Positions 1 to 64,000 of a stretch of 64,000 nt of DNA are shown one piece after another. The stretch is from Puniceicoccales bacterium (lineage in GTDB: Bacteria; Verrucomicrobiota; Verrucomicrobiia; Opitutales; JAIRLM01). Positions within the stretch are counted from its first letter, which is position 1; every line of letters begins with the position of its first letter. The position numbers and the translations under genes were made by a program. Under the pieces are notes generated by a model. That model was not told the DNA's origin. It was given only the letters and a program-made list of their open reading frames with translations, and searched no databases. The stretch is from assembly GCA_031268535.1 (NCBI GenBank), contig JAIRXB010000014.1, positions 8,108-72,107 on the forward strand, written 5' to 3'.

Positions 1-1622
1 AAAAGTTCTGCGCATTCTTCCGCCAACGCCGCCGTTGGTTCGCTCACCGTTGAGTAGTTGTAGCATTCGTCGTAGCCGTTGGCAACCATGTGGGCCGCCG
101 CCGCCAGGGAAAATTTGTGAGCTCCGCCGTCGCGGCGGTCGACGGCATCGAAATTTGGGGCTCCGCCGGCCAATTCGCCGAGCCCGTGGAAGCGGACGAA
201 TTCCTCAACGAGATCAATTGGTTCTCTCACGTCGCGCCTTCGAAATGGCGGCACGGCCACTGACCACCCGCCGTCATTGCGCTGCAACTTGAAATGCAAC
301 CTCTTGAGAGCGCTTTCGATGGCGTCGTCAGATACGGACAACCCAAATTTTTTTCGCACGAAATCGGCGCTTAGGCCTATGGGGAAACTCTTTCGCCCAC
401 TCCATTTTGGGCCCTCAACCGCCTGCGGTCGCGCGCAGGCCCTTCCGCCGCAAATTTCAACGAGCATTTTTACCGCTTTTCTGGCGCAATAGTCCATGGC
501 GTCACCGTCGGTCCCTCTGGCGAAGCGCTGCGACGAATCGCTAACCAGCCCTAACTTTTTCGACGTCATCTGGATCGATGCGCCATCGAAAAGGGCGCAT
601 TCCAGCACAACATTGCGCGTGCTTTCGTCCACTTCTCCGTCAACGCTCCCCATGGTGCCGGCAATGACGAGCGGCCGTTCGCTGTCGCATAAAACTAGCA
701 TGTCGCTTGACAAGACATATTTGCGATGATTTAGGGCGAGAAAGGATTCTCCGTTCACCGCCTGCCCTATGCGCAAAACTTTTCCGCGAATTTTGTCGCT
801 GTCGAAAGCGTGGAGCGGTTGGCCGCAGTCTGCGAGCATCCAATTTGTCACGTCCACCACGTTACTGATGGAGCGCATGCCGATTTTTGCCAGATCGCGC
901 CGCAGCCACTGGGGGCTTGGCCCATTTTGAACGCCGTGAACGCTCCATGCCAACAGCCTGTGGCAGTTGGGGCTTTCTAGCCTTAGGTCGTCCAGCAGGA
1001 AGTTATCTGCGCCGTCCGTCGGAAATTGCACGCCGTCCGGATCGTAGACGTCGTCGCTAAGTGCAAGGGAGAAGTGGGCCGCCAATTCGCGGGCGATGCC
1101 GAGGTGCCCCATGCAGTCGCCACGGTTTGCTCCTACGGACAAATCAAAAATTAAATCACACTCCGGGAAAACTTTGTGCAGTGGAGTGCCAATTGGCCAG
1201 CTCTCTCCAAGCAGCAGAATTCCGTTCCCGCCGCCTTCCAGTTGCAGCTCGTCTCCGCTACAGAGCATTCCCTGGGAAAGTTCTCCCCGCAGCGCGGTGG
1301 CCCCTATGGACGAGCCGTTCGGCAGAGTGCATCCGGGGAGTGCCACCGGCACGCGATCGCCGGCGAAAAAATTATGCGCACCGCAGACGATTTGAAGTGG
1401 CTCATCTTTGCCGACGTCTATGGAGCATATGCGAAGTCGGTCCGCGGAAGGGTGCTGGCGAAATGATATCACTTCGCCGGTCACCAGATTGCTTTGGGGG
1501 AGGCCAAGTCGGCTAACTCCTTCCACTTCAATGCCAAGCGCCGTAAGCGCGTCGCCGATGGCGTCGCCGTCGTCCGGTAGGTGGGGGAGCCAGCGGCGCA
1601 GCCATGCCAGGCTAATTTTCAC
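1..1622 (-). CDS. pheT: Phenylalanine--tRNA ligase beta subunit, N-terminal part; gene continues beyond the left edge
   Basis: Hand translation of the minus strand from a GTG near 1622 gives an uninterrupted reading frame to position 1. It begins VKISLAWLRRWLP... and contains the PheT tRNA-binding domain (VTGEVISFRQHPSADRLRICSIDVGKDEPLQIVCGAHNFFAGDRVPVALPGCTLPNG). It also contains the B3/B4 region (VVDVTNWMLADCGQPLHAFDSDKIRG...NVVLECALFDGASIQ). It is absent from the ORF track, presumably because its stop lies outside the window. Confidence 0.75.
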   Translation of the reverse strand, partial: MKISLAWLRRWLPHLPDDGDAIGDALTALGIEVEGVSRLGLPQSNLVTGEVISFRQHPSADRLRICSIDVGKDEPLQIVCGAHNFFAGDRVPVALPGCTLPNGSSIGATALRGELSQGMLCSGDELQLEGGGNGILLLGESWPIGTPLHKVFPECDLIFDLSVGANRGDCMGHLGIARELAAHFSLALSDDVYDPDGVQFPTDGADNFLLDDLRLESPNCHRLLAWSVHGVQNGPSPQWLRRDLAKIGMRSISNVVDVTNWMLADCGQPLHAFDSDKIRGKVLRIGQAVNGESFLALNHRKYVLSSDMLVLCDSERPLVIAGTMGSVDGEVDESTRNVVLECALFDGASIQMTSKKLGLVSDSSQRFARGTDGDAMDYCARKAVKMLVEICGGRACARPQAVEGPKWSGRKSFPIGLSADFVRKKFGLSVSDDAIESALKRLHFKLQRNDGGWSVAVPPFRRRDVREPIDLVEEFVRFHGLGELAGGAPNFDAVDRRDGGAHKFSLAAAAHMVANGYDECYNYSTVSEPTAALAEECAEL

Positions 1623-3053
1623 GGTGACAATTGGGAAATATTTCCTCAAACGACACAACTAAAATTTATCCATTTACTGCAAGCCGCCAAAATTCATGCT
1701 GCGCCAATGCCTAGGGATTACCTGCAAATTCTTCGCTCCCTTATTGCTATCGGCAGCGTTTCCGCTGACCGGGCGGCCGGTGGCGAATTGGAGAGGGCGG
1801 CCGATTTTTTGGCGGCAGAGCTTTCCGCCATAGGATTTGCGGCGCGCTGCGTGGACGGCTATGGCCCCGCCCCCATTGTTTGGGCCGTCCGCGGTCCGCG
1901 CGCCGCAAAAGTGTCCATCATTATCTACGGCCACTACGACGTGCAGCCGGCGGAACCTCTTGGACTGTGGCAAACGGATCCATTCGCGCTGGAGGAGAGG
2001 GGTGGCCTATTGCTTGGGCGCGGCGCCGCAGACGACAAGGGCCCGCTCGTTGCGGCGCTTGCGGCGCTCTACGACGTTGGGCAACTCGAAAATGTTAAGA
2101 TTACAGTTCTATTTGAAGGGGCCGAGGAAATTGGCAGCGTCGGCTTTGGAGAATTTCTTAGGGATAGCGGCGATCAAATCGATGGCCACGTCGCAGTCGT
2201 CGCCGACGGCGGCTGCCCCGATGAGTCAACGGCTGCGCTCATAACCGGGTTGCGGGGGCTGATTTCGTTTGAGCTGTCCATTCGCACGGCGGAGCGAGAC
2301 ATCCATTCCGGCTACGGCGGCTGCACTCCCAACGCCCTGCATGAGCTAATGAAACTGTGTGGAAAATTTCACGGCGAAGGCGGAGAAGTGGCAATTCCGG
2401 GCTTCTACGATGGAATTCTGGCTCCTGGGCCCGGTGAGATTGAGGCCTTTCGTCTCCTCGATTGCCGCAGGAATTTTCCCGCCGAATTGGGTGTGCGCAG
2501 CCAATTGGAGGTTTTCCGAGATATGCCGCCAAGCGCGGTCCACGGCCTAATGCCGTCTCTGGAGATCAATGGCGCATGGGGCGGCCACTTGGGGTCCGGG
2601 TGCAAAACAATAATTCCGGCGGAAGCGTCCGCTAAATTTACTGTGCGAACCGTTCCCGGACAGAGGCGGGAGCTTTTGGGGGAGTCCGTCGCCGAATTTG
2701 CTAGGGCAAACTGCCCACCCTACGGGTCCGTTGCGCTAAACACCTCCTACGGCGGCAACGCCTACGCCATCGATTGGCCGCACGTTGGGGAAAAATTTTC
2801 TGTGCTCTTCGGCGCCATGGAGCGCTCCATGCGGCTAGAGTTTGGCGGTGAACCGCTGCGGCTGAGGGAGGGAGGCAGCATCGGAGTTGTGGGTGACTTT
2901 AGGGAGCTGCTTGCGGCGGATTCGATTATTTTGGGCATTGTGCCGATTTCGTCGAACATCCACGCCCCGAACGAAAACTGGACGCTTGGAGCCTTTGGGC
3001 GAACGCGCCGCTCACTGGTGAGATTCTTGGAGTTTGCCAACGAATTGCCATAG
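1581..3053 (+). CDS. M20-family metallopeptidase or dipeptidase (ArgE/DapE/Dug1-like)
   Basis: Track ORF of 490 aa. Motifs IIIYGHYDVQPAEPLGLWQTDPF, GRGAADDKGPLVAAL and FEGAEEIGSVGF are typical of M20 peptidases. The true start is probably the internal ATG near 1703 (MPRDYLQILRSL...), because the upstream part overlaps the divergent pheT start. Confidence 0.8.
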   Translation: MGEPAAQPCQANFHGDNWEIFPQTTQLKFIHLLQAAKIHAAPMPRDYLQILRSLIAIGSVSADRAAGGELERAADFLAAELSAIGFAARCVDGYGPAPIVWAVRGPRAAKVSIIIYGHYDVQPAEPLGLWQTDPFALEERGGLLLGRGAADDKGPLVAALAALYDVGQLENVKITVLFEGAEEIGSVGFGEFLRDSGDQIDGHVAVVADGGCPDESTAALITGLRGLISFELSIRTAERDIHSGYGGCTPNALHELMKLCGKFHGEGGEVAIPGFYDGILAPGPGEIEAFRLLDCRRNFPAELGVRSQLEVFRDMPPSAVHGLMPSLEINGAWGGHLGSGCKTIIPAEASAKFTVRTVPGQRRELLGESVAEFARANCPPYGSVALNTSYGGNAYAIDWPHVGEKFSVLFGAMERSMRLEFGGEPLRLREGGSIGVVGDFRELLAADSIILGIVPISSNIHAPNENWTLGAFGRTRRSLVRFLEFANELP

Positions 3054-3070
3054 GCCTTGGGCGCTGCTCC

Positions 3071-3325
3071 CTACTTTTTGTCGTGCGCTGCCGTTGCGCC
3101 GTACGGGTTGTTCCACGTTTGCGCAGGCACATATCTGTTGCCGTACGTGGGTGTGGTGGTGGAGGCGACGCCTGCGCCTATGCTTGCCGATAGGGCTTTC
3201 TTGCGCGTCAGCTCTCTCAGCGCTTGATACGTTGGCGATCCATCATAATTTGGCGGCACATTGGAGTCGCCGTTTGCCGGGCGATTTCCGACTTGGTTGC
3301 CGCTTGCGCTGGAAAGTGCATTCAT
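3071..3325 (-). CDS. Hypothetical small protein (84 aa, Gly/Pro/Tyr/Asn-rich)
   Basis: Track ORF with an AAGGAA motif upstream of the ATG. No recognisable domain. Confidence 0.3.
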   Translation of the reverse strand: MNALSSASGNQVGNRPANGDSNVPPNYDGSPTYQALRELTRKKALSASIGAGVASTTTPTYGNRYVPAQTWNNPYGATAAHDKK

Positions 3326-3372
3326 GATTTTCCTTTTTTTTGCCGAATTGGCGCGACTGGCGAGCTAGTCAC

Positions 3373-3642
3373 CTAGCGGTTTTCGGGCAAGTGAATGCGC
3401 GCAACATATGCAGCTTCGTTCCCATTGGCCAGATTTGTTGCGCCAACCTGGACAGTGACAGCATCAAAAATCTGATGCGCTCTGAACCGCACTGCAAAGT
3501 GGTCACCGATATTGAGTCCGCCTGCGAAAAGCGTTTGCACGTCATTTACAAAACGCATAGTCGCAGGAACCATTCCTCCTCCGTTGCCTGCTTGCTGCTG
3601 GGGAGCTTCGGCTGCCCGTTGGTTTGGTGCTATCGGAATCAT
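3373..3642 (-). CDS. Hypothetical small protein (89 aa)
   Basis: Track ORF downstream of prfA on the same strand, with an AGGA-like motif about 8 nt upstream of the ATG. No recognisable domain. Confidence 0.35.
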   Translation of the reverse strand: MIPIAPNQRAAEAPQQQAGNGGGMVPATMRFVNDVQTLFAGGLNIGDHFAVRFRAHQIFDAVTVQVGATNLANGNEAAYVARIHLPENR

Positions 3643-3789
3643 AAGTTATCCTTTTCTGCAAACTGGCGTCACTGGCTTCATCCAGCGGCGCAACCATTCG
3701 CCATTTGGGTGCCTAGCAAGCCGGCGCCCATCGGTCAAGGGGATAAGTTGTGTAGCACCAACGAATTACGTAACGAATGGGCCAATTGC

Positions 3790-4878
3790 CTAGGGGGATG
3801 GTTTTCCAATTTCCGCCATGCGCGCTTCCATTTCGGCGCGCCGTAGAGCCTCCAAAAGATTGGCCAACTGCCCATCCATTATTTGTGGTAAATTGTGCAG
3901 CGTTAGGCCAATGCGGTGGTCAGTCAGACGATTTTGCGGAAAATTGTAGGTGCGTATGCGCTCCGAACGGTCGCCGCTGCCGATTTGGCTGCGCCTATTG
4001 CTGTCGTACTTTTCCCTTTCTTCGCTGCGGCGCCTTTCCAGCAGCCTCGCGCGGAGCACTTTCGTCGCCTTCACCTTGTTTTTCTGCTGAGATCTTTCGT
4101 CGGCGCATATGACGATCATGCCGGTGGGCTTGTGGAGAATCTGCACGGCAGAATCGGTTGTATTTACTCCCTGTCCGCCTGGGCCGCTGGCTTTGCACAC
4201 CGTAATTTCCAGTTCCTCTGGAGCAATTTGCACGTCAACCTCTTCCGCTTCCGGAAGCACCGCCACCGTCGCAGTGGATGTGTGTATGCGGCCGTTAGCT
4301 TCCGTCACCGGAACGCGCTGTACGCGGTGGACTCCGCTCTCCAACCTGAGTGTGCGATAGGCGTTTTCGCCGCCAATGGAGAAAATTATTTCCCTAAAGC
4401 CGCCACTTTCTGCGCCGCTGGCGCTAAGCAATTCAACGGTCCATGCGGAGCACTCCGCAAGGCGCACGTACATGCGGTAGAGATCCCCAGCAAAAAGTGC
4501 CGCTTCGTCTCCTCCGGTTCCGGCGCGAATTTCAATGACCGTATTGCGCGAATCGTCGGGGTCTTCGGGGGCCATTAGGCCCATCAGGCGAAAGTGTGCA
4601 TCGCCCTCTTCGGCCGAGACGCGTCCAAGCTCTTCCCTGGCGAGAAACTTGATGTCTTCGTCGCAACCTTGGTCCGCCAGGATCGATTCCGCTTCCAGAC
4701 GAGCCTGCTCCAGGGAACGGCAGCGGCCATGGGCCTCCAGAAGCTCTCCAATGCGGCGATGCTCACGCGCCACGGCGGCGGCCCGCCTGCCGTCGCCGTA
4801 GAAAGTTGGCTCAGCCATTTCTTTGGCCAGCTCTCTCTGCCGCTCCACAAAGCGATCAACTGGAGGAATGCTGTCCAT
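3790..4878 (-). CDS. prfA: Peptide chain release factor 1
   Basis: 362 aa. It carries the RF1-specific P-V-T tripeptide (RVQRVPVTEANGRIHTS) and the universal GGQ motif (SGPGGQGVNTTDSAV). Confidence 0.92.
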   Translation of the reverse strand: MDSIPPVDRFVERQRELAKEMAEPTFYGDGRRAAAVAREHRRIGELLEAHGRCRSLEQARLEAESILADQGCDEDIKFLAREELGRVSAEEGDAHFRLMGLMAPEDPDDSRNTVIEIRAGTGGDEAALFAGDLYRMYVRLAECSAWTVELLSASGAESGGFREIIFSIGGENAYRTLRLESGVHRVQRVPVTEANGRIHTSTATVAVLPEAEEVDVQIAPEELEITVCKASGPGGQGVNTTDSAVQILHKPTGMIVICADERSQQKNKVKATKVLRARLLERRRSEEREKYDSNRRSQIGSGDRSERIRTYNFPQNRLTDHRIGLTLHNLPQIMDGQLANLLEALRRAEMEARMAEIGKPSP

Positions 4879-4892
4879 TGGATTGGCGGCGG

Positions 4893-4963
4893 TGCGGATG
4901 GAGGGAGTCGAACCCTCACCTCAAGCTTGGGAAGCTCGCGTATTGCCGCTATACTACACCCGC
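4893..4963 (-). tRNA. tRNA-Gly (anticodon CCC)
   Basis: Reverse complement folds as a cloverleaf. The acceptor stem is GCGGGTG/CATCCGC, the anticodon arm is CGAGC-TTCCCAA-GCTTG, and the T-arm is GGTTCGACTCC. CCA is not encoded. It lies about 15 nt upstream of the prfA start codon on the same strand. Confidence 0.8.
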
Positions 4964-5089
4964 GTCGGCTCTTTCCTGGGGGAGGCGGCGGAGTCGGCAA
5001 GCGCAAAATGGTGCGGATGGCTCAATTTTGCCGAGGCACCGCTGCGCCGATGGCGCAGCTAGAAAAATTTCGAGAGCTAATGTTTTTGC

Positions 5090-6631
5090 GTGCGCCATCT
5101 CAGTTCTCCAGATATACTCCACGCAACCGATATGGCTGATGTGGGATTTAATTTTTTTGGTGGCATCAGATTCAATTTGGTTGATGAGGAATTCTCCAGG
5201 GCGATGCAGTCGCTTAGGGACTCCGTAACGCCGTCCAAAGACATTGCGAGTATTTCCACTGGAAATGTAGCCGACGACGACGAAAGTGTAAATACTTCTG
5301 ATCTCGCCACCTCATTATTTAGAGCTTCAGATGATGTTGGTTGTCTGTTCGTGTGCGATTATGACGCGAAGCTTTCGGCTGGGCAGAAGTTTTTTTACGT
5401 TTTGCTTTTGCTGGTCACATTCGGCTTTTACCAGCGTTCGATCAGGATGGGTACGCAAAGGCTTGTGGAGGCGGTGAAAGCTGGCGGCGCAGCTGATGAT
5501 GTCAGGAGAATTTTGGTCGAAATTTTAGGTGAGAGCAATAGAGGGGCCATTGGCGACATTGTCAAAGATGGCAACATCGAGGCCGTTGTCGAATGCGCCA
5601 ATGTTTCCGGTGCCGTCGCCGTTTTAGGCAACAAGTTCGATTCGCTATTTGTGGCCGCAAACAAAGAAAGTGTAGATGGGACGAAACCAAAATTCAATAG
5701 GGCATTTGAGCTGCTTGCCTTCGCCGCATGCGCAAAGGCCGATAACCTTAGCGAAGCGATTGATGCCGTTGGAGCAGCTGACGACGCGCGGGGAATTGCG
5801 GAAGCGCTAAACAAACTTACGGACGGCGAAGCTCAAGTCTTCAAAGCCAAAGGCGGTGCGGAATGTGATGACCTCGAAGCCCACAAAGCGGAAATAGTTA
5901 ACCTCCTTAAGTTTATCCATGCCGATTTTGAACTCGCAAAAGTAATGGATTGGCGTGCCGCCCGCATTGCAGCGGCCGAAAAGATTTTTAACCTTGCAGA
6001 GTGGAAAAGTTTAGTTGGCAATGCTGGTGCGGATACATATTATGCTGCAGATATCATTCGCAATAGTCGTGGCGCGCATGCGGCCGCGACAGAAATTGCG
6101 GAAAAAATTAAAACTCTCATTGGCGACGGCGGTATTTATGAGGGAAAGTTAGCGTTGAAATCTGCTCCAAATGAAGAATTGGTGGCAGACTCCATTACCG
6201 TAGAGCTGATTATTGAATCCATTGCGGAATATGTGCGTTCGCAATACGAAAAGCTCGCGAAAGAAGATGCCATCCATGATTCTTTCTATTGGAATATCGC
6301 AGGACGTCCCGGCAGTCTTGGAGAGTTTCTTGGTGTGATTGGGCTGACACTAAAGGGTGGAGAGGAAAATGTTCGCACATCCCGTCCCTCGTTGACTGAA
6401 TATATACTTACCTGTGGCGGACCGCTAGTACTTCATGTTTCCAGTTCGTGCGCTAGAGCGATAACTGCAGTGAAAGTAAAAGATGGAAAAACTGCCAAAA
6501 CGCTAATTGATGGTGAAGTGGCCGAAGCGAAAGACAGTGCAAAAAGAGAAGCTGCCGAAGCAATTAAGGCGCTTATGGGGAGGAAGCCTGCAGCCTCTGC
6601 GGAAGCGCCGGAAGAATCTGGAGGTAGCTGA
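5090..6631 (+). CDS. Paralog 1 of an Ala-rich single-pass membrane protein family (about 500 aa); the true start is probably the ATG near 5132 (MADVGFNFFGGIRF...)
   Basis: Track ORF. It shares with the four downstream paralogs the motifs FFGG(I/L)R, SAGQK before a roughly 20-aa hydrophobic helix (FFYVLLLLVTFGFY), AFELLA, LNKL, EYYA, FEGKLAL, ELIxESIAEYVR, LGEFLG and TLGQLIE-like. Confidence 0.8.
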   Translation: MRHLSSPDILHATDMADVGFNFFGGIRFNLVDEEFSRAMQSLRDSVTPSKDIASISTGNVADDDESVNTSDLATSLFRASDDVGCLFVCDYDAKLSAGQKFFYVLLLLVTFGFYQRSIRMGTQRLVEAVKAGGAADDVRRILVEILGESNRGAIGDIVKDGNIEAVVECANVSGAVAVLGNKFDSLFVAANKESVDGTKPKFNRAFELLAFAACAKADNLSEAIDAVGAADDARGIAEALNKLTDGEAQVFKAKGGAECDDLEAHKAEIVNLLKFIHADFELAKVMDWRAARIAAAEKIFNLAEWKSLVGNAGADTYYAADIIRNSRGAHAAATEIAEKIKTLIGDGGIYEGKLALKSAPNEELVADSITVELIIESIAEYVRSQYEKLAKEDAIHDSFYWNIAGRPGSLGEFLGVIGLTLKGGEENVRTSRPSLTEYILTCGGPLVLHVSSSCARAITAVKVKDGKTAKTLIDGEVAEAKDSAKREAAEAIKALMGRKPAASAEAPEESGGS

Positions 6632-6693
6632 TCCTGTTCCGCGGAATGTTCAATCGAAGATTTGCGACGCGCTAGGCCCTAAATGGCGGGCTG

Positions 6694-8325
6694 ATGTTTT
6701 TTCTTCTTGCGTCATCCCGGCTTCATTGTCATACTGCTGCTGAGGAAGTAAAAAATATGAGCATCGGATTAGGATTCATTGGCTCCTTCAGAGCCACTGC
6801 GCTCCAAGCGGAGCTTGGCAAGCTCGTGGGCAAAGTCGAGACAACTGCGACCGGTCTGGGGCACGCTAAAGCAGTGACTACTGGCAGCGCTATAGGTGGT
6901 GGTGCCGAATCCAAAACTGAAAAACTCCTGGATCTTGGCAAAGCGTTGTCTGCGGGCATAGTGGGCGGTGTCGATGACAAATTCGGAAGCGTAAAAACGT
7001 CAGCCGGGCAGAAGCTTTTATTTCTTCTGCTGTCGCTAATTACGTTTGGCGTCCTTCCAATCGTGATTAGGAGCGGTGCGCGCCATGCTGCCGCGGTGAC
7101 GGAAAGAGGCGATGAAACCGCGCTAAAGGATATTTTGGTCAAAGCTTTTGGCGGTGACAATGCCAACAAAATTGCTGACAGTTCATACATCAAGAATGCC
7201 GTCGCATGCGCAAAAGCCTCCTCGGCCGCCATCGCCATATGCAAATCATTGGATAAAGCGTTCGCCGTTGAAGATGGTGGAGCGAGTGAATCTTCTGCGG
7301 ACGCTGGTGGCACTGCAAAGTCCCAAAAACCACCAATGAAAGCGTCTGCAATGTTTATCAAATATGCCTTTTCGACCGCTGAAGATCTTGATGATTTAGC
7401 CGGCAAGACAGCTGACGCTGCGGACGCAGATGCGCTACTGACTATTTTAAATGAAAAACTCGCGGGGGAAGCAACTCAAAAATTCAAGCTTAATGGCGGT
7501 GACGATCAGTCTGAAGGAGAGGGTCTTGGTAAACTTAAAAGCGAGATAGCTAGTTTCATTAAACTTATCTCGGCCAGTTCAAAACTTGCGGAGGCGCTGA
7601 GCCCAGAGGACATGCGCAAAAAAGCGGCCGCGGAAGTCCTTGGGGGTGCAGCGTGGGCGCAAAAGGCCGGTAAAAAAGATGCAGAAGAGTACTATGCGAC
7701 AGTTGCCTCTCGAGATGGCGGAAAATCGGCAAAACGACTGAATGGTGGCGTCAAAGAGATTGCCGACATAATTAATTCGCTACTTGGTGAAGATGGTGTG
7801 TTCGTAGGCAAAATAGCGTATGCTACAAGCCAAAGTGATGCCATAGTCAAAAGCGACGATTCCACTGATCTTACTAATGCATTCAAATCGGCCATTGCGG
7901 AGTTTGTGCGCACGGCCGTTGAGACACATTTGAGGGGAGGCAAAGAACTCAAGGATTTCCGGGCTATCGCCGCTCCCGCTAAAATAGGGGAGCTTCTTGC
8001 TATGCTGGGGCTGGTGGTGATAGGCGGTGAAGACGGCCTTAGCGGGGACGCTGACCTAAGTAAGACTAGTGGCCTAAAAAGGATTGGTGGAAAAGTTGCA
8101 GTCCTTCTCAGTAGGTATGTGGAAATACTAAAAACGGCTAAGGTGGATGAAGAAAAAACGCTTGGGCAGCTAATTGAGGACAAAATAAGCGCAGCAAAAA
8201 AGGGCGCGGAAGATGCGGCCGGTGTTGCGAGGGGGACCTTTATTGAAGCTACTGCTGTCCAGGAGGCTGAGGTGTCACGGGAAGAACCCCAAGAAAAAGA
8301 GCAAGCAGGTCAAGATGATGATTGA
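6694..8325 (+). CDS. Paralog 2 of the Ala-rich membrane protein family; the true start is probably the ATG near 6756 (MSIGLGFIGS...) after a GAGGAAG Shine-Dalgarno sequence
   Basis: Track ORF. Transmembrane segment KTSAGQKLLFLLLSLITFGVLPIVI, plus AWAQKAGKKDAEEYYATVA and TLGQLIED. The upstream in-frame ATG at 6694 lies inside the conserved promoter module and is not in frame in the other copies. Confidence 0.8.
   Translation: MFFLLASSRLHCHTAAEEVKNMSIGLGFIGSFRATALQAELGKLVGKVETTATGLGHAKAVTTGSAIGGGAESKTEKLLDLGKALSAGIVGGVDDKFGSVKTSAGQKLLFLLLSLITFGVLPIVIRSGARHAAAVTERGDETALKDILVKAFGGDNANKIADSSYIKNAVACAKASSAAIAICKSLDKAFAVEDGGASESSADAGGTAKSQKPPMKASAMFIKYAFSTAEDLDDLAGKTADAADADALLTILNEKLAGEATQKFKLNGGDDQSEGEGLGKLKSEIASFIKLISASSKLAEALSPEDMRKKAAAEVLGGAAWAQKAGKKDAEEYYATVASRDGGKSAKRLNGGVKEIADIINSLLGEDGVFVGKIAYATSQSDAIVKSDDSTDLTNAFKSAIAEFVRTAVETHLRGGKELKDFRAIAAPAKIGELLAMLGLVVIGGEDGLSGDADLSKTSGLKRIGGKVAVLLSRYVEILKTAKVDEEKTLGQLIEDKISAAKKGAEDAAGVARGTFIEATAVQEAEVSREEPQEKEQAGQDDD
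6702..6740 (+). promoter_or_regulatory. Conserved promoter-like module upstream of paralog 2 (TTGCGT, 17-nt spacer, TGtCATACT extended -10)
   Basis: The sequence ttcttgcgtcatcccggcttcattgtcatact recurs nearly identically upstream of paralogs 3 and 4. A diverged version (tttgcgtgcgccatctc...atatact) lies upstream of paralog 1. Confidence 0.5.
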
Positions 8326-8415
8326 ACATGATTCCGCTGAAGATTTGCTGCGGCGCTACTAAGCCCTAGGCTATGGACTTGCGGCTGCGCGTAGGCGAAC
8401 TGCGAAGATGCGCTA

Positions 8416-8442
8416 GGCGGGCGACTCCATTGGGCGCCCGCC
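8416..8442 (+). terminator. GC-rich hairpin in the conserved 3' flank of paralog 2, a candidate intrinsic terminator
   Basis: The hairpin ggcgggcg-actccattgg-gcgcccgcc has an 8-9 bp perfect GC stem and is followed by a T-containing tract (gttaaattttcgttttcg). The homologous flank after paralog 3 (about 10540-10570) is more degenerate. Confidence 0.4.
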
Positions 8443-8549
8443 GCGAGTGTTCCTGCCGTTAAATTTTCGTTTTCGCTGCGAATTTTCGTGGAAGCCATTC
8501 GCGCGTGGCTCTGGAAGCCGCCGATTTTTTTGGGAAAGTTCATATAAAT

Positions 8550-8826
8550 ATGGGCGACGGAAGGAAGATTGCGCGTGCCATCGGCAGGAAAATTTTCGAC
8601 CCCATAGGGAATCCAGCCGTCGAGGTTGATGTCGTCCTGCTGGACGAATCTGGAGGTCGCGCCGCCGTCATGTCCGGCGAGCTGGCGTTGTGCGACTAAT
8701 GAGTGCGCGGCGATGGCCAGCAATTTGCCCCAGTGCGCTAGGGCGGCAAAGGTGTGCTTGCCGCCGCGCACATTATAAATGCCGGCGCTGGATATCGCAG
8801 GCCAGGAGCTGGGAGAAAGATTTTTC
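8550..8826 (+). pseudogene. Degenerate 5' fragment of enolase (eno') with its upstream region, copied along with paralog 2
   Basis: It encodes [40 protein letters not shown]..., which is homologous to the start of the real eno at 14405. It carries internal deletions and a premature stop. It ends at the junction ...gaccaggagctg|ggagaaag, where eno would continue with attgatggc. Confidence 0.75.
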
Positions 8827-8840
8827 CGATTTTTGATGTT

Positions 8841-8880
8841 TTTTCTTGCGTCATCCCGGCCTCATTGTCATACTATTCTT
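8841..8880 (+). promoter_or_regulatory. Conserved promoter-like module upstream of paralog 3
   Basis: The sequence ttttcttgcgtcatcccggcctcattgtcatactattcttgaggaattaaaaatATG matches the module upstream of paralog 2 with 17-nt spacing. Confidence 0.5.
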
Positions 8881-8894
8881 GAGGAATTAAAAAT

Positions 8895-10445
8895 ATGAGT
8901 GACCCACTTAAGCTTGGAGTGTTCGGATCCATAAAGTCCGCTTCCATTGAAGCCCAGATTGCTAAGCTTGAAAGCAATCTTAGTAAGTCTGTAACCGAAC
9001 TGGGCGGCACCGCAAATGTGTCTACTGAAGCTAGTGCAGGTGGCGCAAAGCCAGAAGTCGTAGGCATTGCCGGTGCGCTATTGAGCGCCATAAAAGCTGA
9101 TGCTAGTTCGCCTGGAGTCGCAAAACCAACAGCTGCGCAAAAGCTTATATTTTATGTGCTGGTGGCAATTACATTTGGCATTCTTGCGCTCATGGTTAAC
9201 AGAGCTGTGGGTGGCGTTGTCGCGGCGGTGCAAGGTGGCGATTTGGAAAAGGTTAAAACTGCTTTGAAAGATGCTTTCGGAGATACGGATGGCGAAAAAA
9301 TTGCTCAAAGCCCATACATCACGAATGCCGCCGCAAACGCAAGAGCCGTTTCGGCCGCCGCTTCCGCGTGTGACGCGATAAATGTCGCGTTCGACATTGA
9401 GGCCGCCAAAAGCCAGAAGACGGGCGCTGACGAAGACAAGAAGGCGCCAGTACCCACTAAGGCTTCGGAGCTGCTTGTCGGACTTTTGTGCGGAAAAGCG
9501 GACAAGCTTAGCGCATTAGCTGAAGCTATTGATAAAGCCAACGACGCTAACGCACTAGTGAAAGCGTTAAATGATAACCTCGCGACTAACGAAACTCAAA
9601 CTTTCAAAATTAAAGCCGGTGGTTCTGCTCCGAGTGGAGATGGCTTTACCAAACTTAAAAACACGACACTTAGTCTCGCTAAGCTTATCGGCGCCAGTTC
9701 CGCATTTGCTGTGGCACTGGATCTAACGGCGTCCCGCAAAGCAGCTGCCGTGAAAGTTCTTGCGAATGAGGCGTGGAGGGACAAGACGGGCAAAAAATCG
9801 GCAAATGAGTATTACGCGACAGTTGCGCTTACTGATGATGCCACCCTGAAAGGAACTGTGGACACTGCTGCCGCAGAGGTCGCCGCGGCGCTTAAAGCAC
9901 TAGTTAATAAAACTGGCAGTGACGGCACGAACAAACTCAAGGGCAAAATAGCGGTTGTGGCAGATTCATCCGCAGCCGTAGACGAAGACGGCATTGTTGG
10001 TGATAAGCTTGCAGAAGGCGTTGGGGAGTTTGTGTGCAAAGCCGCTGAAAAACATTTAAGTGAAGGCGGGAAGCTCGAAGATCTTTCAGTTGCCGTTCCC
10101 ACTAAAGCATTGGAACTTCTTCCGGTGCTTGGGCTGGCGAAGCTAGATAGTAATGTCGACATTACTGATGCTACGACCGCGGAATCGGTTGGCCTCGGAG
10201 GCGAGGTGACAGGAAAGATTAAGGTCCTTGCTGACAAATATGTGGCAATGCTAAAAGCGGCAAATGTAGGCGAAACAAACAAAACGCTTGGGCAGCTAAT
10301 TGAAGAAGAAGTAACCAAAGCGAAAACGAATGCTGAAGCGACGGCTACTGCTGCAAGAGCTGCATTTATTGGTGCTGTTACTCCTGCGAAGATTCCACCT
10401 TCAGATCCGAAAGCGCCGAAAAAACCTGCTGAAGATACTAAATGA
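8895..10445 (+). CDS. Paralog 3 of the Ala-rich membrane protein family
   Basis: Track ORF of 516 aa. Transmembrane segment AAQKLIFYVLVAITFGILALMV, plus ALKDAFGDTDGEKIA, AWRDKTGKKSANEYYATVA and TLGQLIEEE. It is preceded by the GAGGAAT Shine-Dalgarno sequence and the conserved promoter module. Confidence 0.85.
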   Translation: MSDPLKLGVFGSIKSASIEAQIAKLESNLSKSVTELGGTANVSTEASAGGAKPEVVGIAGALLSAIKADASSPGVAKPTAAQKLIFYVLVAITFGILALMVNRAVGGVVAAVQGGDLEKVKTALKDAFGDTDGEKIAQSPYITNAAANARAVSAAASACDAINVAFDIEAAKSQKTGADEDKKAPVPTKASELLVGLLCGKADKLSALAEAIDKANDANALVKALNDNLATNETQTFKIKAGGSAPSGDGFTKLKNTTLSLAKLIGASSAFAVALDLTASRKAAAVKVLANEAWRDKTGKKSANEYYATVALTDDATLKGTVDTAAAEVAAALKALVNKTGSDGTNKLKGKIAVVADSSAAVDEDGIVGDKLAEGVGEFVCKAAEKHLSEGGKLEDLSVAVPTKALELLPVLGLAKLDSNVDITDATTAESVGLGGEVTGKIKVLADKYVAMLKAANVGETNKTLGQLIEEEVTKAKTNAEATATAARAAFIGAVTPAKIPPSDPKAPKKPAEDTK

Positions 10446-10656
10446 AAGCCGTAAATGATCTGCCGACGATTTGCGGCGACGTCTAAGCCCTAGACGATGG
10501 ACTGACGGTGGCGCGTAGGCGAACTGCGAAGGCGCGCTTGGCGGGCGACCTCATTGGGCGTACGCCGCGAGTGCTTCCGCCGTTAAATTTTCATTTTCGC
10601 TGCGAACTTTCGCGCGGAAATCATTTATAGGTGGCTCTGGCAGGCGAATAACCAAA

Positions 10657-10996
10657 TATTGGTGACGGAAGGAAGATTGCGCGCGTCATCGGCATGGAAA
10701 TTTTCGACCCGATAGGGAATTCAGCCGTTGAGGTTGATATCGTCCTGCGGGACGGATCCGTAGGACGCGCCGCCGTCTCGTCCGGCGCCAGCACCGGCGA
10801 GAGGGAGGCGCTGGAGTTACGCGACTGCGATGCGCCCAATGAGTACCTCGGTGATGACCCGCAATTTGCCCCCGTGCGCTACGGCGGCAAAGGTGTGCTT
10901 GCTGCGGTGCACAACATAAATGCGGCGATGGGGCCCGGAATCGTCGCGCTGGACGCCGCAGACCAGGGGCTGGGGAAAAGTTTTTCCGCTCTTTAA
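10657..10996 (+). pseudogene. Second, younger 5' fragment of enolase (eno'), about 100 codons and near-identical to eno, with the start codon mutated (ATG to ATT)
   Basis: Track ORF 10694..10996 ([58 protein letters not shown]...ALDAADQG) matches eno residues 1-100 almost exactly. It ends at the same junction (gaccaggggctg|gggaaaag) followed by the promoter module of paralog 4. Confidence 0.8.
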
Positions 10997-11000
10997 CGTT

Positions 11001-11040
11001 TTTTCTTGCGTCATCCCTGCTCCATCGCCATACTAATTTT
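11001..11040 (+). promoter_or_regulatory. Conserved promoter-like module upstream of paralog 4
   Basis: The sequence ttttcttgcgtcatccctgctccatcgccatactaattttagggaattaaagatATG matches the other copies. Confidence 0.45.
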
Positions 11041-11054
11041 AGGGAATTAAAGAT

Positions 11055-12554
11055 ATGGCTGCACCTGTGAACACTCCTACCTTCTTTGGTGGCCTTAGGG
11101 TCTCCGTTGCTGAACGCGAATTTCACAGTGCCATTAGCGCGCTCAAGGAATCCGTAACCAAGCTGAATGTTGGTGCTGATGTGAGGACTGGAGGTGCTGG
11201 TTCTGAATCCGCCCAAAAGACAGAACGTCTGGGTCTCGCCGAAGCGTTGTTTGGCGCCGCAGAATCGAATCAAGGCCTGTTTGCGGTCTCGGGTGTGAAA
11301 CTTTCGGTTGCGCAAAAAATTGTTTACATTATTCTCGTCTTGGTTACGCTTGGTTGCTATGGATGCACGATCGAGGGCAGCGTGCGAGCTGTTGTTGGGC
11401 AGCTAAAGGAGGGCAAAGACGCTGCTGAAGTCGGGGCGGCTTTGAAGAAAATTGTAGGCGGCAGACAAGCGGATGTTGCGTTGTTTGTCGGCGACGGCAA
11501 ACACCTTGGGCCCCTTGGCAAACATGTTGCCGCCGCATCGGCCGTCGACAACCTAGCTAATCAATTCAACGCGCTGTTTAGCGTCAAAGACAAGAGCGGC
11601 AGCACTGCTAGCGATGTCACCAAATTCGATAAAGCGTTCGAGCTGCTTGCCTCTGCGTCATTCGCAAGTGCGGACAAACTTAGCGACGCAATTGATGAAG
11701 TCAATAAAAGTTCCGCTGCTGACGCCGTGGTGGTTGCTTTAAATAAACTTAATACTGGCGCAGCTCAAGAATTTAAGCTTACAGATGGTGCATCACCTGA
11801 TAAGTTTGGTGACACCAAAGTGGGGATTGCTAAGTTCTTAGCGCTTCTCTCCGCAAATCTTAATTTTGCAAATGCACTGCCCGCGAAGGACGCCCGCGTT
11901 GCGGTTGCTGGGACAATTCTTGCAGGCGAATCTTGGGCAAAGAAAGTCGCGGAAAAAAGTGCTAGCGAATACTACCTTGCAGTTGCGACCGCAAGTGAAT
12001 CCGAAGGGAAAGCGACATTCGACGCAAAAGCGGCGGCGGTTGTCAGTGCATTTAAAACACTAGTTGGTTCTGACCAAGCTTTTGAAGGCAAATTGGCGCT
12101 TGCGGCAACCCTAGGCGATAAAGTTGAAGGCGGTGGCATTACTGCTGAGTTGATTTCCGAATCAATTGCGGAACATGTGCGCGGTAAGTACGAGGCACAT
12201 TTAAATGCAGGCGGAACAAGCGACACTTTTAGCGTAGGAAGGCCCGCTAATCTTGGAGAGCTTCTTGGAGCCGTAGGGCTTGGGATAAAAAGTGGCGAAG
12301 TTGGAATCAAAGCCACTGATGCTGCGGTAGCAGACAACAAAGTCACCGAAGATGCTGTGGCGGCATTTATGGCCGCTGTTGAGCAGTGTATTGTGTGGAT
12401 AAAAGCGGCGAAAGTGACAGGTGACAAAACCATCGAAACGTTAATTACGGATGCGGTTGAAAGTAAGAAACGAGTCGCAGAAAATGCCGTTAGCGACGCG
12501 CGGGACGCATTATCTGCTACTGCTAAGTCGGTGCCACCTGCATCCGCATCATAG
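11055..12554 (+). CDS. Paralog 4 of the Ala-rich membrane protein family
   Basis: Track ORF of 499 aa. FFGGLRVSVAEREF, transmembrane segment SVAQKIVYIILVLVTLGCYG, plus AFELLASASFASADKLSDAID, EYYLAVA, FEGKLALAATLGD, ELISESIAEHVRGKYE and LGELLGAVGL. Confidence 0.85.
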   Translation: MAAPVNTPTFFGGLRVSVAEREFHSAISALKESVTKLNVGADVRTGGAGSESAQKTERLGLAEALFGAAESNQGLFAVSGVKLSVAQKIVYIILVLVTLGCYGCTIEGSVRAVVGQLKEGKDAAEVGAALKKIVGGRQADVALFVGDGKHLGPLGKHVAAASAVDNLANQFNALFSVKDKSGSTASDVTKFDKAFELLASASFASADKLSDAIDEVNKSSAADAVVVALNKLNTGAAQEFKLTDGASPDKFGDTKVGIAKFLALLSANLNFANALPAKDARVAVAGTILAGESWAKKVAEKSASEYYLAVATASESEGKATFDAKAAAVVSAFKTLVGSDQAFEGKLALAATLGDKVEGGGITAELISESIAEHVRGKYEAHLNAGGTSDTFSVGRPANLGELLGAVGLGIKSGEVGIKATDAAVADNKVTEDAVAAFMAAVEQCIVWIKAAKVTGDKTIETLITDAVESKKRVAENAVSDARDALSATAKSVPPASAS

Positions 12555-12623
12555 GTGCGTCCCAAACGATGGAACGGCGGTGGCCCAATTCGCCAGGGCC
12601 ACCAATTTGGCCGCTGAAGGCGT

Positions 12624-14276
12624 GTGGATTCATTTTTTCCAATAAATCCACACGTCTTTCCGCATTCGCAATTTCGCAAAAGGCCTGCGAAAGGAGTTTT
12701 GCCTGTGAGTATTTCGTTCACCCAATCTATCGTGGCTCACTCGGCTTTGAACAGGCTTGCCGACGATGTGGCCAAGCGCGCTTCATCGGCAACGACCGAC
12801 ATTGGTGCCGCCGCAAAAGTGGCAACGAAGGCTAATGTTGTTGCCGCTGGCGGTGTGGCTGCGGCGACGGATTGCGCAGTCGCCAAAGCGCTAGTTTGCG
12901 CGGTGAAGATTGACGACGACAAAACCCTTGGCTGCGTTGCACAACTTTCTTTCGGGGTAAGACTTGCATGGTTTGCGCTCACATTGTTTAGTTTTGGCCT
13001 ATGGCATTTCCTGGTGGTTAATCGCCAATCGCGGGATGTATCCGACAAGTTGATTGGAGCGGGCGGCGACTCCATTGACGCCGATGGACTGAAAAGAATC
13101 TTAGGTGAAGAGTTGGGCGAAAAATTAGCCAATTCTTCATACGTTAGGAGCTGCACGGTCGCCACAAGCCTCTCCGGGGCGGTTGACGATTTTGCGGGCA
13201 AATTTAACGCAGCATTCACAGTAGCTAAATCCACTGAGGCAGAGGTAGAAAAGCAAACAACATTCCAGAAGCCGATTGAGCTGCTTGCCTACGCTACGCA
13301 CCTGGCCCAAAATGCAAGTTATCATTATCTAATGGCGTTTGCTGGCGCCATGAGCGGGACTAGTGATGTCTATGAATTGATGGATGTGCTGAATCGTTAT
13401 GTCATAGATGGCGGGCAAGCATTTTTGATCGCGGAAAGTGCGCCTGCTGAACTAGCAACCTTTGAAGATTTAAGGGCGGCCCTAGTGGCGTTCGTCCGCC
13501 TTACCGCCGCCGCCATGGGCATAGCGGAAACGTTGGATCCGAAGGCATTGCGCCAGGAAGCTGCCAAAAATGTGTTTTACGATAGCAGTGCGTGGAGGGA
13601 GTTTGAGAGTGCTGCCGAAAGAGCAAACGATGAATGTGACGCCAATGCGGCCGTTAAAGCGGCAATTGATGGTCAAAATGTTTTTGGAGAGGAAAAAGGC
13701 GATGAAGCAACGGCGTTCAATGCATGCTTTGGGAAGCTGGTAGCCGCTCTCGGGCGCGGCGGGCCCATTGAAGGCGCCATTGCGAGTGCCGATGGCAGCG
13801 CAATTGCCGATGGAGACGCGCTAAGGGATGCGATCAAGAGCGAAATCGACCATAAGATTTTCTGGAGAGCATTAGTCGTATCCGTAGTCTACTACTATAA
13901 GATGTTCCTCATTGGCGATCCCTACAAAAAACAAGATTTCGCCGCATCGTTGGCCGAAGAAGATGGCGGTTGCCTTGTGAGATTGCTCGGTCTACGGTTT
14001 TTTGGCGCCGCATCATCGGATGGAATGGAAAGGGATGCTGCCAGCAGGGCGATTGCAGACGCCATCCGGCCCCTCATTGTCGAACTTGCCGACGTCATTG
14101 CTGCGGCTAAGTTCAGTGTAGACGGTGCGGATGTGACCGTAGAAGATCTAATTGCGAAGGAAGAAACTGCGCTAAAGACTAAAGCTGAGACAGCAATTTT
14201 AAATGCGCGAGACGTTTTTATCGCTGCCGCTAGGGAGGTCGCCACTTCTAGCGCCAGCGCTGAAGACGCTGAGTAG
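12624..14276 (+). CDS. Paralog 5 of the Ala-rich membrane protein family, the most divergent copy; it probably starts at the GTG near 12705 after AGGAG
   Basis: Track ORF of 550 aa. It has the same architecture: an N-terminal region, a hydrophobic helix (LSFGVRLAWFALTLFSFGLWHFLVV), then a long Ala/Asp/Glu/Lys-rich region containing IELLAYATHLAQNAS and an Ala-rich C-terminus. It lacks the conserved upstream promoter module and follows paralog 4 after about 70-150 bp. Confidence 0.75.
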   Translation: MDSFFPINPHVFPHSQFRKRPAKGVLPVSISFTQSIVAHSALNRLADDVAKRASSATTDIGAAAKVATKANVVAAGGVAAATDCAVAKALVCAVKIDDDKTLGCVAQLSFGVRLAWFALTLFSFGLWHFLVVNRQSRDVSDKLIGAGGDSIDADGLKRILGEELGEKLANSSYVRSCTVATSLSGAVDDFAGKFNAAFTVAKSTEAEVEKQTTFQKPIELLAYATHLAQNASYHYLMAFAGAMSGTSDVYELMDVLNRYVIDGGQAFLIAESAPAELATFEDLRAALVAFVRLTAAAMGIAETLDPKALRQEAAKNVFYDSSAWREFESAAERANDECDANAAVKAAIDGQNVFGEEKGDEATAFNACFGKLVAALGRGGPIEGAIASADGSAIADGDALRDAIKSEIDHKIFWRALVVSVVYYYKMFLIGDPYKKQDFAASLAEEDGGCLVRLLGLRFFGAASSDGMERDAASRAIADAIRPLIVELADVIAAAKFSVDGADVTVEDLIAKEETALKTKAETAILNARDVFIAAAREVATSSASAEDAE

Positions 14277-14389
14277 GTGGATCGTGGGAGGCGTTTTGCG
14301 CCAAGAGGTCCGTTGGTGGAAAGTCCTTTGGCGCTAGGTTTTTGATTTCCGCCTAAAATTTTCTGTGGGATTTTCGCGAATGGCTTTGA

Positions 14390-15739
<1,350 letters not shown>

Positions 15740-15743
15740 GGCA

Positions 15744-16481
15744 ATGGCCATCAAGCTGGATCTCGTTCGCGGTGAATTGGTGGCGCGGCCGAATCGCTTC
15801 GTGTTTACGGCGAAAGTGAATGGCGAAACGGTGCGACTCCACTGTCCCGTGACGGGCAGCATTGGCGGCATATGCGACTTTAGTTCAATGCCGTGCCTGC
15901 TGAGTCCCGCTGGCGCTGGAGGGCGATCAACTGCCGGCACGGTGGAGGGCATTTCGCTCGATAGGGGCAAATCCTGGATCGGCATAAACCAAAATCACGT
16001 GAACCGGTGGATGGAGCAGTTTCTCCAGGAAAATGCGCTGGATGAGATGGTTCCGTGCGCCGGGGCAACCGTTAGTCGTGAGGTGCGGGTCGGCAATTCG
16101 CGGCTAGATCTTTGCGTGATGGCCGGCGAAAGGCGCACCTACATCGAAGTAAAAACACCAATGCGGGACCTGCTCCTCGGCGACAATGTGGAATTTCATC
16201 GGCCGTCCTCTTCCGACTATTTTGCTCGCGGCATCAAGCACTTTGAGGAACTTGCCAAATTGGCGGTGGCGGGCAACCGTACGGTTGTGGCCCTATGCTG
16301 TATGTATGACGCATCGCCATTTAGGCCGCCGCAAACGGAATGGGGAAGGCACATCCAGGAGGCCGTAAATCGCGCAAGGCACTGCGGCGTAGAAATGTGG
16401 CAGGTAAATTTAAAGTTGAGCCCGAAACGCATTTCCGTGGCGTCCATCAGGAATATGCCGCCATTTTTTGCGGGGCCATAG
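15744..16481 (+). CDS. sfsA: SfsA-like protein (sugar fermentation stimulation protein homolog)
   Basis: 245 aa. The N-terminus LVRGELVARPNRFVFTAKVNGETVRLHCPVTGSIGG matches the SfsA pattern (R-x-NRF ... HCPNTG). It starts 5 nt after eno. Confidence 0.6.
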   Translation: MAIKLDLVRGELVARPNRFVFTAKVNGETVRLHCPVTGSIGGICDFSSMPCLLSPAGAGGRSTAGTVEGISLDRGKSWIGINQNHVNRWMEQFLQENALDEMVPCAGATVSREVRVGNSRLDLCVMAGERRTYIEVKTPMRDLLLGDNVEFHRPSSSDYFARGIKHFEELAKLAVAGNRTVVALCCMYDASPFRPPQTEWGRHIQEAVNRARHCGVEMWQVNLKLSPKRISVASIRNMPPFFAGP

Positions 16482-16494
16482 TGCGGTTTCAGCG

Positions 16495-16790
16495 GTCGAT
16501 TTCTTCGGCTTCGGCGCCGCGAAGAATGTGTATGTCTCTGGTGGCGTTATCCTGCAGCACATCTATGATGTCGTCCTTGGTGACTATGCCTATCAGTCTG
16601 CCCATGTGGTCGACGATGGGGGGCGCTCTGCCTGTTAGATTCAGCCATCACCTGCACCACGAGAGCGGTGGAATCGTCGGCGTGGCACGCGCTGTGGCGA
16701 TCGCAGTCCAATATTTTGCCTATGCGCCGTTTGCCGTCCGCTTTGATTAGCGTGTGCAACGACACGCTGCCGGCGAGACGCCGCGATTAG
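16495..16790 (-). pseudogene. Displaced internal fragment of mgtE (CBS-domain region), a duplicate of about 17498-17790
   Basis: Direct nucleotide comparison shows about 85-90% identity over roughly 290 bp. For example, tggtggcgttatcctgcagcacatctatgatgtcgtccttggtgactatgcctatcagtctgcccatgtggtcgacgatgg is shared, as is the downstream stretch ...gcagtccaatattttgcctatgcgc. Confidence 0.75.
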
Positions 16791-16799
16791 GCGTTTTGG

Positions 16800-16965
16800 G
16801 GAACGGCGTAGCGCTACACCGCGGCGCCTATCTCCAAGTGTCGCCATTCCGTCCGCTAAATGTGGACCTGCTCGCGCGCGACTTGCTCTTCGACGACGAT
16901 GCGAAATTTCATCGGCTCTACCAATCCGGCTATTTTGCTCGACGCATCGAGCGATTCCGTCCGCT
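16800..16965 (+). repeat. Degenerate duplicate of the sfsA 3' region (about 16110-16250)
   Basis: The stretch gacctgctc...cgacgacgatgcgaaatttcatcgg...ccggctattttgctcgacgcatcgagc aligns with gacctgctcctcggcgacaatgtggaatttcatcggcc...ccgactattttgctcgcggcatcaagc in sfsA. Confidence 0.55.
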
Positions 16966-16968
16966 AAA

Positions 16969-18366
16969 TTAGAGCAGCAGCGAACAGCCGATGCGGAGGA
17001 AGAAAAACATTCCCATGGTGTCCGTTATCATGGTGAGAAATATGTAGGCGCTTTGGGCGGGATCGAATTTCAATTTGTGAAGCGTGAACGGGATTACCGC
17101 GCCCGATAGTCCGCAGAGGGAAAGATTGGCGGTCATGGCAAGAAAAATTGCGGCGCCGACTCGCACGTTGCGCGTGAGCAGTGCGCTGGCTGCGCCCGCC
17201 ACAACTCCAATGGTGAGGCCGTTGCATAGGCCCTTGAGCGTTTCTCGCACGCATATGCCGACGGTGTCGCCGCGGCGCCACTGGTCCATGGCGATGCTGC
17301 GGATGGCGACCGCCAGCGTCTGTCCGCCGGAATTTCCGCCAAGGCTGGTCACCAGCGTCATGAACACCGCCAGGAGTGGAAGTTGTTCTATCTGCGGCTG
17401 AAAAAATGACACCACAAGGGAGCCCAATGCGGCGGTGAAAAGATTGAAAACTAGCCACGGGTTGCGCCTGAAGACGCTGCAGTGCACCGGATCGTGTATG
17501 GTTTCTTCGGCTCCGGCGCCGTGGAGGATGTGTATGTCCCTGGTGGCGTTGTCCTGCAGCACATCTATGATGTCGTCGTTGGTGACTATGCCTATCAGTC
17601 TGCCCATGTGGTCGACGATGGGGACGCTCTGCCTGTTGGATTCCGCCATCACCTGCGCCACGAGAGCGGTGGAATCGTCGGCGTGGCACGCGCTGTGGCG
17701 ATCGCAGTCCAATATTTTGCCTATGCGCTGCTTGCCGTCCGCTTTGATTAGCGTGTGCAATGACACGCTGCCGGCGAGGCGCCCGTTTGAGTCGACGGCG
17801 TAGATGACATCCAAATTTTCGTTGTCCACTACGCCGGAGCGCAGTTTCTGCAGCATCTCGTCGACCGACCATTCTGTGTGGGCCTTGTTCACGAGCGGAG
17901 TCATGACGCCGCCGGCCGAATCTTTGTCGTAGGAGAGAAGGTTGTAAATTGTCTCCGACGATTCGACTGGCAATTTGCCAAGGAGCCTGTCCCTGTCCTC
18001 CTCGTCGAGGCGACGCACGATGTAGGCGGCGTCGTCGGGCTCCAGCAGCGAAAGAATGCGCAGGGCGCGCATACCTTTCAGTTGCGCCAAAACTCCAGCG
18101 GAGTCTTCGGATGGCAAAGTTGAGAGCACTTCGCCGGCGAGGCTGTCAGACAGTTTCTTTAGAAATTCTGACTGGTCGGCCGGCTCTAGCCGCAGGAGCA
18201 CTTGGCCGAGTTTGCGCGGCGAAGTGCGGGAAAGTTTCCGGCGATCGAGGCCGCGAAAGTCCTTTCCGTAGAGCTCCATGAGCTCGTCGAAGCCATATTC
18301 GTCGCAGCTCGAAGCGCCGTCGCCCTCCGGGATCCAACCTCCGCCAATGCTGCCGTCGTCCGCCAT
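16969..18366 (-). CDS. mgtE: Magnesium transporter MgtE
   Basis: 465 aa. It contains the MgtE N-domain, tandem CBS domains (VDSNGRLAGSVSLHTLIKA...VDHMGRLIGIVTNDDIIDVL) and the C-terminal transmembrane domain with GGNSGGQ. Confidence 0.9.
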   Translation of the reverse strand: MADDGSIGGGWIPEGDGASSCDEYGFDELMELYGKDFRGLDRRKLSRTSPRKLGQVLLRLEPADQSEFLKKLSDSLAGEVLSTLPSEDSAGVLAQLKGMRALRILSLLEPDDAAYIVRRLDEEDRDRLLGKLPVESSETIYNLLSYDKDSAGGVMTPLVNKAHTEWSVDEMLQKLRSGVVDNENLDVIYAVDSNGRLAGSVSLHTLIKADGKQRIGKILDCDRHSACHADDSTALVAQVMAESNRQSVPIVDHMGRLIGIVTNDDIIDVLQDNATRDIHILHGAGAEETIHDPVHCSVFRRNPWLVFNLFTAALGSLVVSFFQPQIEQLPLLAVFMTLVTSLGGNSGGQTLAVAIRSIAMDQWRRGDTVGICVRETLKGLCNGLTIGVVAGAASALLTRNVRVGAAIFLAMTANLSLCGLSGAVIPFTLHKLKFDPAQSAYIFLTMITDTMGMFFFLRIGCSLLL

Positions 18367-18383
18367 GGCACCACTAAAAATTT

Positions 18384-19832
18384 TTAAATTTCATAGGTTT
18401 CCTGCGGCTCCGGATTAAATATCCTCGCAGCGGGGAGTGCCATGGTGAGGGCTCCCTCGAACCATTTCCGCGCGTTACCGTCGCCGTGGGAAAGCACTAT
18501 TGAAGATGGATTCATCACCTTTGCCAAATGAAGCAGGTCCTCTCTGTCGGCGTGGCCGCTGAGGTCGTAGTGCTCCACCCTGGCCCGTATGGGCGTTTCA
18601 AACTCAAGAGTTTCAAAGCGAAAGATGTCCCCTGGAGCCTGGCCGAGCAGCTTTCCGCCGGGAGTGTCAATGTCGCAGTAGCCGGTAAAGGCTATGAGGT
18701 TATGGCTGAACGGCATCAATGACGCTGCGACCTGATAGGCGGGAGTGTTTTCAACCAACATGCCGCTACTCATCACAAATAGGCTCGATCGGCGAATGTC
18801 TATGCCGGCCTTTACGCGACTGCGTGGAAGCGGCCTGACGTTTAGGGCGTTGAGGGAGCGTTTCCTGAATACCATTTCACCCTCCGGCGCAAGGCGATGT
18901 CCAAGATTTTGAAGGACTGGCGGAGAGATGCGGTCCGGCGCAGTGTAGTTGAGCCCATATTTTTTGCCATTTCTGCCTATTTTTTCAAATACATCTACCA
19001 CGGCCAAGCCGAGTCCGGAGCAGTAGACGGGAAAATTTCGCGGTAAAATTCCGCGGTGCCGGGCCTCGCATATGAGCGTAACAACTTCCTGCATGCGGCC
19101 AAGGGCGAAGACTGGAAGAAGGCACGAGCCACCCTCGCGGAGCGCCTTGGCCACCGACTCGAGGAGTCGATCCGCTTCGTCCTCGTAGGTGAAATTCGCC
19201 GAGTGTTCCGCAAGACCCCTGGTGGTTTCCGTTACCAGCGTATCAACCTGCATGGTTGGTATTTGGGCGCCGTTGAGAGTGTGCTGGCGCCGGAACAGTA
19301 TGTCGCCGGTAAAAAAATGTTTCTTGCCGCCATGTTCGAGCAATACTGCAGCCGCCCCCATGACGTGTCCGGCCGGATAGAATGTAATCCGCAGGTGCTC
19401 TCCGTTTTTTACGAACTCGCGCGTTCTGCCAAAGTGCATCGCAAAAACGTCGAGGTCGATGGCGTCGGCCTCGCTGCGGGAAAAGAGCGGATATTCTTCG
19501 ACCTCTTTCTCGTCGCGCTGCTTAAGCATTACCGTATAGGAATTTTGCAGCATAACCGGCAAAATTTCTCGCGATGCCGGCGTCATGAGAACGCGGGCAG
19601 ACGGCTGACTCCTGTGAATGCAGGGCAGCGATCCGATATGGTCTAAGTGGCAATGAGTTAGGATAATGAGATCGACCGAATCGGGCGCGATGCGCGTATA
19701 GTCCGGCAGGCACGCGAGACCAACATCTTTCGGGCTCATGCCTCCATCAATGAGGAGGCGGAACTCACCAACATCAACCAATAGGCTATGGGCGCCAATT
19801 TCCCTTTTGGGATTCAAATCTGTAAACTTCAT
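18384..19832 (-). CDS. MBL-fold metallo-hydrolase, beta-CASP subfamily (RNA-metabolising nuclease-like)
   Basis: 482 aa. HxHxDH motif (ILTHCHLDHIGSLP), with a later YPAGHVMGAAAV and a C-terminal beta-CASP-like region. Confidence 0.7.
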   Translation of the reverse strand: MKFTDLNPKREIGAHSLLVDVGEFRLLIDGGMSPKDVGLACLPDYTRIAPDSVDLIILTHCHLDHIGSLPCIHRSQPSARVLMTPASREILPVMLQNSYTVMLKQRDEKEVEEYPLFSRSEADAIDLDVFAMHFGRTREFVKNGEHLRITFYPAGHVMGAAAVLLEHGGKKHFFTGDILFRRQHTLNGAQIPTMQVDTLVTETTRGLAEHSANFTYEDEADRLLESVAKALREGGSCLLPVFALGRMQEVVTLICEARHRGILPRNFPVYCSGLGLAVVDVFEKIGRNGKKYGLNYTAPDRISPPVLQNLGHRLAPEGEMVFRKRSLNALNVRPLPRSRVKAGIDIRRSSLFVMSSGMLVENTPAYQVAASLMPFSHNLIAFTGYCDIDTPGGKLLGQAPGDIFRFETLEFETPIRARVEHYDLSGHADREDLLHLAKVMNPSSIVLSHGDGNARKWFEGALTMALPAARIFNPEPQETYEI

Positions 19833-20173
19833 AGCGTCCCGCCATGTTTCCTGCTAATGTAACCCTACTGGAGCAATTGGCGCAAAACGACCACATTGCA
19901 CTACCCATTTTTCGCATTGAGCATCGCCAGATCTTCTCTGTCGAGCTTTTTTTTGCTAAAAAAGCGCCGCAAAATGGCTGCGGCGAAGTTGTGGAATTCA
20001 GCCAAATTTTAGCGCCCGCTAAAAAATCAATTTCTACTGATCAAATTTATCGCCAAAGGAGCGGCAGTTCGCTGCCGGCGGCCGTGGAAACCAAAGTGAC
20101 TTCTGCGGTTGGCGCACTGGCGCAGCCTCGGAAATTTCGTTGCGGCGGTTAGACTTTCGCCAAGAATGGACCC

Positions 20174-20893
20174 ATGTGGGGACTTGCAGTTGCGTCGCTC
20201 TGGGGAGTTCTATTGGACTTTGGGGAGAGGCGGGCGATTCGCAGCGCACTTCGCTTCGGATCACTTCATGGCATTTCCGCTTCCGGCATCTTTCGCGGCC
20301 ATTTCCGTGGGCGTTCCGCCTACCCGCGCTGCGGCCTTAGCGCTGTCCTGCAGCCAATTGTCTTTGCGGCCACATTTTACTATGGGCACGGATTTGGCGC
20401 CGTCGGCACCCTAACCATGCTCTCCATACTTTTCGCAGCCGCCCGCGCCGACATAGCTAGCGGCACAATTCCCATTGGTCTGATCGCCGTGGCCGTTTTT
20501 TCCGGATTAATTTTTGCCGCGGCGGGACCTGGCGACGGAATGCGATTGGATCCAATTTTGGCGATGGAACAATTGCGCGAGGGACTTTTAGCGACGGCTG
20601 CGCTGTTTTGGCTGGCTGTCATTTTCGAAGCGCTTAGCGGGAAAGAAGGCATGGGCTTTGGTGACGTGCAGTTGGCCGGAGCAATGGGCATTTTTATTGG
20701 ATTCAGAGGGGTCGTTTCCTCATTTTTCTGTGCGGCCGTTTTCGCTCTGGTCGTCTGCGTTGTCCAGAGATTTTTCGCAAATTCTAGAAACCGCATCAGA
20801 TTTGGGACGCCTTTCCCGTTCGCCCCCTATATTTTTTTCGGTGCGGCGCTGCACATTGTCTTGGACGCCGCTGCGCCCAATTTGTTGGCCTGA
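20174..20893 (+). CDS. Type IV prepilin peptidase (peptidase A24) family membrane protein
   Basis: 239 aa polytopic membrane protein with the A24 signature GMGFGDVQLAGAMG (GxGxGDVKL-like). Confidence 0.65.
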   Translation: MWGLAVASLWGVLLDFGERRAIRSALRFGSLHGISASGIFRGHFRGRSAYPRCGLSAVLQPIVFAATFYYGHGFGAVGTLTMLSILFAAARADIASGTIPIGLIAVAVFSGLIFAAAGPGDGMRLDPILAMEQLREGLLATAALFWLAVIFEALSGKEGMGFGDVQLAGAMGIFIGFRGVVSSFFCAAVFALVVCVVQRFFANSRNRIRFGTPFPFAPYIFFGAALHIVLDAAAPNLLA

Positions 20894-20941
20894 TAGTTTT
20901 CACTTGCCGGCCATATGCAATGGCCATAGGTAACGGCAATC

Positions 20942-21487
20942 TTGGAGCGGGAATACCTATGTCCGTCCAGCCAGCAGCTGTGGCGCAGCTGGCTCGAGGA
21001 AAACGGTTCCACCAGAAGGGATATTTGGCTGCTTTTCCACCGCAAGGACTCCGGCAATGGCGGCATAAGCTATCTGCAGGCCCTAGAGGAGTCCCTCTGC
21101 TTTGGATGGATAGACGGCATGGTGAAGCGCTACGGGCCGACGACGATGAGCCAGCGCTTTAGCCCGCGCGCCGCAAACAGTTCGTGGAGTGAAGTAAACA
21201 AGCAGCATGCACGGCTACTGATAGAATGCGGCAAAATGGCGCCGGCCGGCATGGCCGTGTTGCCAGATTTGGATCCGACATCCTACATTTGCGCTGAGGA
21301 TATCCTTGTGGAGTTGCGCAAAGACGGAAGAGTTTGGGAGAATTTTTGCGCATTCCCCACGTACTATAAGAACATCCGCGTTGACGCCATACATCGATTG
21401 CGCGCCAATGGCGAAAAATTTAACCGTGCACTCAACACCTTCATGGCGCGCACCAAAGAGAACAGGCGCTATGGCCGTTTCCGCTAG
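20942..21487 (+). CDS. YdeI/OmpD-associated (OmdA) family protein
   Basis: 181 aa. WRSWLEENGSTRRDIWLLFHRKDSGNGGISYLQALEESLCFGWIDG matches the family N-terminal signature (W..WL..H......W......G...........L..A.CFGWID). Confidence 0.6.
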   Translation: MEREYLCPSSQQLWRSWLEENGSTRRDIWLLFHRKDSGNGGISYLQALEESLCFGWIDGMVKRYGPTTMSQRFSPRAANSSWSEVNKQHARLLIECGKMAPAGMAVLPDLDPTSYICAEDILVELRKDGRVWENFCAFPTYYKNIRVDAIHRLRANGEKFNRALNTFMARTKENRRYGRFR

Positions 21488-22150
21488 GAGCCAGCTGGCC
21501 AGAGGCTGGCGGCGGTTCCATTTCGCCAAACATTTTTAGACGATCATTTCCACTTTTGCCGGCAGTGAGCATCCCGCTAAAATCTTCCAGCGCTTCTGAG
21601 CTTACGCTTCCAAGGAGGGTTGCGCCGTTCTGGTTAGCGGTTGCGCCCGCACTTGCCGATTTGAGGCGTTGCGCCATGTGGATGGCGGCAGTGAGTGCAG
21701 CTTCACTTTTTAGCGCCCTGCTGTGTACTTTGTTGTAGAAGTCGTTTGCGACAGCAAGTTTTCGAAGATCGTCGCCATGACTCGCCGCAAGCTCATTCAA
21801 TTGAGTTTCATCACAGCATTGCACTGCAGCCGCCAATTTGATGGTGTTTTTGGCTAGAGGCAAAAGCTTCCGGCTTCTGGCCAGTCTGGGTGCCAGCGTT
21901 GGCGGCGGCGCAGGCTTGTACGTTTTCTTGGTCGAATGTCGGGCGCGTATGTGATGCAAGTTCTCCTTTCACGAAAGGCGGAATGATTTTGTCTATCTTT
22001 CTAATGGCGTTGTATGCGGCAACTAGCTCAGACAGCCGTTGTCCCGGGCGGTCTTTGCTTTGCTTCGCAGTTTCGAAGGAAACGCCAATTGCAGCTTCAG
22101 CTAGGGGCCAGCTTGCGAGAGGTTGGCGGCGGCTCCATTTGGCGATTGGC
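21480..22150 (-). pseudogene. Degenerate, frame-broken extra copies of the 3'-terminal repeat units of the giant gene
   Basis: Track ORFs 21441..21959 (KLAAAVQCCDETQLNELAASHGDDL...AAIHMAQRLKS...KMFGEMEPP) and 21811..22197 (LSELVAAYNAIRKIDKIIPPFVKGELASH...NVQACAAANA) are homologous to the last about 250 aa of the giant protein (KLAAAVRCCDGTQLNEFAASHGGDL...AAIHMAQCLKT...KMFGEIG; LLELANTYEGIRKTNKAIPPFTEGKLACL...HIQACAAAAP). Shared nucleotide blocks confirm this, for example atgactcgccgcaa(a/g)ctcattcaattgagtt...gcactgcagccgccaatttg at 21777-21840 versus 22775-22845. Confidence 0.75.
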
Positions 22151-25100
22151 CTAGGCTGGTGTGCCTGTACTCTGTTTTGCCCTCCGCCTGGAAGCAAAAC
22201 CTGTCGTCGGCGCGGGTGCGGCGGCAGCGCAAGCTTGTATGTGGTCTGGGTCGCGTTTTGCGATCATCAAGCAGGCAAGTTTTCCTTCCGTGAAAGGCGG
22301 AATGGCTTTGTTTGTCTTTCTAATGCCCTCGTATGTATTGGCTAGCTCAAGTAGCTGTTGTTGCGAACCGCCGCCGATCTGGCTTTCAGTTTGGTAGGCG
22401 ACGCCAATTGCCGCAGCTGCGGCCGGGAGTAGAGTTGAATCAAGTGTCTTAAGGTCGGCAATTGATTTAACGTTGAATATGACTAGCGTATCGGCTACGC
22501 CGATTTCGCCAAACATTTTTAGTCGATCATTTTTAGTGTGGTTGGCAGCTAGTGTCCCACTAAAATCTTTCAGCGCTTCTGATCTTATGCTTTTAAAGAG
22601 GGCAGTACGGTTTTTGGCAGCGTTTTGGTCAGCGATTGCCGTTTTAAGGCATTGCGCCATGTGAATGGCGGCAATGAATGCAACTTCGCTTTTTAGCGTC
22701 CTATCGTGTTTTTTGTCGAAGAAGTCGCTTGCGATCGCAAGTTTGCCTTCTTTGGCAAGGCCTAGAAGATCGCCGCCATGACTCGCCGCAAACTCATTCA
22801 ATTGAGTTCCGTCACAGCATCGCACTGCAGCCGCCAATTTGTCTGGGTCCACAGCTCCTCCTATCGTTATCACGGCGTCGCAGCCCAAAAGTCTAGCAAA
22901 TGGCGTGCTTGCGCAGGCTTGGATTTGGGCGACGGTAATTTCTTCCTGATGACTGTTGGTGCTAAGACTGGCGCGCAGCAGCTCAAGGGAATCTTCGCTG
23001 GCCATTAGCGTTTCCAGTTGCTCACCGACTAAATTGTCCTTGATTCGAGCAAGAATATCGGCAGGGGCGCAATTTTTCAAAACGGCGGCAATGCAATGTA
23101 GAAACACAAATTTCGCGTTTGCCATTTCGGTTTGTTTTCGGCTGCAAGATAAGATGGCGCTTTTGCTGTTTGGGGATCGTTTTTTTAGTGCTTCGGCTTT
23201 TTCGTGTTCCCCGGATGCATCTTTGAAGTTTCTGGCGACAGCTATGAAAAATTGCGGATTCGCCACCGGTATGCTTTTGACTATTGGCGAGCTGCCGCTG
23301 TTTTGCTGCTCGCTTTCAAACCCTTTTCGGATGGCGTCCATCGATTGTGACTTCTGCAATTCAACGTCGCCGCCGACCAAAATGGCGGCAATGATAGACT
23401 GCGGATTCGACAAGTTTTCAAGGTTGCCGTAGTTTTTGGTGAGAAGATGATTTTGTGGATCGCATATGTATAGCGTCACCGGGCTTGTTTCGCTAAGTCC
23501 TTCCAGCACCTTTTTTTCGCCATAGGCAACTATGGCCGCGGCCCTATGTTTGATATCTTCGGTTGTTGCGTTCGGCAAAGTGGATCCGAATGCTGCAACC
23601 GGTAAAAGTTTCAGCATCGATTTTGCGTCTTCATCTTCCGCAACTGTCTTAAACCACGCACCGGGAACGTGCATCCATTGCGATCCGTTCATGAGTGGCC
23701 CCATGAGTAGAATAATGTGGTATGGTATCTGTTTGGCGAAATGCTCGAAAAATCTTGCGACGGAAGCTTGCAAAACTGGACCATCGTAGTTATTGATGAA
23801 TCTGGATTGGGATAAAATATTTCTTTTTGCCACTGCGTCCAAGCACTTCAAAAGCCGCTTTTCCACATCCGGGTCGCCGCTGATCGTTGAGGCCCTAAGC
23901 ATGAGCGATATTATGAGTTTGTTGGTGGTGTTCGAAAGGTTGCCTTCAAGTCTAGTCAACTTCGCCAATGCCGCGTCTCTTTCGCTTCCGGAAGCGGCTT
24001 CGGTGAGTCTTTTGAAACTGACGGCCAATTGCTGTGCCAACTTTTCCGTAACGTCTTCGTTCCATGCTGTGTGGTCGAGGCGATTTAGCTGATCGATGGC
24101 TCCGTTGCGAATCACAGCGTCAGCGAGTTGGACGGCGGTTTCTGCAGCGACACAACTCTGTTCATCTCTGCCGGCCCCAGATGAGGCTGCTTTGGCCGTA
24201 TTGTTTACCTCTTCGACGGGCAGGGCGGTCGTTAAAGCTTGATCTTCCGATACACATTCAATCAAGTATGGTCCGCAGTTACCCAAGAAATCAGCCTCGG
24301 TGGCGTATGCTACGAGTTTCTGCGTTTGGAGTGAACTTTCGTGTTCTTCGCCGGCCGACTGGTCCAGTACGCCCAATTGCTGCCGTATCAATTGCGCCTC
24401 AAGCATGATTTTGGCATAATTTGCTTCTGAATCTGAAGTGTTGATTTCGCGGGCAATTCCGGCCATCCTGTCGCGCATGTCTTTCGTTTTTTTCGATTTC
24501 TTTTCCGCGGATGCCGCAAAAAGATTGGCGATCATCGCTTCCGTTGAAGCGACGATTTGTCCTTTGCAAAAATCTGTGGACATAGCTTCCAGCACGTCAG
24601 CTTTGCTGATGTTTGAAATGGCGCCATTGCCGCAGACCAGCAGCATGGCGACAAGGTCATTGTAGAGAACAGAATCCGACTCTTTTATCTTAGCCAGCAT
24701 GTCGCGGTTCCAGACATCCGGAAATGCTATGGCGCCAGTGGATTGTGAATTTGCCATTTCCACGAAAATATCCGTTGGAACCGTGTGGGGGAATCTGGTG
24801 CTGGCGAATGTGGAAACTAGGTCGTTTCTGAGATGCAATATGGCGCCTGCGAAGAATGCTCCGCTCGTGCGCGATTCAGCGCCAATTGTCAGGCCGCGCC
24901 CTCTGGCATCTAGGTCAATGAGCGTTCTGGCATTATCTCTTATGCGTGTTAGCGCCGCCAGGCTTGGGACAGTGTAAAAAACACTGCGAAGAGCCTCGTC
25001 GCCATCCGCCTCTGCGCCAGCGAGCTGCGCGAGTTGAGAATGGCGGCCTATCCCTAAATTGCGACCTGTCCTGCCACGGCCATTGGCGCGGAGCATACCG

Positions 25101-28100
25101 TTAAGATTGATGGCGCCATCGAGATAGGCTTTCTTTATTTCGGCCGCCATAGCAACGTCGTCACCATGATTAGGGGTGATAAACGTACATTCCATAATGG
25201 CAAGGCTTGATTCGGCTTTGCACTTTCTCACAAGGTCGGTAACAAGGTCGTTAAAACGATCTGTAATGGGACTGGTATTTTTTTCTATCTCACTTCTGAC
25301 TTCGAGGCTTTTTTCCGACAGATTAAACCATTGCGTGCCAGCGGCGGCAAGTATCTTTCTTCTGTCTGTGGTGTCGACTTTTCCGCCGCGCGAAGCGTCC
25401 AGCAAGCTCTTCCGTGCGATATTGGCGTCGGAGGCAGTATTGCCACATACGGTGTCGGCCAAATGCTGAATTTGATCTATGGCGTAAACCGAATCGTGCG
25501 TAGCCGATTCGATCTCGTCGACCGCTCGCTTGATGACTAATCTGGCTGCACCTGTTGCTTGTTTGGCATTAGATGCATCTACTGCAGTAAGTGAGCCAAC
25601 GATTGCTTTTGCGACGGCTGTCATGGTAGGCAACGCCTTTGCAAAAACGTCATTTTCGAGATTGCCGACACAGCATTCCGTAAGCTCCACTAGAAGGACT
25701 TGTTCAATGAGTTTTAGTTCCGGCGGCCACGTAGTAGCGCCCGTATCGCGCATAGATTTTCGCACCGGAGAGTTTTGATCATCAAAATCAAATGCAGCGA
25801 TCCATCGTACAACGTGAGGCTTGGCAGCGTCATCGACGATTTTCGCGACTCCGAATAGCTTCGCAACGTTGCTATTCTCACTACTCAGCAGAACTCTTGC
25901 ATTATCAATTATCCCTTTAGGACGAATATCACCAACTTTTGCTTTTGCTGCGGCGATCGAATCACTAATTGCCTTTCTCCTTTTCTCCAATGTTTTCCCG
26001 GGAATCATTAGGGCGAATAGGCGAAATGCATCCAATTGTCCGTAGGTGTCGAGTTGGTGCCAATCTTTGTCGGCCAAAAGATTGGTAAGCAAATCTTTGC
26101 TATTGGTGCCCTTTGCAACTAATTTGTCGATGAGGCCTTGAAGTTTAGCGTTGCCACCAACGCCAGCTATGGTGCGCGCGATCACGGCCATGCGAGTGCG
26201 CAGCTCGCTGCAGTCCTGCTTGGCTCCGCGGCCACGTTCAACCAAGCTAGCTATTTCAGCTTTTAATTTTTCAAAAATTGGAGTAACACATTCTTCGTCT
26301 TTGCGCTCGACATTCCTGTCGCGCCACGCACCAATGCCAACTGACAAGAGCTGCGAAACGGTCATGGACGCAACCTGCTGCGTTGATCCGTGGCGCACAA
26401 TTTCTTCCAAAATGCTGGCTTCCGGCTTTATCTGCGCCAAGGTTTCCAGATCGATTTTTTGGATTAGGTTCTGCGCGCCAGCCGTAAGCATGAAGCCTCT
26501 GAGATGCGTTTCGTTGAGAGCGGATATGGCATCGCAGCTTCCGAGGCGAATAATTTGAGCTACGTCTGCTCCCTTGAGAGACTTGCTAATGCTTTCAATA
26601 TCCCTTTCCCGAAGGCGAGCTAGAGCTCGCGGCATGCGTTGTGATAGCAGCAAAAAGTCTGCATAAGTAAGCACGAAAGCGGCATCGGACTCCATGCATG
26701 CGAGCCAGCCGGCGGCCGACGGCGTGCCGCTTGTTTTTGCGGTCTTTGCCGCGTTAAGGGCGCCTGTAAAACTTGTCCCTTTTGCATTAGCGGCATACGC
26801 ATGAGCAACTTGCGTAAGTGCAGCATCCCATACCGCCTGCCATAACTTTGATGTGGAGAAACCGCTATCGGAAAATTTATCCGTGTCCGGCCCATAGCCG
26901 AATGTTTTATGCATATTGGCGAGAACTGCAACGCATGCGATATCGGCGCTGTCGCCAAACTTGTCGTCTATGGCAATCACGAATGCCAAATTGGCAGCAA
27001 GGTGTTCGGCCAAAAATGATTCCCCGTCTTTTTCCGACACTACTCCCTCGGCGCCTCGAAGGCAGGCAGAAAGAGCGGACGATCTGGATTTGATGCGAGC
27101 GATTACCGCATTGCTAAGAGTAGCGCTGCCAATTTCATCGAGTGCCTGTGCCATTTCGGCTTTTCCGGGGGATTTGCGCACCATGTCCCTAGACAAAATC
27201 GCCGCCTGCTTTTGCCCTATGGCTGCATTATTTTTTGCGTTAGCGAGCAGGGCGTAGACCGTACTTACGCATTCATCCGACGAGATTCTCGCTATGCGCT
27301 CTTTCGAGAGCCTTGTGGACAGCATGACGTGAAGCGGACTTCCGTCGGCTATAAATTCCGCCGGCTTCGCCGCAACTTTTTCGCCCCCGCCATCTACGGC
27401 TTCGGATGGCATGCGAGGTTGTGGAATGACATCGTCGCAATCGACATCGCATTTGCGCACATCAACCGCCAAACTGTGGCGCATTAGCAATTCAATTTGT
27501 TTATCCGTGATGTCATCGACCGTTATGGCTGGCGCCCCATCGCCCCTGACTATCGCCATTAGGAGCTTGACGAAGCCCTGCTCAATGCGCCCGCCGTCTT
27601 TGCACGATTTTTCGAGATCGATCAGTTCGTCGAAATCTTGCAGGCGGCCCGGCAAAAGTATTTCGCTAAGAGCTGTTCCAGTTGTTTCGTGGATGCGTAT
27701 GATTTGCCACGGGCAGAGCAGGCGCCTCAGTTCTACGGGAAATGCCTCAACCGTGGCCCATTTTAGACGTTCAACGTCAGACTCCGTTAGGAGTGGTGTG
27801 AATTCGTCCGTAAGTCGACCCACTACATCTGGCGCGCCCTTGAAGGCGGCTATGAACTCGGGAAATCGAAACATGTGCCTGATGAGTTGGTTGTTTGAGA
27901 TTCTTTGTAGTCTCTCGGACGACACCGATTTGGCGATAGCGGCGATCCATGGGCTGTTTGGCACACAAAAGGAAAGTATGTCGACTAGTGCCGCTTCGCT
28001 TTCTTGATTTGGGACGCCATTAGCGTCGCACTCAAGAAGTTTGGCGGCGACTTCATCCAACATGGATTCGCCGTCGGATTCTCCCGGTCGAGCCCTCAGG

Positions 28101-31100
28101 CGTGCTGAGGCCTTTGATTCACATAGCTGTCTGCCGCTCATTTTTGCCAGTAGCTCTACGCTGCCAATAGAAATGAGCCGCTCGAAGAGAGGATTGAGTT
28201 TGGACACTTTCTTAACTTGCTCGGCCTCCAATAGCGAAACTCCATCTGTCGTTGCAAATATTTGACTGAGGGCCTGCTCACCGAATCCCAATGCGCAAAA
28301 TGCCGATGGCGAATACGTGTTAAATAAGCCGCATCTTTTGCCCAAATCGTTTGATTCTGCAGCTGCCGATTCGTAGTACGCATCACCATACTCTCCGCCC
28401 ATTAGGGCGAGGCGAAACAGCTGACTGTCTCCAGTGTCGATTTTAGACTTTGTGCTAGCCACTGACCTTACGCTTTCGAGGATGTATTGCGCGCCAGCTT
28501 GGTCAGATTGCCCGAGAAGTCTGCGTGTCGTGTCCGTCGACCCGGAAAGTGTTGCACACAGAAGAATTTGATAGACAAGATACGATGAGTAGGCGTGCCT
28601 TGTTCTATCTGCGGCTAAAAATTTGTCCAGCTGTAGCGCAGACAGTTTCGCAATGTCTTTAACTGGCACTTCTCCTGGACGAATGCGCTCAAGGGATCCT
28701 ATGGGAATGTGTATGGATTTTGCATCTTCGATTAGGTCGCGCGATATGTCTATGCCAACTTGAAGCAGGATGTCGGACTCAATGGTGCGAAGCGCAGAGA
28801 GTCGCAGCTGAGGGCTTTTTTGCCCGACGACCACCATGCTGTTGTCGAGGCGAGATTCCGGAATGGCGTATATGCATATGCGCAAGAACCTATTCAGCGT
28901 CGGAAGGTCTCCGCCGCAACTCTCAACCAAGGCTGCGAAGGCTGATCGTTGTGACGTTACGGCATTGGCGTCGCCGTCCATCATGGCGCGCAGAAGGCGA
29001 AGGTGGCTCACCGCCGCATCGTAGCGCTTAATGTCCCCTTTAATGTACGGATCAAAGCCACGAGACCGCTCTATGCAGGATCCAGTCGAGGCATCCACGA
29101 TGGCAAGCCCGGCAATTTTGTTTGCATCGGCCTTGATGGCCGCAACCAATGCGGCGGCCTCTTCTTCCGTCGCCAAAACGATCGTGAAATCATCTCCGGT
29201 TTGGTTTTTATAGATAAATGCGTAGCGCGGTTTAGGCTGGCTGTCGTGGACTATTGGAATTGCATTCGCGAATGAGGCGCCAAAGTTAATTGAAACGCGA
29301 ACATTTGGGCCAAAAATATTTTCGTAAGTTAGATATCGATCTGCGCACGCTAGGCCATCCGCTTTCCATGGTATTTCGCCGGCCGATTTGCGCATGAATT
29401 GTGCCGCAGGCAAGCTGGACTGCACCATAGTTTGGGGGCAATTTTTGGCGCCACCAAAAATTGCAAGCTGCGTTCTCCCGCCGTGGCCGCGCGTCGGATT
29501 AGTGTATTTATTCTCAAATACAGTATATGCCCGAACGCCACTATCGCACGTGCTCCAATAATTGCAGAGGGGGAGTTTTCTGCCGGGGCTCATGGCGTTG
29601 CACTCGTTGTACTCCTGCTGTTCTTCGGCCTGCGCTTGGTGCTCCTTTTCCGTCTCAACTTCCACTTCTACCGTATTATTTTCCGCTGCCTCTTCTGCGC
29701 CAGATGACGATTGCTTGCTGCTGATTACTATTTGCCCAAGCGGTTCCTTTTGAATGTCGCCATCTTCGCAATTGACTTTCATCGGATGCCCGTCTGGATC
29801 GGTTCCGATTTTCACGCCCTCTGCTGAGGCGCAAATATCTAGAAGTCCTCTGCATTCCCTGTCGAAAAATTCCATTACTTCAAGTCCGAGCGGTGTTTCA
29901 TTTTGCTGTGCTTCGCGTAGGGCGGCTAAAACTTGCGCTCTCATCGAGCTGGCCGTTGCGAGGGCGGCATCCGTTAGCGATATTTCCACTTTGCTTCCGA
30001 GGTAGACTTGCTCCGGGATGAAATCATTTGAGTTGCTCAGAAATTTAGACAGCGCGCAAACTACTGGCCGCAGCGATTCCATTGCACTGCTAACCTGTTC
30101 TCCTGACGCGCCAGAGCATCTGGCGAATGCATCGACTGTTTTGCCGACAACCCAATTGCCGACGCACCTGCCAATTTCAGATAGAGCTGCCATCATGGTT
30201 TGCTTTTTGGCCACTTCCACGTCATTATGCTGCAGCGTAGCAAGCAGCACTTCGCCGTTGGCGAACTCTTCGTCCATTATGGAATATCGGGCTGATTGTG
30301 ATGATGCGGCGGAGTACCGGCTGAGGACGCTGTCAGGTATGCCGCGTTCATTTCTGCCTGACCAAACTGCACGCTGAAGCAGCGTATCTGGCATGGCGAC
30401 AATTGTGTATTGCGACAGAGGTGCGTCCGTTGGAGCCATGAGTGCTCGTGCGCGCATGGCTGTTTGGAAGAAAATATCTTCTGTTGTCCCGGCAAGATGC
30501 GGGATGTTGACCAGTATGCCTTTGTGCGGCATCGGCACGTCTAGGCCGGTGCACATGGCTTGGCTTGTTGCCCAAATTGTGTTTGATGGCTTAATGCCAA
30601 ATCGTTCAAGCACCGCCATGCCGCTGCCTTCAAATACTATGCCGTCCGTGGCGCCAGGCGTCAGCATGCGGCGATTCCCGTCGCGATCTTCGTAGGCAAC
30701 GCTTACCTGGCGGCCATTATTTGAGAACCACTCCTGCGTGTAGCGTGCAGCCCAATATCCTGGGTCGGGTTCGAGATTGCCGGCGATTCGCGCGTTGTTT
30801 GCCGCCATCTGATAGAAAACTCCACCGGGGTCGCATATGGCGCATATCCTGTCGATGGCGTCACGGTTGGAGACATGCGTTTGGTTGGGCCTGGCATTCG
30901 TTACGGAATCGAGAAAGGCTCCTATGTCATGTTGGCAGTCGACGCAGCGTATGGCGAGAAGTTTTTTCCCAATTTGTTTGCCGCCGCTGCCAGTTACGTC
31001 ACTCTCTCCTCTAGATATGGAGCGCAAGTCGTGAATGTGTTTGGGGATATCTGGGAATTTTCTGCTGAATTGCTGAGGCCACTTATGGGCTACTCCAGGG

Positions 31101-34100
31101 GTGCCGGTGAAGGCGGTTATTTCCCTGAAGAACCTAAGGGCGGCCGTTGAGCGCGTTTCCCTCATGACCGTTGGGGGCCTCACTTCATTGTCGATGAAGT
31201 TGCGCATGAGCTTAATCGCTTTGCCAGGGTTCGCCCTAAAGTACCTGCAGCAATTTACGAAGAGAAGATCCGGCTGTGTTTTGGCCATGTGCAGATATTT
31301 GGGCAGCATTGTGCGGCCGTCTTCTGCATCTGCATTTCCGCCAGAAAATGCTTCGGCGAATAATAGACCCGCTGGCGTTTTGTCGATGGACACGATTGAG
31401 CTATCTCTGGCCATTTGCAGCGCGGCACTGCGAAGCGTGCCATCAATGTACTTATTCCAAACGGCTCGCGGCATGCCGGCATTTGCCACAAACTGAAAGT
31501 GCAGCGGAATTGACGTGCCAAGGTGTGCAAATTGGGCATTAGTGGGAGTTCCCTCCTTGTAAACGCGCAGCGCAGCCCCGCTGCTTCCGTCGCCATAGGC
31601 GACGCCAGCCGTTTTTTCCAGGCAGCGCGGCAGCTCCGTTGACAGCAATCCGCGCACCAGCGCTAACTCTTTAAATAGCGGCACGAGACTGGTGCCTCCA
31701 GAAAGGGCGCGATCGAACACCCGGTCGAGGATGAGACTTCTTGCAGCCGCGGTACCGTCGTAAAGGCGCTGCGCAGCTTCGAAGAAGCCTGCTTCGTCCG
31801 CTGCGCCATTCAATTCAGCGGCGACGCCTTCATCCGAGGCGTAACTTGGCTTTGTGAGGTACCCTACAAGATCTTTAACGCAGAATTGCAGATTACAACC
31901 TTCCTTGCCAAATGCGAATTCAAATTGCAAATCACCTACATCGGCAGTTGGATTGCCATCAACATATCTTACGCCGCAGCCAATTGTGCTGAATGTTTGC
32001 GTGCTAAAAAGATAGGCAATTATGTGTCGCGCAACTGCTGGGGCGACATCGCTATCGTATTCGGACGCGCTCATTGCCGCCTGGCCATTAGTCGATAGCC
32101 GTGCGGCAGTCCTGGCCGCAGCCAGGCCGCTGGCTCCAGATGCCCAGGTTAGCGGCGGTTGTCTGGTGTCCTTTGCCCATTTGCTGTCATGGCCGCGGGT
32201 GTACTTTTGGAGGCTGACCTCCTGTTTGACTTGGGTGTCATCTTCTTCAACCAGTGCGTAATAGGTCTGCTCGACAACGTCGAAAATTCTGTCGTCGACG
32301 TGTTTGTCGGCGTTGCTTTGGTCCGTTGTGATTAGCGAGCGCATTGGGTCAAAGACCTTGTGGGCCTCGTCCACGAGGAGTCGGCTACGTTCCTTAAACG
32401 TAGACAAAATGCGCGACAAAAGGTGAAGTCTCTCCATCATGTCACTGGGTGAGCCGTCATCCATCGTCGATGACTGTAGCCCTTCCGCGCCAGTAAAAAC
32501 TTGCTCCGAGAGAATGGTGGTCTCCATAACCATTCGGTTCATCATGCAGTCATCGATGACAATAACCTTGCCGCCATCGGCGCCGGCCACCCTAATTTCT
32601 TCCCAAATTCTCCTTAATGCGTCAATGTCTTTGGTGAATGTTGAAAGCCAGTCGGCTTTGGTGGTGCTGCCGGCGACAGCCCCAAGGTAGACCACTGACA
32701 TAGACTGTCCGAAAGTTCCCATTAGGTCTGCCGCCATTGAGGCGGCCATGCTCGAAGGCGCTATGCAGACAGGTATATAGCCTTGAGCGTCAAACACCAT
32801 GCAGCCGATTGGCATCATGACTTTTGTTTTGCCACCACCCATAACCGTTGGCACGATACTTCCTTCTGCGGCGCCGCCGAGCCTAGCTCTTTCAGTAGAG
32901 CTAGTGACGCTGGTGATGGAGTTTACGAATCGCAGCAATTGCTCTCGCCGCAAAACGATGCCCTCCATGGCCTCCCAGGCCAGCGCAACGATATGGAGTG
33001 TCGCTTGGCCGGGATCCCAGAATTCGGCTTCATCGGCTTCCTCGATTGGCGGTTTTGCGCCGCTTGCCGCGGTCTTCAAAAAGTTATATCTGCACAGAAG
33101 GCTCGCATATTTTACCGTCAGATCGAAAATCGTTTCAGCATCGGGGGGGTTGGTGAGTTCCGAATTAAGAGCGCGCAGTCGAGTCATGAAGCGCGCTACG
33201 TTGCATTTGTCTGCGTCATCTTTTTTCTGCCCAACCAGAAGGAGCAACGGTACGGCGTCGCTCGCCTTGAGGCCTCTGTTAGCTATTCTGCCGTTAAGCG
33301 CTTTTTCGAGTCCATCCTTTGCTTGAGTGAGGTCTCTAGTTGTCTGATGCAAATGCGCCTTCGCAAGTGCTGCTGAGTTTGCGTTTCGCAGCACATCCAG
33401 CTGAAATTGTCTGTGAACCTTCAGCATTGCGCCGATATCTTGCGCTCTTCTTCCGATGGAAGAGGTTACTGATGCAGGTTCCTGCACAGGTTCTTCGGCT
33501 TTGGCAATTTTGACGGCGGATGTGGCAACTGAAGTCAGCGCAGTCTTCCATCTGGCGGCGGCGGCTTTCATGGATTTGTCGCTCTCCTTTTGGAGCCAGG
33601 CTTTAGTTTTGATCGGAATGGCGTCAGTGAAAAGTTGCATGTAGCGAGTCATTTCGCCGGCGGACAGAACTAGCCTATAGTCCCTATGGGGCCGTGCGGC
33701 ACCGGTACGCGCAGTCTCTTCAGACGTCGCATATTTCGCAAGATAGTTAAGCTCGCTGTTAAATTCTTCGCTGCCCATGGATGCTATATAGTCTGCGCCG
33801 CGGTCACAGTAGCTGCGGAGCTTACACAGCATGCGCAAGTGCGGCTTAGCGCCGCAGTCGGGCAGATTATCGATCGTGCTGATCAGTTCGCCATAGAGCT
33901 CCACTTCGATTTGCGAAAGCGCCGCGCCGGAGTTGGTGCGCGCCTTCCGTATCAGTTCAGCGGCGACGGTTTCTTTTGGTGGAATGTTGCGCAGGGCAAG
34001 CGTGGCCAACGCCAAGTAGCCTGCAGGATTTTCGCTGAAGTAGGTGTCGCCTATGGAGGAGTGGTCTCGCGGGCGGTAGGTTGTCTTGATGACGCTTCCG

Positions 34101-37100
34101 GCAAATTGCTTGCCGATTGGCGGACTCGTGTGCACAAACAGATCGTTTGTGCGCACAAGAAGCTCGTAGCGGCTGCCGTGCGAATCTATGTCCTCCAGCA
34201 CTATGCCTTTTGCGAAAGAAAAGAGCGGGTTTACCGCTTCGGCGACGCCGGTTGCCGGGTTGGTGCGCGCTATGAGTCTAGGGACTACGTGCAGTGACGC
34301 ATGGCGCGTCAGCATTAGCCTTTCAGTGCCGTTGTGCTGTGTCGATTCGAAGTGCAGCGGGGTTTCGTGGTCGTAGCGTAATCCGCTGATTTCGACGGTT
34401 GCAATGCTTTGCGTTTGACCTGACGCCACTAGGTCGGAAACGATATTACGGGCGGAGGCGTCTCTGTTCGCGCGTGTTGCAAAGTTCTCCGAATTGCTGT
34501 TGGTCGCCGTAGTAGTTCCCGTAACTAGGATTGCGTTTGGATCGCCGCCCGTAAATGAGCTGAAATATTCCAATCCAGAGGCTTCGGCCCCAGACGCCCC
34601 AATTGGGCGTGAATTCGCGTAGAGCACGCGCCTTTCATTTGCTCCCCTGCCCTTTCGCAGGTCAAAGATTGCTGCAGCCTCATTGCTGTGAGTTTGCAGT
34701 TCAAAGTCGATGGTTGGGCCTTTGCGGACAGATGCATCACGCCTTGCGAAAAAAACCTTATTCATATGAGCCGACATTATCGATTCGTCCGTTTTTGTCA
34801 CAAACCACATGTCGTATTCGTCGCCCATGAGTGCTTCGGGGACAATTCCGCCGAGGCCACATGCTATGGCTTCTTCGCGATTTCTGATCAACCTTGCCGC
34901 TTTCACGCCGGAGTTGTCAAAAAATAAGTTGCCGCTATTGCCGCACGTTTCGATGTCGATGCTCCACGGTTCGGTGCCGCGGTCAACGCTTACCGTAATG
35001 CCGTCGGATGAATAGCGATCACTCGGGAATCTTACCGCTTGGCCGACGTTCCCGAGGGGCGCAGATTCCCGTCCGAATCGCTCGTAGTAGGCGGCGTCTC
35101 CACCCTTCAGAACCCCAAAGCCGGCCGTCATAAGTTGGTTGCCGCTAAGGAATAATCCAGTTGGCCCAAAGCCTCCGATGTCTTTGAAGCACCTGCGCAG
35201 TCCTCCGCGACTAGGATCGGTTGCGCTGTCAGCCTTTTTTGCGAAGTGTGGGGTATCCCATGGAGATGCTTCCGGGTGGTCCTCCATTTGCGCCTCTCCG
35301 CCTGGGGACGTGTTACTCACAAAGCAGTATCCTCTGCAAACTGCAGTCGCCTTGGTGGCACCTAAATAATCGGCAGTGCCGGCTTCTGACCAGAACAGCT
35401 GCGGATAGCCGGGGTACCTTTGCGGCATTGCGTTTTTTGCGGCAATTGCCATGACGGCTCCAATGGAGGCTCTCGGTTGGCATGATTTACAACATGACGC
35501 AGTCATCTGCATGAGTTTTTCGCCCATGTTAGCCAGCGCAATGGACATTGATGGGCTGACGCGGCGTGGATCTTGCATTCCAAGATAGAAAATGGAAATG
35601 AAAGCATGCTCAAGGGTGCTGACCCAGTAGCCGCCGGTAGTACCGCCTGTGCAACTCCCACATTGGCGAGAGCCCATATCGTGGCCGCTGAAAACTTCCG
35701 GATCAATTACATCTCCTCCCGAATACGTGCAAGGGCAATAAGTTCCATCGCTGTCGCGCATGAAACAAGTATGGTTAAAGCGATAGCCATTACCAAGCGT
35801 GCAACTTTCGCATTTGGCTGCAGCCAACATTATTTTGGGAATTTCGACCGATAGAACTTGGAGCTGCATGCGATACATCGCCAATTGCTGATCAAATGTC
35901 ATCCTAAAGGTTTGGTGCATTGCCTGTGTCGTTCCTGAATCGCTATTGGTGGGCTTCGAGTAAGGTCTGAAGACAATTGTGCTGTCGTCGTGAGTGCCAA
36001 GAATGCCCTGTGACAACATCCTTGGTTCGCCGCTAAAATCTACGTTGGAGCGAAACTTTATGACGTGTCTCCTTCGCATTAGAAAGCTTGTGTTGCACCC
36101 GAGTTCTGCGAGGACTTTCGCAACTTTAACGTTCCAATCCCGATCGTCATAATTGAGCTCCGTTCCGGATTCTTTCGAAGTATAATATACTAGCCCAGGG
36201 AGATTATCTAGGTATGGCGCCTCTATGATGCTGAGCAATTCCGATAGATTGGCCAGCGCCTCATAGTCCGGGCCGCTTTCGCGAATTCTGGGTGGTTTGA
36301 GGTTGCCTTGGAGGATTCCATCAAAAGAAACATCTTGGTATTCGAAGCCAAACTCCCTACATCCGGCGTTCCATAGGCATCTCACAGCCGCCGACATGCC
36401 CTCTAGGTTGTTGTCCCATTCTTCCTTCAGTTTGTTCTTTGCGACCTTTCCGTCGGCGCCAATAATGGTTTCTGAAACTTTCGCTATCGCGGCGTTGAAT
36501 TTGGACGATGTTCGACCTTCGGAATTGAGTGCAAATGCCGACAAATCTTTTTGCATGTCCTGCATTATGCTTATTGCCCCGAGTGTGCGCTTTTGGAAGT
36601 AGCGTGACGGTGGCGAGCAGTTGCTTTCGGCGTAGGATGTTATAAATGGCGTAGGGTATGGGACAGCTCCATTGAAGCGCATCTCCGGAAGCCGCACTAT
36701 CCAGTCGTCGCTGCTGCTCGAAGCAAGGTCAACAAATGTTGCCGATGAAACTGACGGCGACAAAATGGATAGCCGAACAAGTGCTTTGTCGAGTTCGTTA
36801 CTGTTGTCGAAGGAGGTGGACGTATGCAACGGCACAAGGCCTGAGGCTATTATTTCAGCCAACCATTGTGTTTTTTCCGCTTCGCTCCAAGTTGCGGACG
36901 GTATGCCGACGCGCATTTTTCTCGCCAAAGTCGGTTTGGACGCGAACACTTCTAGAATATGTCCGTGCGCTCTCAACATCAATCCGTCGAGCGTCACACC
37001 TCTACCTCTTCCTGCCGGTGGGAGTGTGATTGACGCCTTTCCATTCCTGCTGCGGGTTATTGCGAATCCTGATGCAGCAGTGGTAGCGGTTTTTTCCTCG

Positions 37101-38500
37101 CATGCATTAACTTGATCTGTTAGCTTCTCAACTAGTTTTGTGAATTGAATATCGGAGACGCCCAAATTTCTGCCCGGGCCGAGATGGGCCCGATAGTCTG
37201 AGAAGTCCGGAACAAAATCATCGAAGATGTTTGCGGCCAGCAATTGAAATTTCGTTTTAAACACAGCCGCCTCCTGGGCCGACAGATATTGCTCGACGTA
37301 GCGAAATCCGAAAGATAGGGCCGGCAGTTTGGCTCGCAGAGTATTCATTTTGGAGACTGCTCTTCCACCTGCGTCTATAACTGTGTCAAATTTATTGTAC
37401 GGATCATAGTGTGTGTCAATGGCTTCGGAACAGCCGAAAAGAGCCTGCTTTAGGTATCGCACAAATTCCATTTGCCGTTCTTCTAGCGTAGATTCGTTGG
37501 CGCTGGCCAATTCGTCGCTGCAAAAGTCTGCCAGCACCTCAATCGCTCTTGCGGCATTGGTTTCATCGCCATCAAGCGTGGACCAGAATGGGGGGTCTTT
37601 AGGCTTTAAAACCAAACGGCTGAATTCCCATCCGTTCCCTTGCCAATAATATTTGTGCTGGACGTAACCCGGCGCACAAACCTTGCGGCCGTCTGCTATG
37701 CTGGTGGCGCAGCTGAATGATGTGGCGTCTGCGATTGTTTTTTGTTCGGCCGCGTAGTAGGTCGCAAGTCTCTTGGCGAAAGCGCTTCCCGGCGCGCTTC
37801 CGAGCAGTGCGTTCGCCGCATTCATCACATTTCGGCACTTCGGCGAATCCAAATGTTGGCCCATTCGCCATTTTAGCGCATCGATTTCGCGCAGCAGCAG
37901 TGAAATCGTGTCTCTTCCGACGCGATGATCCCACCCAAGCGTGTTGCAATCCGCAATATTCTTTTCTACGGCGACAGCCAATAGGTCTGTCCACGCCTGA
38001 TTTAGAGTCTGTTTGTGTTGCGCTTTAGTTGCTGTTCCGCCGCGTTGTGCGACGACAACGCCTGCGATAGCATCGAAAAGATCGCCGTCCAATGGGATCT
38101 TGGTGTAATTAAGTCTTACCAAGCAGGCACGATGGATGTGCGATGCGTTTGATAAATCATTTTTCAGCCACACCTCACAGTCTGCGCCGGTATGACGCAC
38201 CATAAGGAAATAGTCACTAATATAAGAATGATCACCCGCGCCGAGGTTAAGATGGTCTAATCTCTCAACATTGCTTACCATGGCGAGCAGTTTGCCAACT
38301 ATTGCGACCGGGTCTTTTGCGTCTGTAGACGGCGGCAGCCGCCGATGCAATTCTTCAATTTCGCCAATCAAACTTTCGACTCCAGACGGACGCGCGCCTA
38401 CTGCGCCGCCGGCATTGACGGCCCTCGAAAGTTCTCCGAGGACGTTTGGCAGCGCGTTCGGATTGGCCAAATAATCTTGCGGCTTGGCGCCGATGTTCAT
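22151..38500 (-). CDS. Giant multidomain protein (5449 aa) of unknown function, with a P-loop NTPase-like module (GGGKT Walker A ... VIVIDD ... LLVDEAH), a Cys-rich module and a C-terminal repeat array
   Basis: Single uninterrupted 16.35-kb ORF in the track. There is no N-terminal signal peptide or transmembrane segment (MNIGAKPQDYLANPNALPN...). Motifs visible are IVPTVMGGGKTKVMMPIGCMVF, GKVIVIDDCMMN and ERSRLLVDEAHKVFD. The Cys cluster is CESCTLGNGYRFNHTCF...CPCTYSGG...CGSCTGG...CCKSCQP. C-terminal repeats of about 110-130 aa show KLAAAVRCCDGTQLNEF, FIAAIHMAQCLK and KMFGEIG. Confidence 0.9.
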   Translation of the reverse strand: MNIGAKPQDYLANPNALPNVLGELSRAVNAGGAVGARPSGVESLIGEIEELHRRLPPSTDAKDPVAIVGKLLAMVSNVERLDHLNLGAGDHSYISDYFLMVRHTGADCEVWLKNDLSNASHIHRACLVRLNYTKIPLDGDLFDAIAGVVVAQRGGTATKAQHKQTLNQAWTDLLAVAVEKNIADCNTLGWDHRVGRDTISLLLREIDALKWRMGQHLDSPKCRNVMNAANALLGSAPGSAFAKRLATYYAAEQKTIADATSFSCATSIADGRKVCAPGYVQHKYYWQGNGWEFSRLVLKPKDPPFWSTLDGDETNAARAIEVLADFCSDELASANESTLEERQMEFVRYLKQALFGCSEAIDTHYDPYNKFDTVIDAGGRAVSKMNTLRAKLPALSFGFRYVEQYLSAQEAAVFKTKFQLLAANIFDDFVPDFSDYRAHLGPGRNLGVSDIQFTKLVEKLTDQVNACEEKTATTAASGFAITRSRNGKASITLPPAGRGRGVTLDGLMLRAHGHILEVFASKPTLARKMRVGIPSATWSEAEKTQWLAEIIASGLVPLHTSTSFDNSNELDKALVRLSILSPSVSSATFVDLASSSSDDWIVRLPEMRFNGAVPYPTPFITSYAESNCSPPSRYFQKRTLGAISIMQDMQKDLSAFALNSEGRTSSKFNAAIAKVSETIIGADGKVAKNKLKEEWDNNLEGMSAAVRCLWNAGCREFGFEYQDVSFDGILQGNLKPPRIRESGPDYEALANLSELLSIIEAPYLDNLPGLVYYTSKESGTELNYDDRDWNVKVAKVLAELGCNTSFLMRRRHVIKFRSNVDFSGEPRMLSQGILGTHDDSTIVFRPYSKPTNSDSGTTQAMHQTFRMTFDQQLAMYRMQLQVLSVEIPKIMLAAAKCESCTLGNGYRFNHTCFMRDSDGTYCPCTYSGGDVIDPEVFSGHDMGSRQCGSCTGGTTGGYWVSTLEHAFISIFYLGMQDPRRVSPSMSIALANMGEKLMQMTASCCKSCQPRASIGAVMAIAAKNAMPQRYPGYPQLFWSEAGTADYLGATKATAVCRGYCFVSNTSPGGEAQMEDHPEASPWDTPHFAKKADSATDPSRGGLRRCFKDIGGFGPTGLFLSGNQLMTAGFGVLKGGDAAYYERFGRESAPLGNVGQAVRFPSDRYSSDGITVSVDRGTEPWSIDIETCGNSGNLFFDNSGVKAARLIRNREEAIACGLGGIVPEALMGDEYDMWFVTKTDESIMSAHMNKVFFARRDASVRKGPTIDFELQTHSNEAAAIFDLRKGRGANERRVLYANSRPIGASGAEASGLEYFSSFTGGDPNAILVTGTTTATNSNSENFATRANRDASARNIVSDLVASGQTQSIATVEISGLRYDHETPLHFESTQHNGTERLMLTRHASLHVVPRLIARTNPATGVAEAVNPLFSFAKGIVLEDIDSHGSRYELLVRTNDLFVHTSPPIGKQFAGSVIKTTYRPRDHSSIGDTYFSENPAGYLALATLALRNIPPKETVAAELIRKARTNSGAALSQIEVELYGELISTIDNLPDCGAKPHLRMLCKLRSYCDRGADYIASMGSEEFNSELNYLAKYATSEETARTGAARPHRDYRLVLSAGEMTRYMQLFTDAIPIKTKAWLQKESDKSMKAAAARWKTALTSVATSAVKIAKAEEPVQEPASVTSSIGRRAQDIGAMLKVHRQFQLDVLRNANSAALAKAHLHQTTRDLTQAKDGLEKALNGRIANRGLKASDAVPLLLLVGQKKDDADKCNVARFMTRLRALNSELTNPPDAETIFDLTVKYASLLCRYNFLKTAASGAKPPIEEADEAEFWDPGQATLHIVALAWEAMEGIVLRREQLLRFVNSITSVTSSTERARLGGAAEGSIVPTVMGGGKTKVMMPIGCMVFDAQGYIPVCIAPSSMAASMAADLMGTFGQSMSVVYLGAVAGSTTKADWLSTFTKDIDALRRIWEEIRVAGADGGKVIVIDDCMMNRMVMETTILSEQVFTGAEGLQSSTMDDGSPSDMMERLHLLSRILSTFKERSRLLVDEAHKVFDPMRSLITTDQSNADKHVDDRIFDVVEQTYYALVEEDDTQVKQEVSLQKYTRGHDSKWAKDTRQPPLTWASGASGLAAARTAARLSTNGQAAMSASEYDSDVAPAVARHIIAYLFSTQTFSTIGCGVRYVDGNPTADVGDLQFEFAFGKEGCNLQFCVKDLVGYLTKPSYASDEGVAAELNGAADEAGFFEAAQRLYDGTAAARSLILDRVFDRALSGGTSLVPLFKELALVRGLLSTELPRCLEKTAGVAYGDGSSGAALRVYKEGTPTNAQFAHLGTSIPLHFQFVANAGMPRAVWNKYIDGTLRSAALQMARDSSIVSIDKTPAGLLFAEAFSGGNADAEDGRTMLPKYLHMAKTQPDLLFVNCCRYFRANPGKAIKLMRNFIDNEVRPPTVMRETRSTAALRFFREITAFTGTPGVAHKWPQQFSRKFPDIPKHIHDLRSISRGESDVTGSGGKQIGKKLLAIRCVDCQHDIGAFLDSVTNARPNQTHVSNRDAIDRICAICDPGGVFYQMAANNARIAGNLEPDPGYWAARYTQEWFSNNGRQVSVAYEDRDGNRRMLTPGATDGIVFEGSGMAVLERFGIKPSNTIWATSQAMCTGLDVPMPHKGILVNIPHLAGTTEDIFFQTAMRARALMAPTDAPLSQYTIVAMPDTLLQRAVWSGRNERGIPDSVLSRYSAASSQSARYSIMDEEFANGEVLLATLQHNDVEVAKKQTMMAALSEIGRCVGNWVVGKTVDAFARCSGASGEQVSSAMESLRPVVCALSKFLSNSNDFIPEQVYLGSKVEISLTDAALATASSMRAQVLAALREAQQNETPLGLEVMEFFDRECRGLLDICASAEGVKIGTDPDGHPMKVNCEDGDIQKEPLGQIVISSKQSSSGAEEAAENNTVEVEVETEKEHQAQAEEQQEYNECNAMSPGRKLPLCNYWSTCDSGVRAYTVFENKYTNPTRGHGGRTQLAIFGGAKNCPQTMVQSSLPAAQFMRKSAGEIPWKADGLACADRYLTYENIFGPNVRVSINFGASFANAIPIVHDSQPKPRYAFIYKNQTGDDFTIVLATEEEAAALVAAIKADANKIAGLAIVDASTGSCIERSRGFDPYIKGDIKRYDAAVSHLRLLRAMMDGDANAVTSQRSAFAALVESCGGDLPTLNRFLRICIYAIPESRLDNSMVVVGQKSPQLRLSALRTIESDILLQVGIDISRDLIEDAKSIHIPIGSLERIRPGEVPVKDIAKLSALQLDKFLAADRTRHAYSSYLVYQILLCATLSGSTDTTRRLLGQSDQAGAQYILESVRSVASTKSKIDTGDSQLFRLALMGGEYGDAYYESAAAESNDLGKRCGLFNTYSPSAFCALGFGEQALSQIFATTDGVSLLEAEQVKKVSKLNPLFERLISIGSVELLAKMSGRQLCESKASARLRARPGESDGESMLDEVAAKLLECDANGVPNQESEAALVDILSFCVPNSPWIAAIAKSVSSERLQRISNNQLIRHMFRFPEFIAAFKGAPDVVGRLTDEFTPLLTESDVERLKWATVEAFPVELRRLLCPWQIIRIHETTGTALSEILLPGRLQDFDELIDLEKSCKDGGRIEQGFVKLLMAIVRGDGAPAITVDDITDKQIELLMRHSLAVDVRKCDVDCDDVIPQPRMPSEAVDGGGEKVAAKPAEFIADGSPLHVMLSTRLSKERIARISSDECVSTVYALLANAKNNAAIGQKQAAILSRDMVRKSPGKAEMAQALDEIGSATLSNAVIARIKSRSSALSACLRGAEGVVSEKDGESFLAEHLAANLAFVIAIDDKFGDSADIACVAVLANMHKTFGYGPDTDKFSDSGFSTSKLWQAVWDAALTQVAHAYAANAKGTSFTGALNAAKTAKTSGTPSAAGWLACMESDAAFVLTYADFLLLSQRMPRALARLRERDIESISKSLKGADVAQIIRLGSCDAISALNETHLRGFMLTAGAQNLIQKIDLETLAQIKPEASILEEIVRHGSTQQVASMTVSQLLSVGIGAWRDRNVERKDEECVTPIFEKLKAEIASLVERGRGAKQDCSELRTRMAVIARTIAGVGGNAKLQGLIDKLVAKGTNSKDLLTNLLADKDWHQLDTYGQLDAFRLFALMIPGKTLEKRRKAISDSIAAAKAKVGDIRPKGIIDNARVLLSSENSNVAKLFGVAKIVDDAAKPHVVRWIAAFDFDDQNSPVRKSMRDTGATTWPPELKLIEQVLLVELTECCVGNLENDVFAKALPTMTAVAKAIVGSLTAVDASNAKQATGAARLVIKRAVDEIESATHDSVYAIDQIQHLADTVCGNTASDANIARKSLLDASRGGKVDTTDRRKILAAAGTQWFNLSEKSLEVRSEIEKNTSPITDRFNDLVTDLVRKCKAESSLAIMECTFITPNHGDDVAMAAEIKKAYLDGAINLNGMLRANGRGRTGRNLGIGRHSQLAQLAGAEADGDEALRSVFYTVPSLAALTRIRDNARTLIDLDARGRGLTIGAESRTSGAFFAGAILHLRNDLVSTFASTRFPHTVPTDIFVEMANSQSTGAIAFPDVWNRDMLAKIKESDSVLYNDLVAMLLVCGNGAISNISKADVLEAMSTDFCKGQIVASTEAMIANLFAASAEKKSKKTKDMRDRMAGIAREINTSDSEANYAKIMLEAQLIRQQLGVLDQSAGEEHESSLQTQKLVAYATEADFLGNCGPYLIECVSEDQALTTALPVEEVNNTAKAASSGAGRDEQSCVAAETAVQLADAVIRNGAIDQLNRLDHTAWNEDVTEKLAQQLAVSFKRLTEAASGSERDAALAKLTRLEGNLSNTTNKLIISLMLRASTISGDPDVEKRLLKCLDAVAKRNILSQSRFINNYDGPVLQASVARFFEHFAKQIPYHIILLMGPLMNGSQWMHVPGAWFKTVAEDEDAKSMLKLLPVAAFGSTLPNATTEDIKHRAAAIVAYGEKKVLEGLSETSPVTLYICDPQNHLLTKNYGNLENLSNPQSIIAAILVGGDVELQKSQSMDAIRKGFESEQQNSGSSPIVKSIPVANPQFFIAVARNFKDASGEHEKAEALKKRSPNSKSAILSCSRKQTEMANAKFVFLHCIAAVLKNCAPADILARIKDNLVGEQLETLMASEDSLELLRASLSTNSHQEEITVAQIQACASTPFARLLGCDAVITIGGAVDPDKLAAAVRCCDGTQLNEFAASHGGDLLGLAKEGKLAIASDFFDKKHDRTLKSEVAFIAAIHMAQCLKTAIADQNAAKNRTALFKSIRSEALKDFSGTLAANHTKNDRLKMFGEIGVADTLVIFNVKSIADLKTLDSTLLPAAAAAIGVAYQTESQIGGGSQQQLLELANTYEGIRKTNKAIPPFTEGKLACLMIAKRDPDHIQACAAAAPAPTTGFASRRRAKQSTGTPA

Positions 38501-38705
38501 GGGGCCAAATGTATGCCATTAATTTCGCAACAAGTCAAGAAACCGGATGCAGGAATATGGATTTTTGTTTGGCGGTCCGGCGCTAAATATTTGGCTCCCA
38601 TTGAAAAATTGCTCCGCCAAAGCTTGATGTTTCAAACACCGACTCCATTCCGTCGTTCGCCAAGCATTTGATATTAAATCATTTACGCCATTCCGGCTTC
38701 CACCA

Positions 38706-40034
38706 ATGAAAATGAAAAAATCGTGGACAGGTGCATCGCCGACAACTATGACGGCGAGCTGCGTGAATGTTTGGATCATACAGATGGGTGAGCCGATTTC
38801 CTTTCTCGATGGCGACAGTAGGCCATTTCGCACGGAAATGCTCGTCAACCGTCTCGTCGAACGCGGCCACAGCGTCCTCCACTGGACATCAACATTCGAC
38901 CGAGTGCGCAAGCGATTTCGCTTTCGCGGCGCTAGGGAAATGGCGCTGGGATCGCGGTTGCGCTATCGATTTCTTAACGGACCAACGCCCTACGGAAGGA
39001 ACGTATCTTTGGGCCATTCCCAGCACGACCGTGAACTTGCCGAAGCTTTTGTGAATTCCGCAGGCGAAGAGCCCCGTCCAGACTTGATAGTTTGCTCCAT
39101 ACCGCCGCTGCGCCTAGCCAGGAGGGCCAGCGAGTACGCCCACGGCCATTCCGTGCCGCTCATAGTGGATGTGCGCGAGCGCTGGCCGGACTCGTTTTTC
39201 GACAGTTTGCACTTCCCAATTCGCAATCTTTTTCGCTTCATATTTCGCAGCGACAGACGCCGCACAAAGCAGGTGCTGCACAGCGCTTCGGCGGTTGTGG
39301 CCATTTCCGACAGCTGCCTTCGCTGGGCGCTCCAAAAAGCCGATCGGCAGAGGGGTGCCTGGGACCGCGTTTTCCCGTTAGCCTACGAAGAACCGCCAAA
39401 AATTCTTTTTTCCGAAGATGGCCAAAGAGTTGCCTACGGGCGGCGCTTTTCCATCGGAGCTGACGACACCGTCCTTACGTGCCTTGGGCGCGTCGGCTCA
39501 TCCGTTGATTTCGACGCCTTTACGGCGCTTGCGGAGCGGATGGCGGACGTGGGCCGCAGCGACATAAAATTTGTGTTGGCCGGCGAAAAACCTTCGAAGG
39601 GCCTGGGTCGCGCCGCAAAATTGCCGAACCTAATTATTACGGGCTGGTTGGACCGCATCGATTTGCAGCGCCTTCTCTCCATGACGACGGTTGGGCTATT
39701 GCCGTACGCCAACGACGTGCAGGGCCCAACGATCCGCAATAAGGTGATGGATTTTTTGGCCATGGGGGTGCCAGTGATTTCATCTCTCGGCGGTGAGTTT
39801 GGGCGGCTCATGGACCGCTACGGGTTCGGGTTGCAGTTCAGGGCCGGCGACATGGACCAACTGGTCGAATGCGTGGAGCGTCTGCTGCGGTCAAAAGCGC
39901 TTAGAGAAAAAATGGCCCTTGGAGCCGCTAACGCTTTCCGGGAGCATTTTACGGCAAATCGCGTCTACGGAGAGTTTGCCGAATATCTGGAGAAATTTGC
40001 CGAAAATGGCATCGGCGTGGATGGCTTTTGCTGA
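38706..40034 (+). CDS. Glycosyltransferase, GT4 family (group 1)
   Basis: 442 aa. The C-terminal half (GWLDRIDLQRLLSMTTVGLLPYANDVQGPTIRNKVMDFLAMGVPVISSLGGEFGRLM) is typical of GT-B group 1 transferases. The true start may be the ATG near 38787 (MGEPISFLDGD). Confidence 0.7.
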   Translation: MKMKKSWTGASPTTMTASCVNVWIIQMGEPISFLDGDSRPFRTEMLVNRLVERGHSVLHWTSTFDRVRKRFRFRGAREMALGSRLRYRFLNGPTPYGRNVSLGHSQHDRELAEAFVNSAGEEPRPDLIVCSIPPLRLARRASEYAHGHSVPLIVDVRERWPDSFFDSLHFPIRNLFRFIFRSDRRRTKQVLHSASAVVAISDSCLRWALQKADRQRGAWDRVFPLAYEEPPKILFSEDGQRVAYGRRFSIGADDTVLTCLGRVGSSVDFDAFTALAERMADVGRSDIKFVLAGEKPSKGLGRAAKLPNLIITGWLDRIDLQRLLSMTTVGLLPYANDVQGPTIRNKVMDFLAMGVPVISSLGGEFGRLMDRYGFGLQFRAGDMDQLVECVERLLRSKALREKMALGAANAFREHFTANRVYGEFAEYLEKFAENGIGVDGFC

Positions 40035-40043
40035 AGCGCATTT

Positions 40044-41822
40044 TCAGTCGCCGAGAACACCATGGATTTGGCAATTGCCAAAATTTGCGAGGCGCCGTGC
40101 CACCTCGCCCCTGGAGATTTCAAAGTAAAGGTGCGGAGGGGCGTCGCCGTCGCTCAGCAGGGCGTCGAGCAAGTTTAGCACTTCCGATTCTCCCCACGGC
40201 GACAGCTGCGTCTCGCCGCCAACGGCCGCTTTGGCCACTTCCGCGTCGCACGGGTGTCCGCTTCCGTTGCCGCTGAGCCAGCGCCAGATGAACATTTCGC
40301 AGCGTCTGCCGTCTAGCCATTGTGGTATTTCTGCGACAGAAATGGACTCTTCCCCTGCTTTTGCGGCGGAAAATCCCATTTCTCCCAATTCCCTAATTTT
40401 GCCGTCCAGCTTTTCGCTGCCGCCTCCCGCCGCTGACAAATCAATCGCTATGGGGGCCAAAAGTCTTTGGCGGTTTCCGGCGGCGGAAATTTCTTTCCGT
40501 AATTTTTTGTCGGCTAGGTGGGCCGCAGCCGCTCCGACGTCGAAAAAGACGATACCGTTCCCACTGGAAAGCAGTGCGCAGCGGCGATCGAACATGGCGA
40601 CGTAGCGCCAACCCATTGCCTTGGGGCCCCTAGAAGACGTCTTGACGCCCTGCGGGGCCGGCTGCCCCCAATTCACGTCCATAGCGCCGCCGTTTTTGGA
40701 AAATTCTTCTGGGCAGCCAAATTCTTCGCTGCTGCCGCAAAAATTTTTGGAGTGCAAGTCCGTTTCCGCTGGCGGCGCACTCCAAATGGATTTTCCCAGC
40801 GAGGCGAAGTGCTCGCCGAATGCGTGGAGCAGCAATTCCCGAAGGGCGGCGCGGCGCGAGAAGCGCACTTCCATTTTCGCCGGGTGAACGTTGATGTCTA
40901 TCTGCGATTGTGGGATGATTAGAAATAGGAAGCAGTGAAGCGGGCGTTTTTTGGTGAAAAATTTCGCAAATGCTTCGCCCATCCAGGAGCTCAGATCATT
41001 GGAGCGTACGCAGCGGCCGTTGACAAAAAAAATCATTTGTGAGCGCGTAAGCTCCGCCGGCATGTGCTGTCCGGACGTGAATGCTTCTCCGCGAATTTCG
41101 TCTCCAGCGAACGAAAATTGCTGGAGCGTGTCGCCGATGCAACTCCCCCACAGCTGCCGAATGCGGCCAAGGCGTTCGCCGGCAGCCGCAGAAAAGACGT
41201 CGCGTCCGTCGCGGCGCATGCGAAATGCAACGTCTGGCCGTGCCAGTGCGAAGAGGCGCGCAACTTCCACCATGTGGTTCGATTCCGTCTGGTCCGTTTT
41301 GAGAAATTTCCGCCGTGCCGGCACCGATTGGAACAGGTGCTCTACGCGCACGGTAGTTCCGCTTGCCATTGCGCAGGGACGCTTTCCCTTTGGGATTCCA
41401 TCGTCCACGACCAGCTCCGTTCCGAGTTCATCGGCGGCGCGGCGCGTGCGTATTGTGAGTCGCGAAACGCTGCCAATGGACGGGAGCGCCTCTCCGCGGA
41501 AGCCGAATGTGCCTATGCGGTCAAGGTCTTCAAAACACTCTATTTTGCTGGTGGCGTGGCGTTCTACGGCCATTGGCACATCTTCCGGCCCCATGCCGCT
41601 TCCGTTATCGCTCACCGCAATCGAATCTTTCCCGGCGCGGCGGAAGCTCATGTGTATTTCCGTTCCACCGGCGTCCAGTGCATTTTCCACCAATTCCTTA
41701 AGGACGGACGACGGGCGCTCAACGACTTCTCCGGCCGCCACACGCCCTATCACCACCTCCGGCAGACGGCGGATTGGACGATCCATGGCCCATGGGCTAG
41801 TGCACATTTTGACGGCAGTCAA
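40044..41822 (-). CDS. mutL: DNA mismatch repair protein MutL
   Basis: 592 aa. It has the GHKL ATPase N-terminus (IRRLPEVVIGRVAAGEVVERPSSVLKELVENALDAGGTEIHM...VSDNGSGM) and a C-terminal dimerisation domain. Confidence 0.9.
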   Translation of the reverse strand: MTAVKMCTSPWAMDRPIRRLPEVVIGRVAAGEVVERPSSVLKELVENALDAGGTEIHMSFRRAGKDSIAVSDNGSGMGPEDVPMAVERHATSKIECFEDLDRIGTFGFRGEALPSIGSVSRLTIRTRRAADELGTELVVDDGIPKGKRPCAMASGTTVRVEHLFQSVPARRKFLKTDQTESNHMVEVARLFALARPDVAFRMRRDGRDVFSAAAGERLGRIRQLWGSCIGDTLQQFSFAGDEIRGEAFTSGQHMPAELTRSQMIFFVNGRCVRSNDLSSWMGEAFAKFFTKKRPLHCFLFLIIPQSQIDINVHPAKMEVRFSRRAALRELLLHAFGEHFASLGKSIWSAPPAETDLHSKNFCGSSEEFGCPEEFSKNGGAMDVNWGQPAPQGVKTSSRGPKAMGWRYVAMFDRRCALLSSGNGIVFFDVGAAAAHLADKKLRKEISAAGNRQRLLAPIAIDLSAAGGGSEKLDGKIRELGEMGFSAAKAGEESISVAEIPQWLDGRRCEMFIWRWLSGNGSGHPCDAEVAKAAVGGETQLSPWGESEVLNLLDALLSDGDAPPHLYFEISRGEVARRLANFGNCQIHGVLGD

Positions 41823-41878
41823 TGGTGAGAAGAGGAAAAGCCTTGACGGGGCGCTTTATTGCGCTACTTCGCTAAACC

Positions 41879-42193
41879 ATGGATGACGGCAAATGCTCAG
41901 CCTCACAGGTCGAGGATCTGCTTAGGGCGCTGCTGGCCATGGGGAATGTGGAAACGGCGAAAAAATTCATGGAGGATCTTTGCGCGCCGGCGGAACTGGA
42001 TGCCATGGTGGAGCGCTGGCGCGTCTGCCGCATTCTGTGGAGCGGGAAGCCATATCGCGAAATCTCCGCAGAAACTGGCGCAAGCAGCGCCACCATAGCG
42101 CGCGTGGCTCGCTGTCTCAGGAGCAAGAGCGGTGGCGGCTACAGGGAGGTGCTGGAAAATTTAAGGAAAAATGAATGCGATGAAACTTCATAA
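41879..42193 (+). CDS. TrpR/YerC/YecD-like DNA-binding protein
   Basis: 104 aa. LCAPAELDAMVERWRVCRILWSGKPYREISAETGASSATIARVARCL resembles the Trp-repressor-like YerC/YecD family. Confidence 0.55.
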   Translation: MDDGKCSASQVEDLLRALLAMGNVETAKKFMEDLCAPAELDAMVERWRVCRILWSGKPYREISAETGASSATIARVARCLRSKSGGGYREVLENLRKNECDETS

Positions 42194-43118
42194 AAAATTA
42201 CTATGTTTCGCTGTCTTGCTGTTTTGTGCGCCATGCGCCTGGGCGAGGGAGCAGGTTGTGCCCGTGGTGAAGATCGTTGACCACGTCGCGCTCAATGCAA
42301 CCGCCGAAGGCATTGGGGAAGTGCTGGCCGCCTCGTCGGTTGGGTCGCGCATTGAATCGGCGCAGGGCAATGGGGCGATGGCACTGCAAATTGCCCAGAA
42401 AATAGTTTCAGGGAATCGACCCGTCGCCGTTGCCATAGGCACCGTTGCTGCCCAAAGCTTGGCCAAGTGCGCAAGCCGGTCTCCAAAGCCAATGGCAGTC
42501 GTCTACAGCTCCGTTACGGATCCAGTTGGTGCTGGATTAGCGACACTGGAAAATGTAACCGGTGTGTCAAATTTTGTGCCGCTAAGGCCGCAAATCGAAC
42601 TGTTCAAAAAACTGCAGCCGCATTTGGCCACCATAGGAGTGCCGCATAATCCAGGCGAAGCCAATTCCGTAGCCATCATCCAGGCCCTTGGGCCCATCTG
42701 CGAAGAAATGGGCATAGGACTCGTAGTGCGGCCCGCTACGCGCACGGCGGAAATGCCGCAGGCGGCAGCCGAACTTGCCCGCCGCGTGGATGCGATTTTT
42801 GTAAGCAATGACAATACGGCACTCGCAGCGCTTGCCGCCATAGTGGGGGCGGCTGAGTTGCAGGGAATTCCAGTATATGTCAGCGACACGGACGCGCTTT
42901 GCTGCGGGGCTCTTGCGGCGCTCGGCCCGAACCAGCGCGAAATCGGGAGGCAAACGGGCCGCATGGTGCTGCGAATTTTAAATGGTGAACCGCCATCTTC
43001 TGTTCCGCCGGAGGGAGTAGAGTCAATGGAGCTCGCCATAAATCTTTCCGTTGCCGAACGGTTAGGCATAGTGGTTGACGACGATTTGATCGCCGCAGCC
43101 GCGAAGGTGCGGCGATGA
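42171..43118 (+). CDS. ABC transporter substrate-binding protein (PF04392, uncharacterised ABC-type system)
   Basis: 315 aa with a signal peptide (MNAMKLHKKLLCFAVLLFCAPCAWA) and a periplasmic binding fold. It forms an operon with the permease and ATPase that follow. Confidence 0.65.
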   Translation: MNAMKLHKKLLCFAVLLFCAPCAWAREQVVPVVKIVDHVALNATAEGIGEVLAASSVGSRIESAQGNGAMALQIAQKIVSGNRPVAVAIGTVAAQSLAKCASRSPKPMAVVYSSVTDPVGAGLATLENVTGVSNFVPLRPQIELFKKLQPHLATIGVPHNPGEANSVAIIQALGPICEEMGIGLVVRPATRTAEMPQAAAELARRVDAIFVSNDNTALAALAAIVGAAELQGIPVYVSDTDALCCGALAALGPNQREIGRQTGRMVLRILNGEPPSSVPPEGVESMELAINLSVAERLGIVVDDDLIAAAAKVRR

Positions 43119-43939
43119 ATTCCTGCTGCATGGTGCTCCAACTTGGCGTGGTCTACGGCTTTGTGGCGCTGGGAATTTTTTTTACGTTCCGCGCCCTAAA
43201 TTTTGCCGACATGACGGTCGATGGCAGCTTTGCCATTGGCGGTTGCGTTGCCAGTGTCCTCCTCCGGAGCGGCATTCCCCAGTGGCTCGCCATAGCGGTG
43301 GCCTGCTCCGGATCTGCCGCCGCAGGTTGCGCCACGGCATTTCTCCACGTTAAATTCCGCATTGCGGAAATTTTGTCCGGCATAGTTGTGGCGTCGGCCT
43401 GCTACTCCGTCTGCTTGCGCATCATGGGTGGATCGCCAAACATTATGGTGGATGCACCAAACTTTAGCCCGGCGCTGATTTTTACCATCTGCGCCGCCAC
43501 TGTACCAATTGTGGGCTATTTGCTGCGCACTGATTTTGGACTGGCCTTTCGCTGCGCAGGGCTCAACCGCACGCTGGCGCGCAGCCATGGAATATGTCCG
43601 TCGTCCATGCTCTATTTTGGCCTAGCCGTCGGCAACGGTTTTGCCGGAGTTGGAGGGGCATTTTTTTGCCTTAGCCAAGGGTTTTGCGATGTCGGTTCCG
43701 GATCAGGCACGCTCATCGCTGGGCTGGCGTCATTGGTTGTCGGAGAAGCCATTTTCCCGCTGAGGTCCGCCTACGGGAAAGTTTTTGCCTGCTTCGTCGG
43801 CTCCGTGGCCTATCGAGCCGCCATCGCCATGGCGCTCCATTCGGAGTTGCCGTTTTTGCGTGTCGGCGACTTTAATTTGATTACCGGTGGCATCATAGTC
43901 CTATTCCTCGCGGCAAAGTGGAGGAGGAAGCCGTGCTGA
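43115..43939 (+). CDS. ABC transporter permease
   Basis: 274 aa polytopic membrane protein whose start overlaps the stop of the substrate-binding protein gene. Confidence 0.65.
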   Translation: MNSCCMVLQLGVVYGFVALGIFFTFRALNFADMTVDGSFAIGGCVASVLLRSGIPQWLAIAVACSGSAAAGCATAFLHVKFRIAEILSGIVVASACYSVCLRIMGGSPNIMVDAPNFSPALIFTICAATVPIVGYLLRTDFGLAFRCAGLNRTLARSHGICPSSMLYFGLAVGNGFAGVGGAFFCLSQGFCDVGSGSGTLIAGLASLVVGEAIFPLRSAYGKVFACFVGSVAYRAAIAMALHSELPFLRVGDFNLITGGIIVLFLAAKWRRKPC

Positions 43940-44682
43940 AGTTGCAAGATTTGGCTGTCTCCTACGGAGACGGCAAGGATGTGATCAGCTCCATAACTTT
44001 GTCTGTGGCGGTTGGCGAATTTGCCATTGTGGTGGGCCCAAATGGCGGTGGGAAATCAACTCTCCTTGGCGCCATAGCGGGCACCCTAAGGGCCCATCGC
44101 GGCCGCATAGCTATCGGCGGAGTGGAAAATAATTTTCATCGAGTTTGCTGCGTTTTCCAGAACCCAACAGTCGGAACGGTTGGGAATTTCACTGTTTTTG
44201 AAAACATGGCTCTCGCTTGGCGGCGCCACCGCTGGCGGTTGCCGCTGCCGGCTTTGACGGCGAGGCGCAAAAAGATTTTCTGCGATCGGTTGGCTGCGTT
44301 GTCCATGGGATTGGAAGATCGCGGCGATGACCCCGCTAGAGTTTTGTCTGGCGGGCAGCGTCAGGCGCTAAGCTTGGCAATGGCAACGCTTAGGGACTGT
44401 GACGTTTTGCTTTTGGACGAAATAACGGCGGCCTTAGATCCGCTGGCCTCTGCGCGCGTTATGGATTTGGCGGAGAGCATTGTGCGGCAAAATTCATGCG
44501 CCTGCTTGGCCGTCACCCACAGTCTGCAGCAGGCCATATCTTACGGCGATAGCGTCATAGCCATCGGCGGAGGTGCAATGGTTGCAAAATTTTCAGCAGT
44601 TGAAAAATCCACCATGTCGGTGGCTGACCTTCTTGCGCACTTTGAATTTCCCTTTGCAAATGGGCAATCGGCTCCACAGTGA
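43918..44682 (+). CDS. ABC transporter ATP-binding protein
   Basis: Walker A VGPNGGGKSTLLGAIAG, signature LSGGQRQALSLAMA, Walker B LLLDEITAALD and an H-loop VTHS. Confidence 0.85.
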   Translation: MEEEAVLKLQDLAVSYGDGKDVISSITLSVAVGEFAIVVGPNGGGKSTLLGAIAGTLRAHRGRIAIGGVENNFHRVCCVFQNPTVGTVGNFTVFENMALAWRRHRWRLPLPALTARRKKIFCDRLAALSMGLEDRGDDPARVLSGGQRQALSLAMATLRDCDVLLLDEITAALDPLASARVMDLAESIVRQNSCACLAVTHSLQQAISYGDSVIAIGGGAMVAKFSAVEKSTMSVADLLAHFEFPFANGQSAPQ

Positions 44683-44689
44683 CTGAGCT

Positions 44690-45787
44690 GTGCGAGTTCT
44701 AATTGCGTGCGGTGGCACAGGAGGTCACGTCGCTCCGGGAATAGCGCTGGCTCAGCGGCTAATGGAGATGGGCCACGATTCCGTAGTGGCCGTCAGCGAA
44801 AAGCCCATCGACGGAAGGCTGGCCTCGGCATATGGAAATATCAATTTTCACCCAATTCCTGGCAGCGGATTCGCTCTGGAGCCGGTTGCACTGGTGAAGT
44901 TCCTAGTGGCTACGGCCCGTGGATTTTTTGCGGCCATCAGGTTGATGCGGAAGGAAAAATGCCAGGTGGCCGTGGCTTTTGGCGGGTTCTCGTCGGTTGG
45001 CGTTGGTCTGGCTGCTGCCATTCTCCGCAGGCCCCTCTACCTGCACGAATCCAATTTTAAATTGGGGAAGGCGACGCGCTTTCTGGCGCCATTTGCGAAG
45101 GCCGTATTCATTCCACCGCCACTAAAAAAACGGCATCCATACGGAAATAGGAAAAAATTTTTCCCAATGGCTTACCCGCTGCGCCGAGATTTTAAAATTA
45201 TGGAGATGGGGGAAGCCAGAGCGTTCCTTGGCGTCGAGCGATGGGGAAAGCTGCTTGCCGTCACGGGCGGTAGCCAAGGCGCCAACGTTTTGCGGCGGTG
45301 GGTGCTGGACAATGAGCGCAACCTGGCGGAGCTTGGATTTCATTGCATTTGCCTTGTGGGGCTTGGCTGCGAACGGGAAAGCAGGCAAATTGAAAACTCC
45401 AAGGGAGAGCGCTATGCCATGGAGTACGTTCCGTTCTGCGACTCCATGCACGCCCTATACTGCGCCGCCGACATTGCCGTTTGCCGAGCTGGAGCTGGCA
45501 CCATCGCCGAACTCATCGCCGCATCGCTAGTGAATGTGCTGATTCCGCTTCCGAAGTCGGCCGCTAATCACCAAATGGCCAACGCAGAGGCAATGGAGAT
45601 GGAGGGGGCAACTAGAATTGTGGAGCAAAGGCACATGGATAGGTTGCTTTGCGCCATTGGAGAGCTGTCCGATGGGGCGAGCTGTGAAAAAATGCGGATG
45701 AATTTACGGCGCTTGCGCTCCATGGGGGAGGATGGCGGAGAACTGCTCGCCAAAGCTGCCGTTAGCTGCCATTGGCCATTGCTATGA
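44690..45787 (+). CDS. murG: MurG, UDP-GlcNAc:lipid I N-acetylglucosaminyltransferase
   Basis: 365 aa. N-terminus MRVLIACGGTGGHVAPGIALA, plus VTGGSQGA and GAGTIAEL...PLPKSAANHQMANAEAM. Confidence 0.9.
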   Translation: MRVLIACGGTGGHVAPGIALAQRLMEMGHDSVVAVSEKPIDGRLASAYGNINFHPIPGSGFALEPVALVKFLVATARGFFAAIRLMRKEKCQVAVAFGGFSSVGVGLAAAILRRPLYLHESNFKLGKATRFLAPFAKAVFIPPPLKKRHPYGNRKKFFPMAYPLRRDFKIMEMGEARAFLGVERWGKLLAVTGGSQGANVLRRWVLDNERNLAELGFHCICLVGLGCERESRQIENSKGERYAMEYVPFCDSMHALYCAADIAVCRAGAGTIAELIAASLVNVLIPLPKSAANHQMANAEAMEMEGATRIVEQRHMDRLLCAIGELSDGASCEKMRMNLRRLRSMGEDGGELLAKAAVSCHWPLL

Positions 45788-47943
45788 TATTTTTGGCTGG
45801 CATCGGCGGCATGGGCATGGCTGCTCTTGCCATCTACTTGCGGCAGATGGGAAAGCGCGTAACTGGCTTCGACGACTGCATTGACAGGGAGACGGAATTT
45901 CTACTGGCCCGCTGCGCCATAGAGGTCGTTCCACGCCCGGAAAGGCTGCCAAATTGCGAAGCATTTGTGCATACGTCCGCCATTCGGGATGGAGATAAAT
46001 TACTTCGGCTGGCGAAGGAAAGTGGCTCCGTTGCCGTCTATTCGCGAGGTGAATATGTGGCTAAAATGTTAAAGGGCAATAGGGTGCTGGCGATTGTAGG
46101 CAGCCACGGGAAAACCACAACGGCGGCCTACGCCATAGGGGAGCTGCGGGCGCGACGGTTCCAATTTAATTACCTCATGGGGGGCCGTTTCGTCGGAAAG
46201 GATCTGCCTGCCCATTTTTGCGGCGCCCTCTGGACAGTTGCCGAAATTGATGAGAGCGAATCGTCCATTGACCTCTTCTCTCCCCACGTTACCCTTCTGC
46301 TAAATCTTTCCATGGATCATGATGCCCATTACGGCTCCATTGATTCCCTGCGCGGCACCGTTGCCGCCCTGTGTGAGCGTACCGAGAAGACCGTCCTCAT
46401 CGGCAGAGGGGAAAAGTCGCTTAGGCCATTCCACCGGTGCCGAAAAATTAAATTTTTTTCCACGCCAAGCCGTCCAGACCATTGTTCCGTTGAGCAATTC
46501 AATTGGCGCAATTGCGCCGCAGCTTTGGCGGCTGCGGATTCGCTTTGTCGCCGCCGCAGCCGCGGCAGAGATGTCCCCGCCTTTGAGACTGTGGCGGTTC
46601 GGAGGAGGCAAACTGTGCTTCATCGATCGGCGTCGGTGGAGGTCATTGCCGATTACGCACACCATCCAGTGGAAGTGCTGGCATTTCTGAAGCACTACTG
46701 GAATGGCAATAGCGCCATCGTTTTTCAGCCCCATCGCTTTTCCAGAACGGCGAGCCACTGCGATGAATTTGTCGGCATTTTGAAGAGCCATGGACCGGCC
46801 GTACTCATGCCCACATATGGAGCTTTCGAGTCTTTCGATCCTCTCGGCACCGGCGAGCATCTGTCAAAAATGCTTGCGGATATGGGGGTTGCCGTCCCAT
46901 GCCTTTGCGGCGAAGGGCTGGTGGAGCACCTTGATTTTCTCCGCAAAAATCTTAGTGTGAGCCGCTTTCTGTTTGTGGGGGCAGGATCTATTTTTTCCGA
47001 GGCGAAGGCGTTTTCGGAGCGACTGAAGGAGGAATCTTTTGGAGCTGCTCGGCAAAAACATTTCCCGCTGTGCCCTTTCCGCGAAAACGTTCCCATGGAA
47101 GGGCAATGCACCATGCGCGTCGGTGGTCCTGCGCGTTTTTTTGCCGAACCGCGCAATTTGGATGAGCTGCGCAGCATATTGCGCTGCGCAGCCGAGTCGG
47201 ACTTGCGCTACTTCGTTGCCGGTGCAGGGAGCAATTTGCTCGTGGATGACGGCGGTTTTTTTGGACTTTTGCTGCGGCTGCGTGGGAGTTTTTGGAAACG
47301 GCACCGCATCGGCAAAGACTTCATTTACTTGCGCTGCGCCATCCCCATGGGGCGTCTGGCGGATCTGTGTAGATCAAACGCAATCGGCGGCTACGAATTT
47401 TGCGGAGGAATCCCCGGCACAGTTGGTGGCGCTGTGGCTATGAATGCCGGAGCGTTTTCTTCGGCAATTGGCGATTTTGTTGAAAAACTCACAGTTTTTC
47501 GCGGCGGTCGAGTTCTATCAATCTGCGGCGGCACATTTTCATACCGCAAATCGCCGCTGCTGGAGGGTGATTTGCTTTTGTCCGTAAAACTTAGGAGAAC
47601 GCCGCACAGCGACGGAGAGGCAATTGATGAAACGGCGCAGCGCATGGCGAAGCGGCGCCGACTTGTGCAGCCATCTGGATCTAGCGCCGGGTCAATATTT
47701 CGCAACACGCCCTCAATTGCGGCCGGTGAACTCATCGAAAAAGCCGGACTGAAGGGGCTGCAAGTGGGAGGTGTGCAAATTTCCCCAAAACATGGCAATT
47801 TTATTGTTAATTGTGCCAATGGGAGCTGCGGAGATGTGCTAGCGCTTATCTTTTTAGTGAAGGCTACTGTCATGGAGCGGTTTAACATTGACTTGTCAAC
47901 GGAAGTGTGCTTTCTGGCGGACTTCTGGGTTGGTCCCCTATGA
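45772..47943 (+). CDS. murC: Bifunctional MurC-MurB fusion (UDP-N-acetylmuramate--L-alanine ligase fused to UDP-N-acetylenolpyruvoylglucosamine reductase)
   Basis: 723 aa. The N-terminal approximately 430 aa is MurC (GIGGMGMAALAIYLRQMGKRVTGFD; VGSHGKTTTAAY). The C-terminal approximately 290 aa is MurB (CTMRVGGPARFFAEPRNLDELRSILRCAAESDLRYFVAGAGSNLLVDDGGF...). The two are joined in one frame with no stop. Confidence 0.85.
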   Translation: MAIAMIFLAGIGGMGMAALAIYLRQMGKRVTGFDDCIDRETEFLLARCAIEVVPRPERLPNCEAFVHTSAIRDGDKLLRLAKESGSVAVYSRGEYVAKMLKGNRVLAIVGSHGKTTTAAYAIGELRARRFQFNYLMGGRFVGKDLPAHFCGALWTVAEIDESESSIDLFSPHVTLLLNLSMDHDAHYGSIDSLRGTVAALCERTEKTVLIGRGEKSLRPFHRCRKIKFFSTPSRPDHCSVEQFNWRNCAAALAAADSLCRRRSRGRDVPAFETVAVRRRQTVLHRSASVEVIADYAHHPVEVLAFLKHYWNGNSAIVFQPHRFSRTASHCDEFVGILKSHGPAVLMPTYGAFESFDPLGTGEHLSKMLADMGVAVPCLCGEGLVEHLDFLRKNLSVSRFLFVGAGSIFSEAKAFSERLKEESFGAARQKHFPLCPFRENVPMEGQCTMRVGGPARFFAEPRNLDELRSILRCAAESDLRYFVAGAGSNLLVDDGGFFGLLLRLRGSFWKRHRIGKDFIYLRCAIPMGRLADLCRSNAIGGYEFCGGIPGTVGGAVAMNAGAFSSAIGDFVEKLTVFRGGRVLSICGGTFSYRKSPLLEGDLLLSVKLRRTPHSDGEAIDETAQRMAKRRRLVQPSGSSAGSIFRNTPSIAAGELIEKAGLKGLQVGGVQISPKHGNFIVNCANGSCGDVLALIFLVKATVMERFNIDLSTEVCFLADFWVGPL

Positions 47944-48878
47944 GGGAAAATTGCGAAGTTGTCATTCTCTGCGGCGCAAATTCTCCAGAACGGTCTGTCT
48001 CCCTCCGTTCCGGACGCAATGTTGCCGCATTGCTTAAGGGGATTATGCCGTTGCGGCTCATAGAGTTGCAGGAGAATATCATGCCGACGGATCTTGATCC
48101 GCGCCGTTCAATAATTTTCCCGCTGGTGCATGGCGATTTTGGCGAAGATGGCAAATTGCAGAAGATGCTAGATGGTGGAAATTTTGTTTACATTGGGAGC
48201 GGAAATGAGAGCATGGAGTTGACAATCGACAAGGCGCGCACGAAGAATTTGCTGGCGTCTTTCGCCATTCCAACGTTGCCCCACCGAACATTTAGGTGGA
48301 ATGGGACTTGCGATGTTTCGCTGGAGAAAATTTTTAATGATATTGGCGGCGGCCTTTTTTTTAAGCCCAATTGCGGCGGGAGCAGCATTGACTGCTTTCG
48401 CTGCGATGAAGTTGGGCGGTGTGCGTCCACATTGGAAAAGATCGGCCGTCGCGTAGAGTGGATTGTGGAACCATTTTGCGGCGAATGCGTAGACATAACG
48501 GTGGCGCTTTTGCACGGAAAGGCATTGGCGGCGATGATGCTGCGCCACAGTGGAGATTTTTTAGACTTCAATGGAAAATATTCTGCCGATGGGGCCAAGC
48601 ACCTGTGCCCGGCGCCCATAGGAGATGCGCTGACCGAACAGCTATTTTCCTGCGCCGAGAGGGCATTTCTGCTGTGCGGTTGCCGCGATTGGGCCCGCGT
48701 TGATTTTCTTCTCGATGGGAGCGGAGATTTTTTTTTCCTGGAGGTGAATGGTGTGCCGGGATTTACTGAGACCAGCTTTTTCCCTGACTGCGCCATTGCG
48801 TCCGATCTTGGGGCCGTGGAATGCCTGAAAAGTCTTTTGGAGCCAGCGCTTAGGCGGCATAGGTCACTCTACCGATGA
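47907..48878 (+). CDS. ddl: D-alanine--D-alanine ligase
   Basis: Probable start near 47940 (MRENCEVVILCGANSPERSVSLRSG), overlapping the murC-murB stop by 4 nt (ATGA). It has an ATP-grasp fold with the C-terminal DFLLDGSGDFFFLEVNGVPGFT. Confidence 0.85.
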   Translation: MLSGGLLGWSPMRENCEVVILCGANSPERSVSLRSGRNVAALLKGIMPLRLIELQENIMPTDLDPRRSIIFPLVHGDFGEDGKLQKMLDGGNFVYIGSGNESMELTIDKARTKNLLASFAIPTLPHRTFRWNGTCDVSLEKIFNDIGGGLFFKPNCGGSSIDCFRCDEVGRCASTLEKIGRRVEWIVEPFCGECVDITVALLHGKALAAMMLRHSGDFLDFNGKYSADGAKHLCPAPIGDALTEQLFSCAERAFLLCGCRDWARVDFLLDGSGDFFFLEVNGVPGFTETSFFPDCAIASDLGAVECLKSLLEPALRRHRSLYR

Positions 48879-49747
48879 AAAGCGGCGTCACAATTCGCGG
48901 GAAACGGACAGAAAAGCGTCGCGTTGCCGCTGCAAAGCAGCCGACCAAAGCAAGAAAAGCTGGCGGTAGGCGGCGGCGCGGTGGCCATTGGGTTACCGTT
49001 GTGTTTTTCGCAATTGGCTGTCTGCTGGCGCTTTTTGCCGTCAGAAAGGTGGTCGGATTTGTATGCGAAAGGCTAGCCGATGGGCGCCACCTTGAGCGCA
49101 TTGAGGTGTCTACGACCGGTTCGCTTCCAAGGGGAGAGGTGCTTCGCCTGTTGAAAATTCCGCGTGACGTTAGCCTTGGCGCCATAGACATAGGGCGCTG
49201 CAGAACTAATTTGCTGCAGTGTCGGCAAGTTCGCGATGCTCACGTCGAGCGCGCCTATCCCCATACGCTGCGCATAAAAATCTTGGAGCGCACGCCGACC
49301 TTTAAGCTTTTTTCCCAAAAGGAAAAGGCATGGCTATTCGTAGCGGACGACGGGTTCGTTTTCCCCTGTGCCGGACTAGACCCCCAGGCGTCGTCCATTG
49401 TGCAGTTGAATGCTGCCGCTGAAAGCGGCACGACGCTGTTTTTCGTGCCGGAGCTGTGGCGCCTTATGGAAGAGGCCAGCTCCATCAACGGACAATTCGT
49501 GGATACTTGGGAATCCATTGCCGTCGATGAGGGCGCCTACGGCCGAAACGCTAGGATTGAAGAGTTTGAAGTGCGCTGCAATTCCATATTGCGCTTGCGT
49601 TTGCGCGCTAGCGATTTAGCCAGGCAATTTGCCGAATTGGAATACATCCTGCAGGACGCCAGGGAGCGGCGCATGCTTCCGCTAGAGCGCGTGGACCTTT
49701 CCATTCGTGGGCGCGCCTACGTTAGGCCGATGTCGCGCAATAAATAG
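48875..49747 (+). CDS. ftsQ: Cell division protein FtsQ/DivIB
   Basis: 290 aa. It has a basic N-terminus, one transmembrane segment (WVTVVFFAIGCLLALFAV) and a POTRA-like region (RIEVSTTGSLPRGEVLRLLKIP...AHVERAYPHTLRIKILERTP). Its start overlaps the ddl stop (ATGA). Confidence 0.75.
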   Translation: MKSGVTIRGKRTEKRRVAAAKQPTKARKAGGRRRRGGHWVTVVFFAIGCLLALFAVRKVVGFVCERLADGRHLERIEVSTTGSLPRGEVLRLLKIPRDVSLGAIDIGRCRTNLLQCRQVRDAHVERAYPHTLRIKILERTPTFKLFSQKEKAWLFVADDGFVFPCAGLDPQASSIVQLNAAAESGTTLFFVPELWRLMEEASSINGQFVDTWESIAVDEGAYGRNARIEEFEVRCNSILRLRLRASDLARQFAELEYILQDARERRMLPLERVDLSIRGRAYVRPMSRNK

Positions 49748-49760
49748 TTTTTGGCAACTG

Positions 49761-50183
49761 TCAGCTAACGGTCTTAATTTTTCGCAGCATTGCGGCGTTT
49801 GGGAGGTTTCCAATGCGCTCCAGAATTCTTGACGACAGCAAATTGATTTCCTGGGCCACCGAGCAGTTTGGCGTTTTAATGGTCAGCGTCTTTCCGGCGA
49901 TGCCATAGGGCTGGCAGAGGGATGCAAGCTGGCTGCCAACAATCTGCGGCCACAGTTCGACGAGCATTTGCAGCAAATTAGATCGGCCGAGGGCGGACGC
50001 CACAATGCTCGCCACTACGGTTTGCAGTTGCTTGGCTGAGTCGTTCCGCGGGCATCTTTCCGGCGCCGGGAAACCGCAAAAATTGCTTATCAATGCCAGG
50101 TGTTTTCCGCGGATGTGCGTACGCCGGCGGCAGTCCGGTGGGTCCATTAGCTGCACTATCATTGATTGAGACGGCGGAGGCAA
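49761..50183 (-). CDS. DUF721 / DciA-like protein
   Basis: 140 aa. The stretch LWPQIVGSQLASLCQPYGIAGKTLTIKTPNCSVAQEINLLSSRILERI resembles the DUF721 core (W..IVG..LA..S.P..G.L.I.V.S..WA.EL). It is convergent with ftsQ. Confidence 0.45.
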   Translation of the reverse strand: MPPPSQSMIVQLMDPPDCRRRTHIRGKHLALISNFCGFPAPERCPRNDSAKQLQTVVASIVASALGRSNLLQMLVELWPQIVGSQLASLCQPYGIAGKTLTIKTPNCSVAQEINLLSSRILERIGNLPNAAMLRKIKTVS

Positions 50184-50303
50184 TTAATCTTTGCGGAAAT
50201 TGCCAGTTTGCTGGCGCAATCCTCCTGCCGGAGAAATTCCCTTGTGCATTTGGATGACATGGCTTAGGGTAACCGTGAGCTGGCGCTCGAGGAGGAATGG
50301 CAA

Positions 50304-51338
50304 ATGGCAAAGAGAATACGCGTTGGAATTAACGGTTTCGGCCGCATAGGCCGCTTGGTGTTTCGAGCGATCGAGGAAAAGGGCCTCCGTGACCACGGCA
50401 TAGACGTTGTTGCCGTAAATGATCTCGTTCCGGCGGACAACCTTGCCTATCTTGTGAAGTACGATTCGACGCAGGGTCGCTTCGGCGGATCCGTCGATGC
50501 GCCCGACGGAGAAACTCTACGCGTTAACGGCCACGAAATAAAATGCTTAGCATGTAAGGATGGCCCGTCTTCTTTGCCGTGGAAAAGTTTAGCGGTCGAT
50601 GTGGTTATTGAGTCTACGGGTCTTTTCACTCAGGCCGATACTGCCGGCGGCCACATTTCATCCGGAGCTAAGAAGGTGATAATTTCTGCGCCGGCGAAGG
50701 GTGACGGCGTCAAAACAATCGTTCGCGGAGTCAATTGCCAGACCCTCAGAGAGGAAGACCACATTGTTTCAAACGCTTCTTGCACAACGAACTGTCTCGC
50801 GCCGGTCGCCAAAATTATTTTGGAAAATTTCGGGCTTGAGGAGGGTTTGATGACGACAATCCACAGCTACACCGCAACGCAGAAGACCGTCGACGGGCCA
50901 TCGAAAAAAGATTGGAAAGGTGGGCGCACAGCCGCCTGCAACATTATTCCGTCCACGACAGGTGCGGCGAAGGCAGTTGGGCTTGTGCTGCCGCAGCTGC
51001 AGGGAAAGTTGACCGGCATGTCGTTTCGTGTGCCAACGCCGACGGTTTCGGTCGTCGATCTGACCTTTAGGACGGAAAAGAAAACTTCCTACGAAGCCAT
51101 ATGCGGGGCCATGAAGAACGCAAGCGACGCCGGATCGCTGAGGGGCATTCTCGCCTATACCGAGGATGAAGTTGTGTCGTCTGACTTTATCCATAGTCCC
51201 TATTCGTCAATCTTTGACGCGGGGTCCGGCATGCAGCTAAATGATAAATTTTTCAAGGTCGTTTCCTGGTACGACAACGAGTGGGGCTACAGCTGCCGCT
51301 GCGCAGAACTTCTGCAGCAGGTTGGAGCGTTCGTCTAG
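50304..51338 (+). CDS. gap: Glyceraldehyde-3-phosphate dehydrogenase
   Basis: 344 aa. [12 protein letters not shown], the active-site motif [12 protein letters not shown] and WYDNEWGYS. Confidence 0.95.
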
Positions 51339-51353
51339 TGGGAACTCGGCGCT

Positions 51354-53204
51354 GTGTGCGGCATTATGGGCTACTTGGGGCGCCGCCAGGCAAAAGGCAT
51401 TCTGCTCGAAGGACTCAGGCACCTTGAGTACCGCGGCTACGACTCGACCGGCATTGCCACCTGGGAAGGAACTGATTTTTCCGTCGTTAGGGCTGTGGGC
51501 CACCTTGATGCGCTCATCGAAAAAATCGGAGATCTCGAGATTTGCGGTACGGCCGGCATTGGTCACACCCGTTGGGCTACCCACGGCGCAATTACGGAAG
51601 GGAACGCCCATCCCCATCGCAGCTGCGATGGCAAGGTCGTCATTGTGCACAATGGGGTTGTGGAAAATTTCTTACAAATTGGCACCTTTTTGGGGGCGCA
51701 AAATTATAGGTCTTCGTCGGAGACCGACAGCGAAGTTTTGGCAAATCTAATTGCCTACCACTGCGCCAAGGAGGATGGAGCTGGCGGACATAGTGCATTC
51801 CTTGAAGGAGTTAGGAGAGCCCTGCTGCACGTGCGCGGCGCCTACGGCATAGTGGCAATGCACGTTGACTTTCCAGGCGAAATGGTCGGCGCCCGCAACA
51901 GTTCGCCGCTAATTCTTGGCATTGGCGATGGAGAGTTTTTCTTTTCGAGCGATACGGCCGGATTCGCTTCCCACGCTAAGGATGCAATTTTCCTCAACGA
52001 CGGCGAGATGGCCCACCTAGTGGGCGGAGACTTTTCCATTTGCACGCTCAGCAGAGAGCGCGTTGAGGCCGCCAGACGGGCAGTGGAGTGGCGCGAAGCT
52101 CTGGTGGAAAAAAATGGCTATGCCCATTTCATGCTGAAGGAAATATATGAGCAGCCAACGACCTTGCGCAATGCCATGCGCGGCCGCTTTTCGCCTGACG
52201 GAAGCGGCACCCACTTTGGTGGATTGCAAATGTCCACCAGGGAGCTACTTCAGATTGACCGCATCGTATTTTGCGCCTGTGGGTCTGCCCGATTCGCCTG
52301 CGCCATTGGTGAGTATCTCATTGAGCGCATAGCGCGCATTCCCGTCGAAGTTGAATATGCATCTGAATTTCGATACAGAAATGCGCCCCTCGACAAAAAT
52401 ACGCTCGTCGTCGCCGTTAGCCAAAGCGGAGAGACCATAGATACGCTTTCGGCACTGCTGGAGGCAAAGCGGAAGGGTTTTAGGGTAATGGCCATTACGA
52501 ATGGCGTAGGGTCAAGCATCGCCAGGGAAGCTGACGGCGGCATATATCAGCACGCCGGGCCGGAAATTGGCGTAGCGGCCACAAAAACTTTCACCTCCCA
52601 AGTTTGCTTGATGGCCATGTTGGCCATCCACCTTGGCCGACTAAGGGATCTTTCCTGCGAGGATGGCACAGAGATGGTCGATGCGCTGCAGCGTTTGCCG
52701 TCACTGGTCGAAGAGGCGCTTGAGCTGGACGACGCCGTAAGGTCAGTGGCGGAAAAATATGCCCACTGCGACCATATGTTTTTTCTTGGCCGCCAAAGCA
52801 TGTTCCCCGTCGCCATGGAGGGTGCCCTAAAGCTCAAGGAAGTGGCCTATGTGCACGCAGACGGCTACGCGGCTGCCGAAATGAAGCACGGACCAATTGC
52901 CCTCATCGGCAAAGATTGCCCAGCGTTTTTTTTGGCCTGCGATGGGCGGATGCTGGAAAAAATTCAATCGAACGTGCAGGAGGTGCGGGCCCGCGGTGCG
53001 CGCATTGTGGTTGCCGTTTGCGGCGACGATCGTGGCGTGTCATCCGTTGCCGATGATGTGCTCATACTTCCTCGCAGTCACGACATAACGCAGGCGCTCA
53101 TTTCCACCATAGCGGTGCAGCTTTTCGCCTACCACATGGGGGTGCTGCGCGGCTGCAACGTTGACTGTCCCCGCAATCTTGCTAAGTCGGTGACGGTTGA
53201 GTGA
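51354..53204 (+). CDS. glmS: Glutamine--fructose-6-phosphate aminotransferase (isomerising)
   Basis: 616 aa. The GTG start gives an N-terminal Cys (MCGIMGY). It has a glutaminase domain, tandem SIS domains and the C-terminal motif KSVTVE. Confidence 0.95.
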   Translation: MCGIMGYLGRRQAKGILLEGLRHLEYRGYDSTGIATWEGTDFSVVRAVGHLDALIEKIGDLEICGTAGIGHTRWATHGAITEGNAHPHRSCDGKVVIVHNGVVENFLQIGTFLGAQNYRSSSETDSEVLANLIAYHCAKEDGAGGHSAFLEGVRRALLHVRGAYGIVAMHVDFPGEMVGARNSSPLILGIGDGEFFFSSDTAGFASHAKDAIFLNDGEMAHLVGGDFSICTLSRERVEAARRAVEWREALVEKNGYAHFMLKEIYEQPTTLRNAMRGRFSPDGSGTHFGGLQMSTRELLQIDRIVFCACGSARFACAIGEYLIERIARIPVEVEYASEFRYRNAPLDKNTLVVAVSQSGETIDTLSALLEAKRKGFRVMAITNGVGSSIAREADGGIYQHAGPEIGVAATKTFTSQVCLMAMLAIHLGRLRDLSCEDGTEMVDALQRLPSLVEEALELDDAVRSVAEKYAHCDHMFFLGRQSMFPVAMEGALKLKEVAYVHADGYAAAEMKHGPIALIGKDCPAFFLACDGRMLEKIQSNVQEVRARGARIVVAVCGDDRGVSSVADDVLILPRSHDITQALISTIAVQLFAYHMGVLRGCNVDCPRNLAKSVTVE

Positions 53205-53252
53205 GATGTCATTTATTTGGCTTCTGTTTGGCGGCGTCCGCAAAGACGCTAT

Positions 53253-54110
53253 CTATTTGCCGTTACCAAGTCGCAAAAGCAATGGCAGCTCGCCGGAGCT
53301 GAAATACTTTGGCAATTTGCCATTCCATTTTTTTGCAGCCTCATAGACTATGAGCGATGGATTTTCCTGTAGCGCTTTTGCTCGGATGGACATGGATTCC
53401 GCTTCCGCTTGCGCCGAAAGCACTAATTGCCGAGCTTCCTCTTCGATTTGGGCGGTTCTGTTTTTGGCTTTGAGGGCTTCCTGTTCTGCAGTTACTTTAC
53501 TCTCTATGGCCTTTTCGAAGGCGGCCGAATAGGCCATGGCGACGATTTGAAATCCAGACACCACGATGTATTTCCCGCCCAAATTGTCCCGCAGCTTTTC
53601 CAGGATTTCTTGCGTCGCCACCTCGCGATTGGCCACGAGATCTTGTGCGTTCCACTTGCCTATGACGTCCTTTGCTGCCCCTTCGATTGCCGGCACTATG
53701 ATTTTGTCCTGGTAGTTTGTCCCAATTTCTTGGTACATGCGGAAGGCGTCCATTGGATCCAGGTTGTAGTTCACGGCGTAGGCGATGCGCGCATGCTGTA
53801 TGTCTCTGGTGTAGACCTGCGTTTCCGCCGTGATGCGCTGAGTGCGCACATCCATGGTGCGCATGTGCGATACGAATGGCGTTATGAGGTGCACCCCCTC
53901 TCCGTAGCTGTGGCGCGCCACCTTGCCGAGAGTTACCTTTACGCCGCGTTCTCCGGCGCCCACCATGGCAATTGGATTTAGAAGGAAAAGTGTCGCGGCC
54001 GAAACGGCGACAAATAGGATGCAACCAATCAGAATTCGCAATTGCTTTGGGGTCAATGGCCCCTGCCCATGCCGATGAAATCCGCCACCACCAAAACCAT
54101 TCCCGTCCAT
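53253..54110 (-). CDS. SPFH/band-7 (prohibitin/HflC-like) membrane protein
   Basis: The track ORF is 53253..54401, but the likely start is MDGNGFGGGGFHRHG... near 54110. It has one N-terminal transmembrane segment, an SPFH domain (GERGVKVTLGKV...) and a C-terminal coiled region (EQEALKAKNRTAQIEEEARQ). Confidence 0.75.
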   Translation of the reverse strand: MDGNGFGGGGFHRHGQGPLTPKQLRILIGCILFVAVSAATLFLLNPIAMVGAGERGVKVTLGKVARHSYGEGVHLITPFVSHMRTMDVRTQRITAETQVYTRDIQHARIAYAVNYNLDPMDAFRMYQEIGTNYQDKIIVPAIEGAAKDVIGKWNAQDLVANREVATQEILEKLRDNLGGKYIVVSGFQIVAMAYSAAFEKAIESKVTAEQEALKAKNRTAQIEEEARQLVLSAQAEAESMSIRAKALQENPSLIVYEAAKKWNGKLPKYFSSGELPLLLRLGNGK

Positions 54111-54121
54111 GGGGAGGATAA

Positions 54122-54349
54122 TTACTCTAGCGCCAGCAAAGCCAATAGCAAATAAATGGCGATGGCTGAACCGAGCAGAACTGAAAATGCGGCCAGCAAT
54201 TTTCTTCCGTGGATGGCGTAAAGATTTTTGCCGACGGCGACGCAAAGGCTTATTAGTAATGCATTTATGGCGAGAATGACTGCGGCAAAAAGTGCAATTA
54301 GTCGCAGTGCCATCCGCCGGAATATTCTTTTGTGTGCCGCAAAAGTCAA
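54122..54349 (-). CDS. Small two-transmembrane membrane protein (75 aa) upstream of the SPFH gene, possibly an NfeD-like partner
   Basis: Track ORF. It has two hydrophobic helices and ends 12 nt before the SPFH start. The NfeD assignment is only an inference from operon context. Confidence 0.35.
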   Translation of the reverse strand: MTFAAHKRIFRRMALRLIALFAAVILAINALLISLCVAVGKNLYAIHGRKLLAAFSVLLGSAIAIYLLLALLALE

Positions 54350-54412
54350 CGGGAAGAGTGCATGGGCGCCAAAAAGCTCGATGGCGATGGCAATTGCCCA
54401 TAGACAGCCGCT

Positions 54413-55210
54413 GTGAAAAATTACCTATCCCTACTCGCCGACGTCATGGAGCGCGGGGAGAAATGCGAAGACCGTACGGCCGTAGGGACTCGCTGCATCT
54501 TCGGCGCGCAGTTGCGCTTCGACCTTTCCGCAGGATTCCCAATCGTCACGACTAAGCGCGTGCACTTCAAATCCATTGTCCACGAGCTGCTTTGGTTTTT
54601 GATGGGATCAACCAATGTGGCCTATTTGCGGGAAAACGGCGTGCGCATCTGGAACGAATGGGCAGACGAGAACGGCGAACTTGGACCGATATACGGAAAA
54701 CAGTGGCGACGATGGGAGAGGGTTGGCGGCGGCCACGTTGACCAGATTGCCAAGCTGATTGACGAAATCAGACGAAACCCATACAGCAGGAGGCACATAG
54801 TCTCCGCATGGAATGTCGGTGATTTGGATGGCATGGCTCTGCCTCCATGCCACTGCTTCTTTCAGTTCCACGTGACTGCCGGCCGCGAATTGCGCTGCCA
54901 ACTTTACCAGAGGAGTGCGGACTTATTTCTGGGCGTTCCATTTAATATCGCCAGCTACTCGCTGCTTACGCACATGGTGGCCATGGTTTGCGGCCTCAGG
55001 GCGAGGGAGTTTATCCTCAGCATGGGCGATTGCCACATCTACGACAATCACGTGGAGCAGGTTTGCGAGCAGCTCGGCAGGCAGCCGCGATCGCTTCCGC
55101 AGTTGCGCATTGTGCGAGACGTAATCGACATCGACGACTTTCGATTCGAAGATTTTGAACTTATCGGCTACTGTCCCCACGGACCGATTTCGGCGCCCGT
55201 GGCCGTCTAG
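54413..55210 (+). CDS. thyA: Thymidylate synthase
   Basis: 265 aa. The stretch [43 protein letters not shown], the catalytic motif [13 protein letters not shown] and the C-terminal motif DCHIYDNH are all present. Confidence 0.95.
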
Positions 55211-56517
55211 GCAATGCCGTTCGACCGCATGTGGCGGTAGAGTGTGCTGCGGCCAACGCTAAGAATTTTTGCCGCTTTAGCCCTATTGCCACCGGCCTCT
55301 TCGAGGGCTCGAATAATTTGCGATCGGTCACAGTTGGCGACGGGCGCTATGGCTATCGGCTTTCCCGATGCGCTTTCCTCATTTGCAAAAAATCTTCCGT
55401 CCAAATCCTTTGGGGAAATTATGGACCCGCTCCGCAGAACGGCCATCGCTTCGCAAAAATTGCGCAATTCGCGCACGTTCCCTGGCCACCGGTACTTTTT
55501 TAAAATTGCTAGTGCGCCACTATCCACCGATGGCCGATTGCGCCATTGTCCCCAAAAATGCTCCAGCAGCGGGGGAATGTCTTCTGGGCGATCGCGGAGA
55601 GGTGGAATTGCCAATGGGATAACGCAGAGCCTGTAGTAGAGGTCGCTGCGGAATTGCCCAGATCTAACTCGTTCCTCCAGCGGGACATTTGTCGCCGCTA
55701 TGAGCCGCAGGGAAACGGGAATTGGCTGCTGTCCGCCGAGCCGCTCGAAGCTCCGCGTTTCCAGTACGCGCAGCAGCTTCACCTGCGTTTCCGGCGGAAG
55801 TTCGCTTACTTCGTCCAGGAGAAGGGTGCCCCCGCCGGCCCTTTCGAAATAGCCTCTGTGCAGTCGACTTGCGTCCGTAAATGCGCCGCGCTCGTGGCCA
55901 AAAAGTGCGCTTTCCACCATATCATGCGGAATGGCAGCTCCGTTAATGGCGAGAAATGGCTCTTCGCTTCTCTGGCTTAGCCGATGTATCTCTCGCGCAA
56001 TCATTTCCTTGCCAACGCCCGTTTCTCCCACCAGCAGCGCCGTAGAGTCTGTGGCGGCGACCAGGCGAACCGTCTCCATGAGCTTGTCCATTGCGGCGGA
56101 TTTCCCAATGACCATACCGCCGCTATCCATCAATTTTTCCCTTTGGATTGAAGGGAAGCGCTCCTCGGCGGCGCGGCGCAGCGCCCCTTCGACGGCGTCA
56201 AGGTCAAGCGGCTTTGGAAGAAAATCCGCCGCTCCCTGCTTCATCGCTCGCACGGCAGTTCCTATGTCGCCGTATGCTGTCATGAGGATGCAGGACGGTG
56301 ACGGCGATAGGCCGCGGCAAAACGCAACCACATCCAACCCAGTTTTCCCGGCCATGCGCAAATCGGCCAGCACTAGATCTATGGGCGGGACTGCAGCGGT
56401 TAGCAGTCCAATGGCCTCGGCGCCACTGGCCGCCACAGTGACGGCATAGCTGCCGCTGAGCGCCGCGGAGAGGCCATCGCGGGCATTTTTTTCGTCGTCA
56501 ACTATCAGGAGCCGCAT
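55207..56517 (-). CDS. Sigma-54-dependent response regulator (NtrC family)
   Basis: Likely start [15 protein letters not shown] at 56517 (the track ORF extends to 56664). It has a receiver domain, an AAA+ sigma-54 interaction domain ([15 protein letters not shown]; [15 protein letters not shown]) and a C-terminal helix-turn-helix ([16 protein letters not shown]). Confidence 0.9.
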
Positions 56518-58111
56518 TGTTTTTCCCGATTTCGGCCGCAGCGCCAATAAAATCTCTAAATAGTGGATGGGGTCGCAGCGGTTTCGATTGGAATTCTGGG
56601 TGATATTGCACCGCGACGAACCATGGATGGTCGGCAATTTCAAGGGCCTCGACGAGCCCGCCATCGCACACTGCCGAAAGAATCATGCCACTTTTTTCGA
56701 ATTGGCCGCCATAGGCGCCATTGAACTCATAGCGATGCCTGTGTCGTTCGCGGAATGATTTCGCACCGTAGGCCCTATGCAATTTTGTTCCCTCAAAGGC
56801 GCTACAGCCGTAGGCGCCGAGGCGCATTGTTCCGCCACATGTCGCTATGTCCCTTTGGTCATCCATCATCGACACAACGGGATGCGGGGTGTGTGGGTCG
56901 AATTCCGTTGAATTTGCGCCGGCCAACCCGATTACATTTCTGGCAAAATCGATGGCGGCCAGCTGCATCCCCAAGCATATGCCGAAAAAGGGGATGCGCT
57001 TTTTGCGGCTATGGGCGATGGCGGCCAACTTCCCTTCGATTCCGCGGCAGCCAAAACCGCCAGGGATGAGAATTCCGCCAAAACCGGAAAAAATGTCGTC
57101 TAAATTGCCGTCCAGTATGGAGTCGGCATCGATGCGCCCTATGTGGAGGTGGCAGCCATTGGCAATGGCGGAGTGTTCAAGGGCTTCGTAAACAGATTTG
57201 TAGGCGTCTTTCAGGTCTACGTATTTGCCCACTATGGCAATGGAGACGTGTCTGTCCCTGCGCTGCGCCATGGCGGAGATTTCCTCCCACAGGGAAAGGT
57301 CGCAGCGGCGGCCTGAGCCAATGGAAAAATGATTAACGATGAAGCTGTCTACGCCTTCCCTGTGCAGCATGGCGGGAACTTCGTAGATTGATTGCACGTC
57401 TAGCTCTTGGATGACTCCCTCCGGTGGCACGTTGCAGAACAGGCACAACTTTTTGCGAATGTCTTCCCCAATGGGCTTTTCGGTGCGACAAAAGAGCATG
57501 TGCGGCTGAATTCCCATTCCGCGAAGAAGCGCAACGCTCTGCTGCGCAGGCTTTGTTTTTATTTCGTCGGCTACGCGCAAAAATGGCAGCAGAGCTACGT
57601 GTCCGTGGAGCACATTCCCGTGACCGCGCTCCAAAATAAATTGCCTAATTGCCTCCAAATACGGCATGCCCTCGATGTCGCCGACTGTGCCGCCAAGCTC
57701 CACTATGGTGACGTCGCCGGAATCTTCATCGGACGCCATGTGCTTTTTGATTTCGTCCGTTACGTGCGGTATGACCTGCACCGTTTCCCCCAGATAGTCT
57801 CCGCGCCGTTCTGCCCGGATGATGGCTTCGTAAATTTTCCCGGATGATACGCTGCAGCTGCAATCCAACTTGGCGTCGGTGAAGCGTTCGTAGTGGCCAA
57901 GGTCTAAGTCGGTTTCTGAGCCATCCGGAAGTACGTACACCTCCCCGTGCTGGAAAGGGCTCATGGTGCCCGGATCAACGTTGAGGTATGGGTCAAACTT
58001 TTTGAGCAAAACGCGCAGCCCCCAAGCCTCCAGCAGAGCTCCTATGCACGCCGCCGTGAGCCCCTTCCCAAGGGACGACACAACGCCGCCGCTAATGAAA
58101 ATGTAGCGCAT
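56498..58111 (-). CDS. pyrG: CTP synthase
   Basis: Likely start MRYIFISGGVVSSLGKGL near 58111 (the track ORF extends to 58150). It has a glutamine amidotransferase C-domain (GICLGMQ). Its 3' end overlaps the start of the regulator gene by about 20 nt. Confidence 0.92.
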   Translation of the reverse strand: MRYIFISGGVVSSLGKGLTAACIGALLEAWGLRVLLKKFDPYLNVDPGTMSPFQHGEVYVLPDGSETDLDLGHYERFTDAKLDCSCSVSSGKIYEAIIRAERRGDYLGETVQVIPHVTDEIKKHMASDEDSGDVTIVELGGTVGDIEGMPYLEAIRQFILERGHGNVLHGHVALLPFLRVADEIKTKPAQQSVALLRGMGIQPHMLFCRTEKPIGEDIRKKLCLFCNVPPEGVIQELDVQSIYEVPAMLHREGVDSFIVNHFSIGSGRRCDLSLWEEISAMAQRRDRHVSIAIVGKYVDLKDAYKSVYEALEHSAIANGCHLHIGRIDADSILDGNLDDIFSGFGGILIPGGFGCRGIEGKLAAIAHSRKKRIPFFGICLGMQLAAIDFARNVIGLAGANSTEFDPHTPHPVVSMMDDQRDIATCGGTMRLGAYGCSAFEGTKLHRAYGAKSFRERHRHRYEFNGAYGGQFEKSGMILSAVCDGGLVEALEIADHPWFVAVQYHPEFQSKPLRPHPLFRDFIGAAAEIGKNNAAPDS

Positions 58112-58180
58112 CGGCGGCACCGTTCCCGCAAAATGTTGCCACGCCGTCAACGCATTTTTCGCACGGCAAATGGGATCAAC

Positions 58181-58684
58181 CTAGAAAATTTCCGATGAGT
58201 TGAAGAAAAAGGCAATTTCCGCATCCGCGGCCGCAGCATCCTCCGACGCGTGGATAACATTTCTGCTTTTATCGGAACCAAAATCTCCGCGAATTGTGCC
58301 CTTCGGGGCGATGGACGAATCCGTCGGACCGATCATTTCGCGCACGTGCGCCACGGCGTCGTCGCCCTCCACGGCAAGCACCATGACCGGCGTCGACGTC
58401 ATATAGCTCACAATGTCACCGAAAAAAGGTTTCCCCACCAGATGCGCGTAGTGTTTCCTGAGCGTGCTTTCGTCAAGCTGCACCATTTTTGCGGCCACAG
58501 GAGACAAACCTTCCCCCTCGAGGCGCGCCAGGATAAGGCCCGCAAGCCTCTGCTCCATGGCATCCGGCTTAATGATAACAAGTGTTCGCTGGCTGGCCCT
58601 TTCCATTGTCTGTGGCACAGCAGCTATGGCTTTAGAGCCAAATGTCAAGGCCGCTAGGGCCAAAATGCACCTGTAATGCTTCAC
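58181..58684 (-). CDS. ndk: Nucleoside diphosphate kinase; the track ORF carries a 26-aa N-terminal extension that resembles a signal peptide
   Basis: The core ERTLVIIKPDAMEQR...NVIHASED..AEIAFFF is canonical Ndk. Starting at MERASQ (near 58606) gives a standard cytoplasmic Ndk. The upstream GTG at 58684 would prepend MKHYRCILALAALTFGSKAIA|AVPQT. Confidence 0.9.
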   Translation of the reverse strand: MKHYRCILALAALTFGSKAIAAVPQTMERASQRTLVIIKPDAMEQRLAGLILARLEGEGLSPVAAKMVQLDESTLRKHYAHLVGKPFFGDIVSYMTSTPVMVLAVEGDDAVAHVREMIGPTDSSIAPKGTIRGDFGSDKSRNVIHASEDAAAADAEIAFFFNSSEIF

Positions 58685-58771
58685 CGATCCCGTCTAGCTG
58701 CCGTTTGGGATCCAAGGCAAAGGCTTTTGCGATTTGCGAGAATTTATTTACGAATCCGTCTCGCAATGCGG

Positions 58772-58845
58772 TGGGCGGCACAGGATTCGAACCTGCGACC
58801 TACCGGATGTAAACCGGGCGCTCTAACCGGCTGAGCTAGCCGCCC
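58772..58845 (-). tRNA. tRNA-Val (anticodon TAC)
   Basis: The reverse complement is GGGCGGCTAGCTCAGCCGGTTAGAGCGCCCGGTTTACATCCGGTAGGTCGCAGGTTCGAATCCTGTGCCGCCCA. It has a 7-bp acceptor stem, a D-arm, the anticodon loop TTTACAT and a T-arm GGTTCGAATCC. Confidence 0.85.
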
Positions 58846-58889
58846 ACGGGCAAGATCTGGGCTTCCCACTTCCAATGTCAACCGTTTCC

Positions 58890-60071
58890 TCAGCTATCCG
58901 CCACTCCACTCGTCAAAGTTTGCGCCCCCTGGCCAATGGCGCTAGACTTGCAGCCGCAGTCGCTAAGCATTTCGCCGTAGTCGTAGTGGCCGTAGCTCCC
59001 TTCGTCCTTTGAAATGCGCAAGATTCTACCGATGTGCTGCCTGTATATGGCCGATTCTGCTGGATCCGAAGTGGCGTCTCCGGCTGCAACCAGCGACAGA
59101 AACCCTCCATGTTCTTTTGCCCACTCCATGTCGCTGTCGCCGATGAAGTCGCGCGCAAGTCCCTCGCCGATGCCTAAGCCGTTGAGACCGATAAAGCTGC
59201 AATGTGCTTTTGCGGCTATGGCGGAGCCGATCATTTCCCCCATGGAGTGGCCGACAATTATGGGGACCAATTTTACGGCATTCCTGCCGTCGCCATTGTG
59301 AGCCGCGATTGCGTCCATGCGCTCTTTTGCGAAAGCATAGCTTTCCTCCACGATGGGCGGCACGGCGCCGCACAGATTCATGGCGCACTGCCAAATGTTT
59401 CCAGACGAGCGCGTTCCATCGAACCAAATTATGACGGGGCGCACCATTTGCTCATTTCCGCCTTCGAAAGTTTCATGAGCTATTCCCATTTCATCCAATT
59501 CGCCAACGGTCATTTCCGATGGAGCCATGCGGCAGTCGGCGCCGTCACATGTGGCGCACACTCCGTCGCCGGCAATGGGGCTTTCCATGCCTTCGCATTT
59601 GAGGTCGGAATCTTCCTCGTCGTAGCGCCTTTGGGCGCCGTAGCTGTGGCCGATCCATCCGAGAAGGTCCATAAACTTCTTGCCGCGGCCGAGAGTTGCT
59701 GCAAAATCTTCCGCCGTCACATCGTCAACTTTTGCGGCCTCGTAATGCTTTTTCGATTTGGCGAAAGCGCCGAAGCATGTGAAGCATAGGGCTATGCTGC
59801 GGTAGTAGGTGCGCCATTGGGATTTAATCATTACGCCGTTGCCGCTGGCGAGGAGGGCCAAGCTGATGACGCCGTTGGCTACGACGCCAAAAATAACTAC
59901 GCATGGAACGGCCACCCAGCCGATTGGCGAGCAGGCGACGGCGGCCAATGCGAATGATTTTGTTGCATAGTCGGCCTTTTCCTCGGCCAGATCTGGAGAG
60001 TCATTGGCGCAAATGTATGATGGCAGCGAAAATAATCTGGCCGGTCGGGATGAATTCACGTCCACGGCCAA
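58890..60071 (-). CDS. Membrane-anchored alpha/beta-hydrolase, lipase-like (GHSMG nucleophile elbow), paralog A
   Basis: 393 aa. It has an N-terminal hydrophobic hairpin (SPIGWVAVPCVVIFGVVANGVISLALLASGNG), a conserved motif WRTYYRSIALCFTC, and a C-terminal region with PVIIWFDG and VGHSMGEMIGSAIAAKAH (GxSxG). Confidence 0.7.
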   Translation of the reverse strand: MAVDVNSSRPARLFSLPSYICANDSPDLAEEKADYATKSFALAAVACSPIGWVAVPCVVIFGVVANGVISLALLASGNGVMIKSQWRTYYRSIALCFTCFGAFAKSKKHYEAAKVDDVTAEDFAATLGRGKKFMDLLGWIGHSYGAQRRYDEEDSDLKCEGMESPIAGDGVCATCDGADCRMAPSEMTVGELDEMGIAHETFEGGNEQMVRPVIIWFDGTRSSGNIWQCAMNLCGAVPPIVEESYAFAKERMDAIAAHNGDGRNAVKLVPIIVGHSMGEMIGSAIAAKAHCSFIGLNGLGIGEGLARDFIGDSDMEWAKEHGGFLSLVAAGDATSDPAESAIYRQHIGRILRISKDEGSYGHYDYGEMLSDCGCKSSAIGQGAQTLTSGVADS

Positions 60072-60158
60072 GTTTGCAAAGTTTGGCGGTGAAGGTCAAT
60101 GGGAATGGCGCCCAAGGCGGCAGTTTTCTGGATGCGCTCTGCGCCAGTGTGGTTCCCC

Positions 60159-61277
60159 CTAAAGAAAATCATTAAGCATTTCGTCGTAGCCGTAGTGGCC
60201 GTATTGTGATCCGCTGCGACTGAAGCGGTACGTTGTGCCGATTCGCCTTCTGTAGGTATTTGAGTTGGATGGATCTCCCGCTTCGTCATCTTTTGAAACA
60301 AGTGATAGAAACATCCCATTTTCTTCGGCTCGCTCCATGTCGTCTTTCCCGATGAAGCGCCTTACTATGCCATCGCCAAGGCCAACTCCGTTAAAGCCGA
60401 TGGAGGCGCAATGAAGTTTGGCGGCGGCGGCGAAAGCGACCATCGCGCCGAGGGAATGGCCTGCAGTAAACGGCACCAGCTTTATCTTGTTTTCTGAGTT
60501 TCTGTTGTAGTCGGCAATTGCCTCGAGGCAGCTCTTGGCGAAATCATAGCCGTCCTGCACGATTGGCGGCACCAGTCCCGCCAAATTTATGGCTCCTTGC
60601 CAAATTTCGCCAAATGACTGTGCTCCGTCGAACCAAATTATGACGGGGCGCACCTCCGCGTCGGCGCCGCCAAGATTTGAATCATGCGGAACACCAATTT
60701 CATCTAAATCTTTTACCGTAAGTGTAGTATTTGCCATGCGGCAATCCATTCCGTGCGTTTCTCGATGGATCGTGTCGCCGTCAATTGGTGCATCCATTTT
60801 ACCGCCGTCATAGCGCTTTGCTTTTGCGTGGCTATTGCCTATGTCCCTTAGGAGGCCACTAAATCCAGAGTTGGAAAATGGTGCTCCACTTGCAATGTTT
60901 TCGCGCTTCACGTCCACCATGTTAATTCTACCGTAGTGGGATTTCGACCTAGAAAAGGCCCAATGGCAGGTGAAGCATACGGCAATGCTTCGGTAGTAAG
61001 TTTGCCACAGCGATCGCACCATTCGGCCGTTGCCGGAGACCAGGAGGGCCGCGCTGATGATGCCATTAATGGCAACGCCAACGATCGCGACAATTGGAAC
61101 TAGAACCCATCCGATTGGTGAACAGGAAATGGCAGTCATCGCGCGAGCGGCCGTTGCGCAAAACGCTGGCTTCGCCGGCACGTTGACGGCGGCAGATCGG
61201 TGAATTTGATGTGCTGCACGCTCTGCGCCTGTCGCCATGACAAACTGAATTATTCCGCAAAACTGAGTGTCGGTCAA
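60159..61277 (-). CDS. Membrane-anchored alpha/beta-hydrolase, lipase-like (GHSLG), paralog B
   Basis: 372 aa. It is collinear with paralog A at roughly 45-50% identity: SPIGWVLVPIVAIVGVAINGIISAALLVSGNG, WQTYYRSIAVCFTC, PVIIWFDG and AGHSLGAMVAFAAAAKLH. Confidence 0.7.
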   Translation of the reverse strand: MTDTQFCGIIQFVMATGAERAAHQIHRSAAVNVPAKPAFCATAARAMTAISCSPIGWVLVPIVAIVGVAINGIISAALLVSGNGRMVRSLWQTYYRSIAVCFTCHWAFSRSKSHYGRINMVDVKRENIASGAPFSNSGFSGLLRDIGNSHAKAKRYDGGKMDAPIDGDTIHRETHGMDCRMANTTLTVKDLDEIGVPHDSNLGGADAEVRPVIIWFDGAQSFGEIWQGAINLAGLVPPIVQDGYDFAKSCLEAIADYNRNSENKIKLVPFTAGHSLGAMVAFAAAAKLHCASIGFNGVGLGDGIVRRFIGKDDMERAEENGMFLSLVSKDDEAGDPSNSNTYRRRIGTTYRFSRSGSQYGHYGYDEMLNDFL

Positions 61278-61286
61278 GTGGAATAT

Positions 61287-62657
61287 CTACGCTTTCCTAC
61301 CTTTTATGCTAAGCAGAAACTTCTTGGCATTTCTAATGGCATCCTCCTCCGGGATGATGTCGGTAGTTGGTTGGACTTGGCCGGCTGCGTTTTGTTTTGC
61401 CGTCCTGAAAGCATTAAGTGCGTCTTGATGTCCGGCAAAGGCGGATTCATTCAATAGTGCACCAACGACAGTTTGGCGAAATTTATTGAGTTCGTCGACT
61501 ATTTCGTTCACAACGGATACGTCAAGGCCTACGCTGCCTATGGTTGGTATTTTGGCGGACGGACATTCCAGTTCACTAGTCCCTCCCACGTCGCCTGTAT
61601 GCTCAGCGTGGTTGATGTCTTTGTGATCTACGGCGAGTCTACAACAAATGAGGTCGGTCAGATCGGTGTCGCTTGATGCTTTCGGGATAGCGACGACTGC
61701 TTTTAGATCGTTTATTGCCATATGGCTTAGCTGTGTGATTGTCGAACACGCATTTGCATCTAAGATTGCCGGAATAAATTCGCGAAAGGCAATGTCGCGC
61801 AAAATTGGGAATCCGGAGCTATCAAAAGTTCGAATGCGAAATACGTCGGCGAGACTTTTCGTGCCGAAGCCTTTATCTTTAAACAGCTCAACGAGGTGGT
61901 GCGTGTCGTAGGCTGCGACTATGTCTCCATATATGCATTGATTGCTATTCGCGTAGAGAGCAAAGTGAAAATTGCTGATCGCTTCTGCGGCAGCCCGAAT
62001 GCCGCGCATTTCCGCCGTCAGATCCCATTGGCTGTTCTGTGAAGTTTTATGCAAAATCGATGCTGCAGCAAATAGATCTCCCATGCGCGACGCGGCTGCG
62101 TCAAAATTGCCGCTCTTCGGCTTCAGAGGAGGATGTGAAGGCAAGCTATCGGAAATAACTTTACAGAGACCAGCGGCGCCGTCTGCTGGCGCCGAAGAGC
62201 GCAATGAGACATTGAGTGTGGGGAATTTTTCTCTGTCGCGAACAGCGCCAATGAATTCGCTCCGCACGTCATCATTTACGCCGTCAACCATTAGTTCCAC
62301 TAGGGACAGTGCTTCGTTCGCCACAATGCCTAGACAGCCCTCTCTGCTGTTCAGTTTTCCTTTAAGTTCCGACGACAGCCTTGCATCTACGGAATCTGGC
62401 TTCGACGCTGACACCTTCACCGCTATGAATGTGACGGCGATTGGAATGGCGATGAGGACGATTGCAAACACCCACAGCAAAATCTTTTTCGCCGTTGAAA
62501 TACATATCTTCGCAAGGGACTCCGCTGTGGCGCCAAAGGCTCCCCGTCTTGCTATTTCGAGGATGGTTTCGGTTGTGACGCGAAGCATCATGCCGGTGCC
62601 TTTCAAGAGGCTGCCGCAAGCGGAAGGCACCGGCCCGCCAAAATAAACTGTTCGCAA
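61287..62657 (-). CDS. Hypothetical membrane protein (456 aa)
   Basis: Track ORF with one N-terminal transmembrane helix (ILLWVFAIVLIAIPIAVTFIAVKV) followed by a large extracytoplasmic or cytoplasmic domain of unknown function. It lies directly upstream of lipase paralog B and is co-oriented with it. Confidence 0.6.
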   Translation of the reverse strand: MRTVYFGGPVPSACGSLLKGTGMMLRVTTETILEIARRGAFGATAESLAKICISTAKKILLWVFAIVLIAIPIAVTFIAVKVSASKPDSVDARLSSELKGKLNSREGCLGIVANEALSLVELMVDGVNDDVRSEFIGAVRDREKFPTLNVSLRSSAPADGAAGLCKVISDSLPSHPPLKPKSGNFDAAASRMGDLFAAASILHKTSQNSQWDLTAEMRGIRAAAEAISNFHFALYANSNQCIYGDIVAAYDTHHLVELFKDKGFGTKSLADVFRIRTFDSSGFPILRDIAFREFIPAILDANACSTITQLSHMAINDLKAVVAIPKASSDTDLTDLICCRLAVDHKDINHAEHTGDVGGTSELECPSAKIPTIGSVGLDVSVVNEIVDELNKFRQTVVGALLNESAFAGHQDALNAFRTAKQNAAGQVQPTTDIIPEEDAIRNAKKFLLSIKGRKA

Positions 62658-62731
62658 AGTATCGATGATTCCAATGAAATCTTACGACAATAAAATGTCA
62701 ATGAAATAATAGCACCGCTTCGGTGAACGAA

Positions 62732-62808
<77 letters not shown>

Positions 62809-62860
62809 ATGGCGAGCCCATTGGTTTTCCTTTGGGCCGTCAAGTTTTTTTTTGAGATTT

Positions 62861-63568
62861 TTAACCCTTCTGGCCGTTCCCCATGGATACGGTGCGGGAG
62901 CATAGGCGATCAACCATTTCCATGTCGTGCCCTATGAGGAGAATGGCGAGTTCGTTTTTTTCGCACAGGGAAGCCAGCAGTTCGATGATTCCGTCGCGGG
63001 CGTCGTAGTCCAGGGCGCTAACAACTTCGTCGCAGATGAGAAATTTGGGCTCCACGGCAAGAGATCGCGCCACAGCTACCCGCTGCCGCTGTCCTCCGCT
63101 GAGTTGGGACGGCTTCCGCCAAAGCAGTGACTCGTCAAGGCGAACTGCCCCCATCAGTTTGCCTATGGTTTTGCGCCGACTGGCTGCATTCATGAACTTG
63201 AAGTGAATTTTGAGCGGCTCATCGATGGCCGAATGGACCGTTTGCCGTGGATCCAGAGAGTCGTAGGGGGATTGAAAAATCATCTGAACGGCTCCGTGGC
63301 ACTTGAGCGGTGAAATTTTCCAAACCGATTCGCCGCTAAGTAGTACATCTCCGCAGCTAAGTTTTTGCAGACGAGCCAAGCAGCGGCCAACGGTGCTTTT
63401 GCCGCATCCGCTTGGGCCGACGAGTCCAACACACTCGCCGTGGCCGATTGCGATGGAGAAATTTGCAAATGCGACGTTTGCTTTAGTTTTGCCCCAAAAG
63501 CATCCTTTGGATCCGTAGGTGACCGTTCCGCGCTCCATGGCGAGGGTGTCTGTCTTTCCTCCATTCAC
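62861..63568 (-). CDS. ABC transporter ATP-binding domain protein, second cassette of a tandem pair
   Basis: 235 aa. Walker A GLVGPSGCGKST, signature LSGGQRQRVAVARSL and Walker B FLICDEVVSALD. Confidence 0.8.
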   Translation of the reverse strand: MNGGKTDTLAMERGTVTYGSKGCFWGKTKANVAFANFSIAIGHGECVGLVGPSGCGKSTVGRCLARLQKLSCGDVLLSGESVWKISPLKCHGAVQMIFQSPYDSLDPRQTVHSAIDEPLKIHFKFMNAASRRKTIGKLMGAVRLDESLLWRKPSQLSGGQRQRVAVARSLAVEPKFLICDEVVSALDYDARDGIIELLASLCEKNELAILLIGHDMEMVDRLCSRTVSMGNGQKG

Positions 63569-63580
63569 CGTCGACCATCC

Positions 63581-64000
63581 CTATGTGTTGGATACAATTT
63601 TTCCGTCCTCCATGGACGCCGTGCAGTGGGCGATACTTTCTCCAAGCTTCCTGTCGTGCGTTATGAAAAGTACGGCAAAATTTAGCTGCCGCTGCAGTCG
63701 CAGCAGCTGGCCGATGGCGGCGCGACACGATTCGTCGTCTAGCGCACTAGTCGGCTCGTCTGCGATGAGGAGACGAGGACCGTTGATGAGCGCCATTGCC
63801 AGCATGGCGCGCTGCAGCATTCCGCCGCTAAGTTCATGGCAATAGCTTCCATAGGCGCGTTCCGGATCTTGGACCTGCAGGTCGCGAAACCAGCGCAGCA
63901 CAATTTCTTTCATGGATTTTTTCCCGCAACCGCCGTGAATTTGCAGGCATTCCAGCAGCTGCCTTCCGACGGCAATTGATGGGTTGAAGCAGGCCATTGG
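63581..64000 (-). CDS. ABC transporter ATP-binding domain, first cassette, truncated at the right window edge
   Basis: Signature LSGGMLQRAMLAMAL, Walker B LLIADEPTSALD and H-loop FITHD. It is separated from the downstream cassette by a single in-frame TAG. Confidence 0.75.
   Translation of the reverse strand, partial: PMACFNPSIAVGRQLLECLQIHGGCGKKSMKEIVLRWFRDLQVQDPERAYGSYCHELSGGMLQRAMLAMALINGPRLLIADEPTSALDDESCRAAIGQLLRLQRQLNFAVLFITHDRKLGESIAHCTASMEDGKIVSNT

Follow-up and report, generated by a model that had tools for sequence, protein, structure and literature searches.

Five tandem, strongly diverged orphan paralogs with similar spacers upstream of enolase in an uncultured Puniceicoccales bacterium

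The lpl (lipoprotein-like) genes of Staphylococcus aureus are diverged paralogs in tandem with a presumed role in host interaction. Their evolutionary unit consists of the ORF ends plus the intergenic region, and the array is reshuffled where its repeated conserved segments recombine (Tsuru & Kobayashi 2008, PMC2568036). The locus studied here, a same-strand (+) run of five consecutive ORFs (P1–P5, 499–523 aa) in the MAG of an uncultured member of Puniceicoccales (Verrucomicrobiota), is likewise a tandem array of diverged paralogs with repeated conserved segments. In lpl, however, the conserved recombination site lies mid-ORF, whereas the segments found here are purely intergenic (3' module, enolase relic and upstream module). 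Further, lpl encodes lipoproteins, while P1–P5 lack a lipobox, have no sequence relationship to lpl and come from one genome.

The Vlp and VlsE proteins of Borrelia belong to multigene families with a helical scaffold, a conserved core and a variable surface, and P1–P5 resemble them in these respects as well as in composition. Vlp and VlsE are however lipoproteins that vary by recombination with silent cassettes, whereas P1–P5 have a different membrane anchor, no lipobox, no cassette donors and no detectable homology to them. No hydrophobic N-terminus or cysteine occurs in the first 30 residues of any copy, hence there is neither a signal peptide nor a lipobox, and a lipoprotein variable-antigen family was rejected on this ground.

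Chlamydial Inc proteins are lineage-specific orphans that occur in paralogous clusters; their N-terminal tail is followed by a hydrophobic region near the N-terminus, and their C-terminal domain is helical. P1–P5 share this plan and are also lineage-specific orphan membrane proteins in a paralogous cluster of a PVC-group bacterium. The hydrophobic domain of Inc proteins is on the other hand bilobed and about 40-60 residues long, while each of our copies has a single segment of 18–20 residues (15 in P1), and they were not assigned to the Inc class. Two other genes of the window (58890-61277; the window is the whole 64,000 nt stretch that was analysed) fit the bilobed pattern better. The type III secretion translocators (IpaC/SipC/YopD and IpaB/SipB/YopB) are similar to P1–P5 in being helical, Ala-rich and several hundred residues long, with a non-globular N-terminus, one or two hydrophobic helices and no Sec signal. 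Known translocator sequences are very poorly conserved between lineages.

An orphan family of five tandem paralogs

An earlier reading of the sequence alone had described five consecutive same-strand genes, and the ORF listing confirmed their presence (Table 1); NCBI gene calls agree with the likely starts of P2–P5. When the six-frame translation of the window was searched with the family HMM, exactly these five copies were recovered. Composition-corrected pairwise BLASTP aligned about 450–520 residues at E = 1e-9 to 1e-65, which bears out full-length homology beyond low-complexity Ala richness. The by-eye identity of 30–45% was too high, as the measured range is 23–38%, with 32 invariant columns in the alignment. 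P2 is nearest to P3 (36–38% identity, E = 1e-61 to 1e-65) and P1 to P4 (34%, E = 1e-62), while P5 is the most divergent copy (24–25% identical to P2 and P4, E = 1e-9 to 1e-12).

Table 1. Features of the array and its borders (positions in the window)
Feature	Coordinates	Strand	Details
prfA (RF-1)	3790-4878		just beyond tRNA-Gly(CCC)
tRNA-Gly(CCC)	4891..4963	-	left border of array; ARAGORN and Rfam tRNA, 67 bits
P1	5132..6631	+	499 aa from likely start ATG 5132; ORF opens at GTG 5090
Terminator-like hairpin after P1 and overlapping P2 upstream module	6673..6756	+	hairpin 6675-6692 and T-run; repeat family D3
P2	6757..8325	+	522 aa; MDR1436025.1, LBI39_02360; likely start ATG 6757, ORF opens at 6694
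3' module after P2	8326..8545	+	terminator-like hairpin 8505-8521, then seven T; family D5
eno relic 1	8546..8811	+	enolase 5' ~330 nt; deletions of about 21, 11 and 20 nt; families D2, D4
P3 upstream module	8812..8894	+	T-tract, TTGCGT-17 nt-CATACT, GAGGAA, ATG; reference copy of family D3
P3	8895..10445	+	516 aa; MDR1436027.1, LBI39_02370; likely start 8895
3' module after P3	10446..10654	+	terminator hairpin partly deleted
eno relic 2	10655..10971	+	pseudogene fragment, enolase codons 1 to ~105
P4 upstream module	10972..11054	+	family D3
P4	11055..12554	+	499 aa; MDR1436029.1, LBI39_02380; likely start 11055
P4–P5 spacer	12555..12704	+	18-bp hairpin 12617-12658; AAGGAG 12691-12696 before GTG 12705
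P5	12705..14276	+	523 aa; MDR1436030.1, LBI39_02385; likely start GTG 12705 after AAGGAG; ORF opens at 12624
P5–eno spacer	14277..14422	+	weak homology to 3' modules after P2 and P3
eno (intact enolase gene)	14423..15739	+	438 aa; Pfam Enolase_N and Enolase_C; 100% match to NCBI 438-aa protein

The common architecture proposed for all five copies was recovered: an N-terminal region of ~85 aa, one hydrophobic helix, and a mostly alpha-helical domain of ~400 aa that is rich in Ala, Lys, Asp and Glu and has a few short strands. Over the whole proteins Ala accounts for 15–19% of the residues, with Lys, Gly and Asp also abundant, and the cysteines (2–7 per copy) are unpaired and not conserved. Every copy shows a Kyte-Doolittle 19-residue peak at residues ~81–105 (score 1.55–2.46; helix at ~81–99 in P1). 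This helix is the most conserved block of the proteins, with the juxtamembrane motif (S/T)AxQK … T(F/L)G. The motifs proposed for the family held in part, as TFG, TLG or SFG is found in all five copies, but the literal motifs otherwise in only two to four. Thus (S/T)AxQK occurs in four of the five, FFGG(I/L)R in P1 and P4 only (FIGSFR in P2, VFGSIK in P3, none in P5), and TLGQLIE and EYYATVA in P2 and P3 only. The AlphaFold models of P4 (pLDDT 64.9, pTM 0.57) and P3 (pLDDT 59, pTM 0.54) have the same order of secondary structure; in P4 residues 1-109 stay below 50 and the blocks within ~160–490 mostly reach 70–91. The N-terminal ~85 aa are poorly modelled and contain a predicted amphipathic helix. 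Judged from their sequences, P1–P5 are a true paralogous family of one architecture that evolves fast.

Searches for relatives gave consistently negative results. The best Pfam-A/NCBIfam matches (E = 0.02–0.43) were far under the cut-offs and to a different family for each copy, PADLOC and PHROGs assigned no family to P1–P5, and a PDB sequence profile search reached E = 0.065 at best. An hmmsearch of 1.84e9 representatives returned P2–P5 themselves and nothing else, a word-indexed protein search found P3 itself and no other match, and P1, queried as its translation from 5129, had no match in the protein collection. Scans of JGI metagenomes and GTDB genomes yielded no family members. All in all, no relative of P1–P5 was detectable among about 15 billion public proteins. 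Nor were copies found in the eno neighbourhoods of 80 other genomes or in the three closest relatives (eno 74–78% identical); in the relatives, the place of the array upstream of eno is taken by ndk or by a TPR chaperone gene. P1–P5 are hence a lineage-restricted family of five tandem paralogs. The earlier statement that they cannot be assigned to a known family is borne out by sequence and predicted fold, and by these measures the family is a genuine orphan whose large domain appears to match no known family or solved fold; it should be noted that the models were built on only five sequences (pLDDT 59–65), and 'no known fold' may partly be model error. The domain could add a new helical fold. 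What we describe is a well-documented orphan gene family from one MAG, and such families are common.

The scanned neighbours of the array are housekeeping genes (Pfam scans of the larger neighbouring ORFs). Elsewhere in the window there are other orphan membrane proteins and paralogs along with an orphan protein of 5,449 aa.

Spacers, enolase relics and coding divergence

The P2–P3 and P3–P4 spacers are 80–88% identical. The 3' module after P2 is 83% identical to 10446-10621 after P3, and its segment 8498-8543 is 83% identical to 14373-14418, the last 46 nt of the P5–eno spacer immediately ahead of the real eno (family D10). The 3' modules showed no convincing RNA structure (z = -1.1 and -2.1, with folds that differ between the two copies). 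The P3 upstream module shares 80% identity with that of P4 and 66% with that of P2; the latter reads TTGCGT-17 nt-CATACT, then GAGGAA, then ATG. Relic 1 is 83% identical to relic 2 or eno when its three deletions are left out. Relic 2 is 93% identical to eno over 14420-14719 (family D1) and 92% overall, with 8 synonymous and 11 non-synonymous codon differences. Its start codon is gone (ATG to ATT) and the conserved SRGNPTVEV motif is broken, so it is a decaying pseudogene fragment. Both relics end at an identical junction to the upstream module, CAGGAGCTG followed directly by GGAGAAAG. The P4–P5 spacer has neither an upstream module nor an eno relic, and the P5–eno spacer is about 60–70% identical to the 3' module after P3.

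The coding DNA of the same copies is only 41–57% identical, and the contrast with the flanks is significant (Fisher p = 3e-4 to 3e-16). Between P2 and P3, identity rises from 38% in the final 60 nt of the coding regions to 75–88% in the 60-120 nt beyond. The contrast noted by the sequence-only reading is accordingly real, but the flanks are 80–92% identical and not uniformly ~90%. At four-fold degenerate sites with identical amino acids, K4 is 0.50 for P2–P3, 0.73 for P3–P4, 0.86 for P1–P4 and >1.2 for P5, whose synonymous sites are saturated against all other copies, compared with K of about 0.19 in the non-coding flanks and about 0.08 between relic 2 and eno. Nei-Gojobori dN/dS is 0.5–0.74 in the least saturated pairs and never >1, and dN < dS in every pair with estimable dS. 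With five ORFs of 499–523 codons maintained, P1–P5 are real genes.

Four-fold sites are thus 2.6–9 times more diverged than the flanks. Because synonymous divergence cannot increase through positive selection on proteins, the coding regions must predate the ancestor that the flanks last had in common. The codon usage common to the five copies and unlike that of the eno-derived flanks argues for long independent evolution. Divergence is also mosaic inside one unit, as relic 2 and eno are 92% identical and the adjacent 3' flanks of P3 and P5 ~60–70% (p = 2e-6), a pattern indicative of gene conversion, or of concerted evolution, in the spacers. From this mosaic in one genome we consider that the spacers were probably homogenised by gene conversion, with eno as a donor.

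The origin of the array is largely established. Tandem duplication involved a unit made up of the upstream module, the gene, its 3' flank and the first ~330 nt of eno. A single new junction arose in this way between eno +330 and the upstream module and was then copied again, so that P2 and P3 are each trailed by a relic with this junction. The intact eno is the source of both relics and the probable conversion donor for relic 2. The coding regions are old (K4 0.5–0.9, P5 saturated), and the similarity of the spacers was probably maintained or restored afterwards by conversion ending at start and stop codons. The relics serve as an internal neutral clock, showing spacers homogenised by duplication and conversion beside old coding regions. 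The locus is a clear example of a general pitfall: where paralogs diverge between conserved flanks, neither recent amplification nor positive selection needs to be the cause.

Two other histories were weighed against this one. If the array had been amplified recently, the flanks would give its true young age, and the coding regions would have diverged extremely fast through diversifying selection or targeted mutation or recombination, such as cassette exchange between strains. The abrupt shift in similarity exactly at start and stop codons would fit, as would a dN/dS that is high for a bacterial gene and the single junction, by which three units descend from one duplication. Protein selection can however not produce the excess at four-fold sites, no pair has dN/dS above 1, and the shared codon usage departs from that of the eno-derived flanks; no DGR-type template/variable repeat pair and no invertible or slippage elements were seen. 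Both suggestions of the earlier reading, recent amplification with rapid divergence and diversifying selection as the reason for the conserved flanks, thereby find no support, and we consider such a history decidedly improbable. The array might otherwise be a horizontally acquired islet of foreign or mobile-element cargo that expanded locally, a view on origin compatible with our main functional explanation. It adjoins tRNA-Gly(CCC), the relatives have other genes at this site, GC3 is 0.43–0.52 against 0.57–0.74 in housekeeping and neighbouring genes, and the RSCU correlation with housekeeping genes is 0.32. The low GC3 could mean foreign origin instead of long in-situ evolution, but weakly selected, fast-evolving genes are likewise expected to show it. 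Neither an integrase nor a transposase nor a direct-repeat attachment site was observed, and no homologue was present in the phage family set or any public proteome searched, hence we rate acquisition as unlikely.

A diversity-generating retroelement target was also considered and rejected, as the only direct repeats in 4800-16000 come from the flank modules and from short conserved islands of the coding regions, and the larger neighbouring ORFs that were scanned are housekeeping genes. Likewise no phase-variable contingency features were found: there are no tandem repeats, the T-tracts are 5-7 nt, and no inverted repeat pair brackets the upstream module.

Expression, membrane placement and possible functions

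P1–P4 would each have their own upstream module, with a presumed promoter role, and a ribosome-binding site, while P5 would be co-transcribed with P4. Such an arrangement suggests separate expression units and not a stoichiometric operon. The hexamers of the upstream module match the sigma-70-like consensus weakly (7/12 positions), and a promoter scan with a 9-of-12 threshold did not pick the module up.

Summed over the five copies, the 15 residues on each side of the helix hold about 11 K+R on the N side and 13 on the C side, and these counts leave the topology ambiguous. With neither signal peptide nor lipobox, the proteins could be exposed on the surface of a diderm only by way of an export route not visible here. 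The strongly conserved transmembrane segment suggests the same membrane and the same partner, or contact among copies, and in the large helical domain the hydrophobic core positions seem to be kept while the surface changes quickly (dN/dS about 0.5–0.7). We suggest that P1–P5 may be bitopic envelope proteins, most likely N-in/C-out, representing alternative versions of one scaffold displayed at the cell envelope or the host/environment interface. That they are individually transcribed envelope or host-interface membrane proteins is put forward with low confidence; the surface-exposed, secreted or host-interaction role suggested by the earlier reading may likewise apply. The explanation as a whole, old tandem orphan paralogs with converted spacers encoding putative envelope or interface proteins, has in our judgement a little under an even chance of being right. 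Should P1–P5 function at a host or envelope interface, they would give a first clue to how this almost unstudied lineage interacts with its surroundings.

The helical domain might instead be cytoplasmic and the proteins membrane-tethered scaffolds with a housekeeping role in cell shape, division or membrane organisation, as there is no signal peptide, the charge counts do not favour C-out, the cysteines are unpaired and not conserved, and the neighbours are housekeeping genes. Such scaffolds are however normally conserved across relatives and slow-evolving, while this family is absent from all relatives searched and its copies share little identity; further, N-terminal tails of 85 aa are seldom translocated when no signal sequence is present, and we think a scaffold role quite unlikely. 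Verrucomicrobial relatives in termite-gut protists are intranuclear symbionts. The existence of such relatives (mentioned in PMC8204192) would suit secreted effectors or translocator-like proteins of a protist-associated verrucomicrobium, for instance type III substrates whose helix inserts into a host membrane. So would the poorly modelled N-terminal ~85 aa without Sec signal, the helical, Ala-rich proteins with one moderately hydrophobic segment, and the other orphans of the window. A further point in favour is that eno in the closest relative found (L081, eno 78% identical) is directly preceded by a gene that fits the SycD/LcrH type III chaperone model (E = 1e-13). In the window, neither Pfam scans of the larger ORFs nearby nor tblastn and phmmer searches with the L081 SycD-like protein turned up a chaperone of this class, and secretion as effectors seems to us improbable. 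We give equally little credence to the bolder thought that P1–P5 are the first members of a class of membrane proteins directed at a host, either effectors or translocator-like, and have a previously unseen helical fold; they would be made in a protist-associated and possibly intracellular Puniceicoccales bacterium, alongside the window's orphan membrane paralogs and 5,449-aa orphan, and the several copies would be retained for their different host targets. Components of a multi-component alpha-helical pore-forming toxin, like tripartite Hbl/Nhe/Ahl/Smh, are likewise encoded by adjacent diverged helical paralogs with a hydrophobic segment, and SmhA, SmhB and AhlB recur in the Foldseek list; fold comparison revealed no ClyA-like elongated bundle and Pfam no HBL family, and a toxin of this type seems very improbable indeed.

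Finally, an SPFH/flotillin-type scaffold was considered and rejected, as no paralog gave a Band_7 match. The same kind of search scored the genuine Band_7 protein of the window (53253-54401) at 1e-31.

Array layout and homology of the five paralogs

The ORF listing gives five successive plus-strand ORFs of 499–550 aa (P1–P5), which extend from tRNA-Gly(CCC) to the enolase gene eno; prfA lies upstream of the tRNA gene, and eno is followed by sfsA, mgtE and an RNase J-like gene. In the spacer alignment an upstream module ending in ATG is conserved across the spacers, and this fixes the likely starts of P1–P4 (see table). The starts of P2–P5 agree with the NCBI protein records, and exact-sequence look-up identified P2, P3, P4 and P5 as the hypothetical proteins LBI39_02360, 02370, 02380 and 02385.

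Coordinates of the paralog array and of other features in the window
Feature	Position	Strand	Description
tRNA-Gly(CCC)	4891–4963	minus	upstream border of the array
P1	5132	plus	likely ATG start, from spacer alignment
P2	6757	plus	likely ATG start, from spacer alignment
eno relic 1	8546–8811		eno 5' fragment, P2–P3 spacer
P3	8895	plus	likely ATG start, from spacer alignment
eno relic 2	10655–10971		eno 5' fragment, P3–P4 spacer
Frame in relic 2 region	10694–10996	plus	open for 100 codons
P4	11055	plus	likely ATG start, from spacer alignment
Inverted repeat	12617–12658		P4–P5 spacer
P5	12705	plus	GTG start, preceded by AAGGAG
eno	14423–15739	plus	intact enolase gene
Giant ORF	22151–38500	minus	5,449 aa
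MurB-domain ORF	45772–47943	plus	723 aa
Unannotatable gene	58890–60071	minus	
Unannotatable gene	60159–61277	minus	
Unannotatable gene	61287–62657	minus	

The homology of the five copies, claimed by the sequence-only reading, was confirmed by full-length BLASTP alignments with composition-based statistics (E values from 1e-9 for P4–P5 to 1e-65 for P2–P3) and by 32 invariant columns in the MAFFT alignment. Pairwise identity is 23–38%, the nearest pairs being P2–P3 and P1–P4 and the outlier P5, and a family HMM run against the six-frame translation of the window matched P1–P5 and nothing else. Alanine makes up 15–19% of the residues, and in all five copies the Kyte-Doolittle profile peaks at residues ~81–105. 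No other 20-residue stretch is as well conserved as this hydrophobic helix with the (S/T)AxQK motif ahead of it. The motif strings listed earlier are genuine conserved islands, although each literal string is found in just two to four of the five copies. No internal repeats were found in the helical domain.

Likewise, the proteins could be assigned to no family, as had been stated from the sequence. Pfam, NCBIfam, PADLOC and PHROGs searches gave no match, the PDB sequence profile search gave a best E value of 0.065, and a Foldseek search of PDB with the family models returned nothing below E = 1. These AlphaFold2 models were built from the five-sequence alignment and are of moderate quality (pLDDT 64.9 and pTM 0.57 for P4; 59.1 and 0.54 for P3). 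The predicted order of helices and short strands is identical in the two models, while residues 1–109 score below 50 in both, which makes the models poor for the N-terminal ~110 residues. When 1.84 billion cluster representatives, standing for ~15 billion proteins, were searched with the family profile (hmmsearch), the four matches were P2, P3, P4 and P5 themselves. A word-indexed search had no match with the alignment and returned only P3 itself with P3 as query, and neither the GTDB genomes nor the JGI metagenomes scanned revealed a relative. The family is a true orphan, and no fold could be assigned to it.

Divergence of coding regions and spacers

The P2–P3 and P3–P4 spacers (569 and 609 nt) have four parts in common. 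Each starts with a 3' module (the two copies share 83% identity), followed by a terminator-like hairpin with a T-run, complete behind P2 but with part of it missing behind P3. Next, the 5' ~330 nt of eno recur (relics 1 and 2), and the ~85-nt upstream module closes the spacer; it is 80% identical and carries a GAGGAA ribosome-binding site as well as TTGCGT-17 nt-CATACT. In both relics the eno sequence breaks off at the same position and runs into the same upstream module, so a single illegitimate junction arose once and was then propagated as the entire unit was duplicated. Three deletions have occurred in relic 1. In relic 2 the start codon is gone, and 8 codons differ synonymously from eno and 11 non-synonymously, with changes in the conserved SRGNPTVEV motif among them. 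Both are decaying pseudogene fragments, and can hence serve as a neutral yardstick. It should be noted that the relic 2 region holds an open frame with a new ATG from an AGG-to-ATG change. NCBI accession numbers are skipped between P2 and P3 (MDR1436026) and between P3 and P4 (MDR1436028), so small CDSs may be annotated in both spacers.

The combination of divergent genes and similar flanks had been taken as the signature of recent amplification or diversifying selection. Were copies and flanks of one age, synonymous divergence in the genes should come close to that of the flanks. At four-fold sites of identical residues K4 was 0.50 for P2–P3, 0.73 for P3–P4, 0.86 for P1–P4 and 1.2–2.8 for P5 against the other copies, compared with K ≈ 0.19 for the 3' modules and relic 1 and K ≈ 0.08 for relic 2 against eno; the differences between coding and flanking divergence are significant (p = 3e-4 to 3e-16). 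Nei-Gojobori dN/dS was 0.74 for P2–P3, 0.60 for P3–P4 and 0.50 for P1–P4 and never exceeded 1, with dS near saturation. The earlier explanation is not supported by these values. Even inside one unit the divergence is mosaic: relic 2 shares 92% identity with eno, but the adjoining 3' flanks of P3 and P5 agree at only ~60–70% (p = 2e-6).

We therefore correct the evolutionary interpretation. The simplest reading of the sequence comparisons is that the coding regions are old and the flanks were homogenised. The spacers would have evolved in concert by unequal exchange and gene conversion, with the intact eno as the putative donor for relic 2, and conversion tracts would either stay out of the coding regions or be removed after entering them. 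The points at which similarity changes coincide with the start and stop codons of the paralogs, which may mean that the coding regions are held apart by selection. A candidate for micro-conversion within genes, a 23-nt run identical in P2 and P3 (KTLGQLIE island), is accounted for by the conserved amino acids together with a 66% same-codon rate and was not counted as evidence. A diversity-generating retroelement, phase variation and an invertible promoter were also considered, and none had supporting repeats; no features of phase variation were found at the array.

The array is compositionally distinct and adjoins a tRNA gene. GC3 of P1–P5 is 0.43–0.52, against 0.57–0.74 for the other window genes checked apart from one of the unannotatable genes (61287–62657; 0.516), and the RSCU correlation with housekeeping genes is 0.32. 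The low GC3 fits a long evolution in another regime, or a foreign origin.

Each of P1–P4 has its own upstream module, with a GA-rich ribosome-binding site in P2–P4, while P5 has a ribosome-binding site alone. The hexamers of the module match the sigma-70 consensus at 7 of 12 positions, and its putative promoter function is deduced from position and conservation alone. Terminator-like hairpins are found downstream of P1 and P2. The paralogs probably form separate transcription units, with P5 putatively co-transcribed with P4. The 18-bp inverted repeat between P4 and P5 (89% complementary, 6-nt loop, no T-run after it) may form a hairpin that acts in RNA processing or attenuation. The 3' module was rejected as a structured RNA (z = -1.1 and -2.1, copies folding differently, no Rfam match).

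Related loci and possible function

Enolases of Puniceicoccales MAGs are 67–78% identical to that of the window, and the three closest loci were examined. In two of the three, ndk precedes eno. In the third, that of the closest relative found (ENA ERZ28642266 scaffold_618; eno 78% identical) a gene for a 229-aa TPR protein, 536-1225 on the plus strand, lies directly upstream of eno. Six-frame HMM search and profile comparison of unannotated ORFs detected no family member in the three loci, nor did any adjoin eno in 80 further Verrucomicrobiota and Bacteroidota genomes, and the genes around eno do not keep a conserved order. The sampling thus reaches relatives at about genus-to-family distance, and these lack a recognisable copy. 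Judged from sequence identity, orthologues in such relatives could have diverged past detection, as the paralogs themselves are already so dissimilar. Two related loci belong to GCA_031282685.1 (JAITDG01) and GCA_031254835.1 (JAIRTQ01); the prefixes JAIT and JAIR resemble the JAIS of other MAGs, whose isolate names (Im510, Ncb351, Hm464) presumably point to a termite-gut MAG project. The MAG of the window may come from a termite-gut-type sample.

The TPR protein of the closest relative matches the SycD/LcrH type III chaperone model TIGR02552 with E = 1e-13 and 51 bits, below the 104.8-bit cut-off. It is a hint at a possible T3SS in the clade; a SycD-like chaperone is absent from the window. 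Secreted effectors or translocator-like proteins would be one possible rival reading of P1–P5, and cytoplasm-facing scaffolds or components of a pore-forming toxin would be others, but the defining features of all three were missing in the tests run. No Sec signal or lipobox was found in any copy. The best-conserved element is the single N-proximal hydrophobic helix, the large helical domain keeps its core positions while its surface changes fast, the transcription units would be separate, the family is restricted to one lineage, and its neighbourhood holds the further orphan proteins described below. We suggest, with low confidence, that P1–P5 are bitopic proteins of the envelope or an interface, which would offer one scaffold in alternative forms and may share a membrane partner via the conserved helix. 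They remain a well-characterised family of hypothetical proteins from a single MAG.

Other unusual genes in the window

The neighbourhood of P1–P5 also contains other orphan membrane paralogs and a giant orphan protein. The latter, encoded by a single ORF (Ala 12%, Leu 9%, Ser 8%; GC3 0.545), matches nothing in Pfam, NCBIfam or the PDB sequences and lacks any transmembrane-like segment. The first two of three successive unannotatable genes, none of them related to P1–P5, are tandem paralogs (50% identical, E = 1e-114), and their products each have a hydrophobic stretch of ~40 residues, ~45 residues from the N-terminus, that looks like an Inc-type 'bilobed' domain; the product of the third has an N-proximal hydrophobic helix. 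Further, the 723-aa ORF has MurB domains in its C-terminal third only (FAD_binding_4 at residues 456-576 and MurB_C at 618-714), and as it lies inside the murG-ddl-ftsQ cluster it may be a fused mur gene.

Follow-up and report, generated by a model that had tools for sequence, protein, structure and literature searches.

Tandem duplication and amplification in bacteria such as Salmonella and E. coli proceed from an illegitimate or short-homology join, after which homologous unequal exchange expands the array. Duplicates may be kept alike by gene conversion, a form of concerted evolution of which the tuf genes and the rRNA operons are bacterial examples. In host-associated bacteria, fast-evolving membrane or surface paralogs occur in tandem arrays, such as omp-1/p28 of Ehrlichia and msp2/p44 of Anaplasma. 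A locus in the metagenome-assembled genome of a Puniceicoccales bacterium can be set beside all three. The 64-kb window (the whole stretch of DNA that was analysed) carries a tandem family of five paralogs, P1 to P5, and two dead copies of the 5' end of the enolase gene, eno, are located between its members. We consider it fairly probable that these fragments are functionless scars, left by a tandem amplification in two steps and afterwards blurred through gene conversion.

As in the Salmonella and E. coli amplifications, a single novel join inside a gene would leave a 5' fragment at the unit boundary and an intact copy at the end of the array, and a second copy of the junction would follow from exchange between homologous parts of the units. 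The array described here differs in being old and fixed, to judge by protein identities of 26-38%, rather than recent and unstable, in having units of two sizes (two-gene and single-gene), and in carrying an orphan cargo instead of a selected resistance or metabolic gene. The likeness to tuf and rRNA conversion lies in a discrete tract, near-identical to the live gene, whose flanks keep an older, pseudogene-specific history. Here, however, the converted sequence is a short 5' piece without function, so that conversion brings no obvious selective value, and the direction of conversion is read only from the conserved residues kept by the donor. With omp-1/p28 and msp2/p44 the locus shares head-to-tail paralogs between housekeeping genes, short promoter-bearing spacers and very high protein divergence, and each paralog has one hydrophobic segment; it differs in that it is related to those families neither in sequence nor in fold, and that there is no evidence for an expression site or a donor-cassette system.

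All features lie on the plus strand. P1 (5132..6631; 499 aa), which we class as X type together with its sister P4, is preceded by a region (5052..5131) that would be the left border of the unit duplicated first. Here an A/T-rich sequence resembling J, AGAAAAATTT..CGA, begins at about 5061, and the promoter module (TTGCGT at 5086-5091, TATACT at 5113-5118) is diverged. The P1-P2 spacer (6632..6756) is short and holds neither an eno relic nor the J sequence defined below. Its first 40-55 bp resemble the start of the 3'UTRs of P2 and P3 (6655-6694 against 10464-10505; none of 1000 shuffles scored as well) and are followed by a small hairpin with a T-run and then the P2 promoter module (TTGCGT 6707-6712, CATACT 6730-6735, ATG 6757). 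P2 (6757..8325; 522 aa), of Y type and the closest relative of P3, is followed by a 3'UTR (8326..8449) with a GC hairpin at about 8416-8442. Relic A comes next, comprising an eno upstream region (8450..8549, homologous to 14347-14422), with a terminator-like hairpin and T7 at 8505-8530, and eno codons 1-105 (8550..8811). It is joined to J (8812-8835) and the P3 promoter module, which together span 8812..8894 (TTGCGT 8846-8851, 17 nt, CATACT 8869-8874, GAGGAA, ATG 8895). P3 (8895..10445; 516 aa) is also of Y type, and its 3'UTR (10446..10574) has a GC hairpin at about 10540-10567 (z -2.1).

Relic B consists of a left part (10575..10729), with the eno upstream region and codons 1-24, and a tract of eno codons 25-105 (10730..10972) that appears to have been converted. 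J and the P4 promoter module follow (10973..11054; TTGCGT 11006-11011, 17 nt, CATACT 11029-11034, ATG 11055), leading into P4 (11055..12554; 499 aa). The P4-P5 spacer (12555..12704) has two strong hairpins (z -4.7) and no promoter module. P5 (12705..14276; 523 aa, GTG start) is the most divergent paralog and the putative Y-type partner of P4; its 3'UTR (14277..14346) has a hairpin with a T-run (z -3.6), located relative to the eno upstream DNA where P2 and P3 have their own 3'UTR hairpins. The first-pass annotation had placed P5 between P4 and eno without the flank seen at the relics, and indeed a 3'UTR of the P2/P3 type is absent there. The live eno (14423..15739; 438 aa, MDR1436031.1, phosphopyruvate hydratase) closes the array, and the part of it copied into the relics, the likely conversion donor, is 14347..14737, that is, 76 bp of upstream DNA and codons 1-105.

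The gene at 14423-15739 is an enolase with both domains present (Pfam Enolase_N 5e-52, Enolase_C 3e-122). When the region was compared with itself by blastn, 10655-10972 matched 14420-14737 at 93.4% over 318 bp (E 8e-137), and 8498-8791 matched 14373-14696 at 73.7% with gaps (E 2e-56), bearing out the original claim that these segments are homologous to the start of eno. A tblastn search with the enolase returned the two relics as the only additional sites in the window: relic B for codons 1-105 (10658-10972, 89.5% aa identity) and relic A for codons 1-92 (8550-8792, 59.8%). The relics and their upstream DNA are on the same strand as the intact eno at the array end. With 105 of 438 codons, they cover only part of Enolase_N rather than a complete domain. 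The two spacers (8326-8894 and 10446-11054) had been described as a terminator-like flank of about 230 bp, eno upstream DNA and the start of eno; the last two components hold, with codons 1-105 in both, but the flank is not one unit. It consists of a paralog 3'UTR of about 124-129 bp with a GC hairpin, and of about 80-100 bp of eno-upstream homology that begins directly after the 3'UTR hairpin at all three places. The 3'UTR part is 83% identical between the two relic spacers (P2 3'UTR against 10455-10612) and has no other full copy in the window. An identical junction in both copies had also been reported and was found again: homology to eno stops after GACCAGG(A/G)GCTG, at 8811/8812 and 10972/10973, equivalent to eno 14737, the end of codon 105 (Leu105; GCTG/GG). 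Past this point the DNA reads GG(A/G)(G/A)AAAG...TTTTTCC and continues into the promoter module of the next paralog.

Neither relic combines an intact start codon, ribosome-binding site (RBS) and reading frame. The internal deletions and premature stop ascribed to the copy after P2 are present in relic A as four deletions (21, 11, 1 and 20 bp), with a frameshift, and a stop after 49 codons. In relic B, ATT stands in place of the ATG (10658-10660), and 16 bp over the T-run and RBS region are lost. In both, the conserved loop (E/Q)I(L/I)DSRGNPT(V/I)E, which is kept by the live eno and seven outgroup enolases, reads EIFDPIGN(P/S)AVE. Among the shared changes are L to F, S to P, R to I and T to A, and DSRGNPT, invariant in the seven outgroups, has become DPIGN. 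Because the same disabling substitutions are shared, both relics, as judged from these sequences, descend from one decayed relic. The common junction and the common derived substitutions thus uphold the proposal of one illegitimate event inside eno, and a second, homology-driven round that copied the junction is likewise supported.

The first-pass annotation took the copy after P2 to be old and the copy after P3 to be young and almost identical to the live eno apart from its lost ATG. The ATT stands, but the near-identity is confined to codons 25-105, and the left part of relic B groups with relic A. In the upstream region and codons 1-24, A and B agree at 26 sites and B and eno at 6, whereas in codons 25-105 B agrees with eno at 26 sites and with A at 5. 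The signal switches at 10724-10729 (max-chi2 27.6; none of 5000 permutations reached this value, p<0.0002). Relic B differs from eno by 13.9% over codons 1-24 (86% identity) and by 4.1% over codons 25-105, and in the tract 10730-10972, 10 of the 243 bp differ from the live gene (95.9% identity). A relative-rate test of the right part gave 26 changes unique to A against 3 unique to B (p=1.5e-5). The eno-type middle is flanked by a relic-type left part and by the junction, and the tract stops where homology stops. This pattern indicates that relic B is a mosaic in which at least 243 bp were probably overwritten by gene conversion from the live eno; eno would be the donor because this part of it retains conserved enolase sequence. 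A single crossover cannot explain the tract, since it would have left P4-P5 deleted or duplicated. We also considered whether relic B arose by one unequal crossover between relic and live eno, but its left half should then be eno-like and a P3 duplicate should lie downstream, and neither is seen. The resemblance of relic B to eno is therefore a product of conversion and not of age. Alignment of the three eno 5' regions had been suggested as a way of dating the duplications; once aligned, their mosaic structure makes the relics unusable as a clock.

The paralog proteins are 26-38% identical overall, with dN/dS from roughly 0.7 to above 1, and one hydrophobic segment is found in each. P1 and P4 are grouped by neighbor joining with 99.9% bootstrap support, both are exactly 499 aa long, and tblastn scores the pair at 202 bits, compared to 118-141 for P2 and P3; their silent divergence (0.49-0.53) is far above that between relics and eno. 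The adjacent P2 and P3, at 38% aa identity, are the sole pair with widespread similarity at the DNA level. No DNA alignment could be made of P3 and P4, whose fourfold sites differ by 0.47. The affiliation of P5 is harder to read: phmmer matches it to P4 only (23 bits), the diagnostic columns divide 7 to 5 and less strict counts 76 to 53 (p=0.05), and P5 resembles P2 in length (523 and 522 aa) and in beginning with MSI.

In the history that we favour, one illegitimate recombination would first have fused eno, at codon 105, with DNA immediately before the P1 promoter, duplicating in tandem a two-gene unit of about 3.75 kb (J, promoter, X gene, spacer, Y gene, 3'UTR, eno upstream region and eno codons 1-105) to give the order P1, P2, relic, P4, P5, eno. 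The relic, whose decay is itself evident, would then have gained the changes now common to both copies. Next, the promoter modules that precede P4 and P2 may have recombined, by short homology or unequal exchange, and so duplicated about 2.1 kb (promoter, P2, 3'UTR, relic and J), yielding P3 as a copy of P2 and a second relic with the same junction. After this exchange, relic A would have acquired its four deletions and stop, and relic B would have been stripped of its ATG and of 16 bp in the leader. The live eno would also have overwritten relic B over at least 243 bp, as far as the junction, where homology ends. Several observations are consistent with this order. The two putative first-step units, 5061-8811 and 10973-14737, measure 3751 and 3765 bp. 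P4, the gene that follows the join, pairs with P1, the first gene of the unit, and P5 is a candidate counterpart of P2 and P3. As expected of relics of tandem duplication, each fragment is homologous to the intact gene at the array end and is abruptly joined to DNA that matches the left end of the unit. The P1 upstream region aligns to J and the module of P3 (5052-5099 against 8805-8855) and to those of P4, with 0 of 2000 shuffles doing as well in each case; J alone gives a short match there (38 of 2000 shuffles, p about 0.02). The same region is 60-61% identical to the P3 and P4 modules compared to 47% for the P2 module. J occurs upstream of P3 and P4 and is absent upstream of P2, and the P3 module from GATG onward is nearer to that of P2 (11 sites against 6). 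The second step is also in keeping with P2 and P3 being neighbours and the closest pair, and with an identity of 77-88% between the two relic spacers across 3'UTRs, relics and modules. The earlier verdict that no simple model fits and that a further insertion or deletion is needed lacks support, because a first unit of two genes, P1-P2 copied to P4-P5, would place P5 with no additional insertion. Duplication of P4, P5 and the eno 5' end followed by a precise deletion was set aside as less parsimonious. Nevertheless, phmmer ties P5 to P4 alone, no resemblance is seen between the P1-P2 and P4-P5 spacers, P5 lacks a promoter module, and the start of the P1 3'UTR resembles those of P2 and P3 while that of P4 does not, all of which count against the two-gene model.

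The one-gene unit implied by the first-pass annotation, in which promoter, paralog, flank and eno 5' end were duplicated by illegitimate recombination and then multiplied by unequal crossing-over into P2, P3 and P4, with P5 inserted later, the flank before eno lost and relic A simply the older copy, would account for the identical junction, for the sisters P2 and P3 on either side of relic A and for the promoter module common to P2, P3 and P4. It is weakened by relic B, whose neighbours P3 and P4 are not sisters, P4 belonging firmly with P1 and P3 having diverged from it as described above. It also finds no J upstream of P2, needs both the P5 insertion and a 3'UTR deletion, and invokes an age difference for which the conversion mosaic already accounts; we judge it quite unlikely. 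Somewhat better placed, but still improbable, is an old array in which an eno fragment entered one spacer once and the cassette of 3'UTR, relic, J and promoter was later converted into the neighbouring spacer, so that the relics would be silent on the growth of the array. Gene conversion has evidently acted at this locus, the same ends, minus the insert, recur in the short spacer of P1 and P2, and high similarity runs from stop codon to start codon. Moreover, the spacers are only about half as diverged as the silent sites of the youngest pair: fourfold sites at identical residues of P2 and P3 differ by 0.32-0.36, compared to about 0.17 in the spacers (Fisher 3e-4), an excess that is borderline given chance identities in Ala-rich proteins, which by our own estimate might bring the figure down to about 0.27. 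This mismatch of clocks, together with the high silent divergence of P1 and P4 noted above, counts against the two-gene model, which requires repeated conversion or homogenisation of the spacers. Secondary spread, for its part, leaves unexplained how the eno 5' end arrived with P4 and P5 lying between, unless by a duplication of the kind that we favour, and it offers no reason for the sisterhood and equal lengths of P1 and P4 or for the J-like sequence upstream of P1. Mis-assembly of the contig across its repeats, with relics or mosaic unreal, would be suggested by the metagenomic source and by an exact stretch of 70 bp shared by relic B and eno, but has only the slimmest chance of being correct. 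The copies are diverged (the longest exact matches elsewhere are 21 bp between A and B and 20 bp between A and eno), relic B has differences and a deletion of its own, and mis-threading at a 70-mer would delete or swap P4-P5 rather than fuse an A-like left part to an eno-like right part ending in the relic junction.

The relics could also be functional, either as extra promoters or leaders that link P3 and P4 with the regulation of eno, or by encoding the annotated small proteins (64 aa; 100-102 aa). Relic A is entered in GenBank as a 64-aa hypothetical protein (LBI39_02365, 8505-8699), and relic B, whose frame stays open for 100 codons, as a 102-aa hypothetical protein (LBI39_02375) and in IMG as a 100-aa 'enolase' (10694-10996). 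The relic B frame, however, begins at an ATG made by mutation, without an RBS, and ends in junction DNA; relic A is frameshifted and stopped; and both carry the S to P and R to I changes in the loop within a partial Enolase_N. Changes specific to relic B are neutral-like, with 3 non-synonymous to 2 synonymous on an alignment read by eye. As for regulation, the spacers are better conserved than the silent sites of the flanking coding DNA, and no strong terminator stands between relic and promoter module, although relic A itself holds the terminator-like hairpin and T7. A consensus promoter scan upstream of eno reported none. By eye, TTGACA-17-(TGg)GAAAGT is seen at 14386-14414, and its TTGACA (14386-14391), the only consensus -35 in the retained eno upstream DNA, has become CTGGAA in relic A and, in relic B, CTGGCA, with the missing 16 bp adjoining the mutated site. 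P2, P3 and P4 each have the conserved TTGCGT-17-CATACT module, that of P2 without a relic upstream, and the paralogs are probably expressed from these putative promoters of their own. That relic eno promoters drive P3 and P4, as the first reading had proposed, looks unlikely. An Rfam scan of 4800-15000 matched tRNA only, and neither the junction region nor the eno leader has significant RNA structure. Overall, we hold a functional role for the relics to be highly improbable. The conservation of the spacers and the lack of a strong terminator between relic and module would also fit a cassette kept by selection and by repeated conversion from the live eno, as a regulatory leader coupling a rapidly diversifying, lineage-unique membrane-protein array to glycolytic-gene control, a reading that we consider very unlikely.

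The locus has so far been seen in this bacterium alone. Enolase-anchored scans revealed no relative with the locus, either in GTDB species genomes (best matches only about 65% aa identity) or in metagenome contigs (at most 66%). The junction DNA pattern had 0 matches in metagenome contigs, an exact-protein contig look-up had no record of P3, and nothing specific to this genome or locus was found in the literature. The paralogs have no match in Pfam, NCBIfam or PHROGs, and neither a word-index search nor a PDB profile search yielded a family. An exhaustive profile search of 1.84 billion representatives returned only P2-P5 of the window itself. A 42-aa protein in the cluster of P1 proved to be an unrelated Bacteroidota conjugation protein, a clustering artefact. 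Among about 15 billion public proteins the five paralogs stand alone, an orphan family known from one bacterium.

The two GenBank hypothetical proteins and the IMG 'enolase' are pseudogene fragments, not genes, and their annotation should be corrected. The similarity of a pseudogene fragment to its parent here reflects gene conversion, which calls for caution when such similarity is used for dating. The very fast protein divergence and orphan status of the family may interest those who work on the Verrucomicrobiota, in particular the order Puniceicoccales. The eno scars are a tidy example of ordinary genome evolution and involve no new mechanism; combining the gene tree with the gene fragments left at the borders of units would recover the order in which this array was duplicated, a two-gene unit and then a one-gene unit.

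The locus lies on a 72,107-bp contig of a metagenome-assembled genome from a Puniceicoccales bacterium (Verrucomicrobiota; locus tags LBI39_0235x-0239x) and holds five paralogs, referred to here as P1 to P5, arranged head-to-tail on the plus strand upstream of the enolase gene. The array is preceded on the minus strand by prfA (3790-4878) and, between prfA and P1, a tRNA-Gly gene (4891-4963). P1 (5132-6631, 499 aa), P2 (6757-8325, 522 aa), P3 (8895-10445, 516 aa), P4 (11055-12554, 499 aa) and P5 (12705-14276, 523 aa, GTG start) are followed on the plus strand by eno (14423-15739; Pfam Enolase_N and Enolase_C), after which comes sfsA. Compared with most Verrucomicrobiota enolases, the product of this live eno carries an insertion of ~17 aa (14590-14640, codons ~57-73); the enolase of Opitutaceae EW11 has a different insertion in the same place. 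The paralogous proteins are Ala-rich and all-alpha by prediction, each with a single hydrophobic segment near residues 80-105. P1 to P5 have zero matches in Pfam, NCBIfam and PHROG, a word-indexed protein search returned no relative, and when 1.84 billion cluster representatives were searched exhaustively by profile, the only proteins recovered were four, P2-P5 of this contig; among ~15 billion public proteins, the five-member family has no homolog but itself. The representative of the 90%-identity cluster that contains P1 is an unrelated DUF4133 protein (42 aa) encoded on a conjugative-element contig, an artefact of public clustering. The GC content is ~50% in the array, as opposed to 57-58% in its neighbors, and 55-57.5% in the two spacers with eno fragments discussed below. 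Elsewhere in the window, a giant ORF on the minus strand (22151-38500, 5449 aa, ATG start) has a GC fraction of ~0.48-0.55, below that of housekeeping neighbors; none of the four fragments of it that were searched has a Pfam-A match at E<=1e-3.

The first-pass annotation had reported 5' fragments of eno in two spacers, abruptly joined at an identical point to the promoter module of the next paralog, and this observation is borne out by self-blastn, tblastn and the junction sequence. In self-blastn, the fragment in the P3-P4 spacer (relic B, 10655-10972) matches 14420-14737 at 93.4% (E 8e-137), and that in the P2-P3 spacer (relic A, 8498-8791) matches 14373-14696 at 73.7% with gaps (E 2e-56). 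A tblastn search with enolase over the 64 kb finds exactly these two sites besides eno. The eno match ends in both relics after ...GACCAGG(A/G)GCTG, the end of codon 105, and is followed in both copies by GG(A/G)(G/A)AAAG-TTTTTCC, a segment of ~24 nt designated J, 3' of which lies a common promoter module composed of TTGCGT, 17 nt, CATACT, a purine-rich RBS and the ATG. Relic A has lost 21, 11, 1 and 20 bp in four deletions, and its reading frame is cut short by a stop after 49 codons; in relic B, ATT replaces ATG and 16 bp of the leader are missing. The terminator-like flank of ~230 bp described for each spacer is present but composite: it starts with 124-129 bp of paralog 3'UTR with a GC hairpin (copies 83% identical), and the remaining 83-100 bp share homology with the 76 bp that precede eno. 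The latter homology begins at 14347 in the eno locus, directly after the 3' hairpin of P5 itself. No full third copy of the 3'UTR segment occurs elsewhere in the window, and the 3'UTR of P1 resembles its first ~40 bp.

At codons 13-24, both relics read EIFDPIGN(P/S)AVE, where the live eno and seven outgroup enolases read (E/Q)I(L/I)DSRGNPT(V/I)E. Since relics A and B have disabling changes as well as the junction in common, both descend from a single decayed relic, which supports the central inference of the earlier reading, one origin for both junctions. In GenBank, relics A and B are annotated as the hypothetical proteins LBI39_02365 (64 aa, 8505-8699) and LBI39_02375 (102 aa), and IMG places a 100-aa 'enolase' at 10694-10996, over relic B; neither resource marks the relics as pseudogene fragments. 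In view of the broken frame, lost start and mutated invariant residues, all three entries are such fragments.

Relic B had been taken for a young copy, nearly identical to eno. Its composition is instead that of a mosaic. In a three-way alignment of A, B and eno, with variable sites sorted by the odd-one-out sequence, 26 sites between the eno upstream region and codon 24 unite A and B against eno and 6 unite B and eno against A; between codon 25 and the junction, the two numbers are 5 and 26. The optimal breakpoint falls at 10724-10729 in B (14489-14494 in eno), with a max-chi2 of 27.6 that was reached in 0/5000 permutations. The difference between B and eno is 13.9% in codons 1-24 and 4.1% (10/243) from codon 25 on. 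In the right part of the alignment, changes unique to A and to B number 26 and 3 (p=1.5e-5), a split that two neutral sister sequences could not produce. With a left part and junction of relic type and a middle of eno type, two exchanges are needed, so relic B is best read as a gene-conversion mosaic and not as a young copy; because eno retains the conserved protein sequence, the donor would have to be eno. Five A=B sites clustered within the conversion tract (alignment columns 316-352), in the lineage-specific insertion of enolase, may have arisen later, in eno, or may mark a patch that conversion did not reach. An assembly error is an unlikely source of relic B, as its longest exact match to eno is 70 bp and it carries unique changes of its own. 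Under any reading considered, the alignment of the relics, proposed earlier as a means of dating the duplications, cannot date them.

With a one-gene amplification unit, as the first-pass annotation implied, P3 and P4 should be sisters, one on each side of relic B. Instead, P4 is the sister of P1, with 99.9% NJ bootstrap for the (P1,P4) split. P1 and P4 score 202 bits, versus 118-141 for P4 with P2 or P3, and no DNA-level alignment is possible between P3 and P4. Any tandem duplication imposes two pairings: the gene immediately 3' of the novel join is a duplicate of the one that opens the unit, and the gene immediately 5' of the relic is a duplicate of the one immediately 5' of the intact gene. 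Read in this way, the first gene of the initial unit would be P1, and P5, which precedes eno, would pair with the P2/P3 ancestor, which preceded the relic. Such a two-gene unit fits the equal lengths of P1 and P4 (each exactly 499 aa, both starting MA), the likeness of P2 and P5 (522 and 523 aa, both starting MSI) and the sizes of the two putative units (5061-8811, 3751 bp; 10973-14737, 3765 bp). It also fits the alignment of the region upstream of the P1 promoter with J plus the module, which spans the junction (5052-5099 vs 8805-8855; 0/2000 shuffles, against 38/2000 for J alone). This stretch upstream of P1 shares 60-61% identity with the P3 and P4 modules vs 47% with the P2 module.

In a later step, exchange between the modules upstream of P4 and P2 would have duplicated a segment of ~2.1 kb (module, P2, 3'UTR, relic and J), yielding the order P1, P2, relic A, P3, relic B, P4, P5, eno. 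This would explain the identical junction, the presence of J before P3 and P4 but not P2, the closer likeness of the P3 module to that of P2 from GATG onward (11 sites vs 6), and the position of P5 next to eno without a P2/P3-type 3'UTR. The array, described earlier as not fitting a simple model, would thus fit one once the first unit comprises two genes.

P5 is too diverged for its proposed pairing with P2 and P3 to be demonstrated: it has a phmmer link only to P4 (23 bits), and diagnostic columns for its affiliation divide 7 to 5, looser counts 76 to 53 (p=0.05). The P4-P5 spacer contains two strong hairpins (12552-12670, fold z -4.7), one a 15-bp perfect palindrome, GTGTGGATT...AAATCCACAC, lacks the promoter module and does not resemble the P1-P2 spacer. 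Given the missing module, the GTG start and an AAAGGAG RBS, P5 may be co-transcribed with P4 or differently regulated. The clocks, moreover, are in conflict. At fourfold sites of identical residues, P2 and P3 differ by 0.36 (0.32 in well-aligned windows) and P1 and P4 by 0.53 (0.49), whereas the two relic spacers differ by only ~0.17; the divergence of relic A from eno is 0.17 in the coding part and 0.35 in the upstream part. Chance Ala identities may explain part of the P2-P3 excess, lowering the estimate to ~0.27, and the remainder needs conversion or homogenisation of the spacers, plausible in light of the conversion tract in relic B. That excess also speaks for a different history, improbable in our judgment, in which a relic-bearing spacer was copied by conversion into a pre-existing one.

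We lean against the suggestion that P3 and P4 are driven from relic copies of the eno promoter. A consensus promoter scan upstream of eno found none, and the only good -35 by eye is a perfect TTGACA at 14386-14391, 17 nt before (TGg)GAAAGT, a candidate from which the transcript would start beside the ATG, so that the eno mRNA would have little or no leader. In place of TTGACA, relic A carries CTGGAA and relic B CTGGCA; relic B also lacks the adjacent 16 bp. Relic A contains a terminator-like hairpin followed by T7 (8505-8530), and P2 has the same promoter module without an upstream relic. Against this leaning, the intervals between relics and modules contain no significant structure or terminator, so read-through is possible. 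No Rfam family matches the spacers.

The feature is real, its first description was accurate and the accompanying interpretation partly right; as a kind of event, a tandem-duplication scar with gene conversion is already well known. What the present analysis adds is a corrected duplication history and a caution on relic-based dating. The more unusual element of the locus is the fast-evolving orphan paralog family. Between P2 and P3, dN is 0.60 and dS is 0.81 (NG86) or 0.4-0.5 (fourfold sites), for an omega of ~0.7 to above 1, and all five 1.5-kb frames are intact, which together suggest, without proving, that the paralogs are under diversifying selection with retained function.

Follow-up and report, generated by a model that had tools for sequence, protein, structure and literature searches.

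A giant gene of a Puniceicoccales genome is followed by rearranged, frame-broken copies of its 3' end, probably debris of duplications across two convergent gene ends

Silent-cassette antigenic variation loci, such as Neisseria pilE/pilS, Borrelia vlsE and Mycoplasma genitalium MgPar, hold many cassettes, in which conserved tracts flank variable segments. Bacterial duplications that form at short homologies are said, after Reams and Roth, to take the form L-Y-Y-R. Orphan cdiA-CT/cdiI and rhs-CT/rhsI modules follow the toxin genes of CDI and Rhs systems (PMC4927057, a passage of which cites Koskiniemi et al. 2014 for such modules). The locus described here lies within a 64-kb stretch of a Puniceicoccales metagenome-assembled genome (MAG), hereafter the window. 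A giant gene and a convergent ydeI-like gene end 663 nt apart, stop to stop, and the interval holds rearranged copies of the giant gene's last ~230 codons (Table 1). We consider it likely that these 663 nt are lineage-specific duplication debris, neither part of the gene nor its former end. The lineage is a Puniceicoccales of the termite-gut type.

The locus resembles the remnant of a tandem-duplication join in several respects. Its direct repeats share one orientation, the join links a 3'-end fragment of ydeI, the gene on the right, to the start of block a from the gene on the left through 7 nt of microhomology, both genes are intact, and the pieces appear to have decayed almost neutrally, with later deletions. 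Unlike a simple remnant, it appears to combine at least two superimposed events, which would explain the scrambled block order, and its pieces are old (18-31% divergence) yet undeleted. With the CDI and Rhs orphan modules it shares displaced 3'-end pieces of a very large gene, lying just downstream in the same orientation, with homology that could in principle permit recombination with the expressed gene. In contrast to those systems, the giant protein has no toxin, delivery or repeat domain (TPS/FHA, Rhs/YD, PAAR) and no CT-demarcating motif by Pfam or PADLOC match, the interval up to ydeI has no separate immunity ORF, and the locus has no integrase or transposase. Moreover, the fragments represent diverged versions of one C-terminus, not alternative toxins, and orthologues of the giant protein keep that C-terminus instead of a polymorphic one. 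Silent-cassette loci also have promoterless partial copies near an expressed gene, but here each block has a single copy, its divergence is even, and no identical tract exceeds 20 nt.

Table 1. Coordinates of the features at the locus, numbered from the first nucleotide of the window
Feature	Position	Strand	Remarks
Giant ORF	22151..38500	minus	5449 aa; MDR1436040.1, LBI39_02435; Puniceicoccales MAG
Block b	22503..22841	minus	Presumed ancestral copy, inside gene; KLAAAVRCCDGTQ...KMFGE; b-like collinear segment in P0004
Connector sp	22415..22502	minus	Between b and a, inside gene; no downstream counterpart
Block a	22220..22414	minus	Presumed ancestral copy, inside gene; AIGVAYQTES...HIQACAAA
Giant gene tail and stop	22151..22219	minus	APAPTTGFASRRRAKQSTGTPA and TAG; FAS/RR aligns with P0004 C-terminus
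Copy x	22096..22143 (full repeat D4 = 22088-22143)		Apparent copy of the former spacer between the convergent genes, with degenerate ydeI end including stop
Block a'	21901..22095	minus	Orphan copy of a; inside mechanical ORF 21811..22197
Linker a'/b'	21841..21900	minus	Homologous to gene tail (FAS motif); contains frame break
Block b'	21520..21840	minus	Orphan copy of b; inside ORF 21441..21959
Copy x'	21471..21526		Presumed original position; intergenic spacer and last 17 nt of ydeI (21471-21487)
YdeI/OmpD-associated family gene	20942..21487	plus	Intact, convergent; C-terminus NRRYGRFR* kept in orthologues

Alignment of the 3' end of the gene with the downstream DNA pairs block b with b' (77% nucleotide identity across 339 nt, a single gap of 18 nt, 61% amino acid identity, E = 1e-76) and block a with a' (68.7% over 195 ungapped nt, 42% amino acid identity, E = 5e-18). 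Copy x pairs with x' (82% over 56 nt, E = 3e-12). The significant similarity on which the original prediction depended is thus present, but its figure of 80-90% nucleotide identity was too high: the measured range is 69-82%, and 90% is reached only in the first 87 nt of b, against about 77% in the remainder. The longest identical runs are 20 nt (b/b') and 13 nt (a/a'), and at the protein level the a/a' similarity begins at 22426, within connector sp. A flanking motif, correctly described as recurrent, occurs exactly twice (21504-21527 and 22121-22144), with 0 occurrences expected by chance.

The blocks run b-a in the gene and a'-b' downstream, and the copies spread over three reading frames. 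Copy x lies in the gene frame immediately after the stop, a' is offset from that frame by +1, and b'x' by +1 more. As predicted, these frames yield only short ORFs, of 128 codons (21811..22197) and 172 codons (21441..21959). A run of five A residues at 21847-21851 is a candidate site for the frame break; removing one A fuses a', b' and x' into one ORF of 251 codons. Block b' is annotated from a GTG at 21824 as the hypothetical protein LBI39_02430 (127 aa). No Rfam match was found at 20000-24000, the region contains no convincing minus-strand terminator or promoter, and RNA folding of x and x' gives no structural signal (z-scores of +0.98, -0.59 and -1.58). Programmed recoding was considered and rejected; passage from the gene into a'-b' would need read-through of the TAG, bypass of a TGA and two +1 shifts.

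The gene itself holds no repeat array. The original prediction had described one at its C-terminal end; however, Tandem Repeats Finder reports none there, and tblastn and HMM profiles place one copy each of a and b in the gene and one each downstream, with no further copies elsewhere in the window. The profiles match the giant protein once each, so the ORF lacks the three or more head-to-tail units that define an in-gene tandem array. Older in-gene copies spotted by eye, a0 (QIQACAS..FA) and b0 (FVFLHCIAAVLK), receive no support from the profiles. The idea of a tandem-repeat region undergoing expansion, contraction or deletion therefore survives in part: local duplication and deletion fit the data, an array does not.

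The giant protein is an orphan family. It has a Walker A motif (GGGKT) at residue 1888 and a DEAH motif at residue 2044, and it matches no Pfam or PADLOC family and nothing in a sequence search of the PDB. A word-indexed homologue search with its last 500 residues and with residues 1800-2700 returned no match, nor did a scan of GTDB genomes and JGI metagenomes with its last 699 residues. At 23 Puniceicoccales/Opitutia loci found through the nearby beta-CASP gene, the flanks lack the giant gene, the peptidase and ydeI. An exhaustive search yielded two relatives only, P0003 and P0004, distant orthologues from other Puniceicoccales MAGs with 21-32% amino acid identity.

These two orthologues bear on the age of the stop codon, which is TAG (22153-22151) rather than the TGA first reported. 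Both are collinear with the giant protein to the C-terminus, and P0004 has a b-like segment at the position of the giant's b. Beyond the last confidently aligned residue, P0004 has 141 residues and the giant protein 139; for P0003, the corresponding lengths past the last aligned residue are 364 and 348. In both relatives the next gene starts no more than 57 nt from the stop, and at their loci (L024 and L025) the 3' end of the gene has no nucleotide or protein similarity to the downstream DNA. The downstream copies are absent from both orthologous loci, as expected of a derived state, though the relatives are distant. The similarity of the P0004 tail to block a is not significant by itself, so the argument on stop position depends on protein length and on the collinearity that extends as far as b. 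Because the orthologues are collinear to the end and lack downstream copies of their 3' ends, the in-gene order b-a-stop would be ancestral. The present stop is most likely old and the giant gene complete there, contrary to the earlier suggestion that the stop could be recent.

The convergent gene identifies the material at the join. Its product has 39 homologues, many named YdeI/OmpD-associated, with E values down to 1e-122 and precomputed PF13376/PF28474 assignments; the best non-self YdeI is 72% identical, and no close strain came to light. It aligns end to end with these homologues, which marks it as a full-length member of the family. The C-terminal RYGRFR* is conserved among 15 ydeI orthologues, with four of the six residues invariant. 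Copy x carries a degenerate version of this 3' end (the last 17 nt including the stop; 22088-22104, 14/18 nt matching), and because RYGRFR* is conserved in the 15 orthologues, the ydeI-adjacent copy is taken as the original and x as derived. The segment at 22105-22145 was first read as an orphaned b-block end, but it shares no homology with the b of the gene. Its match is the stretch after b', made up of the old intergenic spacer and the ydeI-like gene's 3' end. The x/a' join falls at ~22095/22096, within a 7-nt microhomology, AT(T/G)GC(C/A)G, and a' lies 319 nt from a, just as far as the join point lies from the start of a. The join thus contains a fragment of the neighbouring gene while the ydeI-like gene and the giant ORF are both intact, as a duplication remnant should. 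Judged from its sequence, x has the structure that would be expected of the join left by a 319-nt tandem duplication across two convergent gene ends.

From these observations we infer the order and number of duplication events. The ancestral arrangement would have been b, sp, a, the tail and TAG, followed by a spacer of ~46 nt (x) and then the ydeI stop. A tandem duplication of 319 nt (now 22096-22414), reaching from the last ydeI codons to the start of a and joined at the 7-nt microhomology, would, like any tandem duplication, have left one intact copy for each flanking gene, with an orphan a'-tail'-x' segment between them. One duplication plus deletions cannot yield the downstream order a'-b', which calls for two duplication steps or more. 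Block b would later have been copied in between tail' and x', either by a second duplication of ~1 kb followed by a deletion of ~0.7 kb at GC(G/C)AAAT microhomology, or by a template switch. Because they lie after the stop codon, the orphan pieces would then have drifted almost neutrally.

The divergence of the orphan copies is broadly consistent with such drift. Differences are evenly spread over codon positions (24/19/19 and 28/30/36), and b/b' gives a dN/dS of 0.83, a/a' one of 0.63. Neither a' nor b' contains an internal stop, as neutral drift would also allow (P = 0.03-0.16 by simulation). Both retain gene-like codon usage and open frames, and the indels within blocks are all multiples of three (18 and 15 nt); these features could reflect past or present selection for translation. 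Mismatches are more frequent in a/a' (31%) than in x/x' (18%), although the model gives both pairs equal age; the counts for x are small. Similar orphan fragments occur elsewhere in the window. Part of mgtE (17502-17783) is copied at 16500-16782 (94%), part of sfsA (16163-16239) at 16876-16952 (78%), and the 5' end of the enolase gene at both 8498-8791 (74%) and 10655-10972 (93%).

Other histories could produce a similar arrangement. The gene may once have run on through more a/b units, with a recent deletion or frameshift creating the stop and leaving the downstream DNA as its severed 3' end. The in-frame position of x directly behind the TAG would fit such a history, as would the single frameshift dividing a' from b' and a unit in which loss of b has brought a next to x. 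However, two orthologues stop at nearly the same position with no extension, x is copied intergenic spacer with the ydeI stop rather than coding sequence, and in both copies the frame is broken at the x-to-a' join; we regard this history as very unlikely. The original prediction had also proposed that the copies are silent cassettes, donors that vary the expressed C-terminus as pilS, vls or orphan CDI/Rhs modules do. They are indeed partial and promoterless, follow the 3' end of the expressed gene directly and share its orientation, and the fall in b/b' identity after the first 87 nt speaks for the same reading. Yet there is a single donor per block, in rearranged order, and the longest identical tract is about what uniform divergence predicts by hand estimate. 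The orthologues conserve residues (V, D, K, Q) in just the better-kept 5' part of b, which constraint on the in-gene copy would explain. Fragments like these also flank the housekeeping genes mgtE, sfsA and enolase, and nothing resembling an immunity ORF, toxin or delivery domain accompanies them. A cassette function is accordingly a highly improbable reading.

The ORFs 21441..21959 (LBI39_02430) and/or 21811..22197 might instead encode a functional small paralogue of the giant's C-terminal domain. Their open frames, gene-like codon usage and in-frame indels are what such a gene would have, an AGGAG lies 3 nt ahead of a TTG at 21959, and the locus carries an ORF call in both the NCBI and the JGI annotation. 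But dN/dS is near 1, the AGGAG is inherited from codons of block a, and the b' ORF ends in 25 residues that are translated intergenic spacer and antisense ydeI. Among 1.84 billion representatives, this ORF is the sole match to block b besides the giant, in a search in which both distant relatives align with regions of the query other than b; the LBI39_02430 cluster contains only two gene calls, both from this contig. A functional paralogue is therefore quite unlikely, and we infer that the downstream copies are probably non-functional. Lastly, the source is a MAG contig (72,107 nt), and a chimeric join or mis-resolved repeat could in principle mimic the arrangement. The copies are 18-31% diverged and have unique sequence around them, so no assembler could have made them from one locus. 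A chimera with a foreign orthologue would retain the b-a order and lack the ydeI fragment at the join, and the 16.3-kb ORF and the genes around it are intact. An assembly artefact thus seems extremely improbable.

Read as duplication debris, the locus fits known kinds of duplication remnant and should hold no surprise for specialists. It provides a clean worked example of how tandem duplication across convergent gene ends leaves scrambled fragments while the genes stay intact. It also calls for caution in annotation, since LBI39_02430, listed as a hypothetical protein, is most likely a relic. A far-reaching extension, to which we attach very little probability, is that the lineage has an unusual regime of frequent, slowly purged microhomology duplications at gene ends (four instances in 64 kb), with a' and b' occasionally recombining to diversify the giant's C-terminal domain. 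The presence of several relics within one 64-kb window hints that this uncultured lineage purges junk DNA weakly.

The 3′ end of the giant gene is copied downstream of its stop codon, as originally described, with significant similarity between two in-gene blocks, b and a, and their downstream counterparts b′ and a′, and between the two copies of a 56-nt motif, x and x′. The flanking motif recurs in exactly two places, with zero expected by chance. The repeat observation is real, and four corrections are needed. The stop codon, reported as TGA, is TAG (22153-22151). Identities put at 80-90% measure 68.7-82% over the pairs, with 90% reached only in the first 87 nt of b. Tandem Repeats Finder detects no in-gene repeat array; the giant protein is matched once by the HMM profile for a and once by that for b, tblastn finds two copies per block (a, b) in the entire 64 kb, and the block order differs, with a′ then b′ downstream versus b then a inside the gene. 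The supposed orphan end of a b block is a piece without homology to in-gene b.

Blocks at the giant-gene 3′ end and gene relics elsewhere in the window
Feature	Position	Context	Comparison
Giant ORF	22151..38500	minus strand; 5449 aa	
Block b	22841-22503	last ~230 codons of giant ORF, gene direction; KLAAAVRCCDGTQ...KMFGE	
Connector		between b and a; 26 codons	
Block a	22426/22414-22220	in giant ORF, gene direction; AIGVAYQTES...HIQACAAA	
Tail		after a, ends giant ORF; 22 codons	
x	22143-22088	first element past stop, gene direction	
a′	22107/22095-21901	after x, gene direction	to a: 68.7%, ungapped, 195 nt, E 5e-18
Linker		between a′ and b′; 60 nt	
b′	21840-21520	after linker, gene direction	to b: 77%, one 18-nt gap, 339 nt, E 1e-76
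x′	21526-21471	last element, gene direction; covers final 17 nt of convergent gene 20942..21487	to x: 82%, 56 nt, E 3e-12
mgtE relic	16500-16782	convergent sfsA/mgtE intergenic region	to 17502-17783: 94%, one frameshift
sfsA relic	16876-16952	convergent sfsA/mgtE intergenic region	to 16163-16239: 78%
Enolase 5′ relic	8498-8791	between tandem paralogous genes	to 14373-14696: 74%
Enolase 5′ relic	10655-10972	between tandem paralogous genes	to 14420-14737: 93%

The sequence belongs to a 72,107-nt contig of a Puniceicoccales (Verrucomicrobiota) MAG, in which the giant protein is MDR1436040.1 (LBI39_02435) and the b′ ORF carries the annotation hypothetical protein LBI39_02430. Tracing the beta-CASP gene nearby leads to Puniceicoccales MAGs as the nearest genomes; by our reading, their isolate names look like those used in termite-gut MAG sets. 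No Pfam, PADLOC or PDB sequence matches the giant protein; the protein carries a Walker A motif (GGGKT, aa 1888, 32825-32839) and a DEAH motif (aa 2044, 32360-32371), and judged by sequence appears to belong to a family of giant NTPases not described before. When 1.84 billion representatives were searched exhaustively with HMMER, using only the last 1200 aa as query, four proteins matched: the giant itself, the b′ ORF and two relatives. P0003, a distant relative of 3750 aa on a JGI metagenome contig with no stated taxon, aligns with aa 1715-4218 (32% identity) and aa 4455-5101 (21%). P0004 (843 aa), from another Puniceicoccales MAG, represents the C-terminal portion of an orthologue that runs off the end of its contig; it is collinear with aa 4601-5317, with the b block (SEVA..IAI..QN.A...KSI...SL) in the corresponding place. 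Past the last aligned residue, P0004 has 141 residues versus 139 in the giant protein, and P0003 has 364 versus 348; a three-way alignment sets the P0004 C-terminus ..LPFLRRCNDLIVA opposite ..GFASRRRAKQSTGTPA of the giant. In both relatives the following gene begins at the stop or ≤57 nt from it, and the downstream DNA holds nothing similar to their own 3′ ends. Given this collinearity, the end positions and the lack of downstream copies, the in-gene order b-a-stop and the stop position are ancestral, and the downstream copies are probably a derived, lineage-specific addition.

The convergent gene, ydeI, is a genuine YdeI/OmpD-associated family member with 39 homologues, and 15 Puniceicoccales orthologues preserve its NRRYGRFR* C-terminus, with Y, G, R and F invariant. 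Since its final 17 nt fall within x′, those 17 nt are ancestral. Part of x (22088-22104) matches the ydeI end, TAG included, with 14/18 compared positions identical (22088-22105); thus, x duplicates the old intergenic spacer together with the ydeI 3′ tip. A three-way alignment shows the sequence running from x into a′ tracking x′/ydeI until GC(A/C)AT and in-gene block a from GCAATTGGCGT on, with the breakpoint at about 22095/22096, within the short microhomology AT(T/G)GC(C/A)G. Between the breakpoint and the start of a (22096-22414) lie 319 nt, exactly the a-to-a′ spacing, which we read as the likely signature of a tandem duplication, L-Y-Y-R, with ends within the two convergent genes. Such an event would leave one intact copy of each convergent gene, with orphan fragments between them at the join. 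The x-to-x′ spacing, 617 nt, exceeds that of a to a′ by 298 nt, because in the orphan copy b′ and a few extra bases take the place of the 33-nt end of the gene. One duplication plus deletions cannot give the order a′-b′, so a second step is needed. Either a ~1 kb duplication (b-to-b′ spacing, 983-1001 nt) with a later ~0.7 kb deletion between GC(G/C)AAAT microhomologies could supply it, or else a template switch. This count and sequence of duplication steps is what we infer. At the b′/x′ junction (21511-21536, plus strand), 24 nt past the ydeI stop, lies a terminator-like hairpin with a T-run, GGCGGTTCCATTTCGCC AAACATTTTT; the T-run derives from b′ codons CTAAAAATG, and the fold z-score is only -1.6.

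The copies a′ and b′ lie in other frames, as described. The element x shares the giant gene's frame past TAG and reaches TGA after 17 codons. Block a′ occupies the +1 frame (mechanical ORF 21811..22197, 128 codons), and b′+x′ is shifted +1 again relative to a′ (ORF 21441..21959, 172 codons). A single-base deletion in the ORF overlap, tested by taking one A out of the A5 run at 21847-21851, joins a′, b′ and x′ as one 251-codon frame. Stop codons are absent within a′ and b′, which is not significant in neutral simulation (joint P about 0.03-0.16), and gene-like codon usage is retained, as expected because the copies are just 20-30% diverged. The dN/dS values (0.83 for b/b′, 0.63 for a/a′) and differences at codon positions 1/2/3 (24/19/19 and 28/30/36) appear to match the expectation for one constrained and one freely drifting copy. 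A functional small ORF downstream is unlikely and unsupported: the HMMER search found no homologue outside the contig, and the C-terminus would be translated spacer plus antisense ydeI.

Two findings contradict the suggestion that a longer gene was recently truncated: the positions at which the orthologues end, and the fact that x arose from non-coding sequence. That the downstream units are silent cassettes is highly improbable: each block has just one copy, in rearranged order; identical tracts are no longer than 20 nt, close to the expectation under uniform divergence; and the 5′ stretch of b that is better conserved falls on residues conserved among orthologues. An assembly artefact is unlikely, since the copies are diverged and have unique flanks, a ydeI fragment sits at the join, and the 16-kb ORF is intact.

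Other relics occur in the window. The sfsA/mgtE intergenic region (16482-16968, 487 nt) holds a 283-nt internal mgtE fragment and a 77-nt sfsA fragment, ordered as a tandem-duplication join predicts. The enolase copies (source 14373-14737) span the upstream region and first ~100 codons, and the younger (10655-10972) is still readable as a 106-aa enolase N-terminus. Because mgtE, sfsA and enolase are housekeeping genes, cassette-type variation would make no sense for them. Five tandem paralogous genes at 5090-14276, encoding 499-550 aa and sharing 24-36% pairwise identity, match nothing in Pfam, and a repeated ~86-nt upstream element (TTTTTTCTTGCGTCATCCCGGC..CATTGTCATACT) precedes three of them (starting at 6694, 8895 and 11055). 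Two neighbouring minus-strand genes, 58890..60071 and 60159..61277, are tandem paralogues too and share about 68% nucleotide identity over 490 nt. Separately, the 723-aa ORF at 45772-47943, with an N-terminal Mur ligase domain and C-terminal MurB domains (FAD_binding_4, MurB_C), appears to be a MurC-MurB fusion.

The tail of the giant gene is a further instance of a general process. The feature is real yet ordinary, consisting of decaying local-duplication products behind an intact gene with an old stop; of more note than the repeat are the giant P-loop/DEAH orphan protein family and how densely gene relics occur in this lineage.
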